Part shown: positions 1 to 64,000 of the stretch, one piece after another
Numbering within the stretch: the stretch's first letter is position 1
Layout of the letters: every line of letters begins with the position of its first letter
NCBI GenBank assembly: GCA_963796685.1
Contig: CAWCMR010000006.1
Coordinates: forward strand, 32,001-96,000
Length of the DNA stretch: 64,000 bases
Reading direction: 5' to 3'
Origin: an uncultured delta proteobacterium
GTDB lineage: Bacteria; Myxococcota_A; Polyangia; Fen-1088
The notes under the pieces: model-generated
What the model saw: only the letters and a program-made list of their open reading frames with translations
What the model was told of the DNA's origin: nothing
Databases searched by the model: none
Program-made: the position numbers and the translations under genes

Positions 1-828
1 GATGGCCTGGCTGCCCTGGCGAAAACCACTGCCCGTGATGACGACATCCGTGCCACCTGCCGTGCCGCCGCTGACGGGCCAGATCGACTCCACGGTCGGC
101 CGCGGGAGCACGGTGAACGAGAGGGTCGCCCGGCCGATGTTTCCGGCGTTGGCGGCGTCCTCGGCTGTCGCGACGAATTCGATGGTCTCGCCCCCTCGCA
201 GCGTCGGGCTGACCTTGACCTGGAAGGGGCAATCGACCTCTGCGGCGTGCGCCGGTATGGGACACGGGCCGCCCGCGCGTTGCTGGCCGGATTCGCTGTA
301 GGTCCAGCCCAATTGGGTCACGTTCCCCAGCGGCGCATCGGAGGCGTGGATGCTTCCGCGCAACGTCGTTCCCGGTCCCACGGGGGTGTCGGCCGACGGG
401 CTGGTGAACGTGACGACAGGGGGGGTTAGGTCGGGTCCAAGCTCGTCGAACGCATTCGCCAGCGTCGCCCTCTGACCGCGCGGATCCGTGAGCTCGACAT
501 CCACGGGTCCGGCAGGGAGCGTGGCGGCCAATGCGCTCGGCAGGGAGGCCGCCATCCGACTCGTGGACTGCCAAGTCAGGTCGGTCAATTCGACCCACGA
601 AGCTCCCTTGATCATGCGTACACGAAAGCCATCGACCACGGCCACGCGACTGCCGGTCCTCGGGTCGAGGGTCGTGGCGGGAAGGAATCCGTCGCCCGTG
701 AGGGTCAAGCGGACATCGGCGTCGCTGTAGGCCTGCACCGGCTCCACGCTGGTCAGGACCGGCCGCGGATTTTCGCAGCCCCAAGACTGGCAGGCGCAAA
801 GGGTGAGACATGCCCAGCGAAACCGCAT
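1..828 (-). CDS. IPT/TIG-domain secreted lipoprotein (runs off left edge)
   Basis: ATG at 828; MRFRWACLTLCACQSWGCENPRPVLTSVEP...LTLTGDGF and ...VVITGSGF are IPT/TIG-like motifs; no stop seen before the window edge. Confidence 0.6.
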   Translation of the reverse strand, partial: MRFRWACLTLCACQSWGCENPRPVLTSVEPVQAYSDADVRLTLTGDGFLPATTLDPRTGSRVAVVDGFRVRMIKGASWVELTDLTWQSTSRMAASLPSALAATLPAGPVDVELTDPRGQRATLANAFDELGPDLTPPVVTFTSPSADTPVGPGTTLRGSIHASDAPLGNVTQLGWTYSESGQQRAGGPCPIPAHAAEVDCPFQVKVSPTLRGGETIEFVATAEDAANAGNIGRATLSFTVLPRPTVESIWPVSGGTAGGTDVVITGSGFRQGSQAI

Positions 829-913
829 TGTGCTTCATCTTAACAGGGCGGGGTTGGTGCCAAGCATCTTCCAGCAGTTGACTCTTTTGCTTCCGCCTGG
901 AAGATTTCACGCA

Positions 914-1156
914 ATGTCAGACTACGCAACCATCCGCGACATGGTCAGCCATCGCGTCACCTTCGAATTCGATTCGGGGGCGAAGATTGTGGGATACATT
1001 GCCGCCTGCGCCCCGCCCGACGGTCCGGTCGAGTACGCCGTGCTCTCCAAGGCGCAGATCTTGGACTCGAAAAACCGGGTGGTGGCCCGCTTCGAGGAGC
1101 TGCCGGTCGTGCCCAACAGCCTGATCAGCTTCGCGGTGACGGAAGGACCGCTGTGA
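914..1156 (+). CDS. hypothetical protein (80 aa, beta-rich)
   Basis: ATG 914, GC3-biased codons, directly upstream of acyP. Confidence 0.7.
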   Translation: MSDYATIRDMVSHRVTFEFDSGAKIVGYIAACAPPDGPVEYAVLSKAQILDSKNRVVARFEELPVVPNSLISFAVTEGPL

Positions 1157-1171
1157 GCTGCTCCGATTCTC

Positions 1172-1474
1172 GTGGCGACCGCGGATAGAGCGAACGAGCG
1201 GCGCCTGCACGCCGTGGTGCATGGCCGCGTACAGGGGGTCGGGTACCGCGCCACGACCCTCGACGAGGCTAGACGTCTCGGACTTGCGGGTTGGGTGCGC
1301 AACCGCGTCGACGGAAGCGTGGAGGTCCTGGCCGAGGGGTCGGAGGCCAAGCTCAACCTGTTTCTGGCCTACCTGCAGCGAGGTCCTTGGGGTGCCCACG
1401 TGGCGTCGGTGGCGGCCGACTGGGACGAGGCGCAAGGCGCGCCCATGCCCTTTCAGGTCAAGCACACGGAATAG
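1172..1474 (+). CDS. acyP: acylphosphatase
   Basis: VHGRVQGVGYR and GWVRNRVDGSVE motifs. Confidence 0.95.
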   Translation: MATADRANERRLHAVVHGRVQGVGYRATTLDEARRLGLAGWVRNRVDGSVEVLAEGSEAKLNLFLAYLQRGPWGAHVASVAADWDEAQGAPMPFQVKHTE

Positions 1475-2330
1475 TCAGCGCGCCGCGTGGGCCTGGCGTT
1501 CCAGCTCGGCGATGTGCTTTTGCACTTCGGCGCGGTTGGGGGCGGTTGGCGCGACGCGTAGGTAGCTTCGATAGGATTCCAGGGCCTCTTTGTTGTTGCC
1601 CATCTTGCGGTGGCACTGCGCGATGTTGAACAGGAAGGGCGGATCTTGGATCGCCAGGTACGCTGCCTCGTATTCGGACAGGGCTTCCGAGAAACGTCCG
1701 AGGTTGTACATGCTCGTGCCGCGGGTGGCGTGGGCCTTGGCTTCGGCGGTCGGGCTGCGCGGCGGCAGCACCCTGGAGGGTGGCCTGGCAGCCGCGAACG
1801 TCGACTTTTCGCGAACGACCTCTTTGCTGGCTCTTCTTCTCTGTGCGAATTCGGCGAGGGCAGGGGCGCGGAGCAACGCCAGCGCAGCCTCATGGGCCAT
1901 CGAGGTCGCGAATTCGCCGCTGCCATGGAGCCTCGATCTCCGTGGACGCCAGGGCTACGGCCAGCCCACCCTTTTCGGCGGTCAGCCCGACGCGCCCGCG
2001 CAGGTAGCCGACGGCGCCCGTCACCCGAGTCTCGATGCGCAGCGTGAGGTCGAGCGACTTGTCGCCAGCCCCCACGACTGTCAGCCCGAGCCGTCCGAGC
2101 TCGGCTTGCAGCGCGGCCTTGAGGTGGTCGCCAAGTCGCGAATCCACGTTGCCCTCGACGACGATGGCCACCTCCTCGGCCACCCGTACGCGCAGGCCGC
2201 GGATATCCGGCGGCAGCTCCGGCGACTGCGCGGCGGGCAGCGACGTTTGGTCGCTCGAAGAAAGCACACCGCTGCACCCCAACCAAAGGGCGACGCCGGC
2301 CAGCATGAAGCGGACATGCACGGATCCCAT
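1475..2330 (-). CDS. lipoprotein with C-terminal TPR domain (apparent +1 frameshift at ~1931)
   Basis: Lipobox-like LWLGC; removing one base joins ...STEIE to LHGSGEFATSMAHE...; TPR motif YNLGRFSEALSEYEAAY...LFNIAQCHR. Confidence 0.65.
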
Positions 2331-2381
2331 ATCGGCCGAAGCCTTGCGCAGCTTCAGCCCGACCGTTGTATAAAGGCCGCC

Positions 2382-2555
2382 ATGTCGCTCGACGCGAAGC
2401 TGCTGGAGATCATCGCCTGTCCCAAGTGCAAGGGCCGCCTGGAGCTCAAGGCCGATGGAAGCGCCCTGACGTGTCAGGCCTGCCGCCTGGCCTATCCAGT
2501 GGTCGACGAAATCCCGAACCTCATCGCCGAAGACGCCCAACCTTTCGACAGCTAG
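2382..2555 (+). CDS. Trm112/UPF0434 family protein
   Basis: LLEIIACPKCKG...CQAC..AYPVVDEIPNL. Confidence 0.9.
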   Translation: MSLDAKLLEIIACPKCKGRLELKADGSALTCQACRLAYPVVDEIPNLIAEDAQPFDS

Positions 2556-2663
2556 GTATCGGGAGCAAACTTCGCCCTGCCCATTTCTCGGCCGTCCGGG
2601 GTTCTTTCCCCAATCCCTCGCGACTTGGCGGCGTGGGGCGACCCAATCACAACCCAAAGGATC

Positions 2664-4040
2664 ATGATGCGAAGTCGTAGTACGCCGATGCTCCCGTTTC
2701 TGCCCGTGGCGGTTTGCCTGACCCTGGCCTGCGCGGCCAGCCCGAAGTCCGACGACTGGACGGGGCCTGCGCCAGGAAGTGCCCCTGCGGGCTCGCCGGT
2801 GGCCCTTCACGGCCAGCTTCGGGTCGTGACGACGCCAGTGGCTGGCACGGATAGTCCTGTGGCCAGCCTGGAGATCCAGAGCATGGACGCGGGCGAGCAG
2901 GGAATCGATGCGGGCGAGCAGGGAATCGATGCGGGCGAGCAGGGAATCGATGCGGGCGAGCAGGGAATCGATGCGGGCGAGCAGGGAATCGATGCGAGCG
3001 AGCAGGGAATTGACGCTGGCGATCGGAGAATCGACAGTGGAAGCGCGAGACTCGACGGTGGCAAGGCCGGCGCCGATGCCGCAGGCCCAACCGTGCTCAG
3101 CCAGCTCGTGGACGAGCACGGCGCTCCCTTTCAGCTCAAGGGCGTCAGCAGCCAGTGGCTGGAGTGGGAGTCTCAGCACTACCCCGAGAGCAAGAGCGGC
3201 CTCGCATTCATGCGCGACAACTGGAAGGTGTCGGTGATTCGCGCCGCCATGGGGGCCGATGCAGACAAGAGTGGATACCTGGCCAAGCCAGCAGACATCA
3301 AGAAACAGGTCGAGACCATGATCCGCAACGCCATCGAGCTCGGGGTCTACGTGATCGTGGATTGGCACACTGAGCAGGCGGTGATTCAACAGGATGCCTC
3401 CGTCGCCTTCTTCACCGAGATGGCCACGAAATACGGTGCCTACCCGAATGTGATCTGGGAGCCCTACAACGAGCCCATGGGCTATTCCTGGTCGCAGATC
3501 AAGGTTTACCACGAGGCGGTGGTGAAGGCGATTCGCGCCGTGGACCCCGACAACTTGATCGTGCTCGGGACACCGAACTACTCGCAAAGGGTCGATCAAG
3601 CCGCCGCGGATCCCGTGGCGGGAACGAACCTGCTCTACACCCTGCACTGGTACTCCTGCACCCACGGTCAGATGTACCGCGACTACGGCACCGCGGCTAT
3701 CGCCAAGGGAATAGCGCTGTTCGTGACCGAATTCGGGGCGACTTTTTCCGACGGGGGTCTAGCTCCCAATGACAACTACGTTTGCGAGGACGAGGCGAAC
3801 CGATGGTTCGCCTGGATGGCACAAAACGACGTCAGTGGCGTGGCCTGGAAGCTCGACCACTGTTCGGATTCGAGCTGCCTTCTCGGCGAAAGCGCCGGGG
3901 TCAACGGCCCCTGGACCGACGACAAGCTCAGCAGCGATGTGGGCGGAGCTTCCTACCAGGGTGGATTCGGTGGCGGGGTCTCGGGCACCGGGATCCAGGG
4001 CGGGCAAGGACAGTTCATCGCGAGCTGGCTCCGGCAGTAA
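2664..4040 (+). CDS. glycoside hydrolase family 5 (endoglucanase-like) lipoprotein
   Basis: QLKGVSS, YVIVDWH, WEPYNEP (acid/base), LHWY, LFVTEFG (nucleophile). Confidence 0.9.
   Translation: MMRSRSTPMLPFLPVAVCLTLACAASPKSDDWTGPAPGSAPAGSPVALHGQLRVVTTPVAGTDSPVASLEIQSMDAGEQGIDAGEQGIDAGEQGIDAGEQGIDAGEQGIDASEQGIDAGDRRIDSGSARLDGGKAGADAAGPTVLSQLVDEHGAPFQLKGVSSQWLEWESQHYPESKSGLAFMRDNWKVSVIRAAMGADADKSGYLAKPADIKKQVETMIRNAIELGVYVIVDWHTEQAVIQQDASVAFFTEMATKYGAYPNVIWEPYNEPMGYSWSQIKVYHEAVVKAIRAVDPDNLIVLGTPNYSQRVDQAAADPVAGTNLLYTLHWYSCTHGQMYRDYGTAAIAKGIALFVTEFGATFSDGGLAPNDNYVCEDEANRWFAWMAQNDVSGVAWKLDHCSDSSCLLGESAGVNGPWTDDKLSSDVGGASYQGGFGGGVSGTGIQGGQGQFIASWLRQ
2886..3032 (+). repeat. 21-bp in-frame tandem repeat (DAGEQGI) x ~7 in the GH5 linker
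   Basis: gatgcgggcgagcagggaatc repeated head-to-tail with no spacers; last unit degenerate. Confidence 0.95.
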
Positions 4041-4044
4041 CCGA

Positions 4045-4582
4045 CTAGAAACGCAGTCTGAATTTCGTAGCGGCGATTCTTCGCCTTCTTGGCCGGCGTG
4101 TTGTCGGGCGTGACCAGCGGACGTTCCGAGCCCATGCCCACGGCGATGATCTCGTTCTTGGCAATCCCGCGCGCGACAAGCTCGCGCTGGATGACCGCGG
4201 CGCGCTTGCCCGATAGCTCTTTGTTGTGCTCGGGCTTGCCGCTCGAATCGGTGTGGCCCGAGACCTCGAATTTGAAGCTGGTCACGCCGGCCACGTTGAG
4301 GCGCTTCTTGGCGTCGACCAGCGCGTTGGCCAGCTTCTTGAGCTTGCTGTCGCAGCCGGGCGCCAGCTCGTCGCTGTCGGTCTTGAAGCTGCACTGGTTC
4401 TTGCGCCCCTCGGCCAAGAGCCTGGCGTTCACTTCCTTGACCGCCTTGTCGCGCGCGCCACCCGCCGCCGCCCCGGTCGCCTTCTTGGCCAAGCCGCCGA
4501 AGTCGAGCGCGCGTGCCGTGGGCGACGACAGCGTGAGGCCCAGACCCAGTACCAAGATGAATGCCGAGAGCGTCTTCGTCAT
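4045..4582 (-). CDS. OmpA-family peptidoglycan-binding protein (probable +1 error at ~4061)
   Basis: Signal peptide; SGHTD, NKELSGKRA, NRRYEI; removing one base gives YEIRLRF* and removes the overlap with GH5. Confidence 0.8.
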
Positions 4583-4777
4583 GGGCCAACCATTACCCCG
4601 TAGCGGGCAGAGGCGCAAGGCGGAGGCCGGCGTGTGAGGGGAAGATACAAATTCGGAATGGGGCGACCATGTTTCGCATGGTAACCAGCCCGAGCATCGG
4701 AGTTGCTTGTCTTTCCGTCGCGTTTCTTGGCGGTCGCCATGACCGGCGGGAATGCTGGGCAGCGCGGGGAGGTTGGG

Positions 4778-5359
4778 CTACTTCCGGTTGTGCGAGGTTC
4801 TGTGATCGCCCGACCTGAGCTTGTCCAACAATGTCTGAACTAAGTGCGGATCTAGTCCGACTCCAGGGCTCGGAGCTTCCCTGCGCACACTCGTCAGAGT
4901 GTTGATGGCTTCGCTGACTATTCGCGGGGCGAATGGTCTCAACACCTTCGGTCCATCTGCGCCTAAGCTGGCTATCACCACGGTCCTGAGAATGAAGTCG
5001 TTAGGTGGAGATATCGCTTCGCCTGTTTCCCAGCGCGCAACGGTTTCTCGAACAACGCCAAGTCGCTCAGCGAGCTTATCTTGTGTGAGTCCAAGGTGCT
5101 TGCGTAGGAATTTCGCCTCTTGCGGAGACACCAAGAATGGATTTTGCGTTATGGCAAGAGCCAGGACTCGCTCAACATCGTTAATCGTCGTTCCATCCAA
5201 CGTATGGCCACCGCATCCGTCGCACGTATATCCCGGAACGGTTCTGAGCCGGACGGGAACGCCTACATAGGACGAGAAGTCGAAATCAGTCAACTCGCCA
5301 TAGTGAAGCGTCCCTCCGCAATGACACGGAAGGGAGGTCGGCTTCTTGTCGGATTTCAC
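4778..5359 (-). CDS. MqsA-like antitoxin (Zn ribbon + XRE HTH)
   Basis: CHCGG...CDGCG plus LRKHLGLTQDKLAERLGVVRETVARWETG; GTG overlaps toxin stop (GTGA). Confidence 0.8.
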   Translation of the reverse strand: MKSDKKPTSLPCHCGGTLHYGELTDFDFSSYVGVPVRLRTVPGYTCDGCGGHTLDGTTINDVERVLALAITQNPFLVSPQEAKFLRKHLGLTQDKLAERLGVVRETVARWETGEAISPPNDFILRTVVIASLGADGPKVLRPFAPRIVSEAINTLTSVRREAPSPGVGLDPHLVQTLLDKLRSGDHRTSHNRK

Positions 5360-5685
5360 GCGCCCTCTTGGGTTGTGTCGATCACGGTGCAAAGGCAAAT
5401 CCTCCGCTTGTGCTTGTGCTCAAAGGCTTCGATGCCGACGGCGACGTCGCGGTCGCCATCAACATCCTTTCCTGTTATTCGCCAACACGTACCTCCGTTG
5501 ACGGCCTTGCCGCGTTCGTATGGTCGAATCTCAGCCGGGTTCCCGATGGCAGACCTGATGTCGGCCATGATGAAGTTTCTCTCGGCAAGTCGTTGTTCGA
5601 AGTGAACCGCTGTGACATATCGTCCGTCACGGAGGCAGGCCTGCGTCCATTGAAGAGCTTCCTCGCTGGAGTGAGGGGCAACCAC
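5356..5685 (-). CDS. DUF4258-like (RelE-fold) toxin
   Basis: HFEQRLAERNFIMADI...WRITGKDVDG...LCTV; coupled to the downstream antitoxin; start approximate. Confidence 0.7.
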   Translation of the reverse strand: MVAPHSSEEALQWTQACLRDGRYVTAVHFEQRLAERNFIMADIRSAIGNPAEIRPYERGKAVNGGTCWRITGKDVDGDRDVAVGIEAFEHKHKRRICLCTVIDTTQEGA

Positions 5686-6021
5686 CGTTTGTGATCCTAA
5701 GTTACAACGGACTAAGGATTGATACAAGACCCCCTATGTCACAACCCGGAAAACTCAAGAGATTTTCACGGTATTTGGGCAGCGTGATGATGCAGAACAT
5801 GCCCGTACTGTTGCCTCCGCGCGCAGCTAGCGTCAACTGTGCATGGACGCGACGCACTGAATAGCCCTCGTCTGCAACGGCTGGCAGATCTGGCACCCGT
5901 GGCGCCATGGCTTTGCCCACCAGTTCGCTCTTGCCCAGCGATTCCGAAGGCTGCCTTTTGATCCAGAAAGCCACGGATTCGGTCGGACAAGCGGGCTAGG
6001 GCAGAATGCGCGCAAGTCCTG

Positions 6022-6089
6022 GAAATCGTTTCGGTACCGGGGGAGGGACTCGAACCCTCAAGTCCGTAAGGACGGTGGATTTTGAATCC
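6022..6089. repeat. att site (left): duplicated 3' part of tRNA-Leu
   Basis: 68-bp direct repeat of 20324-20391 with one mismatch (6033 g vs 20335 a). Confidence 0.95.
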
Positions 6090-6344
6090 CTCTTTGACTG
6101 TATCGCCATGTCGCTCAAACACGCAAACACCTACAAAACAAGGGGTCTCCATTGTGGCACCTGTTGTGGCTTGAGTCATGAAAATGCACCAAATCGGTGA
6201 GATAAGCCACCGACTGGCAACAGACTGAAGTAGACTATTCCCGTGGGCAGCCGAGGGCCTAATTACCCCTTGGTGGCCGCCGAGCCTGCATCCTAAGCGG
6301 CCCGCCCACGGTTCCTTTCGATCGGATGCAAAGGATGCAGAACC

Positions 6345-7145
6345 GTGACCCAGCCAACCCGACCGAAGGCCCGCCAAGCGAAGCGCCCTCGCGCTGGCGG
6401 CCCGAAGGCGCCCAAGGTGGCACCGGAGGCCCCGCAAGGCGTGGCGGCCCGGCAGAGGCCCGGCGCGCGACATTCCATAGTCCAGCCCGAAGCTACCGAG
6501 ACCGGGTACAGCAAGGCCGACTTTCTGCGCGATTTCGGCCACGATGCCGACTATCACGCCAAGTGTGATCGCGCCACGGCTGGACTGCGGGCACTGGCCG
6601 CGGGCAACCCACCGGCCGGCCGCAAAGATTGTGGGTGGTGGTGGTGCGAGAAAGACGACCTGTCTTCGCGTGAGCTGGCCTCCCTGCGAGGCGCATTGAA
6701 TACCCTACGCCAAGCCGGCGTGGACCCCAGCGGCCCGTGGGTTCGGAAGTACGGGAACCTCTACCGAATGCATGGAGCGCTACCGGATATCAAGGTGAGC
6801 GCCAGGGAGCAGGTATCCCGCGACATCGCGGCCCTTGAGAAAGTGCAGGAGTTGCTCGGCGGGTTGAGCAGGCACAATATTCCGACGAGCACGAACCGTG
6901 ATCTCGCGAATGAGCTCGACCGAGCCAAGGGCAGTACAGCGGCGGGGCCAGCCAACCCAACGAGGCGCGGACCCCCGGTTGACGGCGGCACCAGATGCGT
7001 GCTTCTAAATTACCGCGGGGACCGCCACTGGCCTCCCAACGTGATCGAAGCTTGCCTGATTCTCACCGGCGCACGTCGTGGGAGCGCCCGCGAATCGCGA
7101 GTCTTGAGCGAAATCGCCAAGAAGGCTCGGACAGCGGCGAAATAG
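6345..7145 (+). CDS. hypothetical protein (266 aa)
   Basis: Long ORF at the start of the element, same strand as all element genes; no motif recognised. Confidence 0.6.
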   Translation: MTQPTRPKARQAKRPRAGGPKAPKVAPEAPQGVAARQRPGARHSIVQPEATETGYSKADFLRDFGHDADYHAKCDRATAGLRALAAGNPPAGRKDCGWWWCEKDDLSSRELASLRGALNTLRQAGVDPSGPWVRKYGNLYRMHGALPDIKVSAREQVSRDIAALEKVQELLGGLSRHNIPTSTNRDLANELDRAKGSTAAGPANPTRRGPPVDGGTRCVLLNYRGDRHWPPNVIEACLILTGARRGSARESRVLSEIAKKARTAAK

Positions 7146-7238
7146 CGGCGACAAGCTGCACCTGCACTTAATTGCGCCGTGCGTGGTGTGATTAGGTGCA
7201 TCGCCATGGGCGTGGGGATGGCTCATCGTCGCTCTACC

Positions 7239-7442
7239 ATGACGACGCAGACGAGGCTAGACCACGAGACGCGCGAGGCACTGCGCCGATACCTCGCCGA
7301 CCGACATTGGCGGCCCGCTATCCGCAGCATCGGGGTGACCGAGTCGGTCCTGCGACGGGCTATTTCGGGGCGTCTCATCCGAGGCGCCAGCGCGACCGCG
7401 ATCCGCATCGCCCTACTCGCGCAGCCGGAGCCCCGCCCATGA
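7239..7442 (+). CDS. small HTH-like protein
   Basis: AIRSIGVTESVLRRAISG is HTH-like; ATGA-coupled to the next gene. Confidence 0.6.
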   Translation: MTTQTRLDHETREALRRYLADRHWRPAIRSIGVTESVLRRAISGRLIRGASATAIRIALLAQPEPRP

Positions 7443-7735
7443 CCGGCGCCGACCTGGCCACGGCCGCCGACGTCGAGCGCGTGCTTGCGCGCCAGGATGC
7501 CCTCGAGGCGAAGCTGGATCGCGTGCTGGCCGCGCTGCCCACGTCGTGGCTCTCGCTCACCGCCGCCGCCGAGCGCATGGGCGTGGACCCGAGGACGATC
7601 ACCGCCGCCATCTCGCGCGGGGAAGTAGTTGGGCGCCGGGTGGGACGACGGTGGGTAGTCGACGCGAACTCTATCCGCCCCGCGAGCGCGGCGGCGGTGG
7701 CGGCGATGGCGAGAGGGGCGAGGGCGGGACGATGA
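7439..7735 (+). CDS. excisionase-like HTH_17 DNA-binding protein
   Basis: WLSLTAAAERMGVDPRTITAAISRGEVVGRRVGRRWVV. Confidence 0.8.
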   Translation: MTGADLATAADVERVLARQDALEAKLDRVLAALPTSWLSLTAAAERMGVDPRTITAAISRGEVVGRRVGRRWVVDANSIRPASAAAVAAMARGARAGR

Positions 7736-9711
7736 CCGCACCCTTCGCCACTATCCCGTTTGTCGATCCCGTCGATAGCTTCCGCGACGCCATGGCGGCC
7801 GATGGACTCACTCCACCGCGCGAGATAGTTGTCGACCGAAAGATCCACCGCTGCGATGCCGACCGCAAGGGCGGCAAACGTGACGCCTGGTATGTCTTCT
7901 TCTCCGACGGAGTGCCGGCTGGCGCCTATGGGGATTGGGCAGAGGGCGAGACGCACAACTGGTGCGCGCGGCCCGAGAACAGCCTCACGCCCCAGGAGCG
8001 AGCGGCGTTTCGCACGCGCATGGACGCTGCCCGGCGAGCACGCGATGAGGAGATGCAGACGCAATACGCAGCCTCGGCAGCGTTGGCCGCTTCCACGTGG
8101 GGGCAAGCTACACAAGTCTTCGAGCCCTGCCCTGACTACCTCGATTGCAAAGGGGTGAAGTCGCACGGGCTGCGCGTGACCACGCGCGACTACGATTTCC
8201 CCTGCATCGACGGCAAACACACCATGCACGTGGCCACTGGCGCTCTTGTGGTGCCAGTCAGGACGGCCGATGGGAAGTTGACCAGCCTGCAATTCATCGA
8301 CGCCGAGGGGAAGCGATTCTTGCCGGGCGGGCGCATGCGTGGGTGCTTCTACTCAATCGGCGACATCGAGGGAGCGAAGCGGATCGGCCTCGCCGAAGGC
8401 TACACCACCGCCTCGACCATTCACGAGGCTACCGACCTGCCCGTGATTGTGGCCTTCTTCGCCGGCAACCTAGAACCCGTCGCCGAGTCGCTCCGCGCGA
8501 AATACCCGCGGACACAGTTTGTCTTCGGCGCGGACGACGATCATCTGCGCGAGAACAACCCCGGTGTCACGAAGGCGACCGAGGCGGCGAAGAAGTTTGG
8601 CGGGATCGTCGCGATCCCGGACTTCGGCACCGAGCGGGGCGAGAAAGACACGGACTGGAACGATCTGTCCAAGGCCCAAGGGCAAGGAGTCGTCAAGGAT
8701 CAATTCGAGAAGGCAATCGCGGCAACGGTTCCCCCGCTTGCGTCGGCCGTTGCGATTGAACTGTGGTCCAAGCCACTGCCCTCACCGATCCTGACACCGT
8801 TCTCGCCCTTGAATGACCTACTTGGTGGCGGTCTTCGTGGCGTGAACGTCTTGGCCGGCCCGACGGGCCGCGGGAAATCCGGCCTGGCTCTACATGTCGC
8901 ACGTGTTACGGCGCGGACGTTGCCCGTCTGCTACTTCTCCACCGAATTGAGCGACCGCCAAGCGCTCGCACGCATCGCCGCCCAAGAGCTGGGCCGGCCC
9001 TGGCGCCCACTGTACGAGGGCAGCGCACCAACCGGGATCGTTGTCGCCCACGCGATGGAACCCCTCAAATTGCGCGTGGTCGTGATTCGTTCGGTGACCG
9101 AACTACTCGACGCCCTGCGAGGGATTGAGGAATTCGAGGGGCAACCACCTTTTGTCGTGCTGGACTACTTGCAGGGCCTGGCCCGCAACCCCGACGAAGA
9201 TCGCCGGCTTGCCGTGGGGGCAGTCTCGGACGGGATCACCACATGGAGCCGCACCACGGGGGGAGTGGTGCTCGCCGTGTCGAGCATCGCCCGCGCGAGC
9301 TATTTCAACACCGACACCAAGGGCGCCGCCGACTTCGTGAACGCGGCGAAGGAATCGGGCGACATCGAATTCGACGCTTCATCGGTGCTGTTCTTGGATG
9401 TGGCGGCCCCACCCTTGGGCGGGAAGTCTGAAGGCCGCTTGCACGTGAGCAAGTCTCGATTCGGCACCGTGGGCACCGTGGGAGTCATCTTCGATGGCCC
9501 GACCGGAACCTTCGAGGAAGACGCCGAGGGCGGACTGTCCATTGACCAGCGCGCGGTTCTGGACGCCATCAACGAGGGCGCCAAGACCCAAGACGAGATC
9601 GCCAAGGCGGCCGGCGTCCGTAAGGCGAAGGTTGGGCCGGCCCTCCGAGCGCTCCAAGACCGCGGGCTTATCGGCAGCCGACCACGCCAAGACGAGGAGG
9701 GCCAGCCATGA
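7732..9711 (+). CDS. Toprim primase fused to DnaB-like (SF4) helicase and C-terminal HTH
   Basis: AEGYTTA, GADDD, DWND Toprim motifs; GPTGRGKS Walker A, LDYLQ, KESGDIEFDAS, KSRFG. Confidence 0.88.
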   Translation: MTAPFATIPFVDPVDSFRDAMAADGLTPPREIVVDRKIHRCDADRKGGKRDAWYVFFSDGVPAGAYGDWAEGETHNWCARPENSLTPQERAAFRTRMDAARRARDEEMQTQYAASAALAASTWGQATQVFEPCPDYLDCKGVKSHGLRVTTRDYDFPCIDGKHTMHVATGALVVPVRTADGKLTSLQFIDAEGKRFLPGGRMRGCFYSIGDIEGAKRIGLAEGYTTASTIHEATDLPVIVAFFAGNLEPVAESLRAKYPRTQFVFGADDDHLRENNPGVTKATEAAKKFGGIVAIPDFGTERGEKDTDWNDLSKAQGQGVVKDQFEKAIAATVPPLASAVAIELWSKPLPSPILTPFSPLNDLLGGGLRGVNVLAGPTGRGKSGLALHVARVTARTLPVCYFSTELSDRQALARIAAQELGRPWRPLYEGSAPTGIVVAHAMEPLKLRVVVIRSVTELLDALRGIEEFEGQPPFVVLDYLQGLARNPDEDRRLAVGAVSDGITTWSRTTGGVVLAVSSIARASYFNTDTKGAADFVNAAKESGDIEFDASSVLFLDVAAPPLGGKSEGRLHVSKSRFGTVGTVGVIFDGPTGTFEEDAEGGLSIDQRAVLDAINEGAKTQDEIAKAAGVRKAKVGPALRALQDRGLIGSRPRQDEEGQP

Positions 9712-9744
9712 AGCGTCAGACCGCCCAAGTCGAGTTTTTTTCCC

Positions 9745-9965
9745 TACCAGTTCCGGGCAAGACCTTAGTTCCCAGACGCACCAAGACGCCTTGTTTTGTG
9801 GGGGCGCATGATGCGTCAGAAAATGCCCTCGGGAACCGTTCCCGTTTGGTTCCCGGACGCTCCAAGACAAATGATTCTCCGACGGAGAGTGATAGTTCCC
9901 ACCCCGGAACTACCCTACGGGGGGGACGTTAGTTCCCACCCCCGTAGGGGGTAACTGGGAACTGC
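9745..9965. other. putative replication origin (GTTCCC/GGGAAC iterons)
   Basis: Cluster of GTTCCC in both orientations plus the CCCTACGGGGG/CCCCCGTAGGG inverted repeat directly after the primase-helicase. Confidence 0.5.
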
Positions 9966-10419
9966 GGGCCGAAAACGGATCTGAAACCGGCCTACCAGGA
10001 CTCACTACGAACACCACCACGGCCAGGCCCCTGGCGCCTCTCGGCTGGGGCTACGACTGGCGCATGCAGCTTGTAGACCTTCGCGGGTTGCGACCTGGTG
10101 AAGATGGCAGGCCGCCGATCTTCGTTTCGCCCAAGCCGGATGGGCTGCAATGACCGATTGCCAAAATGGCACGACCTGGAATCGGCATCGTCAGGCAACG
10201 GATGGCCAGTGTCGAGCCGAGCTCACCGACGGAAAACGCGGCGGCGGGACGGTGGAGTTGGCATCCGAGCACGCCCACGATTCACGATTTCCGACACGGC
10301 CCATCCTTCGGGCTGCTCCTTTCTTGTCCGGCGCTTCTGGCGCTCGAGCGCGGTCGCGATCCCGCGTTCTGTTGGACCGGCCGTGTCGGGAACTTTTCAA
10401 CGAACGAAAGGACCTGACC

Positions 10420-10638
10420 ATGGCCGACATAATGCCTTGCGATATTTGTTCCCTTCCCCTCGACGACGGTTCCCATTTTTCGATGGGCCGCACCTGGTGC
10501 TCGAAGTGTTGGCGTGGTGCGCAAGGGCCGGCAACGCCGCAGCCGGTATCGGAGGCCGGGAAGGCGGCGATTGCGGCCTGGCTGCGACCACGCCCACGTG
10601 GACAACTGGCGCTTCCCTTGCGTGGAGCCAGGTCATGA
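10420..10638 (+). CDS. small CxxC-CxxC zinc-finger protein
   Basis: GAAAGGA RBS; CDIC...CSKC. Confidence 0.6.
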   Translation: MADIMPCDICSLPLDDGSHFSMGRTWCSKCWRGAQGPATPQPVSEAGKAAIAAWLRPRPRGQLALPLRGARS

Positions 10639-10976
10639 GCGCGCCCACCACCACGAGGCCGAGCTTGCGCAAGGCCATCAACGGTATGTGCCGGGAGTGC
10701 ATCTACGACTCTTCGCCCGGCAACGGAACATGGCGCGAGCAAACCGAGGGCTGTACATCCCCGAAGTGCCCCCTCTACCCGCTTCGACCACTCACGACCG
10801 CGGGAACTGAGGCCAGGGCGCGACTATGGGCCGAACAGGGCCAGGACGGGCCAATAGCTCTCAAAGAAGGGGCCTTGGACACGGCCGAGGCACGGGGAGG
10901 CCAAGAAGCGGCCAACGCGGTGTGCGCGCCGTCAGGAAGCGCGATTCTGGACGCTGGGAGCGATGCCCATGGGTAA
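10635..10976 (+). CDS. phage-type Cys-rich hypothetical protein
   Basis: SLRKAINGMCRECIYD...GTWREQTEGCTSPKCPLYPLRP; ATGA-coupled. Confidence 0.7.
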   Translation: MSAPTTTRPSLRKAINGMCRECIYDSSPGNGTWREQTEGCTSPKCPLYPLRPLTTAGTEARARLWAEQGQDGPIALKEGALDTAEARGGQEAANAVCAPSGSAILDAGSDAHG

Positions 10977-11479
10977 GCGTAAGCCACCCGAACCGCCCGC
11001 GGTGCCGGTCTTGTCGGTGGTGCCGCCGGCGCCGTCGGAGGGAGCGGCACCAGATCGCCAGGTATCGCCCGACGCTGAGGAACCGATGAACGCCCGTGAG
11101 CTGGCGTTCATCGAGGCGCGATCTGAGGGCAAGACGATAAAGGCCAGCGCCGCGGCGGCGCGCCCTCCGTATCCCTACTCCACCGCGCGGGTTTTGGACG
11201 ACCGACAAGACATTCGAGCGGCCATTCGCAAACGCGCGAGGGAGGCCGTCTCATGCGGTGTTCATACTCTGGCGCAGTCTTCATCGGTAGCGGCCAAGGC
11301 ATTGGTGGACGTTGCGGAAAATGGAGCAAGCGGCGATGGGCCTCGAGTGAGCACCGCGAGAGCCTGCCTAGAGCTCTCGAATCCAGTCCTTGAAGATTGA
11401 CGACTTTCTCGAACGACTCGAGGCGCTCGAACGCCAGGGACAACAGCCGGGCAAGCCCGGTTTCCAACGTAGGAGCTGA
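10969..11479 (+). CDS. terminase-small-subunit-like HTH protein (apparent +1 frameshift at ~11380)
   Basis: NARELAFIEARSEGKTIKASAAAA; RVSTARACLE; removing one A restores ...SLKIDDFLERLEALE...* ending just before the next ATG. Confidence 0.6.
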
Positions 11480-11483
11480 GACC

Positions 11484-11729
11484 ATGGACATCCAATCATT
11501 GAAGGCCAGACTCGACCGCTTGCTCGAAACCCAGGGGCCGCCCGTCGGACCACCCGAGTGCATTGTGCTTTTGTCTGGCAAGGACGGGCACGGGCCCGCC
11601 GCGGATGAGGGCTTGCCACTCCCGCGGGTTGCATGGAGGAACTCGAAGGCGGCGTGCATCTTGTACGACCCCTCGGTGGGCCAGCCCAGCGCCGCGGAGA
11701 TCCGCCGGCTAATTGAGGGCGCTTCGTGA
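11484..11729 (+). CDS. hypothetical protein (starts MDIQSLKARLDRL)
   Basis: AGGAG RBS; coupled to the next ORF. Confidence 0.7.
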   Translation: MDIQSLKARLDRLLETQGPPVGPPECIVLLSGKDGHGPAADEGLPLPRVAWRNSKAACILYDPSVGQPSAAEIRRLIEGAS

Positions 11730-11941
11730 ACCTCGCGAGCTTGAAGGCCCGCCTGGCCTCCCTTGCACGCGCAACCGCGGCCCATGACCTGCCTGTCAAC
11801 TGGCCCGACCCGATCGGCGATTGGGTGCGTTCTCAGATAGCCGATGGCGCAGCACCGAGAACCGCGACAACACCAGAAGCGCGAGCCGAAGCCGAGGCGA
11901 GGTTGAGCACGTGGCTCGCGCGAGGAGCGGTGACGCCATGA
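11726..11941 (+). CDS. hypothetical protein (starts MNLASLKARLASL)
   Basis: GTGA overlap; N-terminus resembles its neighbours. Confidence 0.7.
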   Translation: MNLASLKARLASLARATAAHDLPVNWPDPIGDWVRSQIADGAAPRTATTPEARAEAEARLSTWLARGAVTP

Positions 11942-12189
11942 TCAACCTTTCGAGCCTTCGGGGCCAAATAGAAAGGCTTAGAATATTGGCCGAATCCGAG
12001 AGCCCGCGGCGAAAACCCACGACGAGCGAAATCCGCAACGAGCTCGAGCGCGTGCTCGCCGAGATCGAGAGTCGGCCGGCCGACGCTCCACCACACCCCG
12101 ATGTCACAGGGCTGCGCGAGGCGCAGCAGGAGCTCGCCCGCGTCCTAGTCGTCCTCAACAGGCTGTACCCACAGGAGGCGTCGGCATGA
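11938..12189 (+). CDS. hypothetical helical protein (starts MINLSSLRGQIERL)
   Basis: GAGGAG RBS, ATGA overlap. Confidence 0.7.
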   Translation: MINLSSLRGQIERLRILAESESPRRKPTTSEIRNELERVLAEIESRPADAPPHPDVTGLREAQQELARVLVVLNRLYPQEASA

Positions 12190-12638
12190 CCGCGCAAACG
12201 TCCCTGCCCGGCTGCGCGGTGGCGCCGGGGGAGAACCGCGCGACGCTCGAGCAAGACCTTCGCGGCCAGGTTGCGATCTGCCTCATGGCACTTTTCTGTT
12301 GGGTTGAACACCACGGCGGCCGGACGGTGTTGATCGACGGCACAGTGGAAAGGTTCATTGCTGCCAGCGGGACCTGTGACCCGCAAATCAGTCGAGCCAT
12401 CCGAAACACAAGAAGCGTGCTGGCGCGCTACCTCGCCAGCGGTGCGGCCGTTCCCTCGTGGCTGCCGCCGAGCATTCTTGAGCTGCTGCAAGAGCCCTGG
12501 TGTGCGCGCGACCTGGCGCCCTCGTCGGAGACCTCATCCAACGATCTACCCAACCGTTCACCGACGCTGGCCCCTCAGTCCAACATCGCCCCTGTGGCGG
12601 TTCTGAACCGAATGCAACCGAAACCTGAAAGGACATGA
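12186..12638 (+). CDS. hypothetical protein (150 aa)
   Basis: AGGAGG RBS, ATGA overlaps at both ends. Confidence 0.65.
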   Translation: MTAQTSLPGCAVAPGENRATLEQDLRGQVAICLMALFCWVEHHGGRTVLIDGTVERFIAASGTCDPQISRAIRNTRSVLARYLASGAAVPSWLPPSILELLQEPWCARDLAPSSETSSNDLPNRSPTLAPQSNIAPVAVLNRMQPKPERT

Positions 12639-12964
12639 CCATGAACACGCAACGAAGAATCTTCACCCGAGACATCATCGAGAAGCCCTTCACCGTTGGC
12701 GACGAGCTGACCTCGCGAGATACCGCAAAGGCGTCTCGCCGGGCTGCCGCGACCGCCGCCGGCGAGGCACGTGGCCGCGCAAGCGCGCTTGCGGAATTGG
12801 GCCAGGACAGCGCCGCACCTGCCGACGAAAGCCTCGACGGCATTTCCGCCGACCGCAAGCAGGGCACGCCCGAAACCTTCGGCAAGCCCGTCAAGCCCGT
12901 GGAGTCGTTCAACGGCGAGCGCCCGCCCGAGCCCGAAGTGCAACGGCCCGATCTCGTCTGGTAA
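12635..12964 (+). CDS. hypothetical protein (109 aa)
   Basis: GAAAGGA RBS, coupled to the upstream ORF. Confidence 0.65.
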   Translation: MTMNTQRRIFTRDIIEKPFTVGDELTSRDTAKASRRAAATAAGEARGRASALAELGQDSAAPADESLDGISADRKQGTPETFGKPVKPVESFNGERPPEPEVQRPDLVW

Positions 12965-12998
12965 TTGCCACAACAGCCAATTGAAAGGAACCTTCCCC

Positions 12999-13886
12999 AT
13001 GCCCGAAACTCTGAAAGACCTACTCACTAAACCGCTCAAAGACGGCGCCAAGCGTTTTCTCGTCGACGAGGCCATCATGAAAGCCGCCACTCCCGCCGGC
13101 CGGTGGAGGTTGTGCACTGACGCCGAGATTGCGGAAGCCTTGCCCGCGCTCGCCAAACTGATCGGCAAAGAGTCGAAGCTGCCTTCTTGGCAGCGGCGCC
13201 TTGGCGTATTGCTGGACAAGCCCGGCGAGTGGGTTCTCTCAATAGAGGCACTCGGCCCGAGCTGGGTGGAGTGGCTTCCGCATTATCCTACGGCGGCAAT
13301 AACCATTGCGGTGCCGCTCGCAGTTGGGGTTTCGATCTTGATGTCCCCGAACTCGCCCGAGGTGGAATTCAAACGCCGCCGGGACTTGCACGAGGCGTAC
13401 AGGAACGCCGAATCCGAGAAGGCGCGCATCGCCGCCGCGAAGAGGGATGCCGAAATTGCGGAGACACAGCGCAAGGATAACGAGCGCCAGCAATTTCGAG
13501 CCGCCGCATGGGAGCAATTGAGCGCGCTGGAGCGCTGCGCGGCCCGACTGGCCCTGCTTGTTGGCGAGCGTGACCCACAATTGGCAACGGACATCCGAGC
13601 CGCAATTGCCGGTGCTGGCGATACGAAGAACTTCCCCCGAACCGTTTGGTGGAAGAACATGGAGGGAGCCACGGGCCTGCAAGCTGCTGCCGCCAAAGAA
13701 GAGCAACAGGCGACCTTTGCGCGCCGCCAAAGGGCCGAGGGCATTCTCTCTCACATCCCGGCGAAAACTCGCTGGATTTTGGAAGTTCAGCACGGCCAAG
13801 ACAACGTCGAGGCGCAGCTCGCAGCGTGGGAACAACTGCAGGCCCAGCAAGCAAAGGCCGATAAGCAGAACGGGAGGGCCGCCTGA
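12999..13886 (+). CDS. hypothetical protein with C-terminal coiled coil (295 aa)
   Basis: GAAAGGA RBS; TGATG overlap with the baseplate-like gene start. Confidence 0.7.
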   Translation: MPETLKDLLTKPLKDGAKRFLVDEAIMKAATPAGRWRLCTDAEIAEALPALAKLIGKESKLPSWQRRLGVLLDKPGEWVLSIEALGPSWVEWLPHYPTAAITIAVPLAVGVSILMSPNSPEVEFKRRRDLHEAYRNAESEKARIAAAKRDAEIAETQRKDNERQQFRAAAWEQLSALERCAARLALLVGERDPQLATDIRAAIAGAGDTKNFPRTVWWKNMEGATGLQAAAAKEEQQATFARRQRAEGILSHIPAKTRWILEVQHGQDNVEAQLAAWEQLQAQQAKADKQNGRAA

Positions 13887-13898
13887 TGAGCCTTTTCG

Positions 13899-15309
13899 GG
13901 CTCTCCTGACATCTTCATGGAAGCGCGGGCACCTTGAAGACGGGATGAAGGACAACGCCTGAGCAGCAGAGGAAGATGAAGCCAATGAGGGCTTGAGCGT
14001 TGTGGAAGCCATAGGCCCTGCGGGTGATGACCCTGATCTTGCCATTAAGGCCCTCGGTTCTTCCGTTATTGAGCCCTGTGGCGACAATGGCCACGATGCC
14101 GTCCAGGTATTTCTTGATGGTCGCGGCGACCTTCTTGAAGGAAGGTAGTCTGGATCGCCTGGCCCAACTGATCCATTCTTCGAGCTTCTGTTTGACGACG
14201 TTGACCTGGCGACGACCGAGGATGTCGCAGATGGCGATCTTGAGCAGGTAGCCGCGATAGAGTCGGGCATTGGTCTTCGGGAGGGTCGACAGCCTCTCAG
14301 ACTCGGCCCTGGATAGGTTCCACGGATTCTTGAGCAGAAGGTACTTGGTCTTCTTCAGTTGCCCGCGTTCGTCGGTGTCCTCCAGGAGTCGGACCTCCGC
14401 ACGCCGGAGCTCGTCGAGTGCTTCCTGCACGAGTCTCTGAACGTGGAAGCGGTCGAAGACGATCTGCGCTTGTGGCGCTCGCGAGGTGACCGCGTCGATG
14501 TAGGCCGCGGACATGTCGATGGTGACGGTCTTGAGCTTGCTGGTTCGTTCCGGGCCGAGAGCGTCGAAGAAGCAGCCGAGCGTCGCAGCGTTCTTGCCCT
14601 CGTGGGCCCAGACGACCCGCTGCGAGACGTGGTCGACAACGACGGTGACGTACTCATGGTGCCGCCGGTACGACAACTCGTCGACGCCGATGTGTTCGAG
14701 GTCCTCGAGGAGAAGGCTAGGATCTCGGTGCCGCGGCACCACCCGCTGGATGATGGCGCCGACGGTGCGCCACGCGATGCGCATGGTTTCGGCCACCATC
14801 GTCTGGCTTGCTTGTTGGGCCAGATAGGCCACGTGGTCCTCGAAGTCACGCGTGAAGCCGACCTTCGGCTCGGCCCAAGGGACCATCTCGATGACCACGC
14901 CGCACCGAGGACAGTCAACCCTGCGCAGGGTGTAGCGCAGAAGAACCTCCATCCCGCACGCGTCCAGATGCCGCCAGTTCCGAGCCCGAGCATCGAACAC
15001 GTCATGGACCCGACATCCGCAGCCTGAGCAGTAGGGAACGGTCGTCGTTGGCGCCACGTGCACCAATATGCCAAGCAGATCGAATTCGACCGCCAGGACA
15101 CGGGTATGTGGAAATTGGAGTAGGTTTCGGAATAGGGTGGTTGCGCGCATGGGCTCCTGGGCTTGTGGGTTCTAGACAAGCCACACGATACCCCAGGTGC
15201 CCGTGCGCACTTCGTCTCCACCTCACCCGAAACTCATGCCGCCCACATCTCCGTCGGCGACGTGCGTCGCACCTACGAGATCTCCCCTTACGAAGATGTC
15301 AGGAGAGCC
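13899..15309 (-). mobile_element. ISL3-family insertion sequence (1411 bp)
   Basis: Perfect 18-bp terminal IR ggctctcctgacatcttc; 8-bp TSD ccttttcg at 13891-13898 and 15310-15317. Confidence 0.95.
13915..15150 (-). CDS. ISL3 transposase
   Basis: CSGCG/CPRCG Zn finger, IGVDE, TIDMS, DRFHV, NGRTEGLNGKI..RRAYGF. Confidence 0.95.
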   Translation of the reverse strand: MRATTLFRNLLQFPHTRVLAVEFDLLGILVHVAPTTTVPYCSGCGCRVHDVFDARARNWRHLDACGMEVLLRYTLRRVDCPRCGVVIEMVPWAEPKVGFTRDFEDHVAYLAQQASQTMVAETMRIAWRTVGAIIQRVVPRHRDPSLLLEDLEHIGVDELSYRRHHEYVTVVVDHVSQRVVWAHEGKNAATLGCFFDALGPERTSKLKTVTIDMSAAYIDAVTSRAPQAQIVFDRFHVQRLVQEALDELRRAEVRLLEDTDERGQLKKTKYLLLKNPWNLSRAESERLSTLPKTNARLYRGYLLKIAICDILGRRQVNVVKQKLEEWISWARRSRLPSFKKVAATIKKYLDGIVAIVATGLNNGRTEGLNGKIRVITRRAYGFHNAQALIGFIFLCCSGVVLHPVFKVPALP

Positions 15310-16302
15310 CCTTTTCGCACAACAAAAGACCGCCCAAGGCTTCACGCGCGTCTCACTGCCACAAATCATCGCCTCGCTCGAAGCCCTCTGGAAGGGCGCC
15401 TACGGGTCAAGCGTCGACCTGGACCCACGTTCGGCGGACGGCCAGATGATTGGCGGCATCGCCGAGATGATGGACGATCTCAACAGTGCCGTGGCCGACC
15501 TGATGCACGTCGCGAACCCGAATGGGGCCACGGGAGCATTCCTCACGAACATCGCCGCATTGACCAACGTCACCCGCAACAGTGACGAGAAGGACGCCAA
15601 CCTACGCATTCGTCGGCAACAGGCAACCGCCACTGCCTCACAGTCGATGAGCGACACGCTATTGGCGGCCTTGCTGGCACTTCCCGGCGTGCTCGACGCT
15701 TGCGTGCGCGAGAATGCGACGAGCGAGCCAGGTTTGATTGGCGGCCTTACGATCAACCCCAACACCGTGCGGGCCGTTGTCGAGGTGCAGCTCGGCGGCG
15801 CCGCGGACCCGGCTACCACGACGACGAGCACGGACCCGATCGCCAACACCATCTTCGCGCTCAAGAGCATGGGGTGCGGGACGCAGGGGGGAACAGGCAA
15901 GGGGCCGCTCGACGCCCTTGGCGTCTCGCATGACATCTACTATGACCTGGCCACGGCGCTGGACGTGCAAGTCGCAGTTACGATCTCAACCCGCACGAAC
16001 TGGCCAAGCGATGGAGGCGCCCAAATCGCGGCGTTGATTCTCGGGTGGGCGAACGGCACGGATCCAGTCACGGGCAAACCCAACTGCCCGATTTCGGGAA
16101 TCGAGCTCACGCCGGGCTCCGATCAGGGCGCCTTGAGCTGGACCGATGTGGTCGGGTCATTCCTTGGCCAGGTTCCTGGGTTCGACTTCGTGAGCCTGAC
16201 GTTCAGCTTGGACGGCGGCGCCACGTGGAGCACGAACGGACAAAACTTGGTCATTCCTTTCACCCGCTTTGCCTCGATCAGCAGCATCTCGGTGGTGGCC
16301 GA

Positions 16303-16497
16303 GTGAGCCTGCGTGCCGCGGTCCCGGCCAAGGGCATGCTCGCCCTACTCGAAGTCCGCAAGGAAGGGTTGCAGGCGATGATCCGCGAACGCTTCTGCGC
16401 TGCCCGCCTGGCCGGCACCGTGGCCGATGTGTCGGCACTGACCGCGACCTTGCGCGCGGTGAAGGCCTCGCTCAAGGCAGCCATGGGCAAGCGGTGA
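16303..16497 (+). CDS. small helical hypothetical protein
   Basis: GTGA overlap with the baseplate-like gene stop. Confidence 0.55.
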   Translation: MSLRAAVPAKGMLALLEVRKEGLQAMIRERFCAARLAGTVADVSALTATLRAVKASLKAAMGKR

Positions 16498-16545
16498 GAG
16501 GATGGCCAAACTTGACCCGAGACCGAACGGCGCGAGGATGCGGCC

Positions 16546-16857
16546 ATGTCGCACGCCGAGCAGGGCAAGGTATTCTCGCAAGTCATGCTCGGCGCTGCTT
16601 GCGCACTCGTTGCTACCGCTATCGGTTTTTGGGGTGCTGGCGCCGAATGGGGGAGCGTAAGAGTGATCGTGGCTCTTTCTCTTGCCGCAGGGACACTCAC
16701 CTTCGCTCTTGTGGGATTTCTGCAAACGCGGTTCGCAGAGGAAAAAGAGAAGCGCGAGATCGAAGCCAAGGCGGCGGTAGCGAAGGAAGCCGAGGCAGAG
16801 AAAGAGAAGGCCGCGAAGGCCAAGGCGGACGAGGACATTTTCAGCTACTACAAGTAG
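16546..16857 (+). CDS. small two-TM membrane protein with charged tail
   Basis: GAGGA RBS; two hydrophobic segments followed by an EEKEKRE coiled tail. Confidence 0.65.
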   Translation: MSHAEQGKVFSQVMLGAACALVATAIGFWGAGAEWGSVRVIVALSLAAGTLTFALVGFLQTRFAEEKEKREIEAKAAVAKEAEAEKEKAAKAKADEDIFSYYK

Positions 16858-17063
16858 CCGTCCGCGTTTCCACATCAGGCCGCGACACTTGCCACTTGCG
16901 CGGGTGGCACCGCGCTTCGGCGAGCCACACATCGAGGACGGGTAGCGGATGAGTAGTCCGATGCGCTACGGGCGGTTTCCCCGTCGGTGAAGGCCAGGCG
17001 AGGCGCGGGGCGCCGTGGCCAAAGTGCAGCCATTCGGGGCGGATTAGATGGGCGTGACGATTT

Positions 17064-17096
17064 GTTCTTGACATAGATAAGAACGCGGTTCTTAAT
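17064..17096 (+). promoter_or_regulatory. sigma70-like promoter with overlapping operator palindrome
   Basis: TTGACA at 17068, 17-bp spacer, CTTAAT; TAAGAAC-N3-GTTCTTA palindrome plus a third GTTCTT half-site. Confidence 0.55.
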
Positions 17097-17103
17097 TACG
17101 AGT

Positions 17104-17361
17104 ATGGAAATGGCTCAAAACTCGCACCGTTCTCAGAAATCGGCGAGACTCCCCGACGTGGGACGTCCCCGCGTTCGAGCACTCACCGAAACGATCAACA
17201 TCGGCTTCAAAGCCGAGCCCGATTTGGTGCGCGCTCTCGACGCCGAGGCAGCGCGACTCACGGCCGACCGTGGTCCCGGTGCTTCCAAGGTGAGTCGCAC
17301 CGAAGCAATCAAGGTCATCTTGGCCAAGTGGCTGGCTGACCAGTCCAAGCCCCGCCAGTAA
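17104..17361 (+). CDS. ribbon-helix-helix (CopG/Arc-like) regulator
   Basis: GRP, INIGFKAEPDLVRALD...SRTEAIKVIL. Confidence 0.7.
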   Translation: MEMAQNSHRSQKSARLPDVGRPRVRALTETINIGFKAEPDLVRALDAEAARLTADRGPGASKVSRTEAIKVILAKWLADQSKPRQ

Positions 17362-17461
17362 CCCGCGCGCCGTAGCCGCGCACGTACCCGCCCCACAAGA
17401 GAAAGGGCGCCACCTTTTGCCGAGGTGCGCCCGCGTTCGACCCTCCGTGAAAGGAATCGAC

Positions 17462-17845
17462 ATGTCCACCGTACCACGCCCGACGACGAAGACCAGCAAA
17501 CCACGAGAGAGAACCGCGACCCCGGCCGAGCTCGCCGAGGACACCCGCCGAAGCCGTGAGGCTCGCGAGGCACACCGAGTGCTGGCGCCCGCGCCCGCCG
17601 AGGGCAACCTGTGCGCGTGTCTGGTACTGCTTGCCCGCTTTCGGAAGTGCTCGGTTTGTGCTCGCCCGGTGCTGTACGTGAACGAACAGGCCAGGACCGA
17701 CGGCGACGTGGAGTGTCCCGCTTGCATCCAGGTTCGCACCGACCTGGCCAAGCGCCTTCGCTTCGTGAAGCTGGCCAGCCGTGTCCGCTCCCACCTGACC
17801 GACCTGTTCAGCACGGCCAACGACAACGCTTCGGTGGCATCATGA
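17462..17845 (+). CDS. Cys-rich hypothetical protein
   Basis: GAAAGGA RBS; CAC, CSVC, CPAC. Confidence 0.65.
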   Translation: MSTVPRPTTKTSKPRERTATPAELAEDTRRSREAREAHRVLAPAPAEGNLCACLVLLARFRKCSVCARPVLYVNEQARTDGDVECPACIQVRTDLAKRLRFVKLASRVRSHLTDLFSTANDNASVAS

Positions 17846-18066
17846 ACGCGAACGTCTCAAGCCTGCCCTTCGAGCTCGACCGAGCCAAGGCGGACACCGA
17901 GCGCTACCGCCGCGTCTTCTGCCAGGTGGCCCGGTGTGCCGACGTTGTCGTTCAGGCGGTGGCCGAGGGCGCTATCAGCCACAACGAAGCGTTGCAGGCC
18001 ATGCGCCGGCACGCCTGCACCCTGGTATCCGCCGTCGAGGCGCTGGCCGCGAGGGCGCGCTCATGA
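17842..18066 (+). CDS. hypothetical protein
   Basis: ATGA-coupled chain of ORFs. Confidence 0.6.
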   Translation: MNANVSSLPFELDRAKADTERYRRVFCQVARCADVVVQAVAEGAISHNEALQAMRRHACTLVSAVEALAARARS

Positions 18067-18167
18067 TCGCCGGCATGAAGCCTCTGGATCTGGCGGCCGG
18101 CATCGCGGCGATGGTCGTGATTCTCCTCGCTTGGTCGTGGGCGATGACGTGGAGCCGCGAGCCATGA
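18063..18167 (+). CDS. single-TM peptide (34 aa)
   Basis: ATGA overlaps on both sides; hydrophobic. Confidence 0.5.
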   Translation: MIAGMKPLDLAAGIAAMVVILLAWSWAMTWSREP

Positions 18168-18370
18168 GCCTGACGCAGCGCTGGCACGCCCCGGCCGCCA
18201 CGGTCAGGGTGGGCGGCGAATTCGACCGAGGCGGCAAGCGCGGCTTCGTCTCGCTGGCGTGCTCGCCCTCGACCTGCCTTCTCACCCGCGGCGCCGCGCG
18301 GGATGTGGCGCGCACGCTGATTCGATTCGCAGAAGGGGTGCGGCCGGCACCACGCAAGAAGCCCGCGTAG
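18164..18370 (+). CDS. hypothetical protein
   Basis: ATGA overlap. Confidence 0.55.
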   Translation: MSLTQRWHAPAATVRVGGEFDRGGKRGFVSLACSPSTCLLTRGAARDVARTLIRFAEGVRPAPRKKPA

Positions 18371-18473
18371 GTCACGCGCTGGTGACTCTCCCCGATGCCA
18401 CGGAGGGAGTCACGGGCGAGGAACCCGCCGAGCTGGCCGGACGCCAGCAACGAACCTTGACGAAAGGCACCCC

Positions 18474-19091
18474 ATGGAAACGAACGACACCACGATCACG
18501 CCCGAAACCCTGGCCACGCTCGCCACGACTGCCGCCGCGGTGGCGCTCGAGCACCAGGAATACACCGAGGCTCGAACCGCAGAGGCCGCAGCCGAGGCCG
18601 CGCTACTCGAGCGAATCGTCGAAACCGTCAAGCCGGCGCTGCGAGCCTTGGCCAGCGCCATCAAGTCGCGCGACTACTCGACGGGCGGGCGCAACGGCTG
18701 CAACCCGGTCCACACCTACGACACCTTCACCGAGCGCGGGGTTTGCTTGGTGGATGGCTACGACCACGACAAGGACGAAACCGGCAACCGTGGCAGCAAC
18801 GGCGGTTCCCGGCTGTACCTTCTCGATGATGGGAGGCTGGCGGAAGTCGCGCGCGAGGGCACGTGGTCATGCTGGCAGGGCGAGGCGGATACCTGGGAGG
18901 CCGAGTTGACCATCGTCACGCCAGCCGAGGCGGTGGCCCGGTACGAGCTCGCCAGCATCGTCGGGACCTTGAACGCCAAGCTGGAAGAGCAGGCCAAGGG
19001 CTCGAAGGCGAAGCGCACCAAAGCTGCCACGGCCCGCGCGGCGAAGCTGGCGGCGGTGGGCGCGCTCGTGGGGGTGGCCAATGGCGCGTAA
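18474..19091 (+). CDS. hypothetical protein (205 aa)
   Basis: GAAAGG RBS, strong codon bias, overlaps the integrase start. Confidence 0.75.
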   Translation: METNDTTITPETLATLATTAAAVALEHQEYTEARTAEAAAEAALLERIVETVKPALRALASAIKSRDYSTGGRNGCNPVHTYDTFTERGVCLVDGYDHDKDETGNRGSNGGSRLYLLDDGRLAEVAREGTWSCWQGEADTWEAELTIVTPAEAVARYELASIVGTLNAKLEEQAKGSKAKRTKAATARAAKLAAVGALVGVANGA

Positions 19092-20325
19092 GGCGAAGCG
19101 GCGGCGGCCCCGTGGGATGGGCACTCTCTGGCAGCGCGGGGACTGGTGGGTAGTCCAGTGGCGGGAAAAGGGGCGCCGCAAGCATGCGAAGTTCCCCGAC
19201 CGCGACACGGCCGAGAAGGTGCTCGCGAAGATCCTCTCGGACGTGGCACTCAACCGCCACGGCATCGAAACCGAGAAGGCGCCCTCGCCACTGCTGAGCG
19301 TGCTCGCCAAGCCTTGGTTGGCAACCCGCAAGTCCACGCATCGCAGTTGGGACGCGGACGCCGGGCGCTGGAAGCTGCACCTTGCCCCGAGGTTCGGCAA
19401 GCGGGAGCCCGACGAGGTAGACCAAGCGGCCATCCGGCTGGCCGTCGAAACCTGGTTGGCCGAGGGGTTGACGCCTTCCACGTGCATGCGGTGCGTGTGC
19501 TTGCTGTCTTCGCTCTACACCGACCTCTGCGAGCGCGGGCTGGCCAAGGCGAACCCGGCGAAGGGGCTACCGCGGGCGACCCGGCGCCTCTTGAAGTCGG
19601 CCCACGACCCGAAGACCACGCCCTTTGTGGAGAAGCTGGCGGACGTCCAGCGCATCTATCGCGCCTTGCCCGAACCTGTGAACACCGCCTATGCCGTCGG
19701 CGCCATGGCCGGCTTGCGGGTGGGGGAGCTTCTGGCCCTTCGGTGGGTGAACGTAGACCTCGAGCACCGGCGGCTTGTCGTGTCGGAGCAAGTCCAGGAC
19801 GGCAAGGTGTTCCGCCCGAAGGATCTGGACTCCCGCGTGGTCCCCATCCTGGACAGCCTCTTGCCGGTCCTGCAAGCCGCGAAGCTGGCAAGCGGTGGCG
19901 TCGGGCTGGTAGTGCCGCCCATGCGCAGCAACAAGACCCGCAAGCACCTTGGTCCCCACACGCTGGGGAAGTTCCTTCGGGAGGCCCTGGCCGAGCTAAA
20001 CAAGGATGGGGAGGCACTGCCGGCCGTGAACTGGTACCAGGCGACGCGCCACACCTTCGCCTCGCAGTGGGTCATGGCGGGCGGCAGCATCGAGAAGCTA
20101 CGCGAGGCGATGGGGCATTCCACGGTCCTGGTTACCGAGCGGTACGCGCATCTTCGAGGCGACGTGTTCAACGCGGTAGACCTGGGACGCATGGCGGTCG
20201 ACTTCTCGGCGCCCGCAGGCAAGGTGCTACCCCTGGTGCAGCCTGGTGCCGTAAGCCACCCACTGGCAACAGAGGCAGAATCGACCGAGGCGGAAGGGGT
20301 GGCGGAAGTGAGTGCAACCCTGTGA
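19081..20325 (+). CDS. int: tyrosine recombinase/integrase
   Basis: Arm-like N-terminus, GLRVGEL, RPKD, TRHTFAS, MGHS...TERYAH; ends at the att site. Confidence 0.95.
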   Translation: MARKAKRRRPRGMGTLWQRGDWWVVQWREKGRRKHAKFPDRDTAEKVLAKILSDVALNRHGIETEKAPSPLLSVLAKPWLATRKSTHRSWDADAGRWKLHLAPRFGKREPDEVDQAAIRLAVETWLAEGLTPSTCMRCVCLLSSLYTDLCERGLAKANPAKGLPRATRRLLKSAHDPKTTPFVEKLADVQRIYRALPEPVNTAYAVGAMAGLRVGELLALRWVNVDLEHRRLVVSEQVQDGKVFRPKDLDSRVVPILDSLLPVLQAAKLASGGVGLVVPPMRSNKTRKHLGPHTLGKFLREALAELNKDGEALPAVNWYQATRHTFASQWVMAGGSIEKLREAMGHSTVLVTERYAHLRGDVFNAVDLGRMAVDFSAPAGKVLPLVQPGAVSHPLATEAESTEAEGVAEVSATL

Positions 20326-20391
20326 AATCGTTTCAGTACCGGGGGAGGGACTCGAACCCTCAAGTCCGTAAGGACGGTGGATTTTGAATCC
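20324..20391. repeat. att site (right), overlapping the tRNA-Leu 3' half
   Basis: Direct repeat of 6022-6089. Confidence 0.95.
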
Positions 20392-20419
20392 ACTGCGTTT
20401 GCCATTCCGCCACTCCGGC
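20337..20419 (-). tRNA. tRNA-Leu (CAA)
   Basis: GCCGGAG...GTGGA-TT-CAA-AA-TCCAC anticodon arm, long variable arm, GAGGG-TTCGAGT-CCCTC T arm; CCA not encoded. Confidence 0.95.
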
Positions 20420-20566
20420 ATCTTCAGTTTTCGACAGGTTAGGATGTCATCGCGTTTTGTGATGCGGGGAGTGACACCATAGCGCCACCAAGTGCCCCCG
20501 ATTTCCTACGCGCGAGGGGGAATCTTCCCCATCGGCGTCGAGAAGTCAACCATGACGCGGCTATGG

Positions 20567-21331
20567 CTATGGCGCACAGACTTTGAGGACCGAGAGGTAC
20601 CAGGGCGCAGGATTGCGGCAGCCGCCGCACTGAAGCGCCACCAGCCAGGTGCCGGTGTCGTCGATTCCTTGGAAAGACTCACCCTTATCCGTCTTCAGGG
20701 ACGAGAAGTTGACGGTGTTTCCCGTGGCGATGTCACCCTGATAGAGCTTGGTGGGAATCAGTTCGAGATCGAGGAACTGGGTCTCGAGCTCGGTGGGAGT
20801 CTGCGTATATTGGCCGACAAGGGCCTTCGTGATGTTGGAAAGGACGAAGTCGTTGCCAAGCGCGTTCTTGGTCATCTGGCTCCAATTGAGCGTGATGCCC
20901 GCCTGCCCCGCGGGGATCATGGTCGGCGTCAGGCTGTGGAGATCCGCGGTGTAGGTGAGCTGGGTGGAATTCGACGTCATCGTGACGGTCGTGTTCGTGG
21001 AAGAGGGGTCGATCTGGAAGGATTGGATCATCTTGGTCCCCTCGCCGAGCGTCGAGCCCGTGGCCGCCATGAGGGTGTAGGTGTACTTGCTGGGGTCGTA
21101 CTGGGTCGAGTCCAGGAACGAGAGAATGGTGGCGGCGTTGGGAGCGCCGCTGTTCGTGAATGCCAGAAGGTTCGCCGACGTGGCGTTGCCGTCGGTGGTG
21201 TACTGCAGGGGCAGGGTGACGAGATCGCGTTGCTGAAGGGAGTCGGCGTTCAGCTTGGTCTGGAGGTCGGAAAGTGTGAGCTTCCACATGAGAACCAGGA
21301 TGGTGAGAGGCAAGAACCCACAACGGAGAGC
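20567..21331 (-). CDS. Thr-rich myxobacterial hypothetical protein (5' end uncertain, possibly truncated)
   Basis: Strong codon bias; C-terminal WLVALQCGGCRNPAPWYL; no clear start or signal peptide. Confidence 0.65.
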   Translation of the reverse strand, partial: ALRCGFLPLTILVLMWKLTLSDLQTKLNADSLQQRDLVTLPLQYTTDGNATSANLLAFTNSGAPNAATILSFLDSTQYDPSKYTYTLMAATGSTLGEGTKMIQSFQIDPSSTNTTVTMTSNSTQLTYTADLHSLTPTMIPAGQAGITLNWSQMTKNALGNDFVLSNITKALVGQYTQTPTELETQFLDLELIPTKLYQGDIATGNTVNFSSLKTDKGESFQGIDDTGTWLVALQCGGCRNPAPWYLSVLKVCAP

Positions 21332-21394
21332 TTGGCAACCATGACGACCATGGTCACCCCAATTGGCCTTCCTTGCAACTCGGGCGACACTACG

Positions 21395-21582
21395 TAATCC
21401 CGCGACAGGAAGAGCGACAGCGCGGAAGGTACCAGAAAGAGACACCTGTCCACGATGGATGCACGCAATCCATCGAGCGATGACGGGTGGTCGTGGACGT
21501 AGATGGCTTACCGTGGCCGTGGCCGGAGTGATCTCTCTTCGGCCAGGGCCACGGGGACGGCCACGTTTACGACTACGACCAC
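21395..21582. repeat. MITE/REP-like intergenic repeat, copy A
   Basis: AATCCCGCGA end and GTGGCC/GGCCAC hexamer arms; similar to the reverse complement of 35451-35671. Confidence 0.7.
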
Positions 21583-21620
21583 GTGGAAAGCTTCGCCCTT
21601 CAGGGCCCGCTGCGCTTTTG

Positions 21621-22736
21621 CTAGCGAATCAGCGGAACGCAGGGCGCGCCCACCCGGCTGGTCAGCTCGAGCAGGCGGTAGACCAGATTCTCGTAGGCCT
21701 TGTGCAGCTCGCTGTCGGAGGTGACGGAAACGAAGAGTCGGCCGCCGGCCGTGGTGCCGTGTCCCCCCGAGGTGCCGTCCGTGCCGATGAGCTGTCGCAT
21801 GAGCGCGCCCGCCCGCCTTTGGCTGGGCTCGGTGCGCATGGACACGTAGACCTGTTTGCCGAACCGGCCGCAGCAAAGCACGAACTGCGCTCCCTCGTAG
21901 TCGAGCAACAGATCGGCGACTTCGGCCACCAGATCGGGGTAGGCGATGGCGCCGAGGTTCACGGTGATGATGTCGCCCCACACCTGGGCCATGCGTAGGG
22001 CGCGGTCGAGAGCCTCGTAGTATTGGCTCGGCAACTTGGGTTGCTGGATGCGGAACATGAGGTGGTGGTCCACCATCGGGATGAGAAAGAGGTAGGCGTC
22101 GCGCTCGGCCGCCGTGGCCTCGCGCCCGAGGTCGCGGGTCTCCGAGCGAATCGCGTAGAAGAGGGCCGTGGCCAGACTGGTGTGCAGCGGGATGTTCAGC
22201 TCGCGCAGGTACTGCAAGACGATGGTCGAGGTGGCCCCGAGCTGCGGGCGAATGTCGCACCACCTTGCCTGCGCGCTGTCCTCGCGCGCGGGATGGTGAT
22301 CGACGACGATGTCGACCTTGCGCTCCGTGGGCAGCGAGTTGTTGCCGGTGCCCGGCTGGCTGTCGACGATGGCGATGGTGTCGAAGTGGTCGGTGTTGAG
22401 GACCTCGGCCGGAATCAACGGGACTCTCAGCTTCTCTACCATGGCGCGATTTTCGGCGCGGCCCACGATCCCGCCCAGCGCAAGCGTCGCGCTCAGGTCG
22501 GTGGTGCATTCGACCAGGTGTTTGAGGCCCATGGCCGCGGCCATGGCATCGGGATCGGGGTTGTCGTGCATGTAGATGAGCAGGTTGCGCCGCCCCTGCA
22601 GCTCCTCGATGCCCTTGCTCACGTTGAAGTCGGCGATGCCGAAATCGGACTGGGCTCCGGTACGCGGCTCGGGCGTGAACAGACCGCTGTTGGAAGAAGG
22701 AAACTCTTCGGAGGGCAGTTTCTCTTTTCCAATCAT
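21621..22736 (-). CDS. DHH-family phosphoesterase
   Basis: HDNPDPDA, VDSQ, VDHH, SGGHGTTAGG. Confidence 0.9.
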   Translation of the reverse strand: MIGKEKLPSEEFPSSNSGLFTPEPRTGAQSDFGIADFNVSKGIEELQGRRNLLIYMHDNPDPDAMAAAMGLKHLVECTTDLSATLALGGIVGRAENRAMVEKLRVPLIPAEVLNTDHFDTIAIVDSQPGTGNNSLPTERKVDIVVDHHPAREDSAQARWCDIRPQLGATSTIVLQYLRELNIPLHTSLATALFYAIRSETRDLGREATAAERDAYLFLIPMVDHHLMFRIQQPKLPSQYYEALDRALRMAQVWGDIITVNLGAIAYPDLVAEVADLLLDYEGAQFVLCCGRFGKQVYVSMRTEPSQRRAGALMRQLIGTDGTSGGHGTTAGGRLFVSVTSDSELHKAYENLVYRLLELTSRVGAPCVPLIR

Positions 22737-22738
22737 GG

Positions 22739-23389
22739 CTAGTGCAAAGGCCGGATGGTCAGGTTGTCGAAACTGACGTCGGCCTCCCAGTCGTTGATGG
22801 CGAAGAACTCGTGCCCCGCTCCGGCGAGCGGCTCGGGATCGTTCCACGAGAGATAGGGCACGCCATCCAGCTTCCAGTCGATGAGCCCGTCCCGCCGGGT
22901 GACGGTGAAATGGTAGGTGCGGCCAAGGGTCACGAGGGGCGGGCCGCCTTGGCGGTCGCGTGCGGCTTTCACGGCTTCGTCGTGCTCGCCCAGGCGGCCG
23001 ATGATGCTTCGGCTGTTGTTCCAGCCGCCGAAGACGATCATGTAGCTGGTCGGATCGTAGCGGCCCTTGTCGGGATCGAAGGATTCGCCGTCGCCGAAGA
23101 GCTCGACCTTGATGTCACCCGCGGGGCTTCGCGAAACCGCATCGAAATCGATCTGCACGTTGCGCGGCAACTTGCGTCGCAGCCAGATGGGGTGGTTGTA
23201 GGCGCGCGCGAGGTCGAGCTTGCCGTCCTTGATGCTCGCGCCATGGCTGGTGTCGAGCCAGTCGGCTCCGAGGTCTACGCGTTCGAACTTGTCGGTGAAC
23301 GGAGCCTCGATGGTCGGGACGCGCGGCTTGCACGAGGCACCGGCAGCCAGCGCGGCTGCGGTGACGACCATGGCGAGGGTTCTTTTCAC
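22739..23389 (-). CDS. lipoprotein, ConA/lectin-like beta-sandwich
   Basis: Signal peptide ending AGASC; VSFDNLTI terminus. Confidence 0.7.
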   Translation of the reverse strand: MKRTLAMVVTAAALAAGASCKPRVPTIEAPFTDKFERVDLGADWLDTSHGASIKDGKLDLARAYNHPIWLRRKLPRNVQIDFDAVSRSPAGDIKVELFGDGESFDPDKGRYDPTSYMIVFGGWNNSRSIIGRLGEHDEAVKAARDRQGGPPLVTLGRTYHFTVTRRDGLIDWKLDGVPYLSWNDPEPLAGAGHEFFAINDWEADVSFDNLTIRPLH

Positions 23390-23501
23390 GACGACTACCG
23401 GCGAAGGCTATCGGCAGAATCCCTCAACCGCAAGGCCGCGCAGGGGGTCGTCGGAGGAAAAGCGGGCCCGCACCTTCGTGGTGCAACCAGCCAAGGACGA
23501 G

Positions 23502-24419
23502 CTATCCCCCTGATCGTCCGGCCATTTTCTCGAAAAGCAGGCCCCAGCGGATGCCGCGGTCGCTGACCAGGATCTCGGTGGCCTGTGCCGACAGCGCGAT
23601 CTGTCGAAGGATGCAGGCACCGGCCAGGATGACGTCGGCACGCTTCGGATCGAGACCGGCCATGGTTTCGCGCTCGGCTTGCGTGGAGGTGCGCAGGCGA
23701 TCGATTTGTTGCTCCAGGGCGGCCAAGGTGAGGCGATGGCCATGGACGCGGGCCGGGTCGTAGCTGGCCAGCGCGAGCGCCATGGCGGCCAGGGTCGTGA
23801 CCGTGCCCGCGGTTCCGATCAGGGTGGGGCGAGTCGGGAAGGGGACGGTCGCCAAATGCTGGGCGATTTCGCCGGTGGCCGCCGCAACCTCGGCCGCCGT
23901 CGCGGGGTCGTTGCGTACATGCTTTTCGGTCAGCCGGACCGATCCCAGGGGCAGGCTGCGCCGGAATTCCACGCATCCGGCTCGGGCCACGATGATTTCG
24001 GTCGAACCGCCGCCGATGTCGACGACCACCACCGTGCCCTGGGTCTCGTCCGGGAACGAGCGCTGGGCGGCGAGGAAGGACAGTGCGGCCTCGCGCTCGC
24101 CGTCGATGACCTCGACGGGGACGCCGAGGAGGCGCGCCGCGGGCTCGAGGAAGTCGCGCGCGTTGGTCGCACGGCGCAGCCCCTCGGTGCCGATGGCGTG
24201 GATGCTCGCCCCGTGCTTGCGCGCGATGGCGGCGTAATCGGTCAGCACGGCCAACGTGCGCTCGATACCCGGCCGGCCGAGGCCACCGTCCGCGCCGATG
24301 CCGCGGCCAAGGCGGGTGATCTCCGCGCGCTCGTCCAGCACGCGCAGCTCGCCGTCCCGGGCCTCGGCCACGAGGAGCAGCGTCGTGTTGGTGCCGATAT
24401 CGATGCTGGCCAGGCGCAT
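23502..24419 (-). CDS. ppx: Ppx/GppA exopolyphosphatase
   Basis: IDIGTNT, DGEREA, DIGGGSTE, LPLGSVRL, RADVI. Confidence 0.9.
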   Translation of the reverse strand: MRLASIDIGTNTTLLLVAEARDGELRVLDERAEITRLGRGIGADGGLGRPGIERTLAVLTDYAAIARKHGASIHAIGTEGLRRATNARDFLEPAARLLGVPVEVIDGEREAALSFLAAQRSFPDETQGTVVVVDIGGGSTEIIVARAGCVEFRRSLPLGSVRLTEKHVRNDPATAAEVAAATGEIAQHLATVPFPTRPTLIGTAGTVTTLAAMALALASYDPARVHGHRLTLAALEQQIDRLRTSTQAERETMAGLDPKRADVILAGACILRQIALSAQATEILVSDRGIRWGLLFEKMAGRSGG

Positions 24420-24421
24420 GG

Positions 24422-25723
24422 CTACTTGAAGTCGGCGGGCGGTGGCCCCCACGACGGGTTCTTGGCGCCACCCTTGTAGATCTGGAACTCGCGATGGGTC
24501 TGCAGGTTCATCACGAATAGGCCGCCGCGGCTGGAGGAATAAACCAGCAGCCGGCAATCGGGCGACCAGGATGGGTCCGAGTTGGAGCCTTGCCCCTGGG
24601 TCACGCGGTCGATCTTTCCCGTGCGCATGTCGTAGGTGAAGATGTCGAAGACGTAGCGCTCGTCGCGGCCCGTGAAGGCGATGACGGGGGTCTCCTTGCG
24701 CGGGCAGAAGCGAGGCGTCTGGTTGTAGTTACCCTGGAAGGTCAGGCGGCGTGCTCCTCCGCCGGACGCCCCCATGACGAAGATCTGCGGCGTGCCTTGG
24801 CGGTCGGAGACGAAGGCGATCTGGCCGCCCGGGGAGACGGACGCCGAGGTGTCGATGCTGGGCGAGGTCGTCAGGCGCGCGATGATCTTGCCGTCGGCAG
24901 CGGAGATCTTGTACAGCTCGGCGTTGCCATCGATGGACAGCGTCACGATGAGGGTGTTGTTGTTCAGCCAGGCCGGACCCGTGTTGAGCCCGGGCCGGTC
25001 GGAAATGTGGCGGGCTCGGCCGCCGCTGGCCGAAACCAGCCAAAGATCGGCGCCCCCGCGCAGAAACGAGTTGAATGCGATCTCGGTGCCCGACGGCGAG
25101 AGCGCGGGCAAGAGGCACTGCGATCGCATCTGCGTGACGACCTTCATCTCCTGGCCGTCCATGCCGATGGTCGCGATTTCCGGCCTCTTGCCGGTCATGG
25201 CGAAGGCGATGCGCGAGCCGAACACGCCGCGCATGCCGGTGAACTGCTGGATCACGTCGTTGGCCCACATGTGAACCAGCGGACGCAGCTCGGCGCCGCG
25301 ATAGCTCTTGGTCAGCACCGGGGCGTCGCCGTGGCCGACTTGGTACAGGCGCCCCTCGACCACCAGGCCGCCACCCTCGTGCGCCGCACGCAGCTTGGCC
25401 ACGCCCTGCGCGCCCACCTGCGACCACAGGTCGGACGAGAATGCCAACCCCTCTTTCACCAGCGAATCGGGGAACGATGCCGGATCGAGAACGCGGAAAA
25501 GGCCGATGAGGTCGAGATCGCGACGCTCGGTCTCCGCCGCCTGGCCCACCAGATCGCCGTCGCCCACGGCGTTGGGCAGGCCGAGACGAAAGAGATCGCG
25601 GTTGGGATCGGTGATGGTGATCTGGGGCAGGTCGTCCTCCACAGCCTGATCGGCGGCGCGCGCGAAGCCTGGGACAGCGACGATCGCTAGCAGGATACCG
25701 GTGGCGAGCGGAAACGTCTTCAT
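24422..25723 (-). CDS. tolB: TolB beta-propeller protein
   Basis: GVFGSRIAF, PD40 repeats (IAFVSDRQGTPQIF); tol operon context. Confidence 0.88.
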   Translation of the reverse strand: MKTFPLATGILLAIVAVPGFARAADQAVEDDLPQITITDPNRDLFRLGLPNAVGDGDLVGQAAETERRDLDLIGLFRVLDPASFPDSLVKEGLAFSSDLWSQVGAQGVAKLRAAHEGGGLVVEGRLYQVGHGDAPVLTKSYRGAELRPLVHMWANDVIQQFTGMRGVFGSRIAFAMTGKRPEIATIGMDGQEMKVVTQMRSQCLLPALSPSGTEIAFNSFLRGGADLWLVSASGGRARHISDRPGLNTGPAWLNNNTLIVTLSIDGNAELYKISAADGKIIARLTTSPSIDTSASVSPGGQIAFVSDRQGTPQIFVMGASGGGARRLTFQGNYNQTPRFCPRKETPVIAFTGRDERYVFDIFTYDMRTGKIDRVTQGQGSNSDPSWSPDCRLLVYSSSRGGLFVMNLQTHREFQIYKGGAKNPSWGPPPADFK

Positions 25724-25767
25724 GCGGGTCCTTTTCTTCGGCTGGTTCGGCTGGCGCATGCCCTTGT

Positions 25768-26496
25768 CTATCGCGCCAGCTCTTTGCCTGCAAACTTGAG
25801 ATTGAAGCCGCGCTTGAAGGAGGGCGGCGGTGGCGGCACCTTGCCCGTGGCCTTCACGGCCTGGACACAGGAGTCGTCGAAGTACTCGTTGCCCGAGGAT
25901 TGCTTGACGACCGGGTTCTGCATGGTGCCGTCGGCGCTGATGGCGATACGCATGACCGTGACCAACGTGGCCAGCTCCGAGTCGGTGACCAGGCCGGTGG
26001 GCGTCACCCAATTTCTGCGGATGGCGTTGTAGACCGCGGTGGCGTACTCGTCGCCCACCGTTCCGTGCGTGGACGTCCCCTCGGTCGAGCCGGTGAGCGA
26101 CCCTTCCGCGGGCTCTTCGGTGGCCTGGGCCAACATCTGGGCGCGTTTGAGTGCGCGGCGCATGTCCTTCGAGAGGTCGGCATCGTCGATCTTGGGCGCC
26201 TCTTTCGGGGCTGGCGCGGCGTTGGGATCGTCCGTGAGATTCAGTTTTGGCGCGGGCGCCTTGGGCCGGGGCGGTTGCACGATGCGCGGCAGCCAGAACT
26301 TGTCGCGCGGCTTGCCCAGGGCCACCAGCTGCGTGACGATCATGTCGCGCGGGGTTTCGATGGGCGGCGGGGATTTCACGTGCGCGAAGTAGATGAGCGC
26401 AATCAAGCTGGCGTGAATGAGCAAGGTCGCGGCGATGCCGCCGAACGAGCTGCCTCGGCCAAGGGGCCGGATGCGGTTTTGAATCGCGACGCTCAT
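25768..26496 (-). CDS. TolA/TonB C-terminal domain protein
   Basis: N-terminal TM with His, Pro-rich linker, SSGNEYFDDS. Confidence 0.8.
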   Translation of the reverse strand: MSVAIQNRIRPLGRGSSFGGIAATLLIHASLIALIYFAHVKSPPPIETPRDMIVTQLVALGKPRDKFWLPRIVQPPRPKAPAPKLNLTDDPNAAPAPKEAPKIDDADLSKDMRRALKRAQMLAQATEEPAEGSLTGSTEGTSTHGTVGDEYATAVYNAIRRNWVTPTGLVTDSELATLVTVMRIAISADGTMQNPVVKQSSGNEYFDDSCVQAVKATGKVPPPPPSFKRGFNLKFAGKELAR

Positions 26497-26910
26497 CTAT
26501 TCCAATGGATCCGTGATCAGTCCCATCTTATCGCCCCCCGCCAGCTTGATGGCGGCCATGACCTTGACCACGTCGCCGTACGACAGGGCGGTGTCGGCGT
26601 GCAGGTAGGCCTCGTGGTCGGCCTGCAGCTTGGCGTTGGCCTTGAGCTTGGTCTCTACCTCGGCGACCGGGATCTCCATGCGACCGATGAAGACGCGGTG
26701 GTCCTTGGTCATGGTGATGATGAGCTTGCCGCTCTCGTCGGGCACGGTCTGGGCCTTGGCATTGGGCAGGGTGACGTCCACGCCGGTCTGCATGATGGGT
26801 GCCGTGACCATGAAGACGATGAGCAAGACCAGCATCACATCGACCAGCGGCGTGACGTTGATTTCGGACAGCGTCCCGGTTTCCTTGCCCCCGCCCGCCG
26901 ACATGGCCAT
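26497..26910 (-). CDS. tolR: TolR/ExbD
   Basis: EINVTPLVDVMLVLLIVFMVTAP. Confidence 0.9.
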   Translation of the reverse strand: MAMSAGGGKETGTLSEINVTPLVDVMLVLLIVFMVTAPIMQTGVDVTLPNAKAQTVPDESGKLIITMTKDHRVFIGRMEIPVAEVETKLKANAKLQADHEAYLHADTALSYGDVVKVMAAIKLAGGDKMGLITDPLE

Positions 26911-26912
26911 GG

Positions 26913-27632
26913 CTAGAAGAACCTCCTCCGGATGATGTTGAGGAAGTCGTTGGTGAAGGTTTCCATCTCGGCCGAGATCACGCGAATCCTCCGTGACAGG
27001 TAATTGTAGCCCATGACCGCCGGGATGGCGGCCACGAGGCCGATGGCGGTCGCTACCAAGGCTTCGGCGATGCCCGGCGCCACGGTGGCCAGGTTGGCCG
27101 CGCCCTTGGCGCCGATGTTGCGGAACGAGTTCATGATGCCCCACACGGTGCCGAACAGGCCGATGAAGGGCGCGGCGCTGGCCGTGGTGGCCAGGAAGGG
27201 GACCTTGTTCTCCATCTCGGTGATGGCCATGGTGCGGGCGCGCGACAGGGCGCGCTCCAGGCTCTCGATGTCGCCCAGGCCACCCTCGTCGGGCTTGGCT
27301 CCCACTTGCGGCTGGGCGTGCCGCTTGCGCAGCTTGATGAGCTCGAGGTACCCGGCACGGAAGACCTCGCTCACCGGCGAGGGCGGCGCCTCCTGCGCCT
27401 CCTTCCACATCTCGTCCAGGCTGCTGTCCCAGAATTTTTCGACGAAGCGCAGCGAGCGCCGGTACGCGCGAGACAGATACATCCATTTGCCGCCGATGAC
27501 ATACCAGGAAATCATGGACATCAGCGCCAGGAGGCCCAGGACGGCCTTGGGAACCGCGCCGGCGTGGGCGATGAGTGAGATGATATCCAGCCTGTCTCCC
27601 GCGCCGCCGGCTTGCAAAAGGACATGAATCAT
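26913..27632 (-). CDS. tolQ: TolQ/ExbB
   Basis: PFIGLFGTVWGIM, VAPGIAEALVATAIGL. Confidence 0.92.
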   Translation of the reverse strand: MIHVLLQAGGAGDRLDIISLIAHAGAVPKAVLGLLALMSMISWYVIGGKWMYLSRAYRRSLRFVEKFWDSSLDEMWKEAQEAPPSPVSEVFRAGYLELIKLRKRHAQPQVGAKPDEGGLGDIESLERALSRARTMAITEMENKVPFLATTASAAPFIGLFGTVWGIMNSFRNIGAKGAANLATVAPGIAEALVATAIGLVAAIPAVMGYNYLSRRIRVISAEMETFTNDFLNIIRRRFF

Positions 27633-27706
27633 CGAGGGCTCCTTGTTCTTCAACCCGGATTCGGCTGACTGCCTTCCCGGGAATGCTGCTAATCTAACCT
27701 CGATTT

Positions 27707-28183
27707 ATGGATCGAATCACACTCATCGCGCTTCTTTTTTCGGCCATGGGCTGCGTTTCCATCGACGGTGGCGCGGTAGAGGCGAGCTGGGTGGTGGCGA
27801 CCCACGACGGTCGGGGTATCGCCGACTGCGGCTGCACGTGCCCGCCCATCGCCAAAGTCAGGCTGCAGCTCATCCCCGTGGCCGGAGGCGGCGACCCCTG
27901 CGCCGGCCGCGCCGCGTGCCAGTTTTCGTGCAACCTGCAAAGCGGTGCCACGCGCTTCGACATCCCGCCGGGGACCTACAGCGTTTCGCTGGTGCCGGTG
28001 GGCCCGGACGGCAACGACATCTCGAGCGGCGAGGTCGGGACTTGCAGCGCCGGGCCGGGCGTCGACCCGGTGGTGCGCGAGGTGATCCGGGGACGGGTCA
28101 CCCAGCTGCCAGCCTTGGTGGTTCTCGCCGACTGCGCGGCCGACTGCGGCGGCTCGGACAGCTCCAAGGTGTGCACGAAATAG
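27707..28183 (+). CDS. Cys-rich lipoprotein
   Basis: Lipobox-like AMGC. Confidence 0.7.
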   Translation: MDRITLIALLFSAMGCVSIDGGAVEASWVVATHDGRGIADCGCTCPPIAKVRLQLIPVAGGGDPCAGRAACQFSCNLQSGATRFDIPPGTYSVSLVPVGPDGNDISSGEVGTCSAGPGVDPVVREVIRGRVTQLPALVVLADCAADCGGSDSSKVCTK

Positions 28184-28241
28184 ACCGCCTTTTCGAGGTG
28201 CCGCCTTCACGCGCGGCCGTTTGATGCTAGCCTGGAAGGGC

Positions 28242-28967
28242 ATGTCTGAACGCTCATTTGGTCGTGGCCCCGCGCCAGCCTGGATGCGGCCGATCACCCA
28301 ACGCCTTTCCCCCGCCATCCGCAACCTGGTCATCGTCGAGGCCGCGCTGTTCGGCCTCTACATCATGGCCGCGCCCTTGCGTGGAGACATCACCACCCAC
28401 CTGGCGCTGGGACCGCTGGTCGTGGAGGGCGAGTATTGGCAGCCGGCCAGCTCGCTGTTCGTGCACATCGATCTGTGGGGCTTCATCTTCGACCTCATCG
28501 GGCTGTGGTTCGTGGGCGCCACCATCGAGCGTTCGCTCGGCAGGCGGCGCTTCCTGCTGATGTTCTTCGGTGCCGGCCTGGCCGCGAACGTCGTCGTGGC
28601 GCTCCTGGGCGCGGCCATGCACTGGACCGCGATCTACGCCGGCTGCGGCGATTCCGTGCTGGCCCTCTTCGTGGCGCTGGGCGTGCTCTTCGGGCGGACC
28701 GAGGTGCGCGTGTTCGGCAGCCTCGTGCTCCAGGCGCGCATCCTGACCTACATCTTGGTCGGCATGTCCCTCGTGTCGGCCCTTTTCCAGCGGGCCTGGC
28801 CCTCGCTGGCCGGCACGCTGGTCGCCGTGGCGGTGGGCTATTTCCTGGCCGGCGGCAAGAGCGGCACCATCCTCGGTTTCCTCACCCGATGGCGCCGCCC
28901 GCGGCGGGTCGGATTCGAGATCCTGGAGGGCGGGCGCGGCAAGCGCGGCAAGAAGTACGTGAACTGA
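28242..28967 (+). CDS. rhomboid-family membrane protein (catalytic residues look degenerate)
   Basis: YWQPASSLFVH, GATIERSLGRRRF; GCG in place of GxSG. Confidence 0.7.
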   Translation: MSERSFGRGPAPAWMRPITQRLSPAIRNLVIVEAALFGLYIMAAPLRGDITTHLALGPLVVEGEYWQPASSLFVHIDLWGFIFDLIGLWFVGATIERSLGRRRFLLMFFGAGLAANVVVALLGAAMHWTAIYAGCGDSVLALFVALGVLFGRTEVRVFGSLVLQARILTYILVGMSLVSALFQRAWPSLAGTLVAVAVGYFLAGGKSGTILGFLTRWRRPRRVGFEILEGGRGKRGKKYVN

Positions 28968-29009
28968 CCCCTGCATCTCCGTGTCCTGTGGTTAAATCCC
29001 CGACTGGAG

Positions 29010-31199
29010 ATGGACATGAAGCGATTTTCCGGATGGCTTGCCCTGGTTGCTTGCGGCACGAGCACGCTCTCTCTTGCGTGCGGCGATTTGAGGCGCAGAG
29101 GACGCGATGCGGGTGTCTCGCCTGACGATACCCTTCAGCCACTCGCGGACGGTGGGGGCGCTCTCAGATCCACCAGTTGGGCCGACGACCGGATCGCCGC
29201 CCTGGTGGGGCAGATGACCTACGCCGAGAAGATCGCGCAGTTGCAGAACAACGCCCCCGCCATACCGCGTCTCGGGCTCGCGGCCTACGAATACTGGAAC
29301 GAGGGGTTGCACGGCGTTCGCACCGACGGGGCAACGTCGTTTCCGCAGGCCATCGCGCTCGGCAGCACCTGGGATCCCGACCTGCTTCAGCGCGTGGCTT
29401 CGGCCATCTCGGACGAGGCGCGCGGCTTCAACGCGACCACGGGCATGGGGTTGACGTACTGGTCGCCGGTGATCAACATGCTGCGCGACCCGCGTTGGGG
29501 GCGTTTCGAGGAGTCCTACACCGAGGATCCCTTTCTCATGTCCAGGATGGGCGTCGCCTTCGTGAGTGGTTTGCAGGGCGACGACCCGAGGTACCTCAAG
29601 GCCGTGTCCACGCCCAAGCATTACGCCGGCAACAACTCCGAGTACAACCGGCACAACGGCTCGTCGGACATCGACGAACAGCTCTTGCACGAATACTACC
29701 TGCCGGCCTTCGAGGCCACGGTCGAGGCCGGCGCCTTTTCGGTCATGTCCGCCTACAACGAGGTGAACGGCGTGCCCGCGGCCGCCAATCCCCTGCTCTT
29801 GCGCGATATCCTGCGCGACACCTGGGGTTTCAAGGGCTACGTGGTGTCGGACTGCGACGCCGTGTGGGACATCGCCAACAGCCACCATTACACGTCGACC
29901 ACGACCGAGGCCGCGGCCATCGCCTTGCAGGCGGGCACCGATCTGAATTGCGGCTCGACCTACCCGAACGAGCTGCAGGCCGCCCTCGATCAAGGGTTGA
30001 TCCTGGAAAGCGACGTGGACACGGCCCTGGTGCGGGTGCTGCGGGCGCGCTTCCTGCTCGGTGAGTTCGATTCGGCGGGCGAGGTTCCCTTCCGATCCAT
30101 CGGGGCGGACGTCATCGAATCGCAGGCGAACAAGGCTCTGGCGCTCGAAGCCGCGCGCGCGGCCATGGTGCTGCTCAAGAACGACGGCAGGCTGCTGCCG
30201 CTGGATCGCGCGTCGGTGCACTCGATTGCCGTCATCGGACCGCACGGCAACGACGTGACCCTGGGCGGGTACAGCGGCAGGCCCGACCACACCGTGAGCG
30301 CACTTGCCGGCATCCGCGCGAAGTTCCCCGGGCCCAGCGACGTCGCGGTTTCCTATCAACAAGGCTGCACCGTCATCGGCGATGCCGATCCGTCCGCCCT
30401 CGCCGCGGCAGCCGATCTCGCGCGATCGTCCGACGTCGCCATCGTCTTCGTGGGCACGAGCCAGGACGTGCTGCGCGAAGAGATGGACCGACCAGACTGG
30501 AACCTGCCCGGCGCGCAAGGGGACCTCATTCAGGCCGTGTTCGCCGCCAATCCCAAGACCATCGTCGTGCTGGTCACCGCCGGGCCAGTGGCCGTCGATT
30601 GGGCGCAAGCCAACGTGCCCGCCATCCTGACCGCCTTCTACGACGGCCAGGAGCAAGGCACCGCCATCGCGGACGTGCTGTTCGGCGATTTCAATCCCGG
30701 CGGCAAGCTGACCACGACCTGGTACACGGGCTCGGCCACGCTGCCGCCCATCGGCGACTACGATTTGCGCAAGGGCCGCACCTACCTCTACTACGAGGGC
30801 ACGCCGCTCTACCCCTTCGGCTACGGGCTCTCCTACACGACCTTCTCGTACGCCAACTTCCACGTCGAGCCCGCGGCGATGGCTGCCACCGACATTGCCA
30901 CCATCACCGTCGACGTCACCAACGTGGGCCCGCGCGTGGGCGACGAGGTCGTGCAGCTGTACACGCACGAGGCCTTCGCCAGCGTGCCCCGGCCCATCAA
31001 GGAGCTGCGCGGTTTCCAGCGCGTTCGCCTGCTGCCCGGACAGGCGCAGACGGTCACCTTCACCCTCGCGGGCAAGGATCTCGCATTCTGGGACGTCGAA
31101 AGCCACGGTTGGCAGGTGGACCAAGGCGTGTTCGACATCGCCGTTGGCTCGTCGTCCGCGGACATCCGCGCCCAGGGCAGCCTGGTGGTTCGGAACTAG
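29010..31199 (+). CDS. glycoside hydrolase family 3 beta-glucosidase/xylosidase
   Basis: WNEGLHG, RDPRWGR, PKHY, VVSDC, YPFGYGLSY, FN3-like C-terminus. Confidence 0.93.
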   Translation: MDMKRFSGWLALVACGTSTLSLACGDLRRRGRDAGVSPDDTLQPLADGGGALRSTSWADDRIAALVGQMTYAEKIAQLQNNAPAIPRLGLAAYEYWNEGLHGVRTDGATSFPQAIALGSTWDPDLLQRVASAISDEARGFNATTGMGLTYWSPVINMLRDPRWGRFEESYTEDPFLMSRMGVAFVSGLQGDDPRYLKAVSTPKHYAGNNSEYNRHNGSSDIDEQLLHEYYLPAFEATVEAGAFSVMSAYNEVNGVPAAANPLLLRDILRDTWGFKGYVVSDCDAVWDIANSHHYTSTTTEAAAIALQAGTDLNCGSTYPNELQAALDQGLILESDVDTALVRVLRARFLLGEFDSAGEVPFRSIGADVIESQANKALALEAARAAMVLLKNDGRLLPLDRASVHSIAVIGPHGNDVTLGGYSGRPDHTVSALAGIRAKFPGPSDVAVSYQQGCTVIGDADPSALAAAADLARSSDVAIVFVGTSQDVLREEMDRPDWNLPGAQGDLIQAVFAANPKTIVVLVTAGPVAVDWAQANVPAILTAFYDGQEQGTAIADVLFGDFNPGGKLTTTWYTGSATLPPIGDYDLRKGRTYLYYEGTPLYPFGYGLSYTTFSYANFHVEPAAMAATDIATITVDVTNVGPRVGDEVVQLYTHEAFASVPRPIKELRGFQRVRLLPGQAQTVTFTLAGKDLAFWDVESHGWQVDQGVFDIAVGSSSADIRAQGSLVVRN

Positions 31200-31209
31200 C
31201 TCTTCCACC

Positions 31210-31629
31210 ATGCCTGCATTTCCCAGCCGGGTCGTCCTGGGGCGCACGGGCCTTTCGGTTTGCCCGCTCGCGGTGTCGGGTGGCTACGGCGTCGACGACA
31301 AGTCCCTGTTGCGCGCGTTCGATCGTGGGGTGAACTACTGGTACCACGAGAATCGGCCCGGTACCGTGGCCTACACCGCCACGCGCTGGGGCTCGCTGCT
31401 CAAGGCCGGCAACGCGCCCCCAGGCGAGGCGCCCATGCGTGGCCGCGATGCCTACCGCTTCGTGCTCAGCAATCCCGACTTCAACCTGTGCATGACCGGG
31501 CCGAAAGATGGCGAGCAGATGGACGAGGCCTTGGCCGCGCTCGACGAAGGACCGCTCTCGTCCGCGGAGAACGAGCGAGTCCGACGCCTGGGCAACTACC
31601 TCTACGCGAAGGCGCTGCGCAAGGGCTGA
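31210..31629 (+). pseudogene. internally deleted aldo/keto reductase
   Basis: N-terminal LGRTGLSV...AFDRGVNYW joined directly to the C-terminal AKR part; only 139 aa. Confidence 0.6.
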
Positions 31630-31639
31630 ACGGGGGGCG

Positions 31640-31711
31640 GACGACGACAAGTACAATCGGCCACGGCCACGACCACGGCCACGGCCGGCCTTCTGCGGCT
31701 ATCGCGGGATT
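31640..31711. repeat. MITE/REP-like repeat, copy B (partial)
   Basis: ggccac/gaccac array followed by TATCGCGGGATT. Confidence 0.6.
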
Positions 31712-31734
31712 GGGGGTGGCGGTGGCCGATGGTC

Positions 31735-33658
31735 CTAGGCTCGCTCGAGATACGTGTACCCGGACAGGCCCTCTTCGTACATCCGCAACAGCGAGCGCGT
31801 TTCTTCCAGGCTCATGCCGTTTCCGCGAACGGCCTGCTCGGCGAAGCGGCGCACGCGCGCGACGAGATCCTCGCGGGCGTAGCTGACGTACTTGAGCACG
31901 TCGGTCACGGTGTCGCCGGTGACCACGTGCTCGATCTGATAGCCTCCGCCCGGCGCCAGCGACACGTGCACGGTGTTGGTGTTGCCGAAAAGGTTGTGCA
32001 GATCGCCCAGGATTTCCTGGTAGGCCCCCGCCAGGAAGACGCCCAGATAGTACTCGTCGCCCGCGATCAGCGGGTGCAGCTCGAGCACGTTCTTGATGTC
32101 GCGCCGATCGATGAAGTGGTCGATCTTGCCGTCCGAGTCGCAGGTGATATCGGCCAGCACGGCTCGCCGTGTGGGCTCTTCCCCGAGACGGTGAATGGGC
32201 ATGATGGGAAACAGTTGGTCGATGGCCCAGATGTCGGGCAGCGACTGGAACATGGAGAAATTGCAGAAGTAGGTGTCCGACAAATTGCGCTCCAGGCCTT
32301 CGAACTCCTCGGGGACATCGCGCATGTCGCGCACCAGCTTGAGGATCTTCTGGCAGATGGCCCAGAAGACATCCTCGGCCACCACCCGCTCGGGCAACGA
32401 GAGGCTGCCGAGCGAGAACAGGGACAGCGCCTCTTCGCGGTATTCGAGGGCGTCGTGGTAGGCCTCGCGGACGTTCTTGGTCGAGATGTCGCGCCAGGTG
32501 TCGAACAGGTTGCGCACCACGCGCGAAGCATTGTCGGGCAACGTCTCGGGCGCCTTGCCGACGTCGAATTCGCCCACGCCCAGGGCGTCCACGATGAGCA
32601 TCGAGTGGTGGGCGACCACGGCGCGGCCGGATTCAGTGACGATGGTGGGTTGGGGGACCCCGGCCGCGTCGCAAATCTCTTGCAGGCCGAACACCAGGTC
32701 GTTGGCGTACTCCTGCAAGGTGTAGTTCATGGACGACGCGAAGTTGGTCTGCGATCCGTCGTAGTCCACGCCCAGGCCGCCACCGGCGTCGAAGTACTTG
32801 AGGGGTGCGCCCAGCTTCACAATCTCGACGAAGAAGCGGCCCGCCTCGCGCATGGCGTTCTTGACGGCGCGGATGGCCGAGATTCTGGCTGCCCAGGTGG
32901 AAGTGGATGAGCTCGAAGCACGACAGCATGTCGATTTCGCCGAGGTAGCGCACCGCCTCGACCACCTCGCGGGTGGACAGCCCGAACTTGGAGCGGTCGC
33001 CGCCCGACCCTTCCCAGCGGCCAGAGCCCTTGGCCGCCAGCTTGATGCGCATGCCGATGCGCGGGCGCACGCCGATCTTCCTGGCGGTGTTGGCGATGAG
33101 CTCGAGCTCGGAGAACTTCTCGACCACGATCAACACCTTGCGTCCCAGCTTCGAGCACATGAGCGCGGTTTCGATGTACTCCTCGTCCTTGTAGCCGTTG
33201 CACACGATGAGGGCGTCCTCGTCGTCGAGGATGCCCATCACGGCCAGGAGCTCGGGCTTGGAGCCGGCCTCGAGGCCGTAGTGGTAGGGTCGGCCGAATT
33301 GCGTGATCTCCTCGACCACGTAGCGGTTCTGGTTGACCTTGATGGGGTAGACGCCACGGTAGTCGCCTTTGTAGCCGTACTCGGTCATGGCGCGCCTGAA
33401 GGCCTCGTGCAGATCCACGACCCGGCTCTTCAGGATGTCGGAGAAGCGGATGAGCAGCGGCAGCCCTATCCCGCGACGCACCACCTCGTCGACCAGCTCC
33501 TTGAGATCGATGCTGCCTGCCTCTGGTCCCTGCGGGTGGCTGACTACGTGGCCGGCGTCGTTGATGGAGAAGTACCCGTTCGACCAGTACTTGATGCCGT
33601 AGGTTTCGGCGGAATCGGCGATGTTCCACTTCCGCGGCAAACCGTTCGTCGTGCTCAT
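31735..33658 (-). CDS. speA: biosynthetic arginine decarboxylase (apparent +1 frameshift at ~32884)
   Basis: VYPIKVNQ, LEAGSKPEL, HFHLGSQ, GGGLGVDYDG, DITCDSDG, GAYQEILGDLHNLFG. Confidence 0.93.
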
Positions 33659-33822
33659 GGGCGTACGTTGAAGAAAAACGTCGGCGGATTCCACAAAAAA
33701 CAGTAGGAGGAGAGGACACAGAGGGTTGGGAGGGCACAGAGAAGGCACGGTGAGGGCACGGACGGGGCGCGGACGGGGCGCAGGGATCTTCGCGGGCTCC
33801 TGTGGTAGCCTGCGTGCTTATC

Positions 33823-34908
33823 GTGGCCAGTACCTTCGGCGAGCTTTTTCGGATAGCGACTTGGGGCGAGTCCCATGGCCCGGGCATTGGCGTGGTGATC
33901 GACGGTTGCCCCCCGCGTCTGGCCATCAGCCGAGAGGAGATCCAGGTCGAGCTGGACCGGCGCCGGCCCGGTCAAAGCCGCATCACCAGCCATCGCGACG
34001 AATCGGACCAGGTCGAGATCCTCTCCGGCGTCGAGGACGGCCTGACCACGGGCACCCCCATCGCGCTCTTGGTTCGCAACCGCGATGCGCGCAGCGGCGA
34101 CTACGACGAGATGCGTACCAAGTATCGGCCGTCCCACGCCGACTACACCTACCAAGCCAAGTACGGCATCCGCGCCGTGGCGGGTGGGGGGCGCGCCAGC
34201 GCGCGCGAGACCATCGGACGGGTCGCCGCCGGCGCCATCGCGCGCAAGTTTCTGTCCGAGATCGCGGCCGTCGAGATCGTCGCCTATGTGAAACGTGTTT
34301 GTGACATCGAGGCCGACGTCGATCCTGCGAGCGTCACTCGGGATGGTGTGGAAGGCAATATCGTGCGTTGCCCGGACCCCAACGTCGCGCAAGCGATGAT
34401 CGACCTCATCGATGCGACCCGAAAGGCGGGCGATTCCGTGGGCGGCGTGGTCGAGGCGGTGGCGCGCCAGGTGCCCGCGGGACTCGGCGAGCCGGTCTTC
34501 GACCGGCTCGAAGCGGATCTGGGCAAGGCGCTGCTGTCGCTGCCCGCGTGCAAGGGCTTCGAAAGCGGCAGCGGCTTCGCGGGCACGCGCCTGCGCGGCT
34601 CGCAGCACAACGACGCCTTCTTCGCCGAGCAGGGCAGGGTGCGCACGCGCACCAACCGCTCGGGTGGTATCCAGGGCGGCATCTCGAACGGCGAGGACAT
34701 CGTCGTGCGCGCCGCCTTCAAGCCCACCGCCACCATCTTGATGCCGCAGGAAACCGTGGACATCGGTGGCATGAACACGACCCTGCAAGCGCGCGGTCGC
34801 CACGACCCTTGTGTGTTGCCGCGCGCGGTGCCCATGGTCGAGGCCATGATCGCCCTGGTCCTGACCGATCACTACCTTCGTCAGCGCGGGCAATGTGCCC
34901 GGCCTTAG
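33823..34908 (+). CDS. aroC: chorismate synthase
   Basis: [34 protein letters not shown]. Confidence 0.97.
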
Positions 34909-34912
34909 CGTC

Positions 34913-35401
34913 ATGAGGAAGCCCAAGCAGGAATCGCGCAAGGCCACGCGCTCGCCCAAGCGTAAGCCGGTCGCGCCCAAGCCGGGGCCCGTGACCGCCA
35001 AGTCCGCAGGGGTTGTCACGGTCCAGGCGAAGCTGGTCGAGGGTCCGATTGCCTATCTCGAAGTCGCCATTCGCGAGCCGGTGACCGAAAGCTCGATGGA
35101 GCGCCTGTTCGAGCGGGCGCGGGAGGAGATCTTGCGCAGCCAGGCCAAGCGGGTTCTCGTGGACCTGCGCGAAGGCTCCGTGGATCTCACGATCTCCGAC
35201 CTGCACGGGCTGGCGAAGATGGTGGCGAAGTCCTTCGCCGGGGTCTTGGAGCGATTCGCGCTGGTGCTTCGCCCGCAGGATGTGCTCGCCGAGAAGTTCT
35301 TCGAGCCTTCGGTCAGCAATCGTGGTTTGCCCACCTTCGTGACCACCGATCCGGACGAAGCGGCCTACTGGATCGCCGCCAAGCTCAGACCGGTCCGGTA
35401 G
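34913..35401 (+). CDS. hypothetical protein (STAS/SEC14-like alpha/beta)
   Basis: RVLVDLR...NRG..F pattern; basic N-terminus. Confidence 0.6.
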   Translation: MRKPKQESRKATRSPKRKPVAPKPGPVTAKSAGVVTVQAKLVEGPIAYLEVAIREPVTESSMERLFERAREEILRSQAKRVLVDLREGSVDLTISDLHGLAKMVAKSFAGVLERFALVLRPQDVLAEKFFEPSVSNRGLPTFVTTDPDEAAYWIAAKLRPVR

Positions 35402-35450
35402 GATTGGTAGCAAGCGAGCTGGGCCCAGTCATCTCGGGGCGCTAAACCCT

Positions 35451-35671
35451 AATCCCGCGATAGGCGCGGGAGGTCGTGGCCGTGGTCGTGGTCGTGGCCG
35501 TGGCCGTGGCCGGAGTGATCTTCGTCGGCCACGACGGCGAGGACGCCTACGGCCACGGGGACGACTACGACTACGACCACCACTCGCCGTTCCGATTGGG
35601 TGCGAGTATCCATCGTGGAATGGTGTCTCTTTCTGCCGCCTTCCGCGAGGCACTGCGCTTGTCGCGGGATT
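35451..35671. repeat. MITE/REP-like repeat, copy C (both ends present)
   Basis: AATCCCGCGA ... TCGCGGGATT terminal inverted repeats with internal hexamer arrays; between convergent genes. Confidence 0.75.
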
Positions 35672-35675
35672 GAGG

Positions 35676-37209
35676 CTACACCGGCAGCACCGGCCTTCGT
35701 CGCGGATAGCCGCGGTCGATCTTCGTCGTCATGGTGGCAAAGCGGCGAATCGAGCTCGGTGCGCAACTCGTCGCCCGGAACCAAGGCGTCGACGTGCAAG
35801 TCCGAGGCGAGCTTCATGATGTCGACGTCCTCGCGGTAGGCTCGGCGCAGCTCTTCGACGTAGGCGGCACGCTCGGCCTCGGGCTTGGCCGCGATCTTGT
35901 TGGCGTACACGGCGTTGACCGCGGCCTCGGCGCCCATCACGGCGATGCTGGCCTGGGGCAGGGCCAGCGTCGCGTCGGTGTCGAAGGCTGGGCCGCACAT
36001 GGCGTACAGGCCCGCGCCGTAGGCCTTGCGCAAGATGACGCTGATCTTCGGCACCGCGGCGTCGGCGATGGCGGAGACCATCTTGGCACCGTGGCGGATG
36101 ATGCCCGCGCGCTCGACCGCGCTGCCGATCATGAAGCCCGGAACGTCGGAAAGAAACAGCAGTGGAATGCTGAACGCGTCGCACAGCCACACGAAGCGCG
36201 CGGCCTTGTCCGCCGAATCGACGAAGAGCACGCCGCCCTTCCACTTGGGCTGATTGGCCACGATGCCCACGGCGCGACCGCCGAGGCGGGCGAACCCCGT
36301 GATGAGCTCGCGCGCGTAGCGTTTCTTGATCTCGAAGAAGGTGCCCGCGTCGACCAGCGTTTCGACCAGCGCAAGCATGTCGAAGGGTTGGTTCTGGTTT
36401 TCCGGCAGAAGGTCGTCGATGCGCTTGTCGCTGGTAGGCTTCTGGGCGGCGATGTCGGAAGTCCGCGTCTCGGCGTTCTGGGGCATGAACGCCAGGTAAG
36501 CGCGCGCCGCCGCCAGGCAGGACAGCTCGTCCTTGGCCAGAAGGTCCGCGCAACCCGAGACCTCGCAGTGCATGCGGGCGCCGCCCATCTCCTCCAGCGT
36601 GGTCTTCTCACCGATGACCATCTCTGCCATGCGCGGCGAGCCGAGGTACATCGAGGCGTTGCCTTCGACCATGAAGACCACGTCGCAGAAGGCGGGGATG
36701 TAGGCGCCGCCCGCGGCGGACGGGCCGAGGAGCAGGCAGATTTGCGGGATCGAGCCGGACAGGCGCACCTGGTTGCGAAAGATGCGGCCCGCGTGGCGCC
36801 GCCCGGGAAACATGTCGAGCTGATCGGTGATGCGCGCGCCCGCCGAGTCCACCAGGTACACGAGCGGGATGCGCAAGCGCCCGGCGGTTTCTTGGATGCG
36901 CAGGATCTTCTCGACGGTGCGTTCGCCCCACGAGCCGGCCTTGACGGTTTGATCGTTGGCCATGATGGCCACAGGGCGGCCGTGGATGGTGCCGACACCG
37001 GTGACCACGCCGTCGGCGGGCAGATCGGGCGCCATGGCGTTGGCGAAGAGGCCGTCCTCGATGAAGCCGCTCGCGCTCTCGTCGCACAGGCGCGCGATGC
37101 GCTCGCGGCAGAACAGCTTGCCCGCGGCGCGGTTGCTGTCGTGGTATTTCTGCGCTCCACCTTTCCGTATTTGCTCGGCCCTGGCGCGAATCTCGTCGCT
37201 CTTGCTCAT
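35676..37209 (-). CDS. acyl-CoA carboxylase carboxyltransferase subunit (apparent +1 frameshift at ~35751)
   Basis: DSAGARI, SAAGGAY, EEMGGARMH, DVPGFMIG, RKAYGAG; corrected end RRPVLPV*. Confidence 0.9.
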
Positions 37210-37219
37210 CGCGCGCAGT

Positions 37220-38062
37220 TTACCTTTCGTTCTCGTCGGAAAGCGCCGAGGCCACGGCCTTGCGCAGGGACTCCTGAACGTGCTCGGGCACGGTTGGCGT
37301 CGGAAGGGACTTGCACAGGGCGAGGCTGCGCTTGAGCCAATCGCAGAGGCTGCTGCAATGGGGGCAACCCGCCACGTGCTCCTCCATTTCGGCACACACG
37401 TCGGGGCTGATTTCGTCCTCCAGCTTGCGCGACAGCATGGTGAGGACGTCGGGGCACGATGGCTGGGCCGGCACGGTGGGCTCGCCGCCCACCACGGCCA
37501 GCAAGTGCTCGCGCAAGGCGGCCCTGGCGCGATGGAGGCGGCTCTTCACGGCCGCCACGCTCGCCCCCGTCACCTCGGCGACCTCCGCCGCGGTCAGACC
37601 CTCGATGTCGCGCAAGACCACCACCTCGCGTGCCTCGGGCTCCAAGGCATCCAGCGCCGCCGCGACGGTTTGGCGCGCCTCGAGGCCGAGCAGGGCCTGT
37701 TCGGGAGTTGTCGCCGGTTCGCCGATGTTTTCGTGGGTGACCTTGTCGAGCGGCTCGTGAAAAGCCGGAGCCCCCTTGGTTCGCCGGCGTTTCTTGATGC
37801 AGAAGCTGCGCGCCACCGTGTAGAGCCAGGTCGACAGCGACGCCTCGCCGCGGAAGTCCTTCACCGTGCGTGCCATGGTGAGCAGGGTGTCCTGCGCGAC
37901 ATCCTTGGCGTCTTCCGAGTCCCCGCACATCTTCACGCCGAAGCCGAAGACCTTTTGCTGGTGGCGTTCGAGGAGCGTGGCGAGCGCGGCTCGGTCGCCC
38001 TTGCGCGCCGCCGCCAGTAGCCCGGATTCGGTATCGTTCGTCTCGCCCATTTCGCCGGCCAT
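37220..38062 (-). CDS. ECF sigma factor fused to a zinc-finger anti-sigma (ZAS) domain
   Basis: DAKDVAQD, TWLYTVARS, VKSRLHRAR; C-terminal HVAGCPHC. Confidence 0.88.
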   Translation of the reverse strand: MAGEMGETNDTESGLLAAARKGDRAALATLLERHQQKVFGFGVKMCGDSEDAKDVAQDTLLTMARTVKDFRGEASLSTWLYTVARSFCIKKRRRTKGAPAFHEPLDKVTHENIGEPATTPEQALLGLEARQTVAAALDALEPEAREVVVLRDIEGLTAAEVAEVTGASVAAVKSRLHRARAALREHLLAVVGGEPTVPAQPSCPDVLTMLSRKLEDEISPDVCAEMEEHVAGCPHCSSLCDWLKRSLALCKSLPTPTVPEHVQESLRKAVASALSDENER

Positions 38063-38068
38063 GCGTCT

Positions 38069-38452
38069 TCAGCGGGTGACGGGGAGCCCGGCGGCCTGCC
38101 AGGCATTGAGACCGCCCTCGATGTGCTTGGCCTCGGTGTAGCCCTTGCTTTGCAGGAGCTTGAGGGCGTTGCCGCTGCGATGCCCGCTGCGGCAGTAGAG
38201 CAAGACGGGTTTGCCCTTGTCGATCTCGGTCACACGCCGGTCGAGCTCTTGCAAGGGGATGAGCTTCGCCTTGGCCAGGTGGCCTTCGGCGTATTCGTCC
38301 GCCGTGCGCACGTCGATGAGCTGGAGATCCTTCTTGTCCTTGATCAGTGCCGCAGCCTGGGTGGGGGGAACCGCGCTGTCCGCCAGGGCGTACGAGCGCA
38401 TGGCCAGAAGCAAGGCTGGTATGGTCAGTGCAAGCAAGAAAGGTTTGCGCAT
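38069..38452 (-). CDS. exported rhodanese-domain protein
   Basis: Signal peptide; IDVRT..EY..GHL, YCRSGHRS, GGLNAW. Confidence 0.9.
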   Translation of the reverse strand: MRKPFLLALTIPALLLAMRSYALADSAVPPTQAAALIKDKKDLQLIDVRTADEYAEGHLAKAKLIPLQELDRRVTEIDKGKPVLLYCRSGHRSGNALKLLQSKGYTEAKHIEGGLNAWQAAGLPVTR

Positions 38453-38589
38453 GGTGTGTTCCTCGTTGGAGCTCGGCCAAGCATACCCGCTGGACAGGCG
38501 GAGCTTGGTAGGATTCGTACCCCGGCGGGGCAGGCGTGTGAATCCTTTTTTCGGCCAGTGGCTCCAAGGTCTTGAAAGGACAAGTCACC

Positions 38590-38958
38590 ATGGCAACCAC
38601 GGCACTCAATCGCGACAATTTCAACGACACCGTCAAGCAGGGCATCGTCCTGGTCGACTTCTGGGCGCCCTGGTGCGGACCCTGCCGTGCCTTCGCCCCC
38701 ATCTTCGAGAAATCGTCCGTCACCAACCCGGATGTCACCTTCGCCAAGGTCAACACCGAGGAAGAGCCGGGCCTTGGCGCCGCCTTCGGCATCCAAGCCA
38801 TCCCGACCTTGATGGTCTTCCGGGACGGCGTGCTCATCTACCAGCAGGCCGGGGCTCTGCCCGGCTCGGCGCTGCAACGCCTCATCGACGAGGTCAAGGC
38901 GCTGGATATGCAAAAGATCCTCGCCGAAGCCAAGGCCGAGGGCGTGCATGCCGCCTGA
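38590..38958 (+). CDS. trxA: thioredoxin
   Basis: DFWAPWCGPC, IPTL. Confidence 0.92.
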   Translation: MATTALNRDNFNDTVKQGIVLVDFWAPWCGPCRAFAPIFEKSSVTNPDVTFAKVNTEEEPGLGAAFGIQAIPTLMVFRDGVLIYQQAGALPGSALQRLIDEVKALDMQKILAEAKAEGVHAA

Positions 38959-39016
38959 AACCGCGCACTCGGACTCGGTGTCGACCCAGGTGCCAGTCCA
39001 GGAAAGGAAGCGAAAG

Positions 39017-39187
39017 ATGCTTTTGCACACCATTCTCTACGTGGTCGGCGGCGCCGTCGTCGGCTTCGGCTACCACAAGATCGTCGGCTGCCGCAGCGGC
39101 GCCTGCCCCATCACCGCCAATCCCTACATCTCGACGCTCTACGGGGCGCTGATGGGGTTCTTCGCCGGCGGTGGCCTCGGGCGCTAG
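39017..39187 (+). CDS. small membrane protein, DUF6132-like
   Basis: GFGYHKIVGCRSGACPITANP. Confidence 0.75.
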   Translation: MLLHTILYVVGGAVVGFGYHKIVGCRSGACPITANPYISTLYGALMGFFAGGGLGR

Positions 39188-39811
39188 GGGCTGTCCCTAG
39201 TTCTCTGTGTGAGGAAGGAGAAATCCGGGAGAGCGGCGCTCGGCTTCGCGGGCTTGCGCCGGGACGCCCCCTTTGGGAACGGAAGTCAACGGCCGCGCTG
39301 CGCGCGTCCATGACTTCCTCGACCCGAGCGGAAGAAGAAGCCGCGACTGGACCGCAAACTTTATCGGCACCGCTATCTCGTCGAGATCTTCTTCCATCGA
39401 CTCAAGCGATTTCGTGCCATCGCCACTCGCTACGAGAAGACTGCGCGCAATGACTTGGCCCTCGTGCACCTCAGCTGCGCGTGGCTGTGGCTGAGCTGAA
39501 GTCGAGCTCGGCGTGCGGGTGGAGCGGGGGACGACTCCGAGGCAGGGTCTGCCCGTGTTGCCGAGCGCACCGGGCGTCTTCGCCCGGTTGCCAGCGAAGC
39601 GGAACAGGGGCCCGCGACCGGCCTGCACAATGCCGCTCTTCCCTCGGATTTGCTGCCGGTCGCGCAAGGACGCGTCTGCCGAGCGTGCCATGGACGCGCG
39701 CAGCGCGGCCGTTGGCATGCGGCCGCCGAGGAGCGCCCCCGCGTAACCCGCGAAGCCGAGCGCCGCTCTCCCCTTTGCCGCCTTTCCGGCCACGAGTATT
39801 AGGGACAGCCC
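39188..39811. mobile_element. non-autonomous IS5-family derivative (624 bp)
   Basis: GGGCTGTCCCTA terminal IR flanked by CTAG on both sides; long subterminal IRs; internal transposase tail LYRHRYLVEIFFHRLKRFRAIATRYEK. Confidence 0.85.
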
Positions 39812-39898
39812 CTAGTCGGCGAAGCTCGCCTGAGGCCGAACCATCCCCCCATAGCCAGAACAGTTACGCCTTTGGTCATGCGGTGATAGCATCGCCAC

Positions 39899-40510
39899 AT
39901 GATCACTAGAGACTCATGCCGCAAACATGAGGCCGCCTATGGGGCCGCCCTCGCTGGTGCATTCCTTGCCGCACTGTCGGGTTGTAGCGACAAGGATTCT
40001 TCGCCCGATTCCGCGGTGCCCGACACGGCCGTGGATGCGCCAGGTGCACCCGACACGGGGAACTCTCTCGACGAGGCAGCGGACGCCGCAAGGCGGCCAG
40101 ATGCCGGGGCGTGCTCGTACGACATTAGCGAAATCGGGAAGTTTAGTGCTCCCTGCCCAACAATTATCTCGGATTTTCGGGCGTCCCATCAATCCTGTGA
40201 CGCCGGGGTCTTCATCTACGATACACAGTGTGGCCAACGCGAGGTCGTGACCTTGAGTTGGGGTACGCACGGCCAAACCTGCCTCTACGACGCCGGCAGT
40301 CTGGTTGGGCTCGTCCTGAGTGACGACATCTCCTCGTTTTGCAATAATACGGCCAGGTTCATCGAAATCGGTGATACAGCAGGTTGTCCCGGGTCAGCGT
40401 CGAGTGTCGAGCTTTGCAGGTCGAAGGACGCAGGCGTCGCAGACACTGGCGTCGTGGTAGAGGCAGGACCCTCGCAGGATGTGGGCAGCGTGCAGAACGC
40501 TGGCGGCTGA
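39899..40510 (+). CDS. Cys-containing lipoprotein
   Basis: LSGC lipobox, DA-rich linkers. Confidence 0.6.
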   Translation: MITRDSCRKHEAAYGAALAGAFLAALSGCSDKDSSPDSAVPDTAVDAPGAPDTGNSLDEAADAARRPDAGACSYDISEIGKFSAPCPTIISDFRASHQSCDAGVFIYDTQCGQREVVTLSWGTHGQTCLYDAGSLVGLVLSDDISSFCNNTARFIEIGDTAGCPGSASSVELCRSKDAGVADTGVVVEAGPSQDVGSVQNAGG

Positions 40511-40531
40511 TGGGAAGCCTGGGAGGCGGGG

Positions 40532-41326
40532 CTACGCGGCGCTGACCTGCTGCATGGCGCGGATCTGCTTCTCGTCCAGCCGGTAGACGCAATCGAAGAG
40601 CTGCTGCTTGAAAGAGCTGGGGCCGTCGGACTTCTTCACCGCCAGCTCGGCGGCAATCTCGTAGCAGGCCAACCCCGCGGCGGCGGCCTCGGGGACTTGG
40701 CCGGGCGTAGCGCCCGCGAAGGCGCCGATGACGGAGGTGGCCATGCAACCGGTTCCCACCAGGTTGGCCATCATGGGGTGCCCGTTGCGAACCATGAACA
40801 GCTTGCCCTGGCCCGCGACGATGTCCTCGGCGCCGGTGATGACCACGGTGCAGGCGCGCTTGCCGGACAGGGACACCGCCACGTCGCGCAGATCGGTCGA
40901 GACCTGACCGGCATCGACGCCCTTGGTTTCGACGGCCTGGCCCGCGACGCGCGCGACTTCCGAGCTGTTGCCCTTGATGACGTCGATCTTGGCCGCGTCG
41001 AGGATCTCGGCGCACTTGCGGTCGCGGTAGGGCGTGGCGCCGGCTCCGCAGACATCGAGCACGATGGGGATCCCTTTCCGATTGGCGGAGGCGGCGGCGA
41101 GCTTCATGCTGTCCACGAGCTCGGTGGTGAGCGTCCCGATATTCAGAACCAGCGCCGATCCCAGCGAGGTCATGGCCTCGACCTCTTCGGGCGCGTGGGC
41201 CATCACCGGCGAGGCGCCAAAGGACTTCGTCACCTGCGCGCAGTCGAAGATGGTGACCCAGTTGGTGATGTGATGGACCAGCGGGCGCTGCTCGCGTACC
41301 GCCTGCAGGAACGAGTAGATGTTCAT
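40532..41326 (-). CDS. thiM: hydroxyethylthiazole kinase
   Basis: PLVHHITNWV, GASPVMAH, LNIGTL, GTGC. Confidence 0.93.
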   Translation of the reverse strand: MNIYSFLQAVREQRPLVHHITNWVTIFDCAQVTKSFGASPVMAHAPEEVEAMTSLGSALVLNIGTLTTELVDSMKLAAASANRKGIPIVLDVCGAGATPYRDRKCAEILDAAKIDVIKGNSSEVARVAGQAVETKGVDAGQVSTDLRDVAVSLSGKRACTVVITGAEDIVAGQGKLFMVRNGHPMMANLVGTGCMATSVIGAFAGATPGQVPEAAAAGLACYEIAAELAVKKSDGPSSFKQQLFDCVYRLDEKQIRAMQQVSAA

Positions 41327-41415
41327 CGCGCGTGGCTCCTTAGCGGCGAAAACATGACCAGCAAAGTGGACAAATGCGAGAGTATTCTTGCCGCGGGGAT
41401 GCGAAGAGCATCCCG

Positions 41416-41811
41416 CTACCTGCCGGCCCGCAGGCGGTCGAGGAGGGGCTCGGGGAATTCCCTTATGTCGCCCTCGCGGCTGACGCAGGCATGGGCGGTG
41501 TGGCCCAGGGCCAGGAGATCCGCGCCGCGCAGGACGCGGTAGTCGAAGCGCAGGGAGGCGCGACCGAGATCCGCGAGGCGGGTCTCGACCGCGATGACGT
41601 CGTCGTAGAACGCGGGCCGTTTGTAGCTCACCTTGGCCTCGACCACGGGCAAGTAGATGCTGTGTGCGGCTTCGATCTCGCGCCAGCGCGCGCCCTTGGC
41701 CCGCAGCCACTCGTTTCGCCCCGCCTCGAAGAAGCGCAGGTAGTTGCCGTAATACACGACGCCCATCTGATCGGTGTCGCCGTAGATGATTCGAATTTCC
41801 GTCTTGATCAT
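41416..41811 (-). CDS. YbgC/FadM acyl-CoA thioesterase
   Basis: YGDTDQMGVVYYGNYLRFFE. Confidence 0.9.
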   Translation of the reverse strand: MIKTEIRIIYGDTDQMGVVYYGNYLRFFEAGRNEWLRAKGARWREIEAAHSIYLPVVEAKVSYKRPAFYDDVIAVETRLADLGRASLRFDYRVLRGADLLALGHTAHACVSREGDIREFPEPLLDRLRAGR

Positions 41812-42154
41812 GATGTCTTGTGAATCCCCGCGCGAACCCCCGAGGGCATATACCCGAGGTCGAGGGTCGCGGCCGAGTGTCATGGGTAAGATGGACCCAC
41901 GCATACACCAATCCGCGGCCGGCCGAAACGGCTATGGCCCTGGCACTGCCGATTCTCGACCAGATTCGGCGGCATTTGGTCACGACCACGCGATGAACAG
42001 TGGCGCCCTCGGTACCGTGGCGAGGGCACCACAGTGGCGTGTGCGCAGGCGAACACACCTGCACCGCCTGGCAAGGCCTCCCGGCGAGAACCTGTGGAAG
42101 ATTCCACACTGTCTCGGCCAGGCGCGGGCACGGAACGTGCTAATTGGGAAAGCC

Positions 42155-43415
42155 ATGCGTGCTCGGGTCGTGCGTTTCCTGGTGGCCGTGCGTCGACGAA
42201 TCCGTGGCACGCCGCGGATTCGGACCCTTCGGGTCAGGGCCTTGGTGGTCGGCGGGCTCTACCTCTCGCTCGTCTCGACCGGGTGCGTTTCGAACGAGTA
42301 CGTCATTCCGCGGGCCGAGCTGAATCGTTTGTCGCGCCTGCCACCCAGCCAGCGCGGAGCGCGCGTGCAGGTGGTGCAGAGCCTCGGCTCGCGCTGGGAT
42401 TCGGCCGTCGACAATGGCGATCCCGTGTCCGAGCAAGTCTACGCCGACGAGTTCGTGGACTATGACCGACCCGGAACCGCGGGCAATGGCGAGGTCGATG
42501 CACGCGTGGATATTGCCCTGCAACTCGACGGCTGGGTGCACGGGCGTGGGGACGCTCCGCGCGGTGCTGGCGGTCGGGGCTTGAGCGGCTGGCGGGCACG
42601 GCCTCAGGCGCCGCCAGGCGACACGCGGCGGGGCCCGCGCGAGGGAGGCGGCAATTGGAACCTCGGCAACATTGGTGGCGGCGGGGGCGGCGGTGGCGGC
42701 GACGACCTGGCGGTCTTCGCGATCGTCGTGGTGGCGGTGGCGCTCATGGCCGCGGCGGGCCTGGCGGTGACCGAAGGGATTCGCTACGACGGTTTCGTGC
42801 AGCTTCATCCCGAGCAGCCCGTTCACCTGAAGGATTCCGGCGGGCGGCGAGCGCACCATCCCCTTGGCCGCGCTCACGCCCGCCGACGTCGCCTCCAGCA
42901 AGGAAGCCTTGGTCAAGGACGACGAAACCTTCGGCTTTCGCTTCGACCATCGCCGCGCCCTGGATCGCAAGGGCTTGGCCTTCAAGGTCGACTTCGGCTC
43001 GCTCGATTCGCTGTGTACGTGCTACTCGGCGGCGGGCTTGGCCTCGAACATCCAATTCGGCTATTTCCCCCATCACCGTTTTGGTCTTCTTGGCACCTTG
43101 ACCCTGGGCGGTGGCAAGAACGACCTCGACCAAACCTTCCAGCGCCACTCGGCCAACCTCGAGGCGCAGTTCTTCCCCCTGGAATGGTGGCACTTTCACC
43201 TGGGTGGCTTCGGCCACGGCGGCGTGCAAGTGGCGCGCGACGAGCTCGGCACACGGACGGGGCAGGCCTGGGGCGGCGGCGCGATTCTGGAATTCTCCCT
43301 CACCACGCGCCTGGCCCTGACCGGCCGCGTGGACTACACCATTGCCCGCACCGCGCCCGACGGCCAATCATGGGCGCAAATGACGACGTTCACGGGCGGA
43401 CTGGCGATTTACTAG
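42155..43415 (+). CDS. lipoprotein with beta-barrel-like C-terminus (apparent +1 frameshift at ~42843)
   Basis: STGC lipobox-like; two frames joined by removing one G; ends GGLAIY*. Confidence 0.6.
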
Positions 43416-45374
43416 TGGCTGCTCCGCATCTTGCGCATGATGACCACAATGAAGATGATCCCGAGCAGTAGGAGGAAAAGCCACCAGGGCACATGCGTTC
43501 CCGGCGGAATCGGACTCGGGGGATTGCCTTCGTTCGCCGACAGGGTCGTCACGACGTTGACCGAGCCGCCGTTGGGAACGCCGATCTTGTAGAAATCGCG
43601 GCCGATCTTGGTGAGGCCCGCTCCTTCGAGGCCGTGACTCCAGCCGGTCAACGCGCCGTCGTGGGAGACAAAGTAGCCGAAGGAGGGCATGGCCGCGAGA
43701 CGCTTGATGGTCTTCCCGCCCGAGGTGATGACCTTTCCCGTGTCGTACCAGGCGTAGACCATGTAGGTGGGCATGATCTTTTCGACGTCGCCTATGGACA
43801 GCTCGCCGCTCGCGAGCATGCGCTTGATGACCTCGGCCTTGTCTTTGCCGACGACGCACGACTTGCAGCTCCAGGCGGGATAGGCGTTTGGCCAGCGCCG
43901 GGTCGATCGCGCTGCAACCTTCGCCACCTTGTCCTCCGTCCTTGACCTCGCTGGGCATGTTGCGCGTCTTGATGTACAGGTACACGTCGCGGCGGGGTGT
44001 CACCGCCGCAGCCAATCCGCCGATGTCCACGCGCGATACGCGTTTGAATTCGGATGCGGGTACAAAGTCGTGGTTGCGATAGGCGCTGGCCGTCGAGAAG
44101 TAGAGCGATCCGCCGGTTCCTCCAGCGGTTGTCAGATCCACGAGCACGCACTGATGTTCGTTGCGCGTCGGCGTGATGCCGCTGCACCCGGCCGGTCTTG
44201 GGGTCGTGTTGTACAGGCACGCGTCCGGCATCCCGACGGTCCAATCGCAGGTCAGGTCGAACTGGGTGTTGTTGAAGGCCGTCCCCGATCCGGTGGCGGC
44301 GCTGCACCCTGGGATCGCCCGCCACGAGGGAGAGTCGAACAGTGTAGTACCCCAGTCGGCCAATCTGAATCCCGCTTGGATGGCGGCTCCGCCCAAATCA
44401 CCACCGGTGTGGTTCCATGGACGCGCGTTGAAGTGGTTCTGTCGCGTAAGGGAGATTTGGTGCGGATCGTCTCCAGCAGCGGGGGGGATTTTGGAAACGT
44501 CGATACCATCCGATTCGAGGTCGATACCCTTGGTGCAGGTCGGATCCGAGGTGTCGAGCCCGACCTGCTGCCAGGTCGAGGTCGCCGGGAAGAAGGGGGT
44601 CGGGATGGCGTTCTCATCGGCCACATCGGCCAGGCCCTCGGGCATTTGATAGCTGGCTTGCAACGGATCGGTCACGCTAGTGGTGTTGGCCTTGATCTCG
44701 TAATAGAAGCGGAACTTGGTGCCCACGTTGAGCCCGGGCCCGGAGAAGGGATCGTCGAAAGAGCCCGCGGCGTCGATGGGAATGCGCAAGCGGATGGCCC
44801 AGGCATCGCAGACCGCGCCGGCGCAATCCACATCCACGCGCGCGTCGGTCTGAATCCAGGCGGGGAAGTCGGGTATGGCGGTGACCGCGGCCCAGGCAGG
44901 GGTGGCGGAACCGCCGTTCCAATAGAAGCTCTTGCCTTGCAGATTGCCGGGGAACGCGCCGTTGCTGATGGCCGTACCGACCACCCTCTTGATGCGAAAC
45001 ACATTGCCGGTGGAGGTCGAAGGGACACCGGTGTCATTGAAGAACCCCACGTAGAACATGTCGTTGGCGGTCGCGTCTGGATCGGCACGCACCTCCCAAG
45101 ACATGACCAGGTACTTCTTGCCGCCGGAGTTGTCGATGACGATGCGGAAGCGCGCGTAGTCGCCGGTATGGTCGAAGCTGGCGGCACCCCGCCAGCGCGG
45201 ATCGTCGAGGGGCGCAGGGCTGGTCCACCAGTCCGGGGCTCCCATGGTTCCGGGCACGCCACCCGAGGGCGGAAAACAATACAAGGTTGGGGCCGCCGAC
45301 ACGGACCTTGAACTGGACAACAGCGCCAGCGAGGCAACGACAAGAGGCAAGCTTCTACCTTTAAGAACTCCCAT
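43412..45374 (-). CDS. large secreted protein with C-terminal TM anchor (apparent +1 frameshift at ~43863)
   Basis: AGGAG RBS, signal peptide; ends WWLFLLLLGIIFIVVIMRK. Confidence 0.7.
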
Positions 45375-45417
45375 CGTGAGAACTCCTTTTCAAGAATGAG
45401 TGGTTGGGACAGCGGAG

Positions 45418-47685
45418 CTACTGGGGAAGGACCGCGATGTAAACGTTCACTTCTGGGCTTGTACCGGCGGTGACGGTGCTCGCGGGCACTGGACTTGGTA
45501 GCGGATTGCCCCAGGTCTGTGTGAAATAGCGATCGGCCACGGTGGCTGTGCCATGACCAAGTGCCGTGGCGTTCGCGTTCACCGCTATCATCAGCCAGTA
45601 GGTGCCCGGAGCGAGCATCACAGGGGTGGGGGGGCTCGTCACCGCAAATTCATTTCGGCCGGAGTTCGCAGTGCTGAGGGTTCTGTCGACCGAAGCTGCC
45701 AGCAGGGTGTCGGGATTCGAAGTCGTGGCATTGTCGGTGTACAGGGCAAAGGTTGCATGACGATCGGTCGTCGTGCCCTTGAAGATCACGCCGAACCGCT
45801 CGAGCGTCACGGTCGTCGTAATGGAGATGGTCCAACCGACCATGACGCTGGCGTTTTGATTTCCTTGCATTCCCTGATCGCCGTACGAGCCGACGAATTG
45901 CTCGCCCGCGCACGCGGCCGCGGGATAGGTCCCGGCGCAGACGAGGGTGCCGCCGCCAGCGCACGACACGGTCGTGGATTGCTGACAGCCATTGTTGTCC
46001 GCACACTTGATCAGGGTCGTGCCTGAACAGTAGCTGCCATTCATCTGGTTGGCGGCGGAGCACTCGGGGACGCTCGGACAGGTGCAAGTCGCACTGCCTT
46101 GCGCCCCTTGACAGGTTTGGAGGCTGGTGCAGCCAACGGTCTTGGTGGCGACCTGGCAGCCGCTGACCGGATCAATCGCGCAGGTCACCAGTCGCCCTTG
46201 CGAATCGCACGCGGTGCCCTGAACGAAGGTGCCGCCATTCATGCACGCAGCGGGTGGTGCCGGACAAGTGCAGGTGGCGCCACCGCTGGTGGCCGCGGCG
46301 CATGGCTTTCCGACCGGACAGGTCGTGGTCACGGACTGCGGGCAGCCGTTGGCGTCGGCGGAACAGGTGACGACGTCGTTGCTCGAACAGTACGCTCCGC
46401 TCGTTGGGTTGGGCGAGGCGCACGCGGCGACTGCGGGACAGGTGCAGTCGGCGTTGCCGGCTGTTCCTCCGCAGGGCTTGCCAGCGGGGCAGGTCTTGTT
46501 TGGCGCGGAGACGAGACAACCCTGCCCGTCGTGCGAGCAGGTCACGACGGACGTGGCGCCATCGCAGGAGGTTCCGGTGGTGTTGGCGCAAATCGCGGGC
46601 GCGGGCGGGCAACTGCAGTTGGCGGACGGGAAGGTCCCGGTGCAGGGTTTCTGGGCCGGACAAATGGTGGCGGCACCGAGATACACGCAGCCGTCCGTGT
46701 CTTGCAGACAGGTCTGCAGGGAGCCGTCCGTGGTCGAGCAGAAGGAGCCCGTTCCGCCTGAACAGCCAGCAGGCGGTGTCGGGCAGGAGCAGGTTGCGCC
46801 GGAGGCATCGGTGGCACATGAACGGCGCCCGGTGCACGGCGCTTCCGGGCCCCAGCCCGCGCAGCCGTTGACGAGCGTGCAGGTCTGCAACCCGCCGGCG
46901 CTTCCGCAACGCTTGAGGCCGAGGGTGCAACTCGGGGTGCAGGAAGCATTCGAGTCCAGCGCCGTGTCGGCGGGCGCGTCCGCCGCCGGTGTATCCAGAG
47001 CAAGGTCAGTCGGTCCATCCTTTCCGACGGCGTCGGTCGCAGCATCGACCAAGCGCCCCGACTCCAGCGGGACATCCGGCGCCGAGCCAGCATCCGTATC
47101 CAGCCCCGCATCGAAACCGGGTGAAGTCGCCTCCGTCACCAGCGCATCCATGGGTTCGGCTGATCCATCGGGCGCGGCCGCGGCGGCATCGGGTGGTGTC
47201 GGCGGACGATTGGGAACGTAGGTTGGAAGGCTCTTGGGGTCGACTTGAATGGGCTGGGTGCAGGCGCCGTTCGAGCAGGTCAGGCCCGACCCGCAGGTCG
47301 TCACCCCGATGCAAGCGCGACCAAGGAACAACGTAAGCTCGCGGGCCTGGCTTGGGAGAAAGGCCGTGTACGCGTCCTGCCACACGACCGGCGTGGCGCC
47401 GAGCTCCGCCGTGGCGCGGACATCGAAGGCCTCGTCTTTCGCGCCCAGTGGAACCAACGCCAGTTGCACGGGCAATTGCGTCTTCGTGACCAACTTGAAG
47501 TCGAAGGGGTGCGTCCCACCCGACCCCTTGATGTCGAGATGGATGCCGTCGATTTCCGTCGGGATGGCGAGGTCGCTCCACACCGTGACCACGAGCTTGG
47601 TCGAATCCTGCGACTGACAAGCGCCGAGCAGCGCGACCGACGCGACCGACGCGACCGAGACGAAGGCCAGGCTTGTCCGCCGCAT
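45418..47685 (-). CDS. Cys-rich repeat lipoprotein with C-terminal beta-sandwich
   Basis: LGAC lipobox, DA-rich linker, repeated C..D..GC...C units. Confidence 0.8.
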   Translation of the reverse strand: MRRTSLAFVSVASVASVALLGACQSQDSTKLVVTVWSDLAIPTEIDGIHLDIKGSGGTHPFDFKLVTKTQLPVQLALVPLGAKDEAFDVRATAELGATPVVWQDAYTAFLPSQARELTLFLGRACIGVTTCGSGLTCSNGACTQPIQVDPKSLPTYVPNRPPTPPDAAAAAPDGSAEPMDALVTEATSPGFDAGLDTDAGSAPDVPLESGRLVDAATDAVGKDGPTDLALDTPAADAPADTALDSNASCTPSCTLGLKRCGSAGGLQTCTLVNGCAGWGPEAPCTGRRSCATDASGATCSCPTPPAGCSGGTGSFCSTTDGSLQTCLQDTDGCVYLGAATICPAQKPCTGTFPSANCSCPPAPAICANTTGTSCDGATSVVTCSHDGQGCLVSAPNKTCPAGKPCGGTAGNADCTCPAVAACASPNPTSGAYCSSNDVVTCSADANGCPQSVTTTCPVGKPCAAATSGGATCTCPAPPAACMNGGTFVQGTACDSQGRLVTCAIDPVSGCQVATKTVGCTSLQTCQGAQGSATCTCPSVPECSAANQMNGSYCSGTTLIKCADNNGCQQSTTVSCAGGGTLVCAGTYPAAACAGEQFVGSYGDQGMQGNQNASVMVGWTISITTTVTLERFGVIFKGTTTDRHATFALYTDNATTSNPDTLLAASVDRTLSTANSGRNEFAVTSPPTPVMLAPGTYWLMIAVNANATALGHGTATVADRYFTQTWGNPLPSPVPASTVTAGTSPEVNVYIAVLPQ

Positions 47686-47687
47686 GG

Positions 47688-48380
47688 CTATTGGATCCCG
47701 ACGCAGGTCAGGGGTTCACCCGAGCAGCCGTTCTTGGTCCCTCGCCCCACGACAAAGGCCGTGACCGTTCCGGCTACCACGGCGCCCCCGACGGCGGTCC
47801 AAAACCACCAAGCCTTGTAGAAAGGTCGGCCCACTTCTCGAAGTGTGGTGTCGGGGGTACTTTGCGCCGCCAGGCCAGCGTTCGCCGGGACGGGCGGCTG
47901 CAAGGCCGGGTTTGGGGCGGCTGCGACCGGTGGTGGGGGCGCGGCTGGTGGAGCCGCGACCGCGGTGCTGGTCGGCGAAGCGATGGGTGTCGGTGCTTTC
48001 GCTGGCTCGGGATGGGCGCCTTTGTCTTCGTCCTGCTGGCGCTTGAGGTCGGCGATGTGCCTCTCGGCCATGTCCCGATTGGGGGCATCGGTTCCCGAGG
48101 TACGCAGGAACGCGCGGTAGGCGTTGATGGCCTTGTCGGGTTTTCTGCCCAAGCGATAGCTCTGGGCGATGTCGAACAGCAAGATCGGATCGGGCACCAG
48201 GCGATACGCTTCCTCGTAGTGCTGGGCCGCTTCGTCGAAGTGGCCCAGGTTGTACGCGGTGGTCGCCTGCTTGACTTGCTCGCGTGCCAAGTTCTCCTGG
48301 GTCCCAGCCAGGGCGCCGGCTCCGGGGTCACAGACCAACGCGAGCGCTGTCGCGCCTGAGACCAGCCATGCCTTCCACAT
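47688..48380 (-). CDS. TPR protein with C-terminal TM
   Basis: YNLGHFDEAAQHYEEAY; PFYKAWWFW. Confidence 0.8.
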   Translation of the reverse strand: MWKAWLVSGATALALVCDPGAGALAGTQENLAREQVKQATTAYNLGHFDEAAQHYEEAYRLVPDPILLFDIAQSYRLGRKPDKAINAYRAFLRTSGTDAPNRDMAERHIADLKRQQDEDKGAHPEPAKAPTPIASPTSTAVAAPPAAPPPPVAAAPNPALQPPVPANAGLAAQSTPDTTLREVGRPFYKAWWFWTAVGGAVVAGTVTAFVVGRGTKNGCSGEPLTCVGIQ

Positions 48381-48590
48381 GCGCGGAATGATAACCGCTT
48401 TTGCGGACAAAACTAGTCTGCATTCATGGCGACGACGGGCCTCTTGCCGTCCCTAGAACAGGGACGACCGAACCCTGACCTGAAACCTGCGCCCAGGGAG
48501 GGTCTCCCAATACCGGCGGACTGGTTTCGTCCTCGGCGGACGGGTATGGTTGGTCCACGCGTAGGCGGACTGCCATCAAGGGACTTGGCC

Positions 48591-49952
48591 ATGTCATCGA
48601 ACACGGAGGACCGGCAGAATCAACAGGGCGGCGAAAGCGAGACCATGTCGCTCGAGGCCGCCCTATCGCTGGGCGTGGAAAACCAGCGCGAGGGGCGCCT
48701 CAAGGAGGCCGCATACATCTACCTGCAGATTCTGGCCGTCGTTCCCGACAACGTGGACGCCTTGCACTTGCTGGGCGTGGCCGAGCACCAGGCGGGACGT
48801 TCGGAATCGGCGCTGAAGTTGATCGGTCGCGCGCTCGCGCTGGCTCCCGAGCACGCCGACGCCCTCGGCAATCGCGGAAACGTGTTTCAGAGCCTGCGCC
48901 GCCTAGACGAGGCCGAGGCCGACTACCGCCGGGCGCTCGACCTTCGTCCCGACGATGCCAACACGCTCAGCAATCTCGGAACCGTGCTGCGGGCGCGCGG
49001 CGACCTGGAGGGTGCGGTGGCCATGTTTCGCACGGTCCTCGCGCGCAAGCCGGATCATGCGCCGGCTTGGCAGAACCTCGGCGGCACGCTCCAGGCGCTG
49101 GAACGCGGGCCGGAGGCGGTCGACGCGTTTCGCGAGGCCGCGCGCTTGGCGCCGGGCTCGGCGGACATGTTCCGCGACCTAGGCGGTGCGCTCTATGCGG
49201 AGGGGCGCACGCGGGAAGCCGCCGAGATGTATCGCAGGTGTCTCGTGCTGGCACCCGACGATGCGCGCGCCCGGCACCTGCTCGCCGCGTGCAGCGGGGA
49301 ACCTGCGCCGATCCGCGCCTCGGACGATTACGTGCGCGCCGAGTTCGATCACTACGCTCCCACCTTCGACACCAGCCTGGCCCGGCTGGAGTATCGCGGG
49401 CCCGAGCTGATCGCCCGGGCCGTCGAGGAGATCGCCGGCGTATTGCCGCCCAAGCCGGTCGTCGTCGACGCCGGGTGTGGCACCGGACTGTGCGGGCCGC
49501 TCGTGCGCCCGCGCGCCGGCGTTCTGGTGGGGGTCGACCTGTCGGCGGCCATGGTGGCTCTGGCGCGCGAGCGCGGCGTCTACGACGAGCTCGTGGTCGG
49601 CGAATTGACCGGCTATCTGCGCGGGCACGCGCGAGGCTGCGACCTCGTCATCGCCGCGGATACGTTGGTCTACTTCGGCGACCTCGCGGAGGTCCTCGCG
49701 GCGGCGGCGGGGGCGTTGCGTCCGGGAGGCGCATTGGTTTTCACTCTCGAGCGCGCGCAGCCGAGCGATGCCCCGGCCGGCCATCGGCTCAATCCCCACG
49801 GCCGCTACAGCCACACCCGCGACTACGTGGCCGGGCTGCTTGCCGATACCGGCCTTGTCGAGCCCGCGATTCGGGAGATATCGTCGCGCAAGGAATCGAA
49901 GCAGTGGGTCCCGGGCTGGCTCGTGCGCGCGCGCCGCCCACCTACGCCGTGA
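48591..49952 (+). CDS. TPR-containing SAM-dependent methyltransferase
   Basis: Multiple TPRs; VDAGCGTG, GVDLS, GRYSH. Confidence 0.88.
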   Translation: MSSNTEDRQNQQGGESETMSLEAALSLGVENQREGRLKEAAYIYLQILAVVPDNVDALHLLGVAEHQAGRSESALKLIGRALALAPEHADALGNRGNVFQSLRRLDEAEADYRRALDLRPDDANTLSNLGTVLRARGDLEGAVAMFRTVLARKPDHAPAWQNLGGTLQALERGPEAVDAFREAARLAPGSADMFRDLGGALYAEGRTREAAEMYRRCLVLAPDDARARHLLAACSGEPAPIRASDDYVRAEFDHYAPTFDTSLARLEYRGPELIARAVEEIAGVLPPKPVVVDAGCGTGLCGPLVRPRAGVLVGVDLSAAMVALARERGVYDELVVGELTGYLRGHARGCDLVIAADTLVYFGDLAEVLAAAAGALRPGGALVFTLERAQPSDAPAGHRLNPHGRYSHTRDYVAGLLADTGLVEPAIREISSRKESKQWVPGWLVRARRPPTP

Positions 49953-50105
49953 TTCGCTCTTGGCGCCGCCAGCGGGGATTTTTGGGCTCAGTTGCGAAAC
50001 ACGATCTTGGTGATACACAGGTTGTTCAGCGTGAGGGCACACCAGTCCATCGTGATCTGCTTCTTGGCCCTGGTGATGGGCACTGAGGTCGTTTCCGGTC
50101 AAGGA

Positions 50106-50801
50106 CTACTTGAGGGTGGTGCGGAGCTCCTTGCGAGCGGTGTAGAGCTCCCAGAACTTTTCGGCAACGGTCTTGCCCTCGATGGTTGCGCCCTGGCCAC
50201 GGTCGAAGGGCGTGCCCTTGATCGTCCCGGAAATCATGATCTCGCCGACGTAGATCCCGTCGGCCTCGAGCTTCCTCGCGAGTAGGCCCACCAGCTTGTG
50301 CTTGGCGGCATTGCTGACGCCGAGGCCCATCAACCCATACTGCACCAGCATGCCGTCCACGGTCGGATCGACGAAGCCGGCCCCGCCGTTGGTCACGAGG
50401 AGCGCGCCTTTCTCGCTCTTGAGGTCGGTGAGCGCGGTCTGCACGGCGGCGACGAGCCCGCAGACCGACACGTCGAAGAGCGAGCGAATCTCCTCGGCGC
50501 TCGCCGCGAGGATGTCCGCGGCGACGCTGCCCGAGGTGTACGCGGTCCACTCGATGACCGAGATCGGACCGAGGGCAGCGCGGGCTTTGTCCACGACCTG
50601 GCGAACCGCGGTGGGGTTGCCGAGATCGGCCACGAAGGCCTCAGCCTTCACCCCCTTGGCCTGCAGGGCCTTCACGCCGTCCTCCAGCTTCTTGGCACTG
50701 CGTCCGATGACCGCGACCTGAAACCCTTCGGCGCCGAACTTCTCGGCAACCGCAGCCGAGATGCCGGGACCGTAACCTGCCACGAGGATAGTCTTCTTCA
50801 T
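50106..50801 (-). CDS. short-chain dehydrogenase/reductase
   Basis: VAGYGPGIS Rossmann motif. Confidence 0.85.
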   Translation of the reverse strand: MKKTILVAGYGPGISAAVAEKFGAEGFQVAVIGRSAKKLEDGVKALQAKGVKAEAFVADLGNPTAVRQVVDKARAALGPISVIEWTAYTSGSVAADILAASAEEIRSLFDVSVCGLVAAVQTALTDLKSEKGALLVTNGGAGFVDPTVDGMLVQYGLMGLGVSNAAKHKLVGLLARKLEADGIYVGEIMISGTIKGTPFDRGQGATIEGKTVAEKFWELYTARKELRTTLK

Positions 50802-50900
50802 GGTCCTTGGATGATTACAGAGTCCGGGGCGTTGCAAACCAGAGTGCTTCACCCGGCCGCTCGCTGAGCGCTCGTCACGCGGTGCTTTCAGAAAAGATGA

Positions 50901-51374
50901 TCATGATGGGTCCTCCATGTTTTCAACAAGGGCCGCCTGAATTGCGGCGATGCCTCCAACGAGCTCTTGGAGTTGTGGAGTGTCGAAGGCGTGGAACCAG
51001 GCGCGCTTGCGGGTGGCAAACACGCCGCGGCATGCCTGTGCGAGGGAAAGTCCTTTCGCTGATACGGAGAGCCAGGCGGAACGACGGTCCTCGGGATGAG
51101 GCGCAACCTCAACGAGGCCCATGTCCACGAGCTTCTTCACCACCTTCGAGACATGGGCGCGCTCTAGCAGGAGCCGATTGGTCACGTCCTTCTGCTGTAC
51201 TCGGCCCGCGTGAAATATCTCGAACAGGACCGAGAACTGCTGGTGGTTAAGCCCATGCGGTGAGAGCAGCCGGTTGCTCTCTCGTTCGATCAAGGCCCCG
51301 ATGTTCATGAGCTTGCCGACCAGCCGAGAGGCCGCCTCTTCCCGCTTCGCTGGGGAGTGTGCGTTTGTTGCCAC
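50901..51374 (-). CDS. MarR-family regulator
   Basis: GLNHQQFSVL, VSKVVKKL..MGLV...EDRR. Confidence 0.88.
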   Translation of the reverse strand: MATNAHSPAKREEAASRLVGKLMNIGALIERESNRLLSPHGLNHQQFSVLFEIFHAGRVQQKDVTNRLLLERAHVSKVVKKLVDMGLVEVAPHPEDRRSAWLSVSAKGLSLAQACRGVFATRKRAWFHAFDTPQLQELVGGIAAIQAALVENMEDPS

Positions 51375-51411
51375 AGCAACAATATGGCATCATGATGTTT
51401 CCGTGGCAACA
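51365..51411. promoter_or_regulatory. paired palindromic operator (MarR)
   Basis: TTGTTGC-N4-GCAACAA and TGTTTC-N4-GCAACA at the marR start. Confidence 0.6.
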
Positions 51412-51715
51412 ACAAAATTGCGAGGTGCAAGAGCCGTGTGCCCAAGTTGCCTCGGCCACCGCAAGCAGGCGCCACCGGTGTGCATTCCCTGGTCGGCGGC
51501 GGGTCGAGAGGTCAAGCCAGATCTGCGCCATTCGGCAGCACGGTATTGCCCTCCAAGGGCCTCCTCACTCGCCGCGAGCTGGCCGCGCGGCTCGGGCTCC
51601 GAGAATCCGACGAGCTCGACGCCTCGTACATGGGCTTCGGGGTCAAGACCGAGAGCAAGTCATGACCGCCCGAACCAGGTGCTCCTGGGCCAGCCGCAAC
51701 ATCTCTCGTCAAGCG

Positions 51716-52279
51716 CTAGCGCCGCTCCAGGAACCCCTTGCCTTCGAAGATCGCCGGCATTGCCTTTTCGATTCGCGCCACCCGCGTCGCCGGCTGCTTG
51801 GCCGCGGCGAAGTGGTAGAGGTAGCTCCTCTGCCGCCCCGGCGTCAGCGCCTCGAAGGCGCGTTTGAAGCGTGGGTTTCTTCGAAACTGCTCCGTCAGCT
51901 CTTCCGGCACCGGAAAATCCGAGGTCTTCTTCTTCGCCATTCGCAGCCCGGCCTTCTCGACTGCGATGGCCTCGCGCACGTAGTCCTTGATGGTCGCCGC
52001 CTTGGTGGTGATCTCTTTCACGCTGGTGAACTTCATCACCCGCCCGGCGTGGACGCGGCCAAGCTGCACCAGCACCTTCTTGGGATCCTTCAGCAGGGCG
52101 CCCTGGAAGAAACCCAGCCCGAAGTACTCTTTGAAGCCTTGCATGATGACGACGTTCTTCTCACCCACCGTGTAGGTGGGCTTGCCCCACTTACACTCCT
52201 CCTTCATCGCAAGGTCGGCGAGCACTCGCCGCATCTCTGCGATCTCTGCTTTCCACCGCTCTCGATAGGCCATCTCCAT
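51716..52279 (-). CDS. YdeI/OmpD-associated (DUF1801) protein
   Basis: KWGKPTY, FFQGALLKD, LTPGRQRSY. Confidence 0.88.
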   Translation of the reverse strand: MEMAYRERWKAEIAEMRRVLADLAMKEECKWGKPTYTVGEKNVVIMQGFKEYFGLGFFQGALLKDPKKVLVQLGRVHAGRVMKFTSVKEITTKAATIKDYVREAIAVEKAGLRMAKKKTSDFPVPEELTEQFRRNPRFKRAFEALTPGRQRSYLYHFAAAKQPATRVARIEKAMPAIFEGKGFLERR

Positions 52280-52312
52280 GCCAGCACCTCTTCCGGTAGC
52301 TTGGTGCCTCGA

Positions 52313-52960
52313 TCAAGGGCTGGTGGGGCGCTCGGGGGCCGCTTGCGGAACGTCCATGAGCCCCTGTTGCACCACGAAGTCGGCCACCGCGGCCACGCCC
52401 ACGCCTTGTCTGATGTTGGTGAACAGGAACGGGCGCTTTCCGCGTTGCACGCGCGCATCGCGGTCCATGACCTCGAGCGAGGCGCCGACGTAGGGGGCGA
52501 GGTCGATCTTGTTGATCACCAGGAGATCCGACTTGGTGATGCCGGGGCCGCCCTTGCGCGGGATCTTGTCCCCGCCGGCCACGTCGATGACGTAGATGGT
52601 GAGGTCTGCCAGCTCGGGGCTGAAGGTGGCGGCCAGGTTGTCGCCGCCGCTTTCCACCAGAATCATATCCAACCCCGGAAAGCGTCGGATGAGGTCGTCG
52701 ATGGCCGAGAGGTTGATGGATGCGTCCTCGCGGATGGCCGTGTGCGGACAGCCGCCGGTCTCCACGCCCACGATGCGCTCCGTGGGCAAGGCGCCGCTCC
52801 TGACGAGGAACTGGGCGTCCTCTTTGGTGTAGATGTCGTTGGTGACGACGGCGATGTTGAAGCGATCGCGCAGGTGTTTGCATAGAGCGTCGACCAGGGC
52901 GGTCTTGCCCGATCCGACCGGGCCTGCGACGCCGACGCGCAAGGGTTGGTGTTCGTTCAC
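52313..52960 (-). CDS. ureG: urease accessory GTPase
   Basis: [24 protein letters not shown]. Confidence 0.96.
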
Positions 52961-52971
52961 GACAAGTCTCC

Positions 52972-53748
52972 TTAGGATCGGCAAAGCCGCGAATAGAGGG
53001 TTTCGTGCAGAGCGCTGGCGATGGCTTGGGCGGGCGCTGTGGCGCCAATATCGTCGTCGGGAAGAGCCTGGGCGCCCGCCACGGCGCCCTCGATGACCGG
53101 CAAGGACCGAGAAAGGATACGCTGAGCCGCTCCTTGGCCGAGGGGACAGAGTCGCGTGGCCGCACCCACCTGGGCTTCGGTCCACGCGAAGGCATATCCG
53201 GTCGCTGCCGAGGTCGCCGGGATCTCCCAACGGACCGCGGCCAGGGCGAACAGGGTGGCGTGGGTGACGTGCGCCGCCGTCAACCAAGCGTGGGCGCCGT
53301 CCACGCCCAGACCGTCGAGAACCCGGGCCAGCGCTCCGCCCAGGTGTCGCTCTTCCGCCTGCAGCTCGGAGCTGCCACGCGAGGCGAAGAGGAGCTCGCT
53401 CCAGCGATGGACGGCGCCGTCGTCCCCGGATGCGAACGCCGCGTGCAAGCGAAGCAGGATGGGAAGATCCAGTCTCCCCAAGGCATTCGACAGCAAACCG
53501 AGAATCCAGGCCTCAGCGGACGCCTCGTCGTTCACCCATGAAAGGGCGATGGCTTGTTCGAGCCCTTGCGAGTAGGCGAACGCGCCGATGGGGAGCGCGG
53601 GGCTGGCGAGGTGCATGAGACGCAGCAGCGGTACGCCCGCGACCCCTGGTGAGAAAGCCGACGCCGGCGCGAGCTCCGCTAGCGCGGCGATGCTAGAGCA
53701 CCGAATGGGTTGAATCGCCGGAGAATTCGATGACCTGCGCATGTGCAA
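52972..53748 (-). CDS. ureF: urease accessory protein (start uncertain)
   Basis: [18 protein letters not shown]; HETLYSRL. Confidence 0.9.
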
Positions 53749-53758
53749 GCACTTTCAT

Positions 53759-53880
53759 CCCCTCGCCCCGCGTAGCGGGGAGAGGGCTAGGGTGAGGGGC
53801 CGACGTCGAAGATGAAGCGATGCCCCCTCTCCCGCCGCGCTACGCGCGTCGGCCTCTCCCCGCTCGCGCGGGGCGAGGCG
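53759..53880. repeat. REP-type palindromic doublet
   Basis: CCTCGCCCCG..CGGGGAGAGGG and CCTCTCCCCG..CGGGGCGAGG in inverted arrangement between ureE and ureF. Confidence 0.75.
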
Positions 53881-53938
53881 AAAGATCTCGGCGCTCGCAA
53901 CTGCTCGAAATTGCCGCTGTTCCAAACCGTTCGGTGTT

Positions 53939-54409
53939 CTAGTGCTCATGGCGTTCCTCATGTCCGTGTCCGTGGCTGTATCCGCCGGCCTCGGGTTCGA
54001 AGGGCCGCTGTTCGACGACCACGGCCAGACCGAGCGCGCGGACCATGTCGTCGAGCACGTGGTCGTGCCCATAGGCCAGCCAGTCCGGACCGATCTGCAA
54101 GGGGACGTGCCGGTTGCCCAGGTGGTAGGCGGCGCGAGCCAAGAGGTGGCGATCCGTCGTGTGCGCCACGGACAACGTCTCCGCAATGGCCCTGACCACG
54201 ACCGGCACCCTCTCGTCGTCGTCGCAAAGACAGTCCCCTTCGCGCAGGATCGTTCCCCTGGCAAGAAACACCGCCACTTCGCGCCCATCATCGAGACTGG
54301 CGCGCAGGCGACTTTTTCGCCGAGCCTCGAACGGGAGCGTCAGCGAAGCCATGCCTCTTTCACCCACGAGGGCGGGTCTTGCACCGATCATTCTGCGCAG
54401 ATTCAACAT
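53939..54409 (-). CDS. ureE: urease Ni chaperone
   Basis: [17 protein letters not shown], His-rich tail. Confidence 0.93.
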
Positions 54410-54421
54410 GGGCCTCGTCCT

Positions 54422-56130
<1,709 letters not shown>

Positions 56131-56134
<4 letters not shown>

Positions 56135-56760
56135 GCGGCCCCCTTGTCGAGGGGCCCCATCACCTCGCCGCGGAATCCCTGCACCACGCGGTCGCCGGAG
56201 AAGGCGCACAGCTCGACGGTCCGGGTTTGTCCGGGCTCGAAGCGTACGGCGGTGCCCGCAGGAATGTTCAGGCGATAGCCGCGCGTCTTCGCTCGGTCGA
56301 AGCGCAGGGCGGGATTGGTCTCGAAGAAGTGATAGTGCGATCCCACTTGGATAGGTCGGTCGCCGGTGTTGGCGACCTCGAGGGTGAGGGTGGCGCGACC
56401 CTCGTTGAGGACGATCTCGCCGGGCGTGGTCGTCACCTCGCCGGGAACGAAATGCGAAGGTTGAATGGGCTGGTGAACCGTGACCAGCTTCGTGCCGTCG
56501 GGGAACGTCGCTTCGACTTGCACCTCGGGGATCAGCTCGGCCACGCCTTCCATCACGTCGTCGGAGCCGAGGAGCTGGGTTCCGTAGGTCATCAAGTCGG
56601 CAACGCTTCGACCGTCGCGTGCGCCTTCCAGAATCGCCGCGGAGATGTACGCCACGGCTTCGGGATAATTCAGCTTCAGCCCGCGGGCCTTTCTGCGCTC
56701 GGCGAGAAGGCCGGCCGCGAAGAGGAGAAGCTTTTCTTGTTCACGAGGAAGTAGGTCCAT
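56131..56760 (-). CDS. ureAB: fused urease gamma/beta subunit
   Basis: LLPREQEKL...[14 protein letters not shown] then PGE...[15 protein letters not shown] in one ORF. Confidence 0.95.
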
Positions 56761-56774
56761 GGCTCTCCGACGAA

Positions 56775-57650
56775 TCAGGTTGACCAGATGCGGGGAAGGC
56801 AAACCGGACGACCGATGAGTGTCGGTCGCAAGATGCGCCAAGCCTTCTCGAATAGGATGCGGGCATGCTCGGCGCCGTTTCCGAGGTAGCGAAAGATCAG
56901 GGCGCCACCGACCTCGCTGGCGGAGACGAGCTCACCTTCGTCCACGCGGAGCCCGCGTAACTCGTGCAGCAGGGCTTGTCGGGTTTCGTGGGCCGGGCCT
57001 TCGTCGCTCAATCTCGGCAAAGCCGCAAGCAGTGTCCCGGTAACGGTTGCGCCCCGCAAACCCCAGGTCGCGTCTTGCATGTCGGCTGCGTAGCGCGCCC
57101 GTTCCAGGACCATGGGCCGCCCGTCGCGCCACAGCTCGAAGTGCTGTCGACAAGAGGAGCCGGCGCCGAAACGCTCGCCGCACGCGGGGCGGCCGAGGCA
57201 CAGGATGTCCCAGCCGATGAACGCGGCGGAGCCTGACAATTCGATTCGGGTCGTGAGGTGCGCGCGGGCGCCTTCGAAGAGGATGGTCTCTTGGGGCAGC
57301 CATTCGACGGCCGAGCCCGCTGCCGCTCGAACGGTTTGTACTTGGCGAGAGGTGCGACCGTCGCTGCGATAGATCTTGGTCGCCGCGGGCGAAGTGACGA
57401 GCGCGTGCGCTCCCTCCTCCACCGCGATGTCCAGCCCGAGGGCGTCCCCGGGCACGATTCCGCCGGGGGGATGCAGGATGTACGCGTGGCACACCTTGGG
57501 GCCCTCGGGGAAAAACGGTCGCTGCACCACCAGCGGTCCCTGGTGGCCGCGACGGCGCAGCTCGGTTGCACCCGCCCTGGCGGAGAAGGTCAGCGCCAGC
57601 GACGCCTTCCAAGATGAGGAAGCCGAGACGTCAACCGGCGCTGAATGCAA
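56775..57650 (-). CDS. ureD: urease accessory protein (start approximate)
   Basis: [33 protein letters not shown]. Confidence 0.92.
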
Positions 57651-57984
57651 CGGGACGCTCCCAGATGACGAGCACGACGCAGCCCTCGGGACTGCTGACG
57701 TCATGGCTGCTGCCAGGCGGATTGACGACCAGCGTGCCGGCCGCATGGGTGCCTCGGGCATCGACCTGCGCGCCGTGGAGAACGTAGACGTGCTCGTAGC
57801 CTTGATGGCAGTGTCGCGGAATGGTCGCTCCCGGCGCGTATTGCAGCAGGGCCGCCGAGGGGCCGCTATCGCCCTGGCCGTAGAGGCGATGGATGCCCAC
57901 ACCGGGCCGGTAGGGAGCCCAGTCGAAGTCCGGGCTGAGAGCGCGGCGCGAAAGCTCCGAAATGACAAGCGTGTCTCCGTTCAC
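57631..57984 (-). CDS. ChrR-like cupin protein
   Basis: [16 protein letters not shown] and NPPGSSH metal-binding motifs; GTGA-coupled to biuH. Confidence 0.8.
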
Positions 57985-58682
57985 GCGGCTTGCAGGGCCT
58001 CCAGCAAGGCGCCCGAGTCCGAAACGGCACCGAATACGCCATTTTGCATCTTCACCATCTTGAGCGCCGCCAGGTGATTGCCGACGTCGGTGGCGGCGCA
58101 ACAATCGCCGAGCAAGAGGCACTCGTACCCGCGATCGTTGGCCTCGCGCATGGTCGTGTGGACGCAGACGTCGGTGGTGATGCCGGTGAGAACGAGATTG
58201 CGGATGCCGCGCTGGCGGAGAATGAGGTCCAGATCGGTGGCGCAGAACGAGCCCTTGCCGGGCTTGTCGATGATGGTTTCACCTGCCACGGGAGAAAGCT
58301 CGGGGATGATGTCCCAGCCCGGCTCGCCGCGAACGAGCACGCGCCCGCAGGGGCCCGGGTCGCCGATTCCCACGCCGCGGTTGCCGGGCGTCTGGCGCGA
58401 ACGCCAGCGCTTGTTGGCGGGAAGATCGGAGAGATCCGGCCGGTGCCCCTCCCGCGTGTGCAGAACGGGGAAGCCCTTGCTCCGCATCAAGGTCAGCACC
58501 TTGCGGATGGGCTCGATGCAGGCCCGGGTCAGGGAAATGTCGTAGCCGAGCAAATCGATGTAGCCGCCCTTGCCACAAAAATCCGTCTGCATGTCGATTA
58601 CGATAAGCGCGGTATTTTCTCGACCAAGATCGCCATCCCAGGGCCAGGGATAGGGGTCGGCGGGGATGAGCTGTTGTTTCAT
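57981..58682 (-). CDS. biuH: biuret hydrolase (isochorismatase-like cysteine hydrolase)
   Basis: [50 protein letters not shown], closely matching my recall of Rhizobium BiuH. Confidence 0.88.
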
Positions 58683-58864
58683 GCCAAAGTCCCTTTCCTA
58701 TCGGTCTTCTTGTTCATCGGGGCATCCGTGCATGCGCACGTCAGTTATGATCCGGGCCATGTTTCTCCCAGTTTTCTAAAGACCAAACTTGTCGTAAATT
58801 CTCACGCGCTTGCTTCGGCGTTGTTGCGCCGGGGGACAGGAGGCGGCCAAGATTGGCCCCACGC

Positions 58865-60715
58865 ATGTCTTCACCTGTCGTAAATAGGGAGTGGTTCTGT
58901 CCGGCTTTGGAGGGGGTCGAGACCGGCTACGGCACGCGGCGCTTCTCGCCCACGGAGCTCATCGTGGACATGGTCGAGCGCGCCTCGACCGAGGAAGGCG
59001 CTGGGGTGTGGATTCACCGTGTGGCGAAGGACGACGTGGTCCGGAACATCAGGGACATCGAGGCGCGTCGTGTTGCAGGAGCATCCCTTCCCCTGTTCGG
59101 CGTGCCCTTCGCGGTGAAGGACAACATCGACGTGGCGGGCATGCCGACCACTGCCGCGTGTCCGGCTTTCGCCCATACCCCCAAGCGTTCGGCGGTTGCC
59201 GTCCAGCGTTTGCTCGACGCCGGGGCCATCGTCCTTGGCAAGACCAATATGGACCAGTTCGCGACGGGTCTCGTGGGGACTCGGTCGCCCCATGGGATTC
59301 CACGCAATCCCTTCGACCCTCGCTACATTCCCGGTGGCTCCAGCTCGGGTTCGGCGGTCGCCGTGGCCACCGGCATGGCCACCTTCGCGCTTGGCACCGA
59401 TACGGCGGGCTCGGGCCGGGTTCCTGCGGCCTTCAACAACATCGTCGGGATGAAGCCGAGCCATGGCGCGATCAGCACCACGGGCGTCGTTCCCGCATGC
59501 CGCTCCCTCGATTGTGTATCGGTGTTCGCCTTGTCCTGCAGCGACGCGTGGCGAGTATTCGAAGTCGTCCGTCATTTCGACCCGACCGATCCTTTCGCCT
59601 GTGAATGGCGCGATATTGCATCTCTGGGTGCGAGACCTCGTGGTTCCGCGTTTCGATTCGGACTACCGGACGCCGAACACCTGGAGTTCTTCGGCGACGA
59701 GCTGGCTCGCGCTGCCTTCGCCCAAGCCGTGGAGAGGTTGCGTACCCTGGGCGGTCAAGCGGTTTCAGTCGATTTCTCCCCTTTCCGGGAAGTCGCGCAG
59801 TTGCTCTACGGCGGGCCCTGGGCTGCGGAGCGATTGGTTGCCACGGGCAAAGTCCTGGGTGAATGTCCCGACGCTCTCGACCCCGATGTGAGGGCCATCT
59901 TGCGCGATGCTTGCCGCTTCGAGGCCAAGGATGTCTTTCTCGCCCAGGAGACCTTGCGGCTACTCGACCGGCGTACGCAATCCACCTGGCGCGAGGTCGA
60001 CGTCCTGGTAACGCCCACCGCTCCCACCATCTATACGATCGACCAGATCCGGGCCGAACCACTCGGCCTCAACAGCAACCTCGGCTACTACACCAATTTC
60101 GTGAACCTGCTCGACCTCTGCGCGCTGGCGGTTCCCGCCGGGTTTCGTTCCGATCGGCTACCGTCCGGGATTACGCTGCTCGCGCCCAAAGGGAACGATG
60201 CCGGGTTGGCCATGCTGGGAGCCCGCTTTCATGCTCTCAGCAGCCATAGCGTAGGGGTCTTTCAACGGGCTCCATCCGGGCGCGATGCGCTCCCGACGGT
60301 TGCACCGGAACAGGAAGGCATCTGCATTGCGGTGTTGGGAGCCCATCTCTCGGGAGAGCCGCTCAATCATCAGCTCGTCGACCTGGGGGCGAGCTTCGTG
60401 AGAAGCGCCCGGACCGCATCTCGCTATCGCTTGTACGAGTTGCCGAACACGACTCCACCCAAGCCCGGGTTGGTTCGTTGCGAGAACGACGAGGGGGCCG
60501 CCATCGAGCTGGAGATTTGGCGGATGTCACCCGCGGCCTTTGGCTCCTTCGTCGCTCGCATAGCCGCGCCCCTTTGCATCGGGAGCATCGAGCTGGCCAA
60601 TGGGGAGCGTGTTCAGGGCTTTCTCTGCGAGCACCACGCTGTTGCCCACGCCCGGGACATTTCCCTATATGGCGGCTGGCGCTCGTATCGAAGGTCGTTG
60701 CCAATAGGGCCGTAA
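58865..60715 (+). CDS. atzF: allophanate hydrolase
   Basis: VKDNID, GGSSSGSA, TDTAGSGRVPA, YTNFVNLLD, C-domain GAHLSG...GGWR. Confidence 0.93.
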   Translation: MSSPVVNREWFCPALEGVETGYGTRRFSPTELIVDMVERASTEEGAGVWIHRVAKDDVVRNIRDIEARRVAGASLPLFGVPFAVKDNIDVAGMPTTAACPAFAHTPKRSAVAVQRLLDAGAIVLGKTNMDQFATGLVGTRSPHGIPRNPFDPRYIPGGSSSGSAVAVATGMATFALGTDTAGSGRVPAAFNNIVGMKPSHGAISTTGVVPACRSLDCVSVFALSCSDAWRVFEVVRHFDPTDPFACEWRDIASLGARPRGSAFRFGLPDAEHLEFFGDELARAAFAQAVERLRTLGGQAVSVDFSPFREVAQLLYGGPWAAERLVATGKVLGECPDALDPDVRAILRDACRFEAKDVFLAQETLRLLDRRTQSTWREVDVLVTPTAPTIYTIDQIRAEPLGLNSNLGYYTNFVNLLDLCALAVPAGFRSDRLPSGITLLAPKGNDAGLAMLGARFHALSSHSVGVFQRAPSGRDALPTVAPEQEGICIAVLGAHLSGEPLNHQLVDLGASFVRSARTASRYRLYELPNTTPPKPGLVRCENDEGAAIELEIWRMSPAAFGSFVARIAAPLCIGSIELANGERVQGFLCEHHAVAHARDISLYGGWRSYRRSLPIGP

Positions 60716-60945
60716 AGATACCGAGAAGGGGTCAAGTTATGCCTTTGCACATGTTACCTACCTTTTGGTGGAACGAAATCCGTCGTTAACATCGCCATTG
60801 TATATTCACACATGTCATCCGAAGTGGGACCCCCAAGGTCCGAATTCAATGGCAACAGCATAGGTAAAGGTACTTTCCAAACAGCGCACACGGCTCAATC
60901 GCAAGCAACCGAGGGCTGCGTGTCAACTAGAGGAGAAAAGAACAC

Positions 60946-62253
60946 ATGCGATTACCCTTCCGACAAGGCGTGTCATTCAAGCTCGTGCTCGTAGGCGGCC
61001 TGGGCGCAGTTGGCTTCATGGTGGCCAGTGCCAGTGCGCAAGAGGCGACGGCGCCCGCTGAAGCGGTACCATCGGCCACGGCGGGCGCGAGCCCCGAACC
61101 GGCCGCGGCCGCTCCGGCTACACCGCCTGCGCCTCCTGCACCCGCGATGCCGGCACCGCCTCCGCCGCCCACGATGCCGCCGCAGCCTCCTCCGGCCATG
61201 GCGGCGCCGTCGATGGCTCCGAGCGTGCCGTTGAAGGAGGAGCCCGTGCCCATCAAGACGGTCTTCGGTCTACGGACATCCGGTCGCATCCAGGGCGGCA
61301 GCGATCCCAAGAAGCTGAACGATGTCAGTCTCGACACGCTTTACCTCGAGGCCCGCTTCAGCGGGGCCGTGGACAAGTACTTCGGATGGCAGGCGAACTT
61401 CAATGGCAACGCCAAGCCGGCGGGAACCAGCGGTCCAGCCAATATCATGGACATGATTCTGAAGATCGACGCCGACGATGCCTTCCACGTGTGGGCCGGC
61501 CGATTGTTGGTGCCGTCGGACCGCTCGAATTTCAGCGGCCCCTTCTTCATGAGCCCCTGGAATTACCCCGGTGTCTATTCCGTCGGTTCTTTGGGAGGAT
61601 TCATCGGTCCCAAGACCGGGGCCACCGGTCGCGACGATGGCGTCGTGGTGTGGGGTCAGGTCCTGAAGGGGAAGGGGAAGTACTTTCTGGGTGCCTTCAA
61701 TCTCGACAATGTCCAGCAAAGTCCCCTCTATTCGGGGCGCATCAACATCGCCCTGCTGGGCGAGGAACCGGGGTTTTGGGGCAGCAGCACCTATTACGGC
61801 GACAAGGATATTGTCGCCATTGGTGGCGCCTACCAATACCAAAAGCACGGTTCGGGGACGATCGATCCGGCAACGCTCGACGGCGACGTCAATTTGAATA
61901 TCGTCATTGGAGACCTTCTGGCGGAGAAGAATCTGCCCGGCGTGGGAACCTTCTCGCTCGAGGGGACATACTACCATTTCGACAAGGGCAATCCGCTCGC
62001 CAAGCAGGCGTTCTATGTTCTGGCCAGCTTTCTCACTGAGGACTACGTGGGCATAGGGAAGCTACAACCCCTGGTCAGGTGGCAGCAAACGTCGCCCCAG
62101 TCTGGAGGCACGAAGATGACCATGCTGGACGCCTTCGTGACCTACGTGATCCACAGCTACGACCTGAAGCTTACGGCAGGGTACCAGCGCACGGATCTTG
62201 GCAACTCGGTGGTGGGCAATGCCATCCAAGTCGGCTTTCAAATACAGGAATAG
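60946..62253 (+). CDS. outer-membrane porin-like protein
   Basis: Signal peptide, Pro-rich linker, WAGRLLVPSDRSNFSGP, amphipathic strands, terminal QVGFQIQE; upstream of urtA. Confidence 0.7.
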   Translation: MRLPFRQGVSFKLVLVGGLGAVGFMVASASAQEATAPAEAVPSATAGASPEPAAAAPATPPAPPAPAMPAPPPPPTMPPQPPPAMAAPSMAPSVPLKEEPVPIKTVFGLRTSGRIQGGSDPKKLNDVSLDTLYLEARFSGAVDKYFGWQANFNGNAKPAGTSGPANIMDMILKIDADDAFHVWAGRLLVPSDRSNFSGPFFMSPWNYPGVYSVGSLGGFIGPKTGATGRDDGVVVWGQVLKGKGKYFLGAFNLDNVQQSPLYSGRINIALLGEEPGFWGSSTYYGDKDIVAIGGAYQYQKHGSGTIDPATLDGDVNLNIVIGDLLAEKNLPGVGTFSLEGTYYHFDKGNPLAKQAFYVLASFLTEDYVGIGKLQPLVRWQQTSPQSGGTKMTMLDAFVTYVIHSYDLKLTAGYQRTDLGNSVVGNAIQVGFQIQE

Positions 62254-62303
62254 ATCAACCCTTCACAAGAAACGATGTTTTTCACTCCACGGGAGGAATT
62301 CCA

Positions 62304-63680
62304 ATGCGTGTTTCGTTGGCAGCAATGACATTGAGCCTGTCGCTCGCTTCGGCGAGCGGATGCAACAAGACCGAGGAGGCGAAACCGGCTGCCATGGAGC
62401 CGGCCAAGCCCGCGGCACCGGCACCGGCACCGGCCGCCGTCGCGGATACCGGACCCATCAAGGTCGGCATCCTTCACTCGCTTTCCGGAACCATGGCCAT
62501 CAGCGAGACCTCTCTCAAGGATGTCGCCTTGATGGCCTTGGAGGAGATCAACGCCTCGGGCGGGTTGCTCGGTCGCAAGATCGAGCCGGTGGTGGTGGAT
62601 CCGGCTTCGAACTGGCCGCTGTTCGCGGAGAAGGCGCGTGACCTGCTTCAGAATCAGAAGGTGGCGGTGGTCTTCGGGTGCTGGACCTCGGTGTCGCGCA
62701 AGTCGGTCTTGCCCGTGTTCGAGGAATTGAACGGCCTTCTCTTCTATCCCGTGCAATACGAGGGCGAGGAGTCGTCGTTCAACGTCTTTTACACCGGCGC
62801 CGCGCCCAACCAGCAAGCCATACCCGCGGTGGAATACCTCATGAGCAAGAAGGGGGGCGGGGCGAAGCGCTGGGTGTTGCTCGGCACGGACTACGTCTAT
62901 CCCCGCACCACGAACAAGATCCTGCGCTACTTCCTGCATTCGAAGGGCGTGTCGGACGACGACATCATGGAGAAGTACACGCCCTTTTCCCACAACGACT
63001 ACCAGACCATCGTCGCCGACATAAAGAAGTTCGCGGCGGGCAAGCGCACCGCGGTGGTCTCGACGATCAACGGCGACTCCAACGTCCCCTTCTACAAAGA
63101 GTTGGTCAACCAAGGGATCAAGGCGGAAGACATCCCGGTGGTGGCGTTCTCCGTCGGGGAAGAGGAGCTGCGCGGCATCGACACCAAGCCGTTGGTTGGA
63201 CAGCTGGCGGCGTGGAACTACTTCATGTCTCTCGACAACCCCGAGAACAAGGCCTTCATCGCGAAGTGGAAAGCCTACGTGAAGAAGAACAACCTGCCGG
63301 GTGGCGACAAGCGGGTGACCAACGATCCGATGGAAGCCACGTACATCGGCATCCAGATGTGGGCCCATGCCGTGGAACAGGCGAAGACCACGCAGGTGGA
63401 TGCCGTCCGCCAGGCCATGGGTTACCAAAAGGTCAAAGCGCCGGACGGTTTCGAGATCGAAATGGACGCCAAGAACCACCATTTGCATAAGCCGGTGTTC
63501 ATTGGCGAAGTAAAGGCCGATGGTCAATTCCACGTGGTGTGGAAGACCGACGGGCCGATCCGAGCCCAGGCCTGGAGTCCGTACATTCCGGACGATGCCA
63601 AGAAGGTTGCCGATTGGACTTACCCCTGGGTTTGCGGCAATTGCACGGAGCCGAAGTACGCAGCTACGGCGGGACTCTAG
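62304..63680 (+). CDS. urtA: urea ABC transporter substrate-binding protein
   Basis: IKVGILHSLSGTMAISE, FGCWTSVSRK, YPVQYEGEE, STINGDSN. Confidence 0.93.
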   Translation: MRVSLAAMTLSLSLASASGCNKTEEAKPAAMEPAKPAAPAPAPAAVADTGPIKVGILHSLSGTMAISETSLKDVALMALEEINASGGLLGRKIEPVVVDPASNWPLFAEKARDLLQNQKVAVVFGCWTSVSRKSVLPVFEELNGLLFYPVQYEGEESSFNVFYTGAAPNQQAIPAVEYLMSKKGGGAKRWVLLGTDYVYPRTTNKILRYFLHSKGVSDDDIMEKYTPFSHNDYQTIVADIKKFAAGKRTAVVSTINGDSNVPFYKELVNQGIKAEDIPVVAFSVGEEELRGIDTKPLVGQLAAWNYFMSLDNPENKAFIAKWKAYVKKNNLPGGDKRVTNDPMEATYIGIQMWAHAVEQAKTTQVDAVRQAMGYQKVKAPDGFEIEMDAKNHHLHKPVFIGEVKADGQFHVVWKTDGPIRAQAWSPYIPDDAKKVADWTYPWVCGNCTEPKYAATAGL

Positions 63681-64000
63681 GTGTGGAGTAGCAGGATAGA
63701 ACTGCCGCTGCGGGCTCGACGCCGGGAGCCTATTCCCGGCGTCGCGTCCCCACGCTGCGCTCGTCGCACCTGGCAAGCGCTGATTGTCATGGTTGCGCTG
63801 ACCTTCACCGCCGAAGCAAGGGCGGCCGAATCGTTGGCGGACACGCTTCGTGGCCTGGCCTCCGACGACGTGGACGCGGTCGGACACACCCTGGACCTGC
63901 TGGCCGGCCGCGGGGATGCCACCGTCGTTCCCGCCATCGAGGCCTTGTGTGACGACCGGCTTCGGGTGGGGGCGAATGGCACGGTCTACTTGAACGCACC
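63681..64000 (+). CDS. urtB: probable urea ABC permease N-terminus (partial)
   Basis: Open frame directly after urtA with a signal-like segment and helical periplasmic domain; call rests on context. Confidence 0.55.
   Translation, partial: MWSSRIELPLRARRREPIPGVASPRCARRTWQALIVMVALTFTAEARAAESLADTLRGLASDDVDAVGHTLDLLAGRGDATVVPAIEALCDDRLRVGANGTVYLNA

What the first reader, a model, noticed from the sequence alone, without database searches (positions are those of the whole stretch)
13886..16306. Lone, minimised baseplate-J-like gene in a tail-less element: candidate tail-assembly decoy or hijack factor
Seen: the reconstructed 333-aa protein has baseplate-J-like N-terminal motifs (VDLDPRSADGQ, NPNGATGAFL..I) and C-terminal motifs (LPGV..ACVREN, IA..IF..K..G..T.G). 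However, 'TNVTR' joins directly to 'NSDEKDANLRIRR', where such wedge proteins normally carry a beta-rich insertion on the order of 100 residues. The junction is in frame and clean, and no sheath, tube, spike or fibre genes are nearby. The gene is translationally coupled on both sides (TGATG, GTGA) at the end of the TerS-like operon. Inference: the satellite makes a domain-deleted wedge subunit that poisons or re-specifies contractile-tail assembly of a helper phage. I know of no satellite using this strategy.
Basis: partly seen in the sequence, partly recalled or inferred. Interest (0 to 1): 0.8.

Follow-up and report, generated by a model that had tools for sequence, protein, structure and literature searches.

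The report
Lone shortened baseplate gene, IS-interrupted
A small integrated mobile element carries a single phage tail-baseplate gene that has neatly lost one domain and was recently cut by a jumping gene, so it is probably a just-silenced hitch-hiker's tool rather than an active tail poison.

Summary
Window 13886-16306 is one baseplate-wedge (J/gp47/gp6-like) gene split after codon 2 by a 1,411-bp ISL3-family insertion sequence. It lacks a ~95-residue beta-domain that all 23 full-length close homologues and 12 of 12 usable phage loci carry. It sits alone in a 14.3-kb tRNA-Leu element with integrase, excisionase and primase-helicase; no sheath or other baseplate-J gene was found in the 88.6%-complete genome.

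The close homologues lie in complete contractile-tail operons. The deletion falls exactly at the insertion point that separates long forms from natural ~300-aa wedge proteins such as Pam3 gp22. The protein keeps 45 of 46 family-conserved positions. Against a syntenic same-genus element, dN/dS is 0.18-0.27. A soil-metagenome contig with 5 differences bridges the same junction. So the lone gene was functional cargo, not a neutral relic.

The IS copy is identical to one of the 13 other full copies, so the insertion is recent. It separates the gene from its ribosome-binding site, and the present copy is probably silent.

Poisoning or re-specifying helper tails is untested. Precedents exist (PLE chimeric tails, AH14b, Tai, Tab). 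Verdict: partly supported; new variant of a known kind; moderate interest.

The parts
6034..6089 (.). attL: 56-nt exact copy of the 3' part of tRNA-Leu; left end of the 14,302-bp element
   Evidence: family D2 (6007-6089 vs 20309-20391); the last 56 nt are identical by eye
7439..7735 (+). excisionase / recombination directionality factor-like HTH gene
   Evidence: phrog_7506 3.1e-10 and phrog_1840 7.4e-08; Pfam HTH_17 1.6e-05, just under the cut-off
7546..9711 (+). primase-helicase (Toprim + DnaB-like); the true start is probably near 7729
   Evidence: phrog_2249 DNA primase 6.4e-77; Pfam DnaB_C 8.7e-19 and Toprim_3 1.1e-05
10963..11400 (+). 145-aa candidate small terminase subunit (a lead only)
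   Evidence: No Pfam or PHROG hit. ESM Atlas nearest clusters are 'Terminase small subunit', score 0.94, 193 of 256 features, 17 of 30 hits in that set
12999..13886 (+). 295-aa upstream gene of unknown function; its stop overlaps the J start (TGATG); conserved with J in the G002 element
   Evidence: same 295-aa protein on record; two homologues, 57% and 39% identical; dN/dS 0.29 against G002; no family hit
13872..13898 (+). orphaned 5' end of the J gene: ribosome-binding site GGGAGGG, ATG 13886, codon 2, and the left target duplication CCTTTTCG (13891-13898); the frame now stops at TGA 13907-13909 inside the IS
13899..15309 (-). ISL3-family insertion sequence, 1,411 bp; transposase 13915-15150 on the minus strand
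   Evidence: 14 full copies at 99.5-100%; 11 of 14 with a perfect 8-bp duplication
15296..15298 (+). ATG inside the right IS repeat, in frame with the J body (would give MSGEP + body); no obvious ribosome-binding site
15310..15317 (.). right target-site duplication CCTTTTCG
15311..16306 (+). body of the J-like baseplate wedge gene (331 codons + stop)
15578..15583 (+). junction codons (Asn-Ser) where the ~95-residue beta-domain is missing
   Evidence: bridged by a 156-nt soil-metagenome contig
16303..16497 (+). 64-aa downstream ORF whose GTG overlaps the J stop (GTGA)
   Evidence: dN/dS 0.55 against G002
19081..20325 (+). tyrosine integrase
   Evidence: Pfam Phage_integrase 2.5e-12; phrog_1 1.3e-39
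20336..20419 (-). tRNA-Leu(CAA); its 3' 56 nt (20336-20391) form attR

Best explanation
The gene is a genuine baseplate-wedge subunit, the J / Mu gp47 / T4 gp6 'triplex' protein. It is carried alone as cargo of a ~12.9-kb (14.3 kb with the IS) tRNA-Leu integrative element that looks like a phage satellite.

Shown:
- It descends from the ~420-430-aa J genes of complete myophage tail operons.
- In this lineage the ~95-residue beta-insertion domain was excised in frame, exactly at the natural insertion point. This left a minimal wedge architecture like Pam3 gp22.
- The lone gene and its neighbours evolved under purifying selection.
- An ISL3 element that is actively spreading in this genome then inserted after codon 2.

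Inferred:
- The present copy is cut from its ribosome-binding site and operon and is probably silent, so it is a very young pseudogene.
- Before that, the product joined the wedge heterotriplex of a related helper myophage, giving chimeric or altered baseplates. This is more likely substitution or re-specification, as in PLE satellites, than pure poisoning.
For: Family and fold:
- phrog_6 matches at 1.1e-19.
- The family profile matches 11 solved wedge chains at E <= 0.01, best 3.3e-38.
- Foldseek gives 30 matches at E <= 0.001; the top is Pam3 gp22, 7.3e-16.

Origin:
- 23 of 26 hits are 403-475 aa.
- 13 viral loci were found. All 12 that hold both halves have ~200-300 extra nt between them.
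- The two loci annotated (L016, L010) have sheath, chaperone, tape measure, hub and J; L010 also has tail fibres and L016 a gp25-like wedge subunit and a spike-like N-domain.
- The tree of 40 rows nests the window inside the long-form clade (supports 97/98 and 100/99); natural short forms lie far away.

Precise excision:
- In the P0002 model the missing part is a beta-domain (strands 95-178) between helices 77-86 and 190-205.
- In A7 the junction TRN|SDEKD lines up without residue loss with eight natural 296-322-aa forms.
- 11 of the best 150 of 1,707 hits are such one-stretch short forms.

Selection:
- dN/dS against the syntenic G002 copy is 0.18 (N part) and 0.27 (C part). The same alignments read in wrong frames give 1.35-6.3.
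- Differences by codon position are 14/5/29 and 41/36/81.
- 45 of 46 conserved positions are kept.

Other evidence:
- A 156-nt contig of run X1 covers 15524-15679 with 5 other letters and no gap.
- The block is shared by two elements with different integrases (41.6% identity), att sites and replication genes.
- IS: 14 full copies, one 100% identical.
- Complex model of two window-J chains plus the L016 wedge partner: score 0.64, best of 3 controls 0.00. That mark was reached by 58 of 80 solved complexes and 2 of 110 mismatched pairs. Runs agree in at least 86% of contacts and partner pLDDT is at least 67. Like complexes are solved, so this shows likeness only.
- Precedent: PLE11 (PMC12987554, passages).
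Against: - No helper myophage was found in this genome (88.6% complete) or in G002 (84%), which has only its own J-like match.
- Both full loci found are damaged. G002's J has five single-base indels, and its upstream gene is split over all three frames by several frameshifts. Its integrase (404 aa) and a 142-aa gene read through. This fits a block that is being lost.
- Satellite status is inferred from gene content only. The small-terminase call rests on one language-model lead.
- The second sighting of the deletion is a single low-depth (3.8) 156-nt contig, possibly from a related population.
- Pfam Baseplate_J does not match the window protein.
- The region around the junction is modelled with low confidence (residues 68-111). 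The flanks are also weak in the full-length model.
- One conserved Trp is changed (W133R).
- There are no expression data.
Confidence: 0.55

Rival explanations
1. One reading: the element currently makes a domain-deleted wedge subunit that acts as a dominant-negative decoy, poisoning helper or invading myophage tail assembly. Functionally this would be a Tai/Tab-like defence.
For: - The short protein keeps the conserved residues and is modelled in a 2:1 triplex with a phage wedge partner (likeness only).
- The deletion allele is seen twice.
- Tail-assembly interference by mobile elements is established (PMC11364771 abstract; PMC10884400 search listing).
Against: - The gene is separated from its start, ribosome-binding site and operon by 1.4 kb of IS carrying an antisense transposase gene.
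- The short architecture is that of normal working wedges (PMC9942802 passages), so there is no reason to expect poisoning.
- A satellite that needs tails would harm itself.
- There is no PADLOC hit (0 of 10 proteins at a relevant score).
Confidence: 0.1
2. Relic: the J gene is a leftover of a degraded prophage tail module that is simply decaying. The deletion, the IS and the G002 frameshifts are all neutral damage.
For: - Both full loci are damaged.
- No other tail gene or helper was found in either genome.
- Close relatives are rare: 1 of 60 relatives and no further close match in 400 genomes of the class.
Against: - dN/dS is 0.18-0.29 for J and its upstream neighbour, with third-position excess.
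- 45 of 46 conserved positions are kept.
- The deletion coincides with a natural domain boundary on both sides, which is unlikely for an unselected deletion.
- The block is shared by two elements with perfect att repeats, intact integrases and different replication modules.
- No other element protein matches five related phage contigs, which are 41-72% complete.
Confidence: 0.2
3. Still active: the ATG in the right IS repeat (15296), in frame with the body, lets a slightly longer protein (MSGEP + body) be made from IS-derived or read-through transcription.
For: The frame is open from 15197, and ATG 15296 is in frame.
Against: - No Shine-Dalgarno-like sequence precedes it.
- No sigma-70-like promoter was found in 10000-19200 (0 found; shuffles average 0.9).
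- The transposase gene points the other way.
- An in-frame ATG is expected by chance about one time in three.
Confidence: 0.1

Closest known systems
Baseplate J-like wedge ('triplex') proteins of myophages with the central beta-domain (Pfam PF04865, phrog_6; solved examples Pseudomonas phages E217 gp44 and Pa193 gp45-a, phage XM1 gp16)
   Same: Same family by sequence profile and fold. The closest relatives are 51-64% identical and 403-475 aa.
   Different: Those genes sit in full tail operons beside a gp25-like protein, hub, spike and fibres. This one is alone, lacks the beta-domain, fails the Pfam model and is IS-interrupted.
Minimal wedge proteins: cyanophage Pam3 gp22 (299 aa, 7yfz) and the wedge chain of R2 pyocin (291 aa, 6u5b_m). 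That P2 gpJ is of similar size is recalled, not tested.
   Same: Same domain architecture: N-terminal helices plus C-terminal alpha/beta domains, with no insertion. Pam3 gp22 is the best structural match. [quoted passage not shown]
   Different: Only about 20-29% identical. They are ancestrally or independently short and work inside complete tails. The window protein became short secondarily, from inside the long-form clade.
PLE satellites of Vibrio cholerae phage ICP1 (PLE11 tape measure, chaperone and baseplate hub BhuB; chimeric tails)
   Same: A small integrative satellite carries only part of a tail-assembly pathway, homologous to helper genes, and substitutes it into helper-built tails (PMC12987554, passages read).
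   Different: Different genes (hub, tape measure and chaperone, not the wedge J). That case is shown by experiment. Here there is no helper, no experiment, and the copy is broken.
Pseudomonas sp. ANT_H14 satellite prophage AH14b
   Same: A 16.8-kb element with P4-like primase and helicase carries a lone homologue (71-74% identical) of its helper's tail assembly protein I (PMC4936722, passages read).
   Different: A lambda-type gpI assembly factor of a non-contractile tail, not a contractile-baseplate wedge subunit.
Tai and Tab tail-assembly inhibitors
   Same: Mobile-element genes that block tail assembly of other phages.
   Different: No sequence relation was tested or found. The PADLOC 2023 library gave nothing, and I did not check whether it holds Tai or Tab models. 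From what I read they are not described as truncated structural proteins.

Membership tests
Baseplate J / gp47 / gp6-type wedge protein | Significant match to the family's sequence profile | tested here: met
   phrog_6 1.1e-19. Family profile against solved wedge proteins, best 3.3e-38. Pfam PF04865 itself is not matched at E <= 0.1, because that model spans the deleted domain.
Baseplate J / gp47 / gp6-type wedge protein | Wedge-protein fold | tested here: met
   AlphaFold2 model, pLDDT 80.4. Foldseek top hits are all baseplate wedge chains: Pam3 7.3e-16, Pa193 4.6e-13, XM1 2.1e-12.
Baseplate J / gp47 / gp6-type wedge protein | Encoded in a baseplate or tail operon beside a gp25-like protein and the second wedge partner | tested here: not met
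   Neighbours have no tail-family hits. None of 15 other L016 tail-region proteins matches anywhere in the genome.
Baseplate J / gp47 / gp6-type wedge protein | Forms a 2:1 heterotriplex with the partner wedge protein | tested here: inconclusive
   Model with the partner from phage locus L016 scores 0.64 against best control 0.00. Like complexes are solved, so this shows likeness, not binding.
Phage satellite (PICI / P4-like in the broad sense) | Integrase, att repeats and small size (about 10-15 kb) | tested here: met
   Integrase. 56-nt repeats 14,302 bp apart at tRNA-Leu. 12,883 bp without the IS and one duplication copy.
Phage satellite (PICI / P4-like in the broad sense) | Own replication initiator (primase-helicase) and an excisionase/AlpA-type regulator | tested here: met
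Phage satellite (PICI / P4-like in the broad sense) | No capsid, large terminase or complete tail genes of its own | tested here: met
   20 element reading frames were scanned with PHROGs (the 12771 and 12999 starts are one gene). Only J, primase-helicase, excisionase and integrase have clear hits, plus one weak 'primase' hit at E 0.0041. Unannotated small ORFs remain.
Phage satellite (PICI / P4-like in the broad sense) | Packaging-redirection gene, such as a small terminase | tested here: inconclusive
   Only an ESM Atlas lead, 0.94 to Terminase_2 clusters; no Pfam or PHROG hit.
Phage satellite (PICI / P4-like in the broad sense) | Induction, packaging and transfer depend on a helper phage | not testable with these tools
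   No helper found; needs experiment.
ISL3-family insertion sequence | DDE_Tnp_ISL3 transposase, terminal inverted repeats, 8-bp target duplication, several copies | tested here: met

The most novel reading that the evidence does not exclude
A family of small soil-bacterial satellites carries a single wedge subunit as its only virion gene and slips it into a helper myophage's baseplate triplex. In this lineage selection trimmed the subunit to the minimal core by excising its peripheral beta-domain. That would make baseplates with a changed periphery, either re-targeted or crippled for the helper. It would be a natural case of single-subunit baseplate remodelling by a hyperparasite.
Probability: 0.2. 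Interest if true: 0.7.

Novelty: new variant of a known kind. Interest (0 to 1): 0.45.

Why it matters
If lone wedge genes are working cargo of satellites, helper-tail hijacking by substitution of single baseplate subunits is not a peculiarity of Vibrio PLEs. It would extend to uncultured soil lineages and to the wedge, which carries the fibre-binding periphery and so bears on host range. The clean secondary loss of the beta-insertion, converging on the Pam3-type minimal wedge, is also a natural experiment. It suggests that this domain is a removable module of the triplex protein, which is useful for engineering tails and tailocins. Against this, the copy here is interrupted, the only other full locus is frameshifted, and nothing functional is shown.

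Tried and rejected
Searches that found nothing:
- The search for related loci in genome contigs twice: no confirmed relative.
- Metagenome contigs with the single protein: none. With A6: 3 loci, one 49% identical on a 2.4-kb contig and two distant. These were not used further.
- Viral contigs with the upstream 295-aa protein and the 142-aa protein: none.
- The small-terminase-like and upstream proteins against five phage records, 41-72% complete: nothing rang, which shows little.
- ESM Atlas for the upstream protein: no usable hit.
- PADLOC: no relevant hit.
- phrog_205 (sheath) on the own genome: uninformative, because its controls did not ring. I used Pfam PF04984 instead.
- Literature: 'satellites + baseplate wedge + integrase + primase' gave 0 papers. 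'Baseplate_J + satellite' gave 1 irrelevant paper. So I found no report of a satellite-borne J gene in the held library. Supplements were closed and could hold such gene lists.

Sequencing runs: no RNA holder was listed. Runs X2 and X3 gave only short, partly fitting pieces on the IS and at 16383-16416. No contig covered the IS-gene joints, so I cannot tell whether IS-free alleles exist.

Considered and rejected:
- The deletion as an assembly artefact: rejected because an independent contig bridges it.
- The window lineage as primitively short: rejected by the tree, by G002 and by P0011, which keep domain residues.
- Microhomology at the deletion ends: none convincing by eye.
- A link to the genome's T6SS: no evidence.
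- G002 indels as assembly errors: cannot be excluded. However, the integrase and a 142-aa gene in the same element read through.

Only 2 of the 13 viral loci were annotated with PHROGs. ORF layouts of 9 loci were listed and look alike. In the tree I left out P0012, P0019, P0025, P0026 and most of the 150 representatives.


Full report
WHAT IS THERE. The span 13886-16306 is one gene in two pieces. The upstream ORF ends at TGA 13884-13886, overlapping ATG 13886 (TGATG), with GGGAGGG seven bases upstream. After ATG AGC the sequence enters an insertion sequence at 13899-15309. The IS has perfect terminal inverted repeats and an 8-bp direct duplication CCTTTTCG on both sides. Its 411-aa minus-strand transposase carries the Zn-ribbon, HTH and DDE domains of the ISL3 family (5e-71). 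The gene body runs from 15311 to TGA 16304-16306, which overlaps the GTG of a 64-aa ORF. I did not build that joined sequence; I used the natural body (331 aa) throughout.

THE IS IS YOUNG. The genome holds 14 full copies at 99.5-100% identity plus two partial copies at contig ends. One copy (C16) is identical to this one over 1,411 nt. Eleven of the 14 show a perfect 8-bp duplication, mostly A/T-rich. The orphaned start now reads seven codons and stops inside the IS. An ATG in the right repeat (15296) is in frame with the body, but I saw no ribosome-binding site or promoter-like site. So the present copy is most likely silent. That is an inference; there are no expression data (one search listed no RNA holder).

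IT IS A BASEPLATE WEDGE PROTEIN. PHROG family 6 ('baseplate wedge subunit') matches at 1.1e-19. A profile of 28 family members matches 11 solved chains at E <= 0.01, all baseplate wedge or triplex proteins, best 3.3e-38; these include E217 gp44, Pa193 gp45-a, XM1 gp16, Pam3 gp22 and Mu gp47. The AlphaFold2 model (pLDDT 80.4, pTM 0.60) gives 30 Foldseek matches at E <= 0.001. The top match is Pam3 gp22 (299 aa, 7.3e-16) and the following ones are other phage, pyocin and injection-system baseplates. Pfam Baseplate_J does not match the window protein. It does match two long homologues over residues 79-350 and 98-363, which is across the part missing here.

THE MISSING DOMAIN IS REAL AND DERIVED.
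- Of 26 hits in the 5.8-billion-protein search, 23 are 403-475 aa. The other three are the window's own protein, a 245-aa fragment (P0011) and a 312-aa frameshifted copy (P0019).
- Alignment A1 shows about 95 residues absent between 'TRN' and 'DEKDANLR'. The PHROG profile is unmatched at positions 148-235.
- In the model of the 420-aa homologue P0002 the missing part is a confidently modelled beta-domain (strands 95-178) inserted between helices 77-86 and 190-205.
- In the exhaustive search (1,707 hits at E <= 0.001) most of the best 150 are 380-510 aa and match in two stretches. Eleven are 296-324 aa and match in one stretch across the junction.
- Aligned with eight of these, the window's junction coincides with theirs to the residue, for example TRN|SDEKD against TRN|ADETD.
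- A maximum-likelihood tree of 40 rows puts the window deep inside the long-form clade: sister to P0011 at 97/98, then a 5-row clade with P0002, P0003 and P0004 at 100/99. The natural short forms lie far off.
- The closest relative, in same-genus genome G002, has the domain.

So the short form arose by deletion and converged on the minimal architecture. The Pam3 paper describes that architecture as a working wedge 'lacking extra insertion domains': two gp22 and one gp23 per heterotriplex (PMC9942802, passages read).

WHERE THE RELATIVES LIVE. Thirteen IMG/VR loci encode homologues at 46-63% identity. All 12 that hold both halves have the extra 200-300 nt. The two I annotated share tail sheath, assembly chaperone, tape measure, baseplate hub and J. 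L016 adds a gp25-like wedge subunit and a spike-like N-domain; L010 adds tail fibres. Nine loci have similar ORF layouts. No other protein of the window's element matches these loci or five whole phage records. Cultured phages are below 31% identical.

THE ELEMENT. A 56-nt exact repeat of the 3' end of tRNA-Leu(CAA) lies at 6034-6089 and 20336-20391, 14,302 bp apart. Inside, all on the + strand, are:
- an excisionase-like gene,
- a primase-helicase,
- a 145-aa protein that a language-model search places with small terminase subunits (0.94; a lead only),
- several small unknown ORFs and a 295-aa unknown protein,
- J,
- more small ORFs,
- a tyrosine integrase.

None of the element proteins scanned has a capsid, large-terminase or other tail family. 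The genome (7.3 Mb, 26 contigs, 88.6% complete) has no other J (Pfam or PHROG), no phage sheath, and no match to 15 other tail-region proteins of L016. Its only gp25-type hit belongs to a type VI secretion locus. This gene content fits a phage satellite, but helper dependence is untested.

WAS THE LONE GENE FUNCTIONAL?
- One of 60 relatives searched, G002, holds a syntenic block: upstream gene, J, downstream ORFs. It lies in a 12.3-kb element bounded by 32-nt repeats. That element has a different integrase (41.6% identity) and a different replication module (DUF1376 plus an IstB-like ATPase). The block is therefore a shared module of mosaic elements.
- Between the two copies dS is about 0.6. 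dN/dS is 0.18 (J, N part), 0.27 (J, C part) and 0.29 (upstream gene). The same alignments read in the two wrong frames give 0.98-6.3. Differences pile up at third positions: 14/5/29 and 41/36/81.
- The window protein keeps 45 of 46 positions that are at least 90% conserved in the other 27 sequences, as good as bona fide phage proteins. The one change is W133R.
- A 156-nt contig from a soil-metagenome run lies on 15524-15679 with 5 differences and no gap. It bridges the junction with 57 and 99 letters on either side. So the deletion is not an assembly artefact and exists in a slightly diverged sequence.
- A model of two window-J chains with the wedge partner of phage locus L016 scores 0.64 against a best control of 0.00. 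That mark was reached by 58 of 80 solved complexes and 2 of 110 mismatched pairs. The runs agree in at least 86% of contacts and partner pLDDT is at least 67. Similar triplexes are solved, so this shows only that the short protein still looks like a triplex former.

EVIDENCE THE OTHER WAY.
- G002's J has five single-base indels relative to the window, and its upstream gene is split over all three frames by several frameshifts, while its integrase reads through. So both complete loci known are damaged.
- G002 likewise has no second J.
- Close relatives were not found in 400 further genomes of the class. Four of those had only about 30%-identical, 400-500-aa open frames.
- The second sighting of the deletion is one low-depth contig.
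- The junction region is modelled with low confidence, although the same flanks are weak in the full-length model.

READING. The best-supported account has three steps. First, a wedge gene was captured from a myophage tail operon by a satellite-like element and kept under selection. Second, it was secondarily trimmed to the minimal core at a natural domain boundary; an unselected deletion would rarely hit both boundaries in frame, so this argues that the short protein was still in use. Third, it was very recently knocked out by an IS that is sweeping this genome.

The likeliest past function is entry into a helper's wedge heterotriplex. Substitution or re-specification seems more likely than poisoning, because the short architecture is that of normal wedges and a satellite needs tails. 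This mirrors PLE satellites, which replace the helper's tape measure, chaperone and baseplate hub to build chimeric tails (PMC12987554, passages). It also mirrors the Pseudomonas satellite AH14b, which carries a lone copy of its helper's tail assembly protein I (PMC4936722, passages). Interference of the Tai or Tab kind remains possible (PMC11364771 abstract; PMC10884400 listing). A plain relic is less likely but not excluded.

NOVELTY AND SCORE. I found no report of a satellite-borne J/wedge gene in the held library (supplements were closed). However, the principle of partial tail modules in satellites is now published. I rate this a new variant of a known kind and of moderate interest (0.45). 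The domain-excision convergence and the conserved lone-J block are interesting in their own right.

Noticed in passing
window 13899-15309; G000 contigs C2, C6, C8, C10, C14, C16, C25, C26: An ISL3-family IS is present in 14 full copies at 99.5-100% identity (plus two partial copies at contig ends). It has 8-bp, mostly A/T-rich target duplications. Two copies sit 9 bp apart on C2. This looks like an ongoing IS expansion in the genome.
   Followed up: yes
window 15296-15310: The right inverted repeat of the IS carries an ATG in frame with the interrupted gene, so a fusion start (MSGEP + body) is formally possible. No ribosome-binding site is evident.
   Followed up: partly
L035 (G002:C43:162000-179000), 2674-15039: A second 12.3-kb element is bounded by 32-nt perfect repeats and is not at a tRNA. 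It shares the upstream-gene/J/downstream block but has another integrase and a DUF1376 + IstB-like replication module. Its J and upstream gene carry many single-base indels, while other genes read through.
   Followed up: partly
window 6007-6032 and 6196-6224: Sequences on both sides of attL resemble the 3' end of the integrase gene (20309-20335 and 20245-20273, 77-86% identity). They are not collinear. They may be scars of an earlier tandem integration or recombination at this tRNA-Leu site.
   Followed up: no
window 2856-3076: Eight tandem copies of a 21-nt unit (GATGCGGGCGAGCAGGGAATC-like) lie inside long overlapping ORFs on both strands. As a coding repeat this would be a 7-residue unit.
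   Followed up: no
window 9712-10962: About 1.25 kb between the primase-helicase and the terminase-like gene has no ORF that I could assign. It might hold the element's origin or regulatory region.
   Followed up: no
G000:C15:54663-56923: A type VI secretion locus (TssF 4.8e-243 next to a GPW_gp25/TssE-type gene) is the only other baseplate-like machinery found in the genome.
   Followed up: partly
window 15524-15679 (run X1): A soil-metagenome contig of 156 nt with 5 differences carries the same domain-deletion junction, so the short allele occurs outside this assembly.
   Followed up: partly
window 15707-15709 (residue 133 of the 331-aa body): This is the only departure from family-conserved residues: Trp to Arg in the 'VWEN' motif (ACVREN here).
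   Followed up: no
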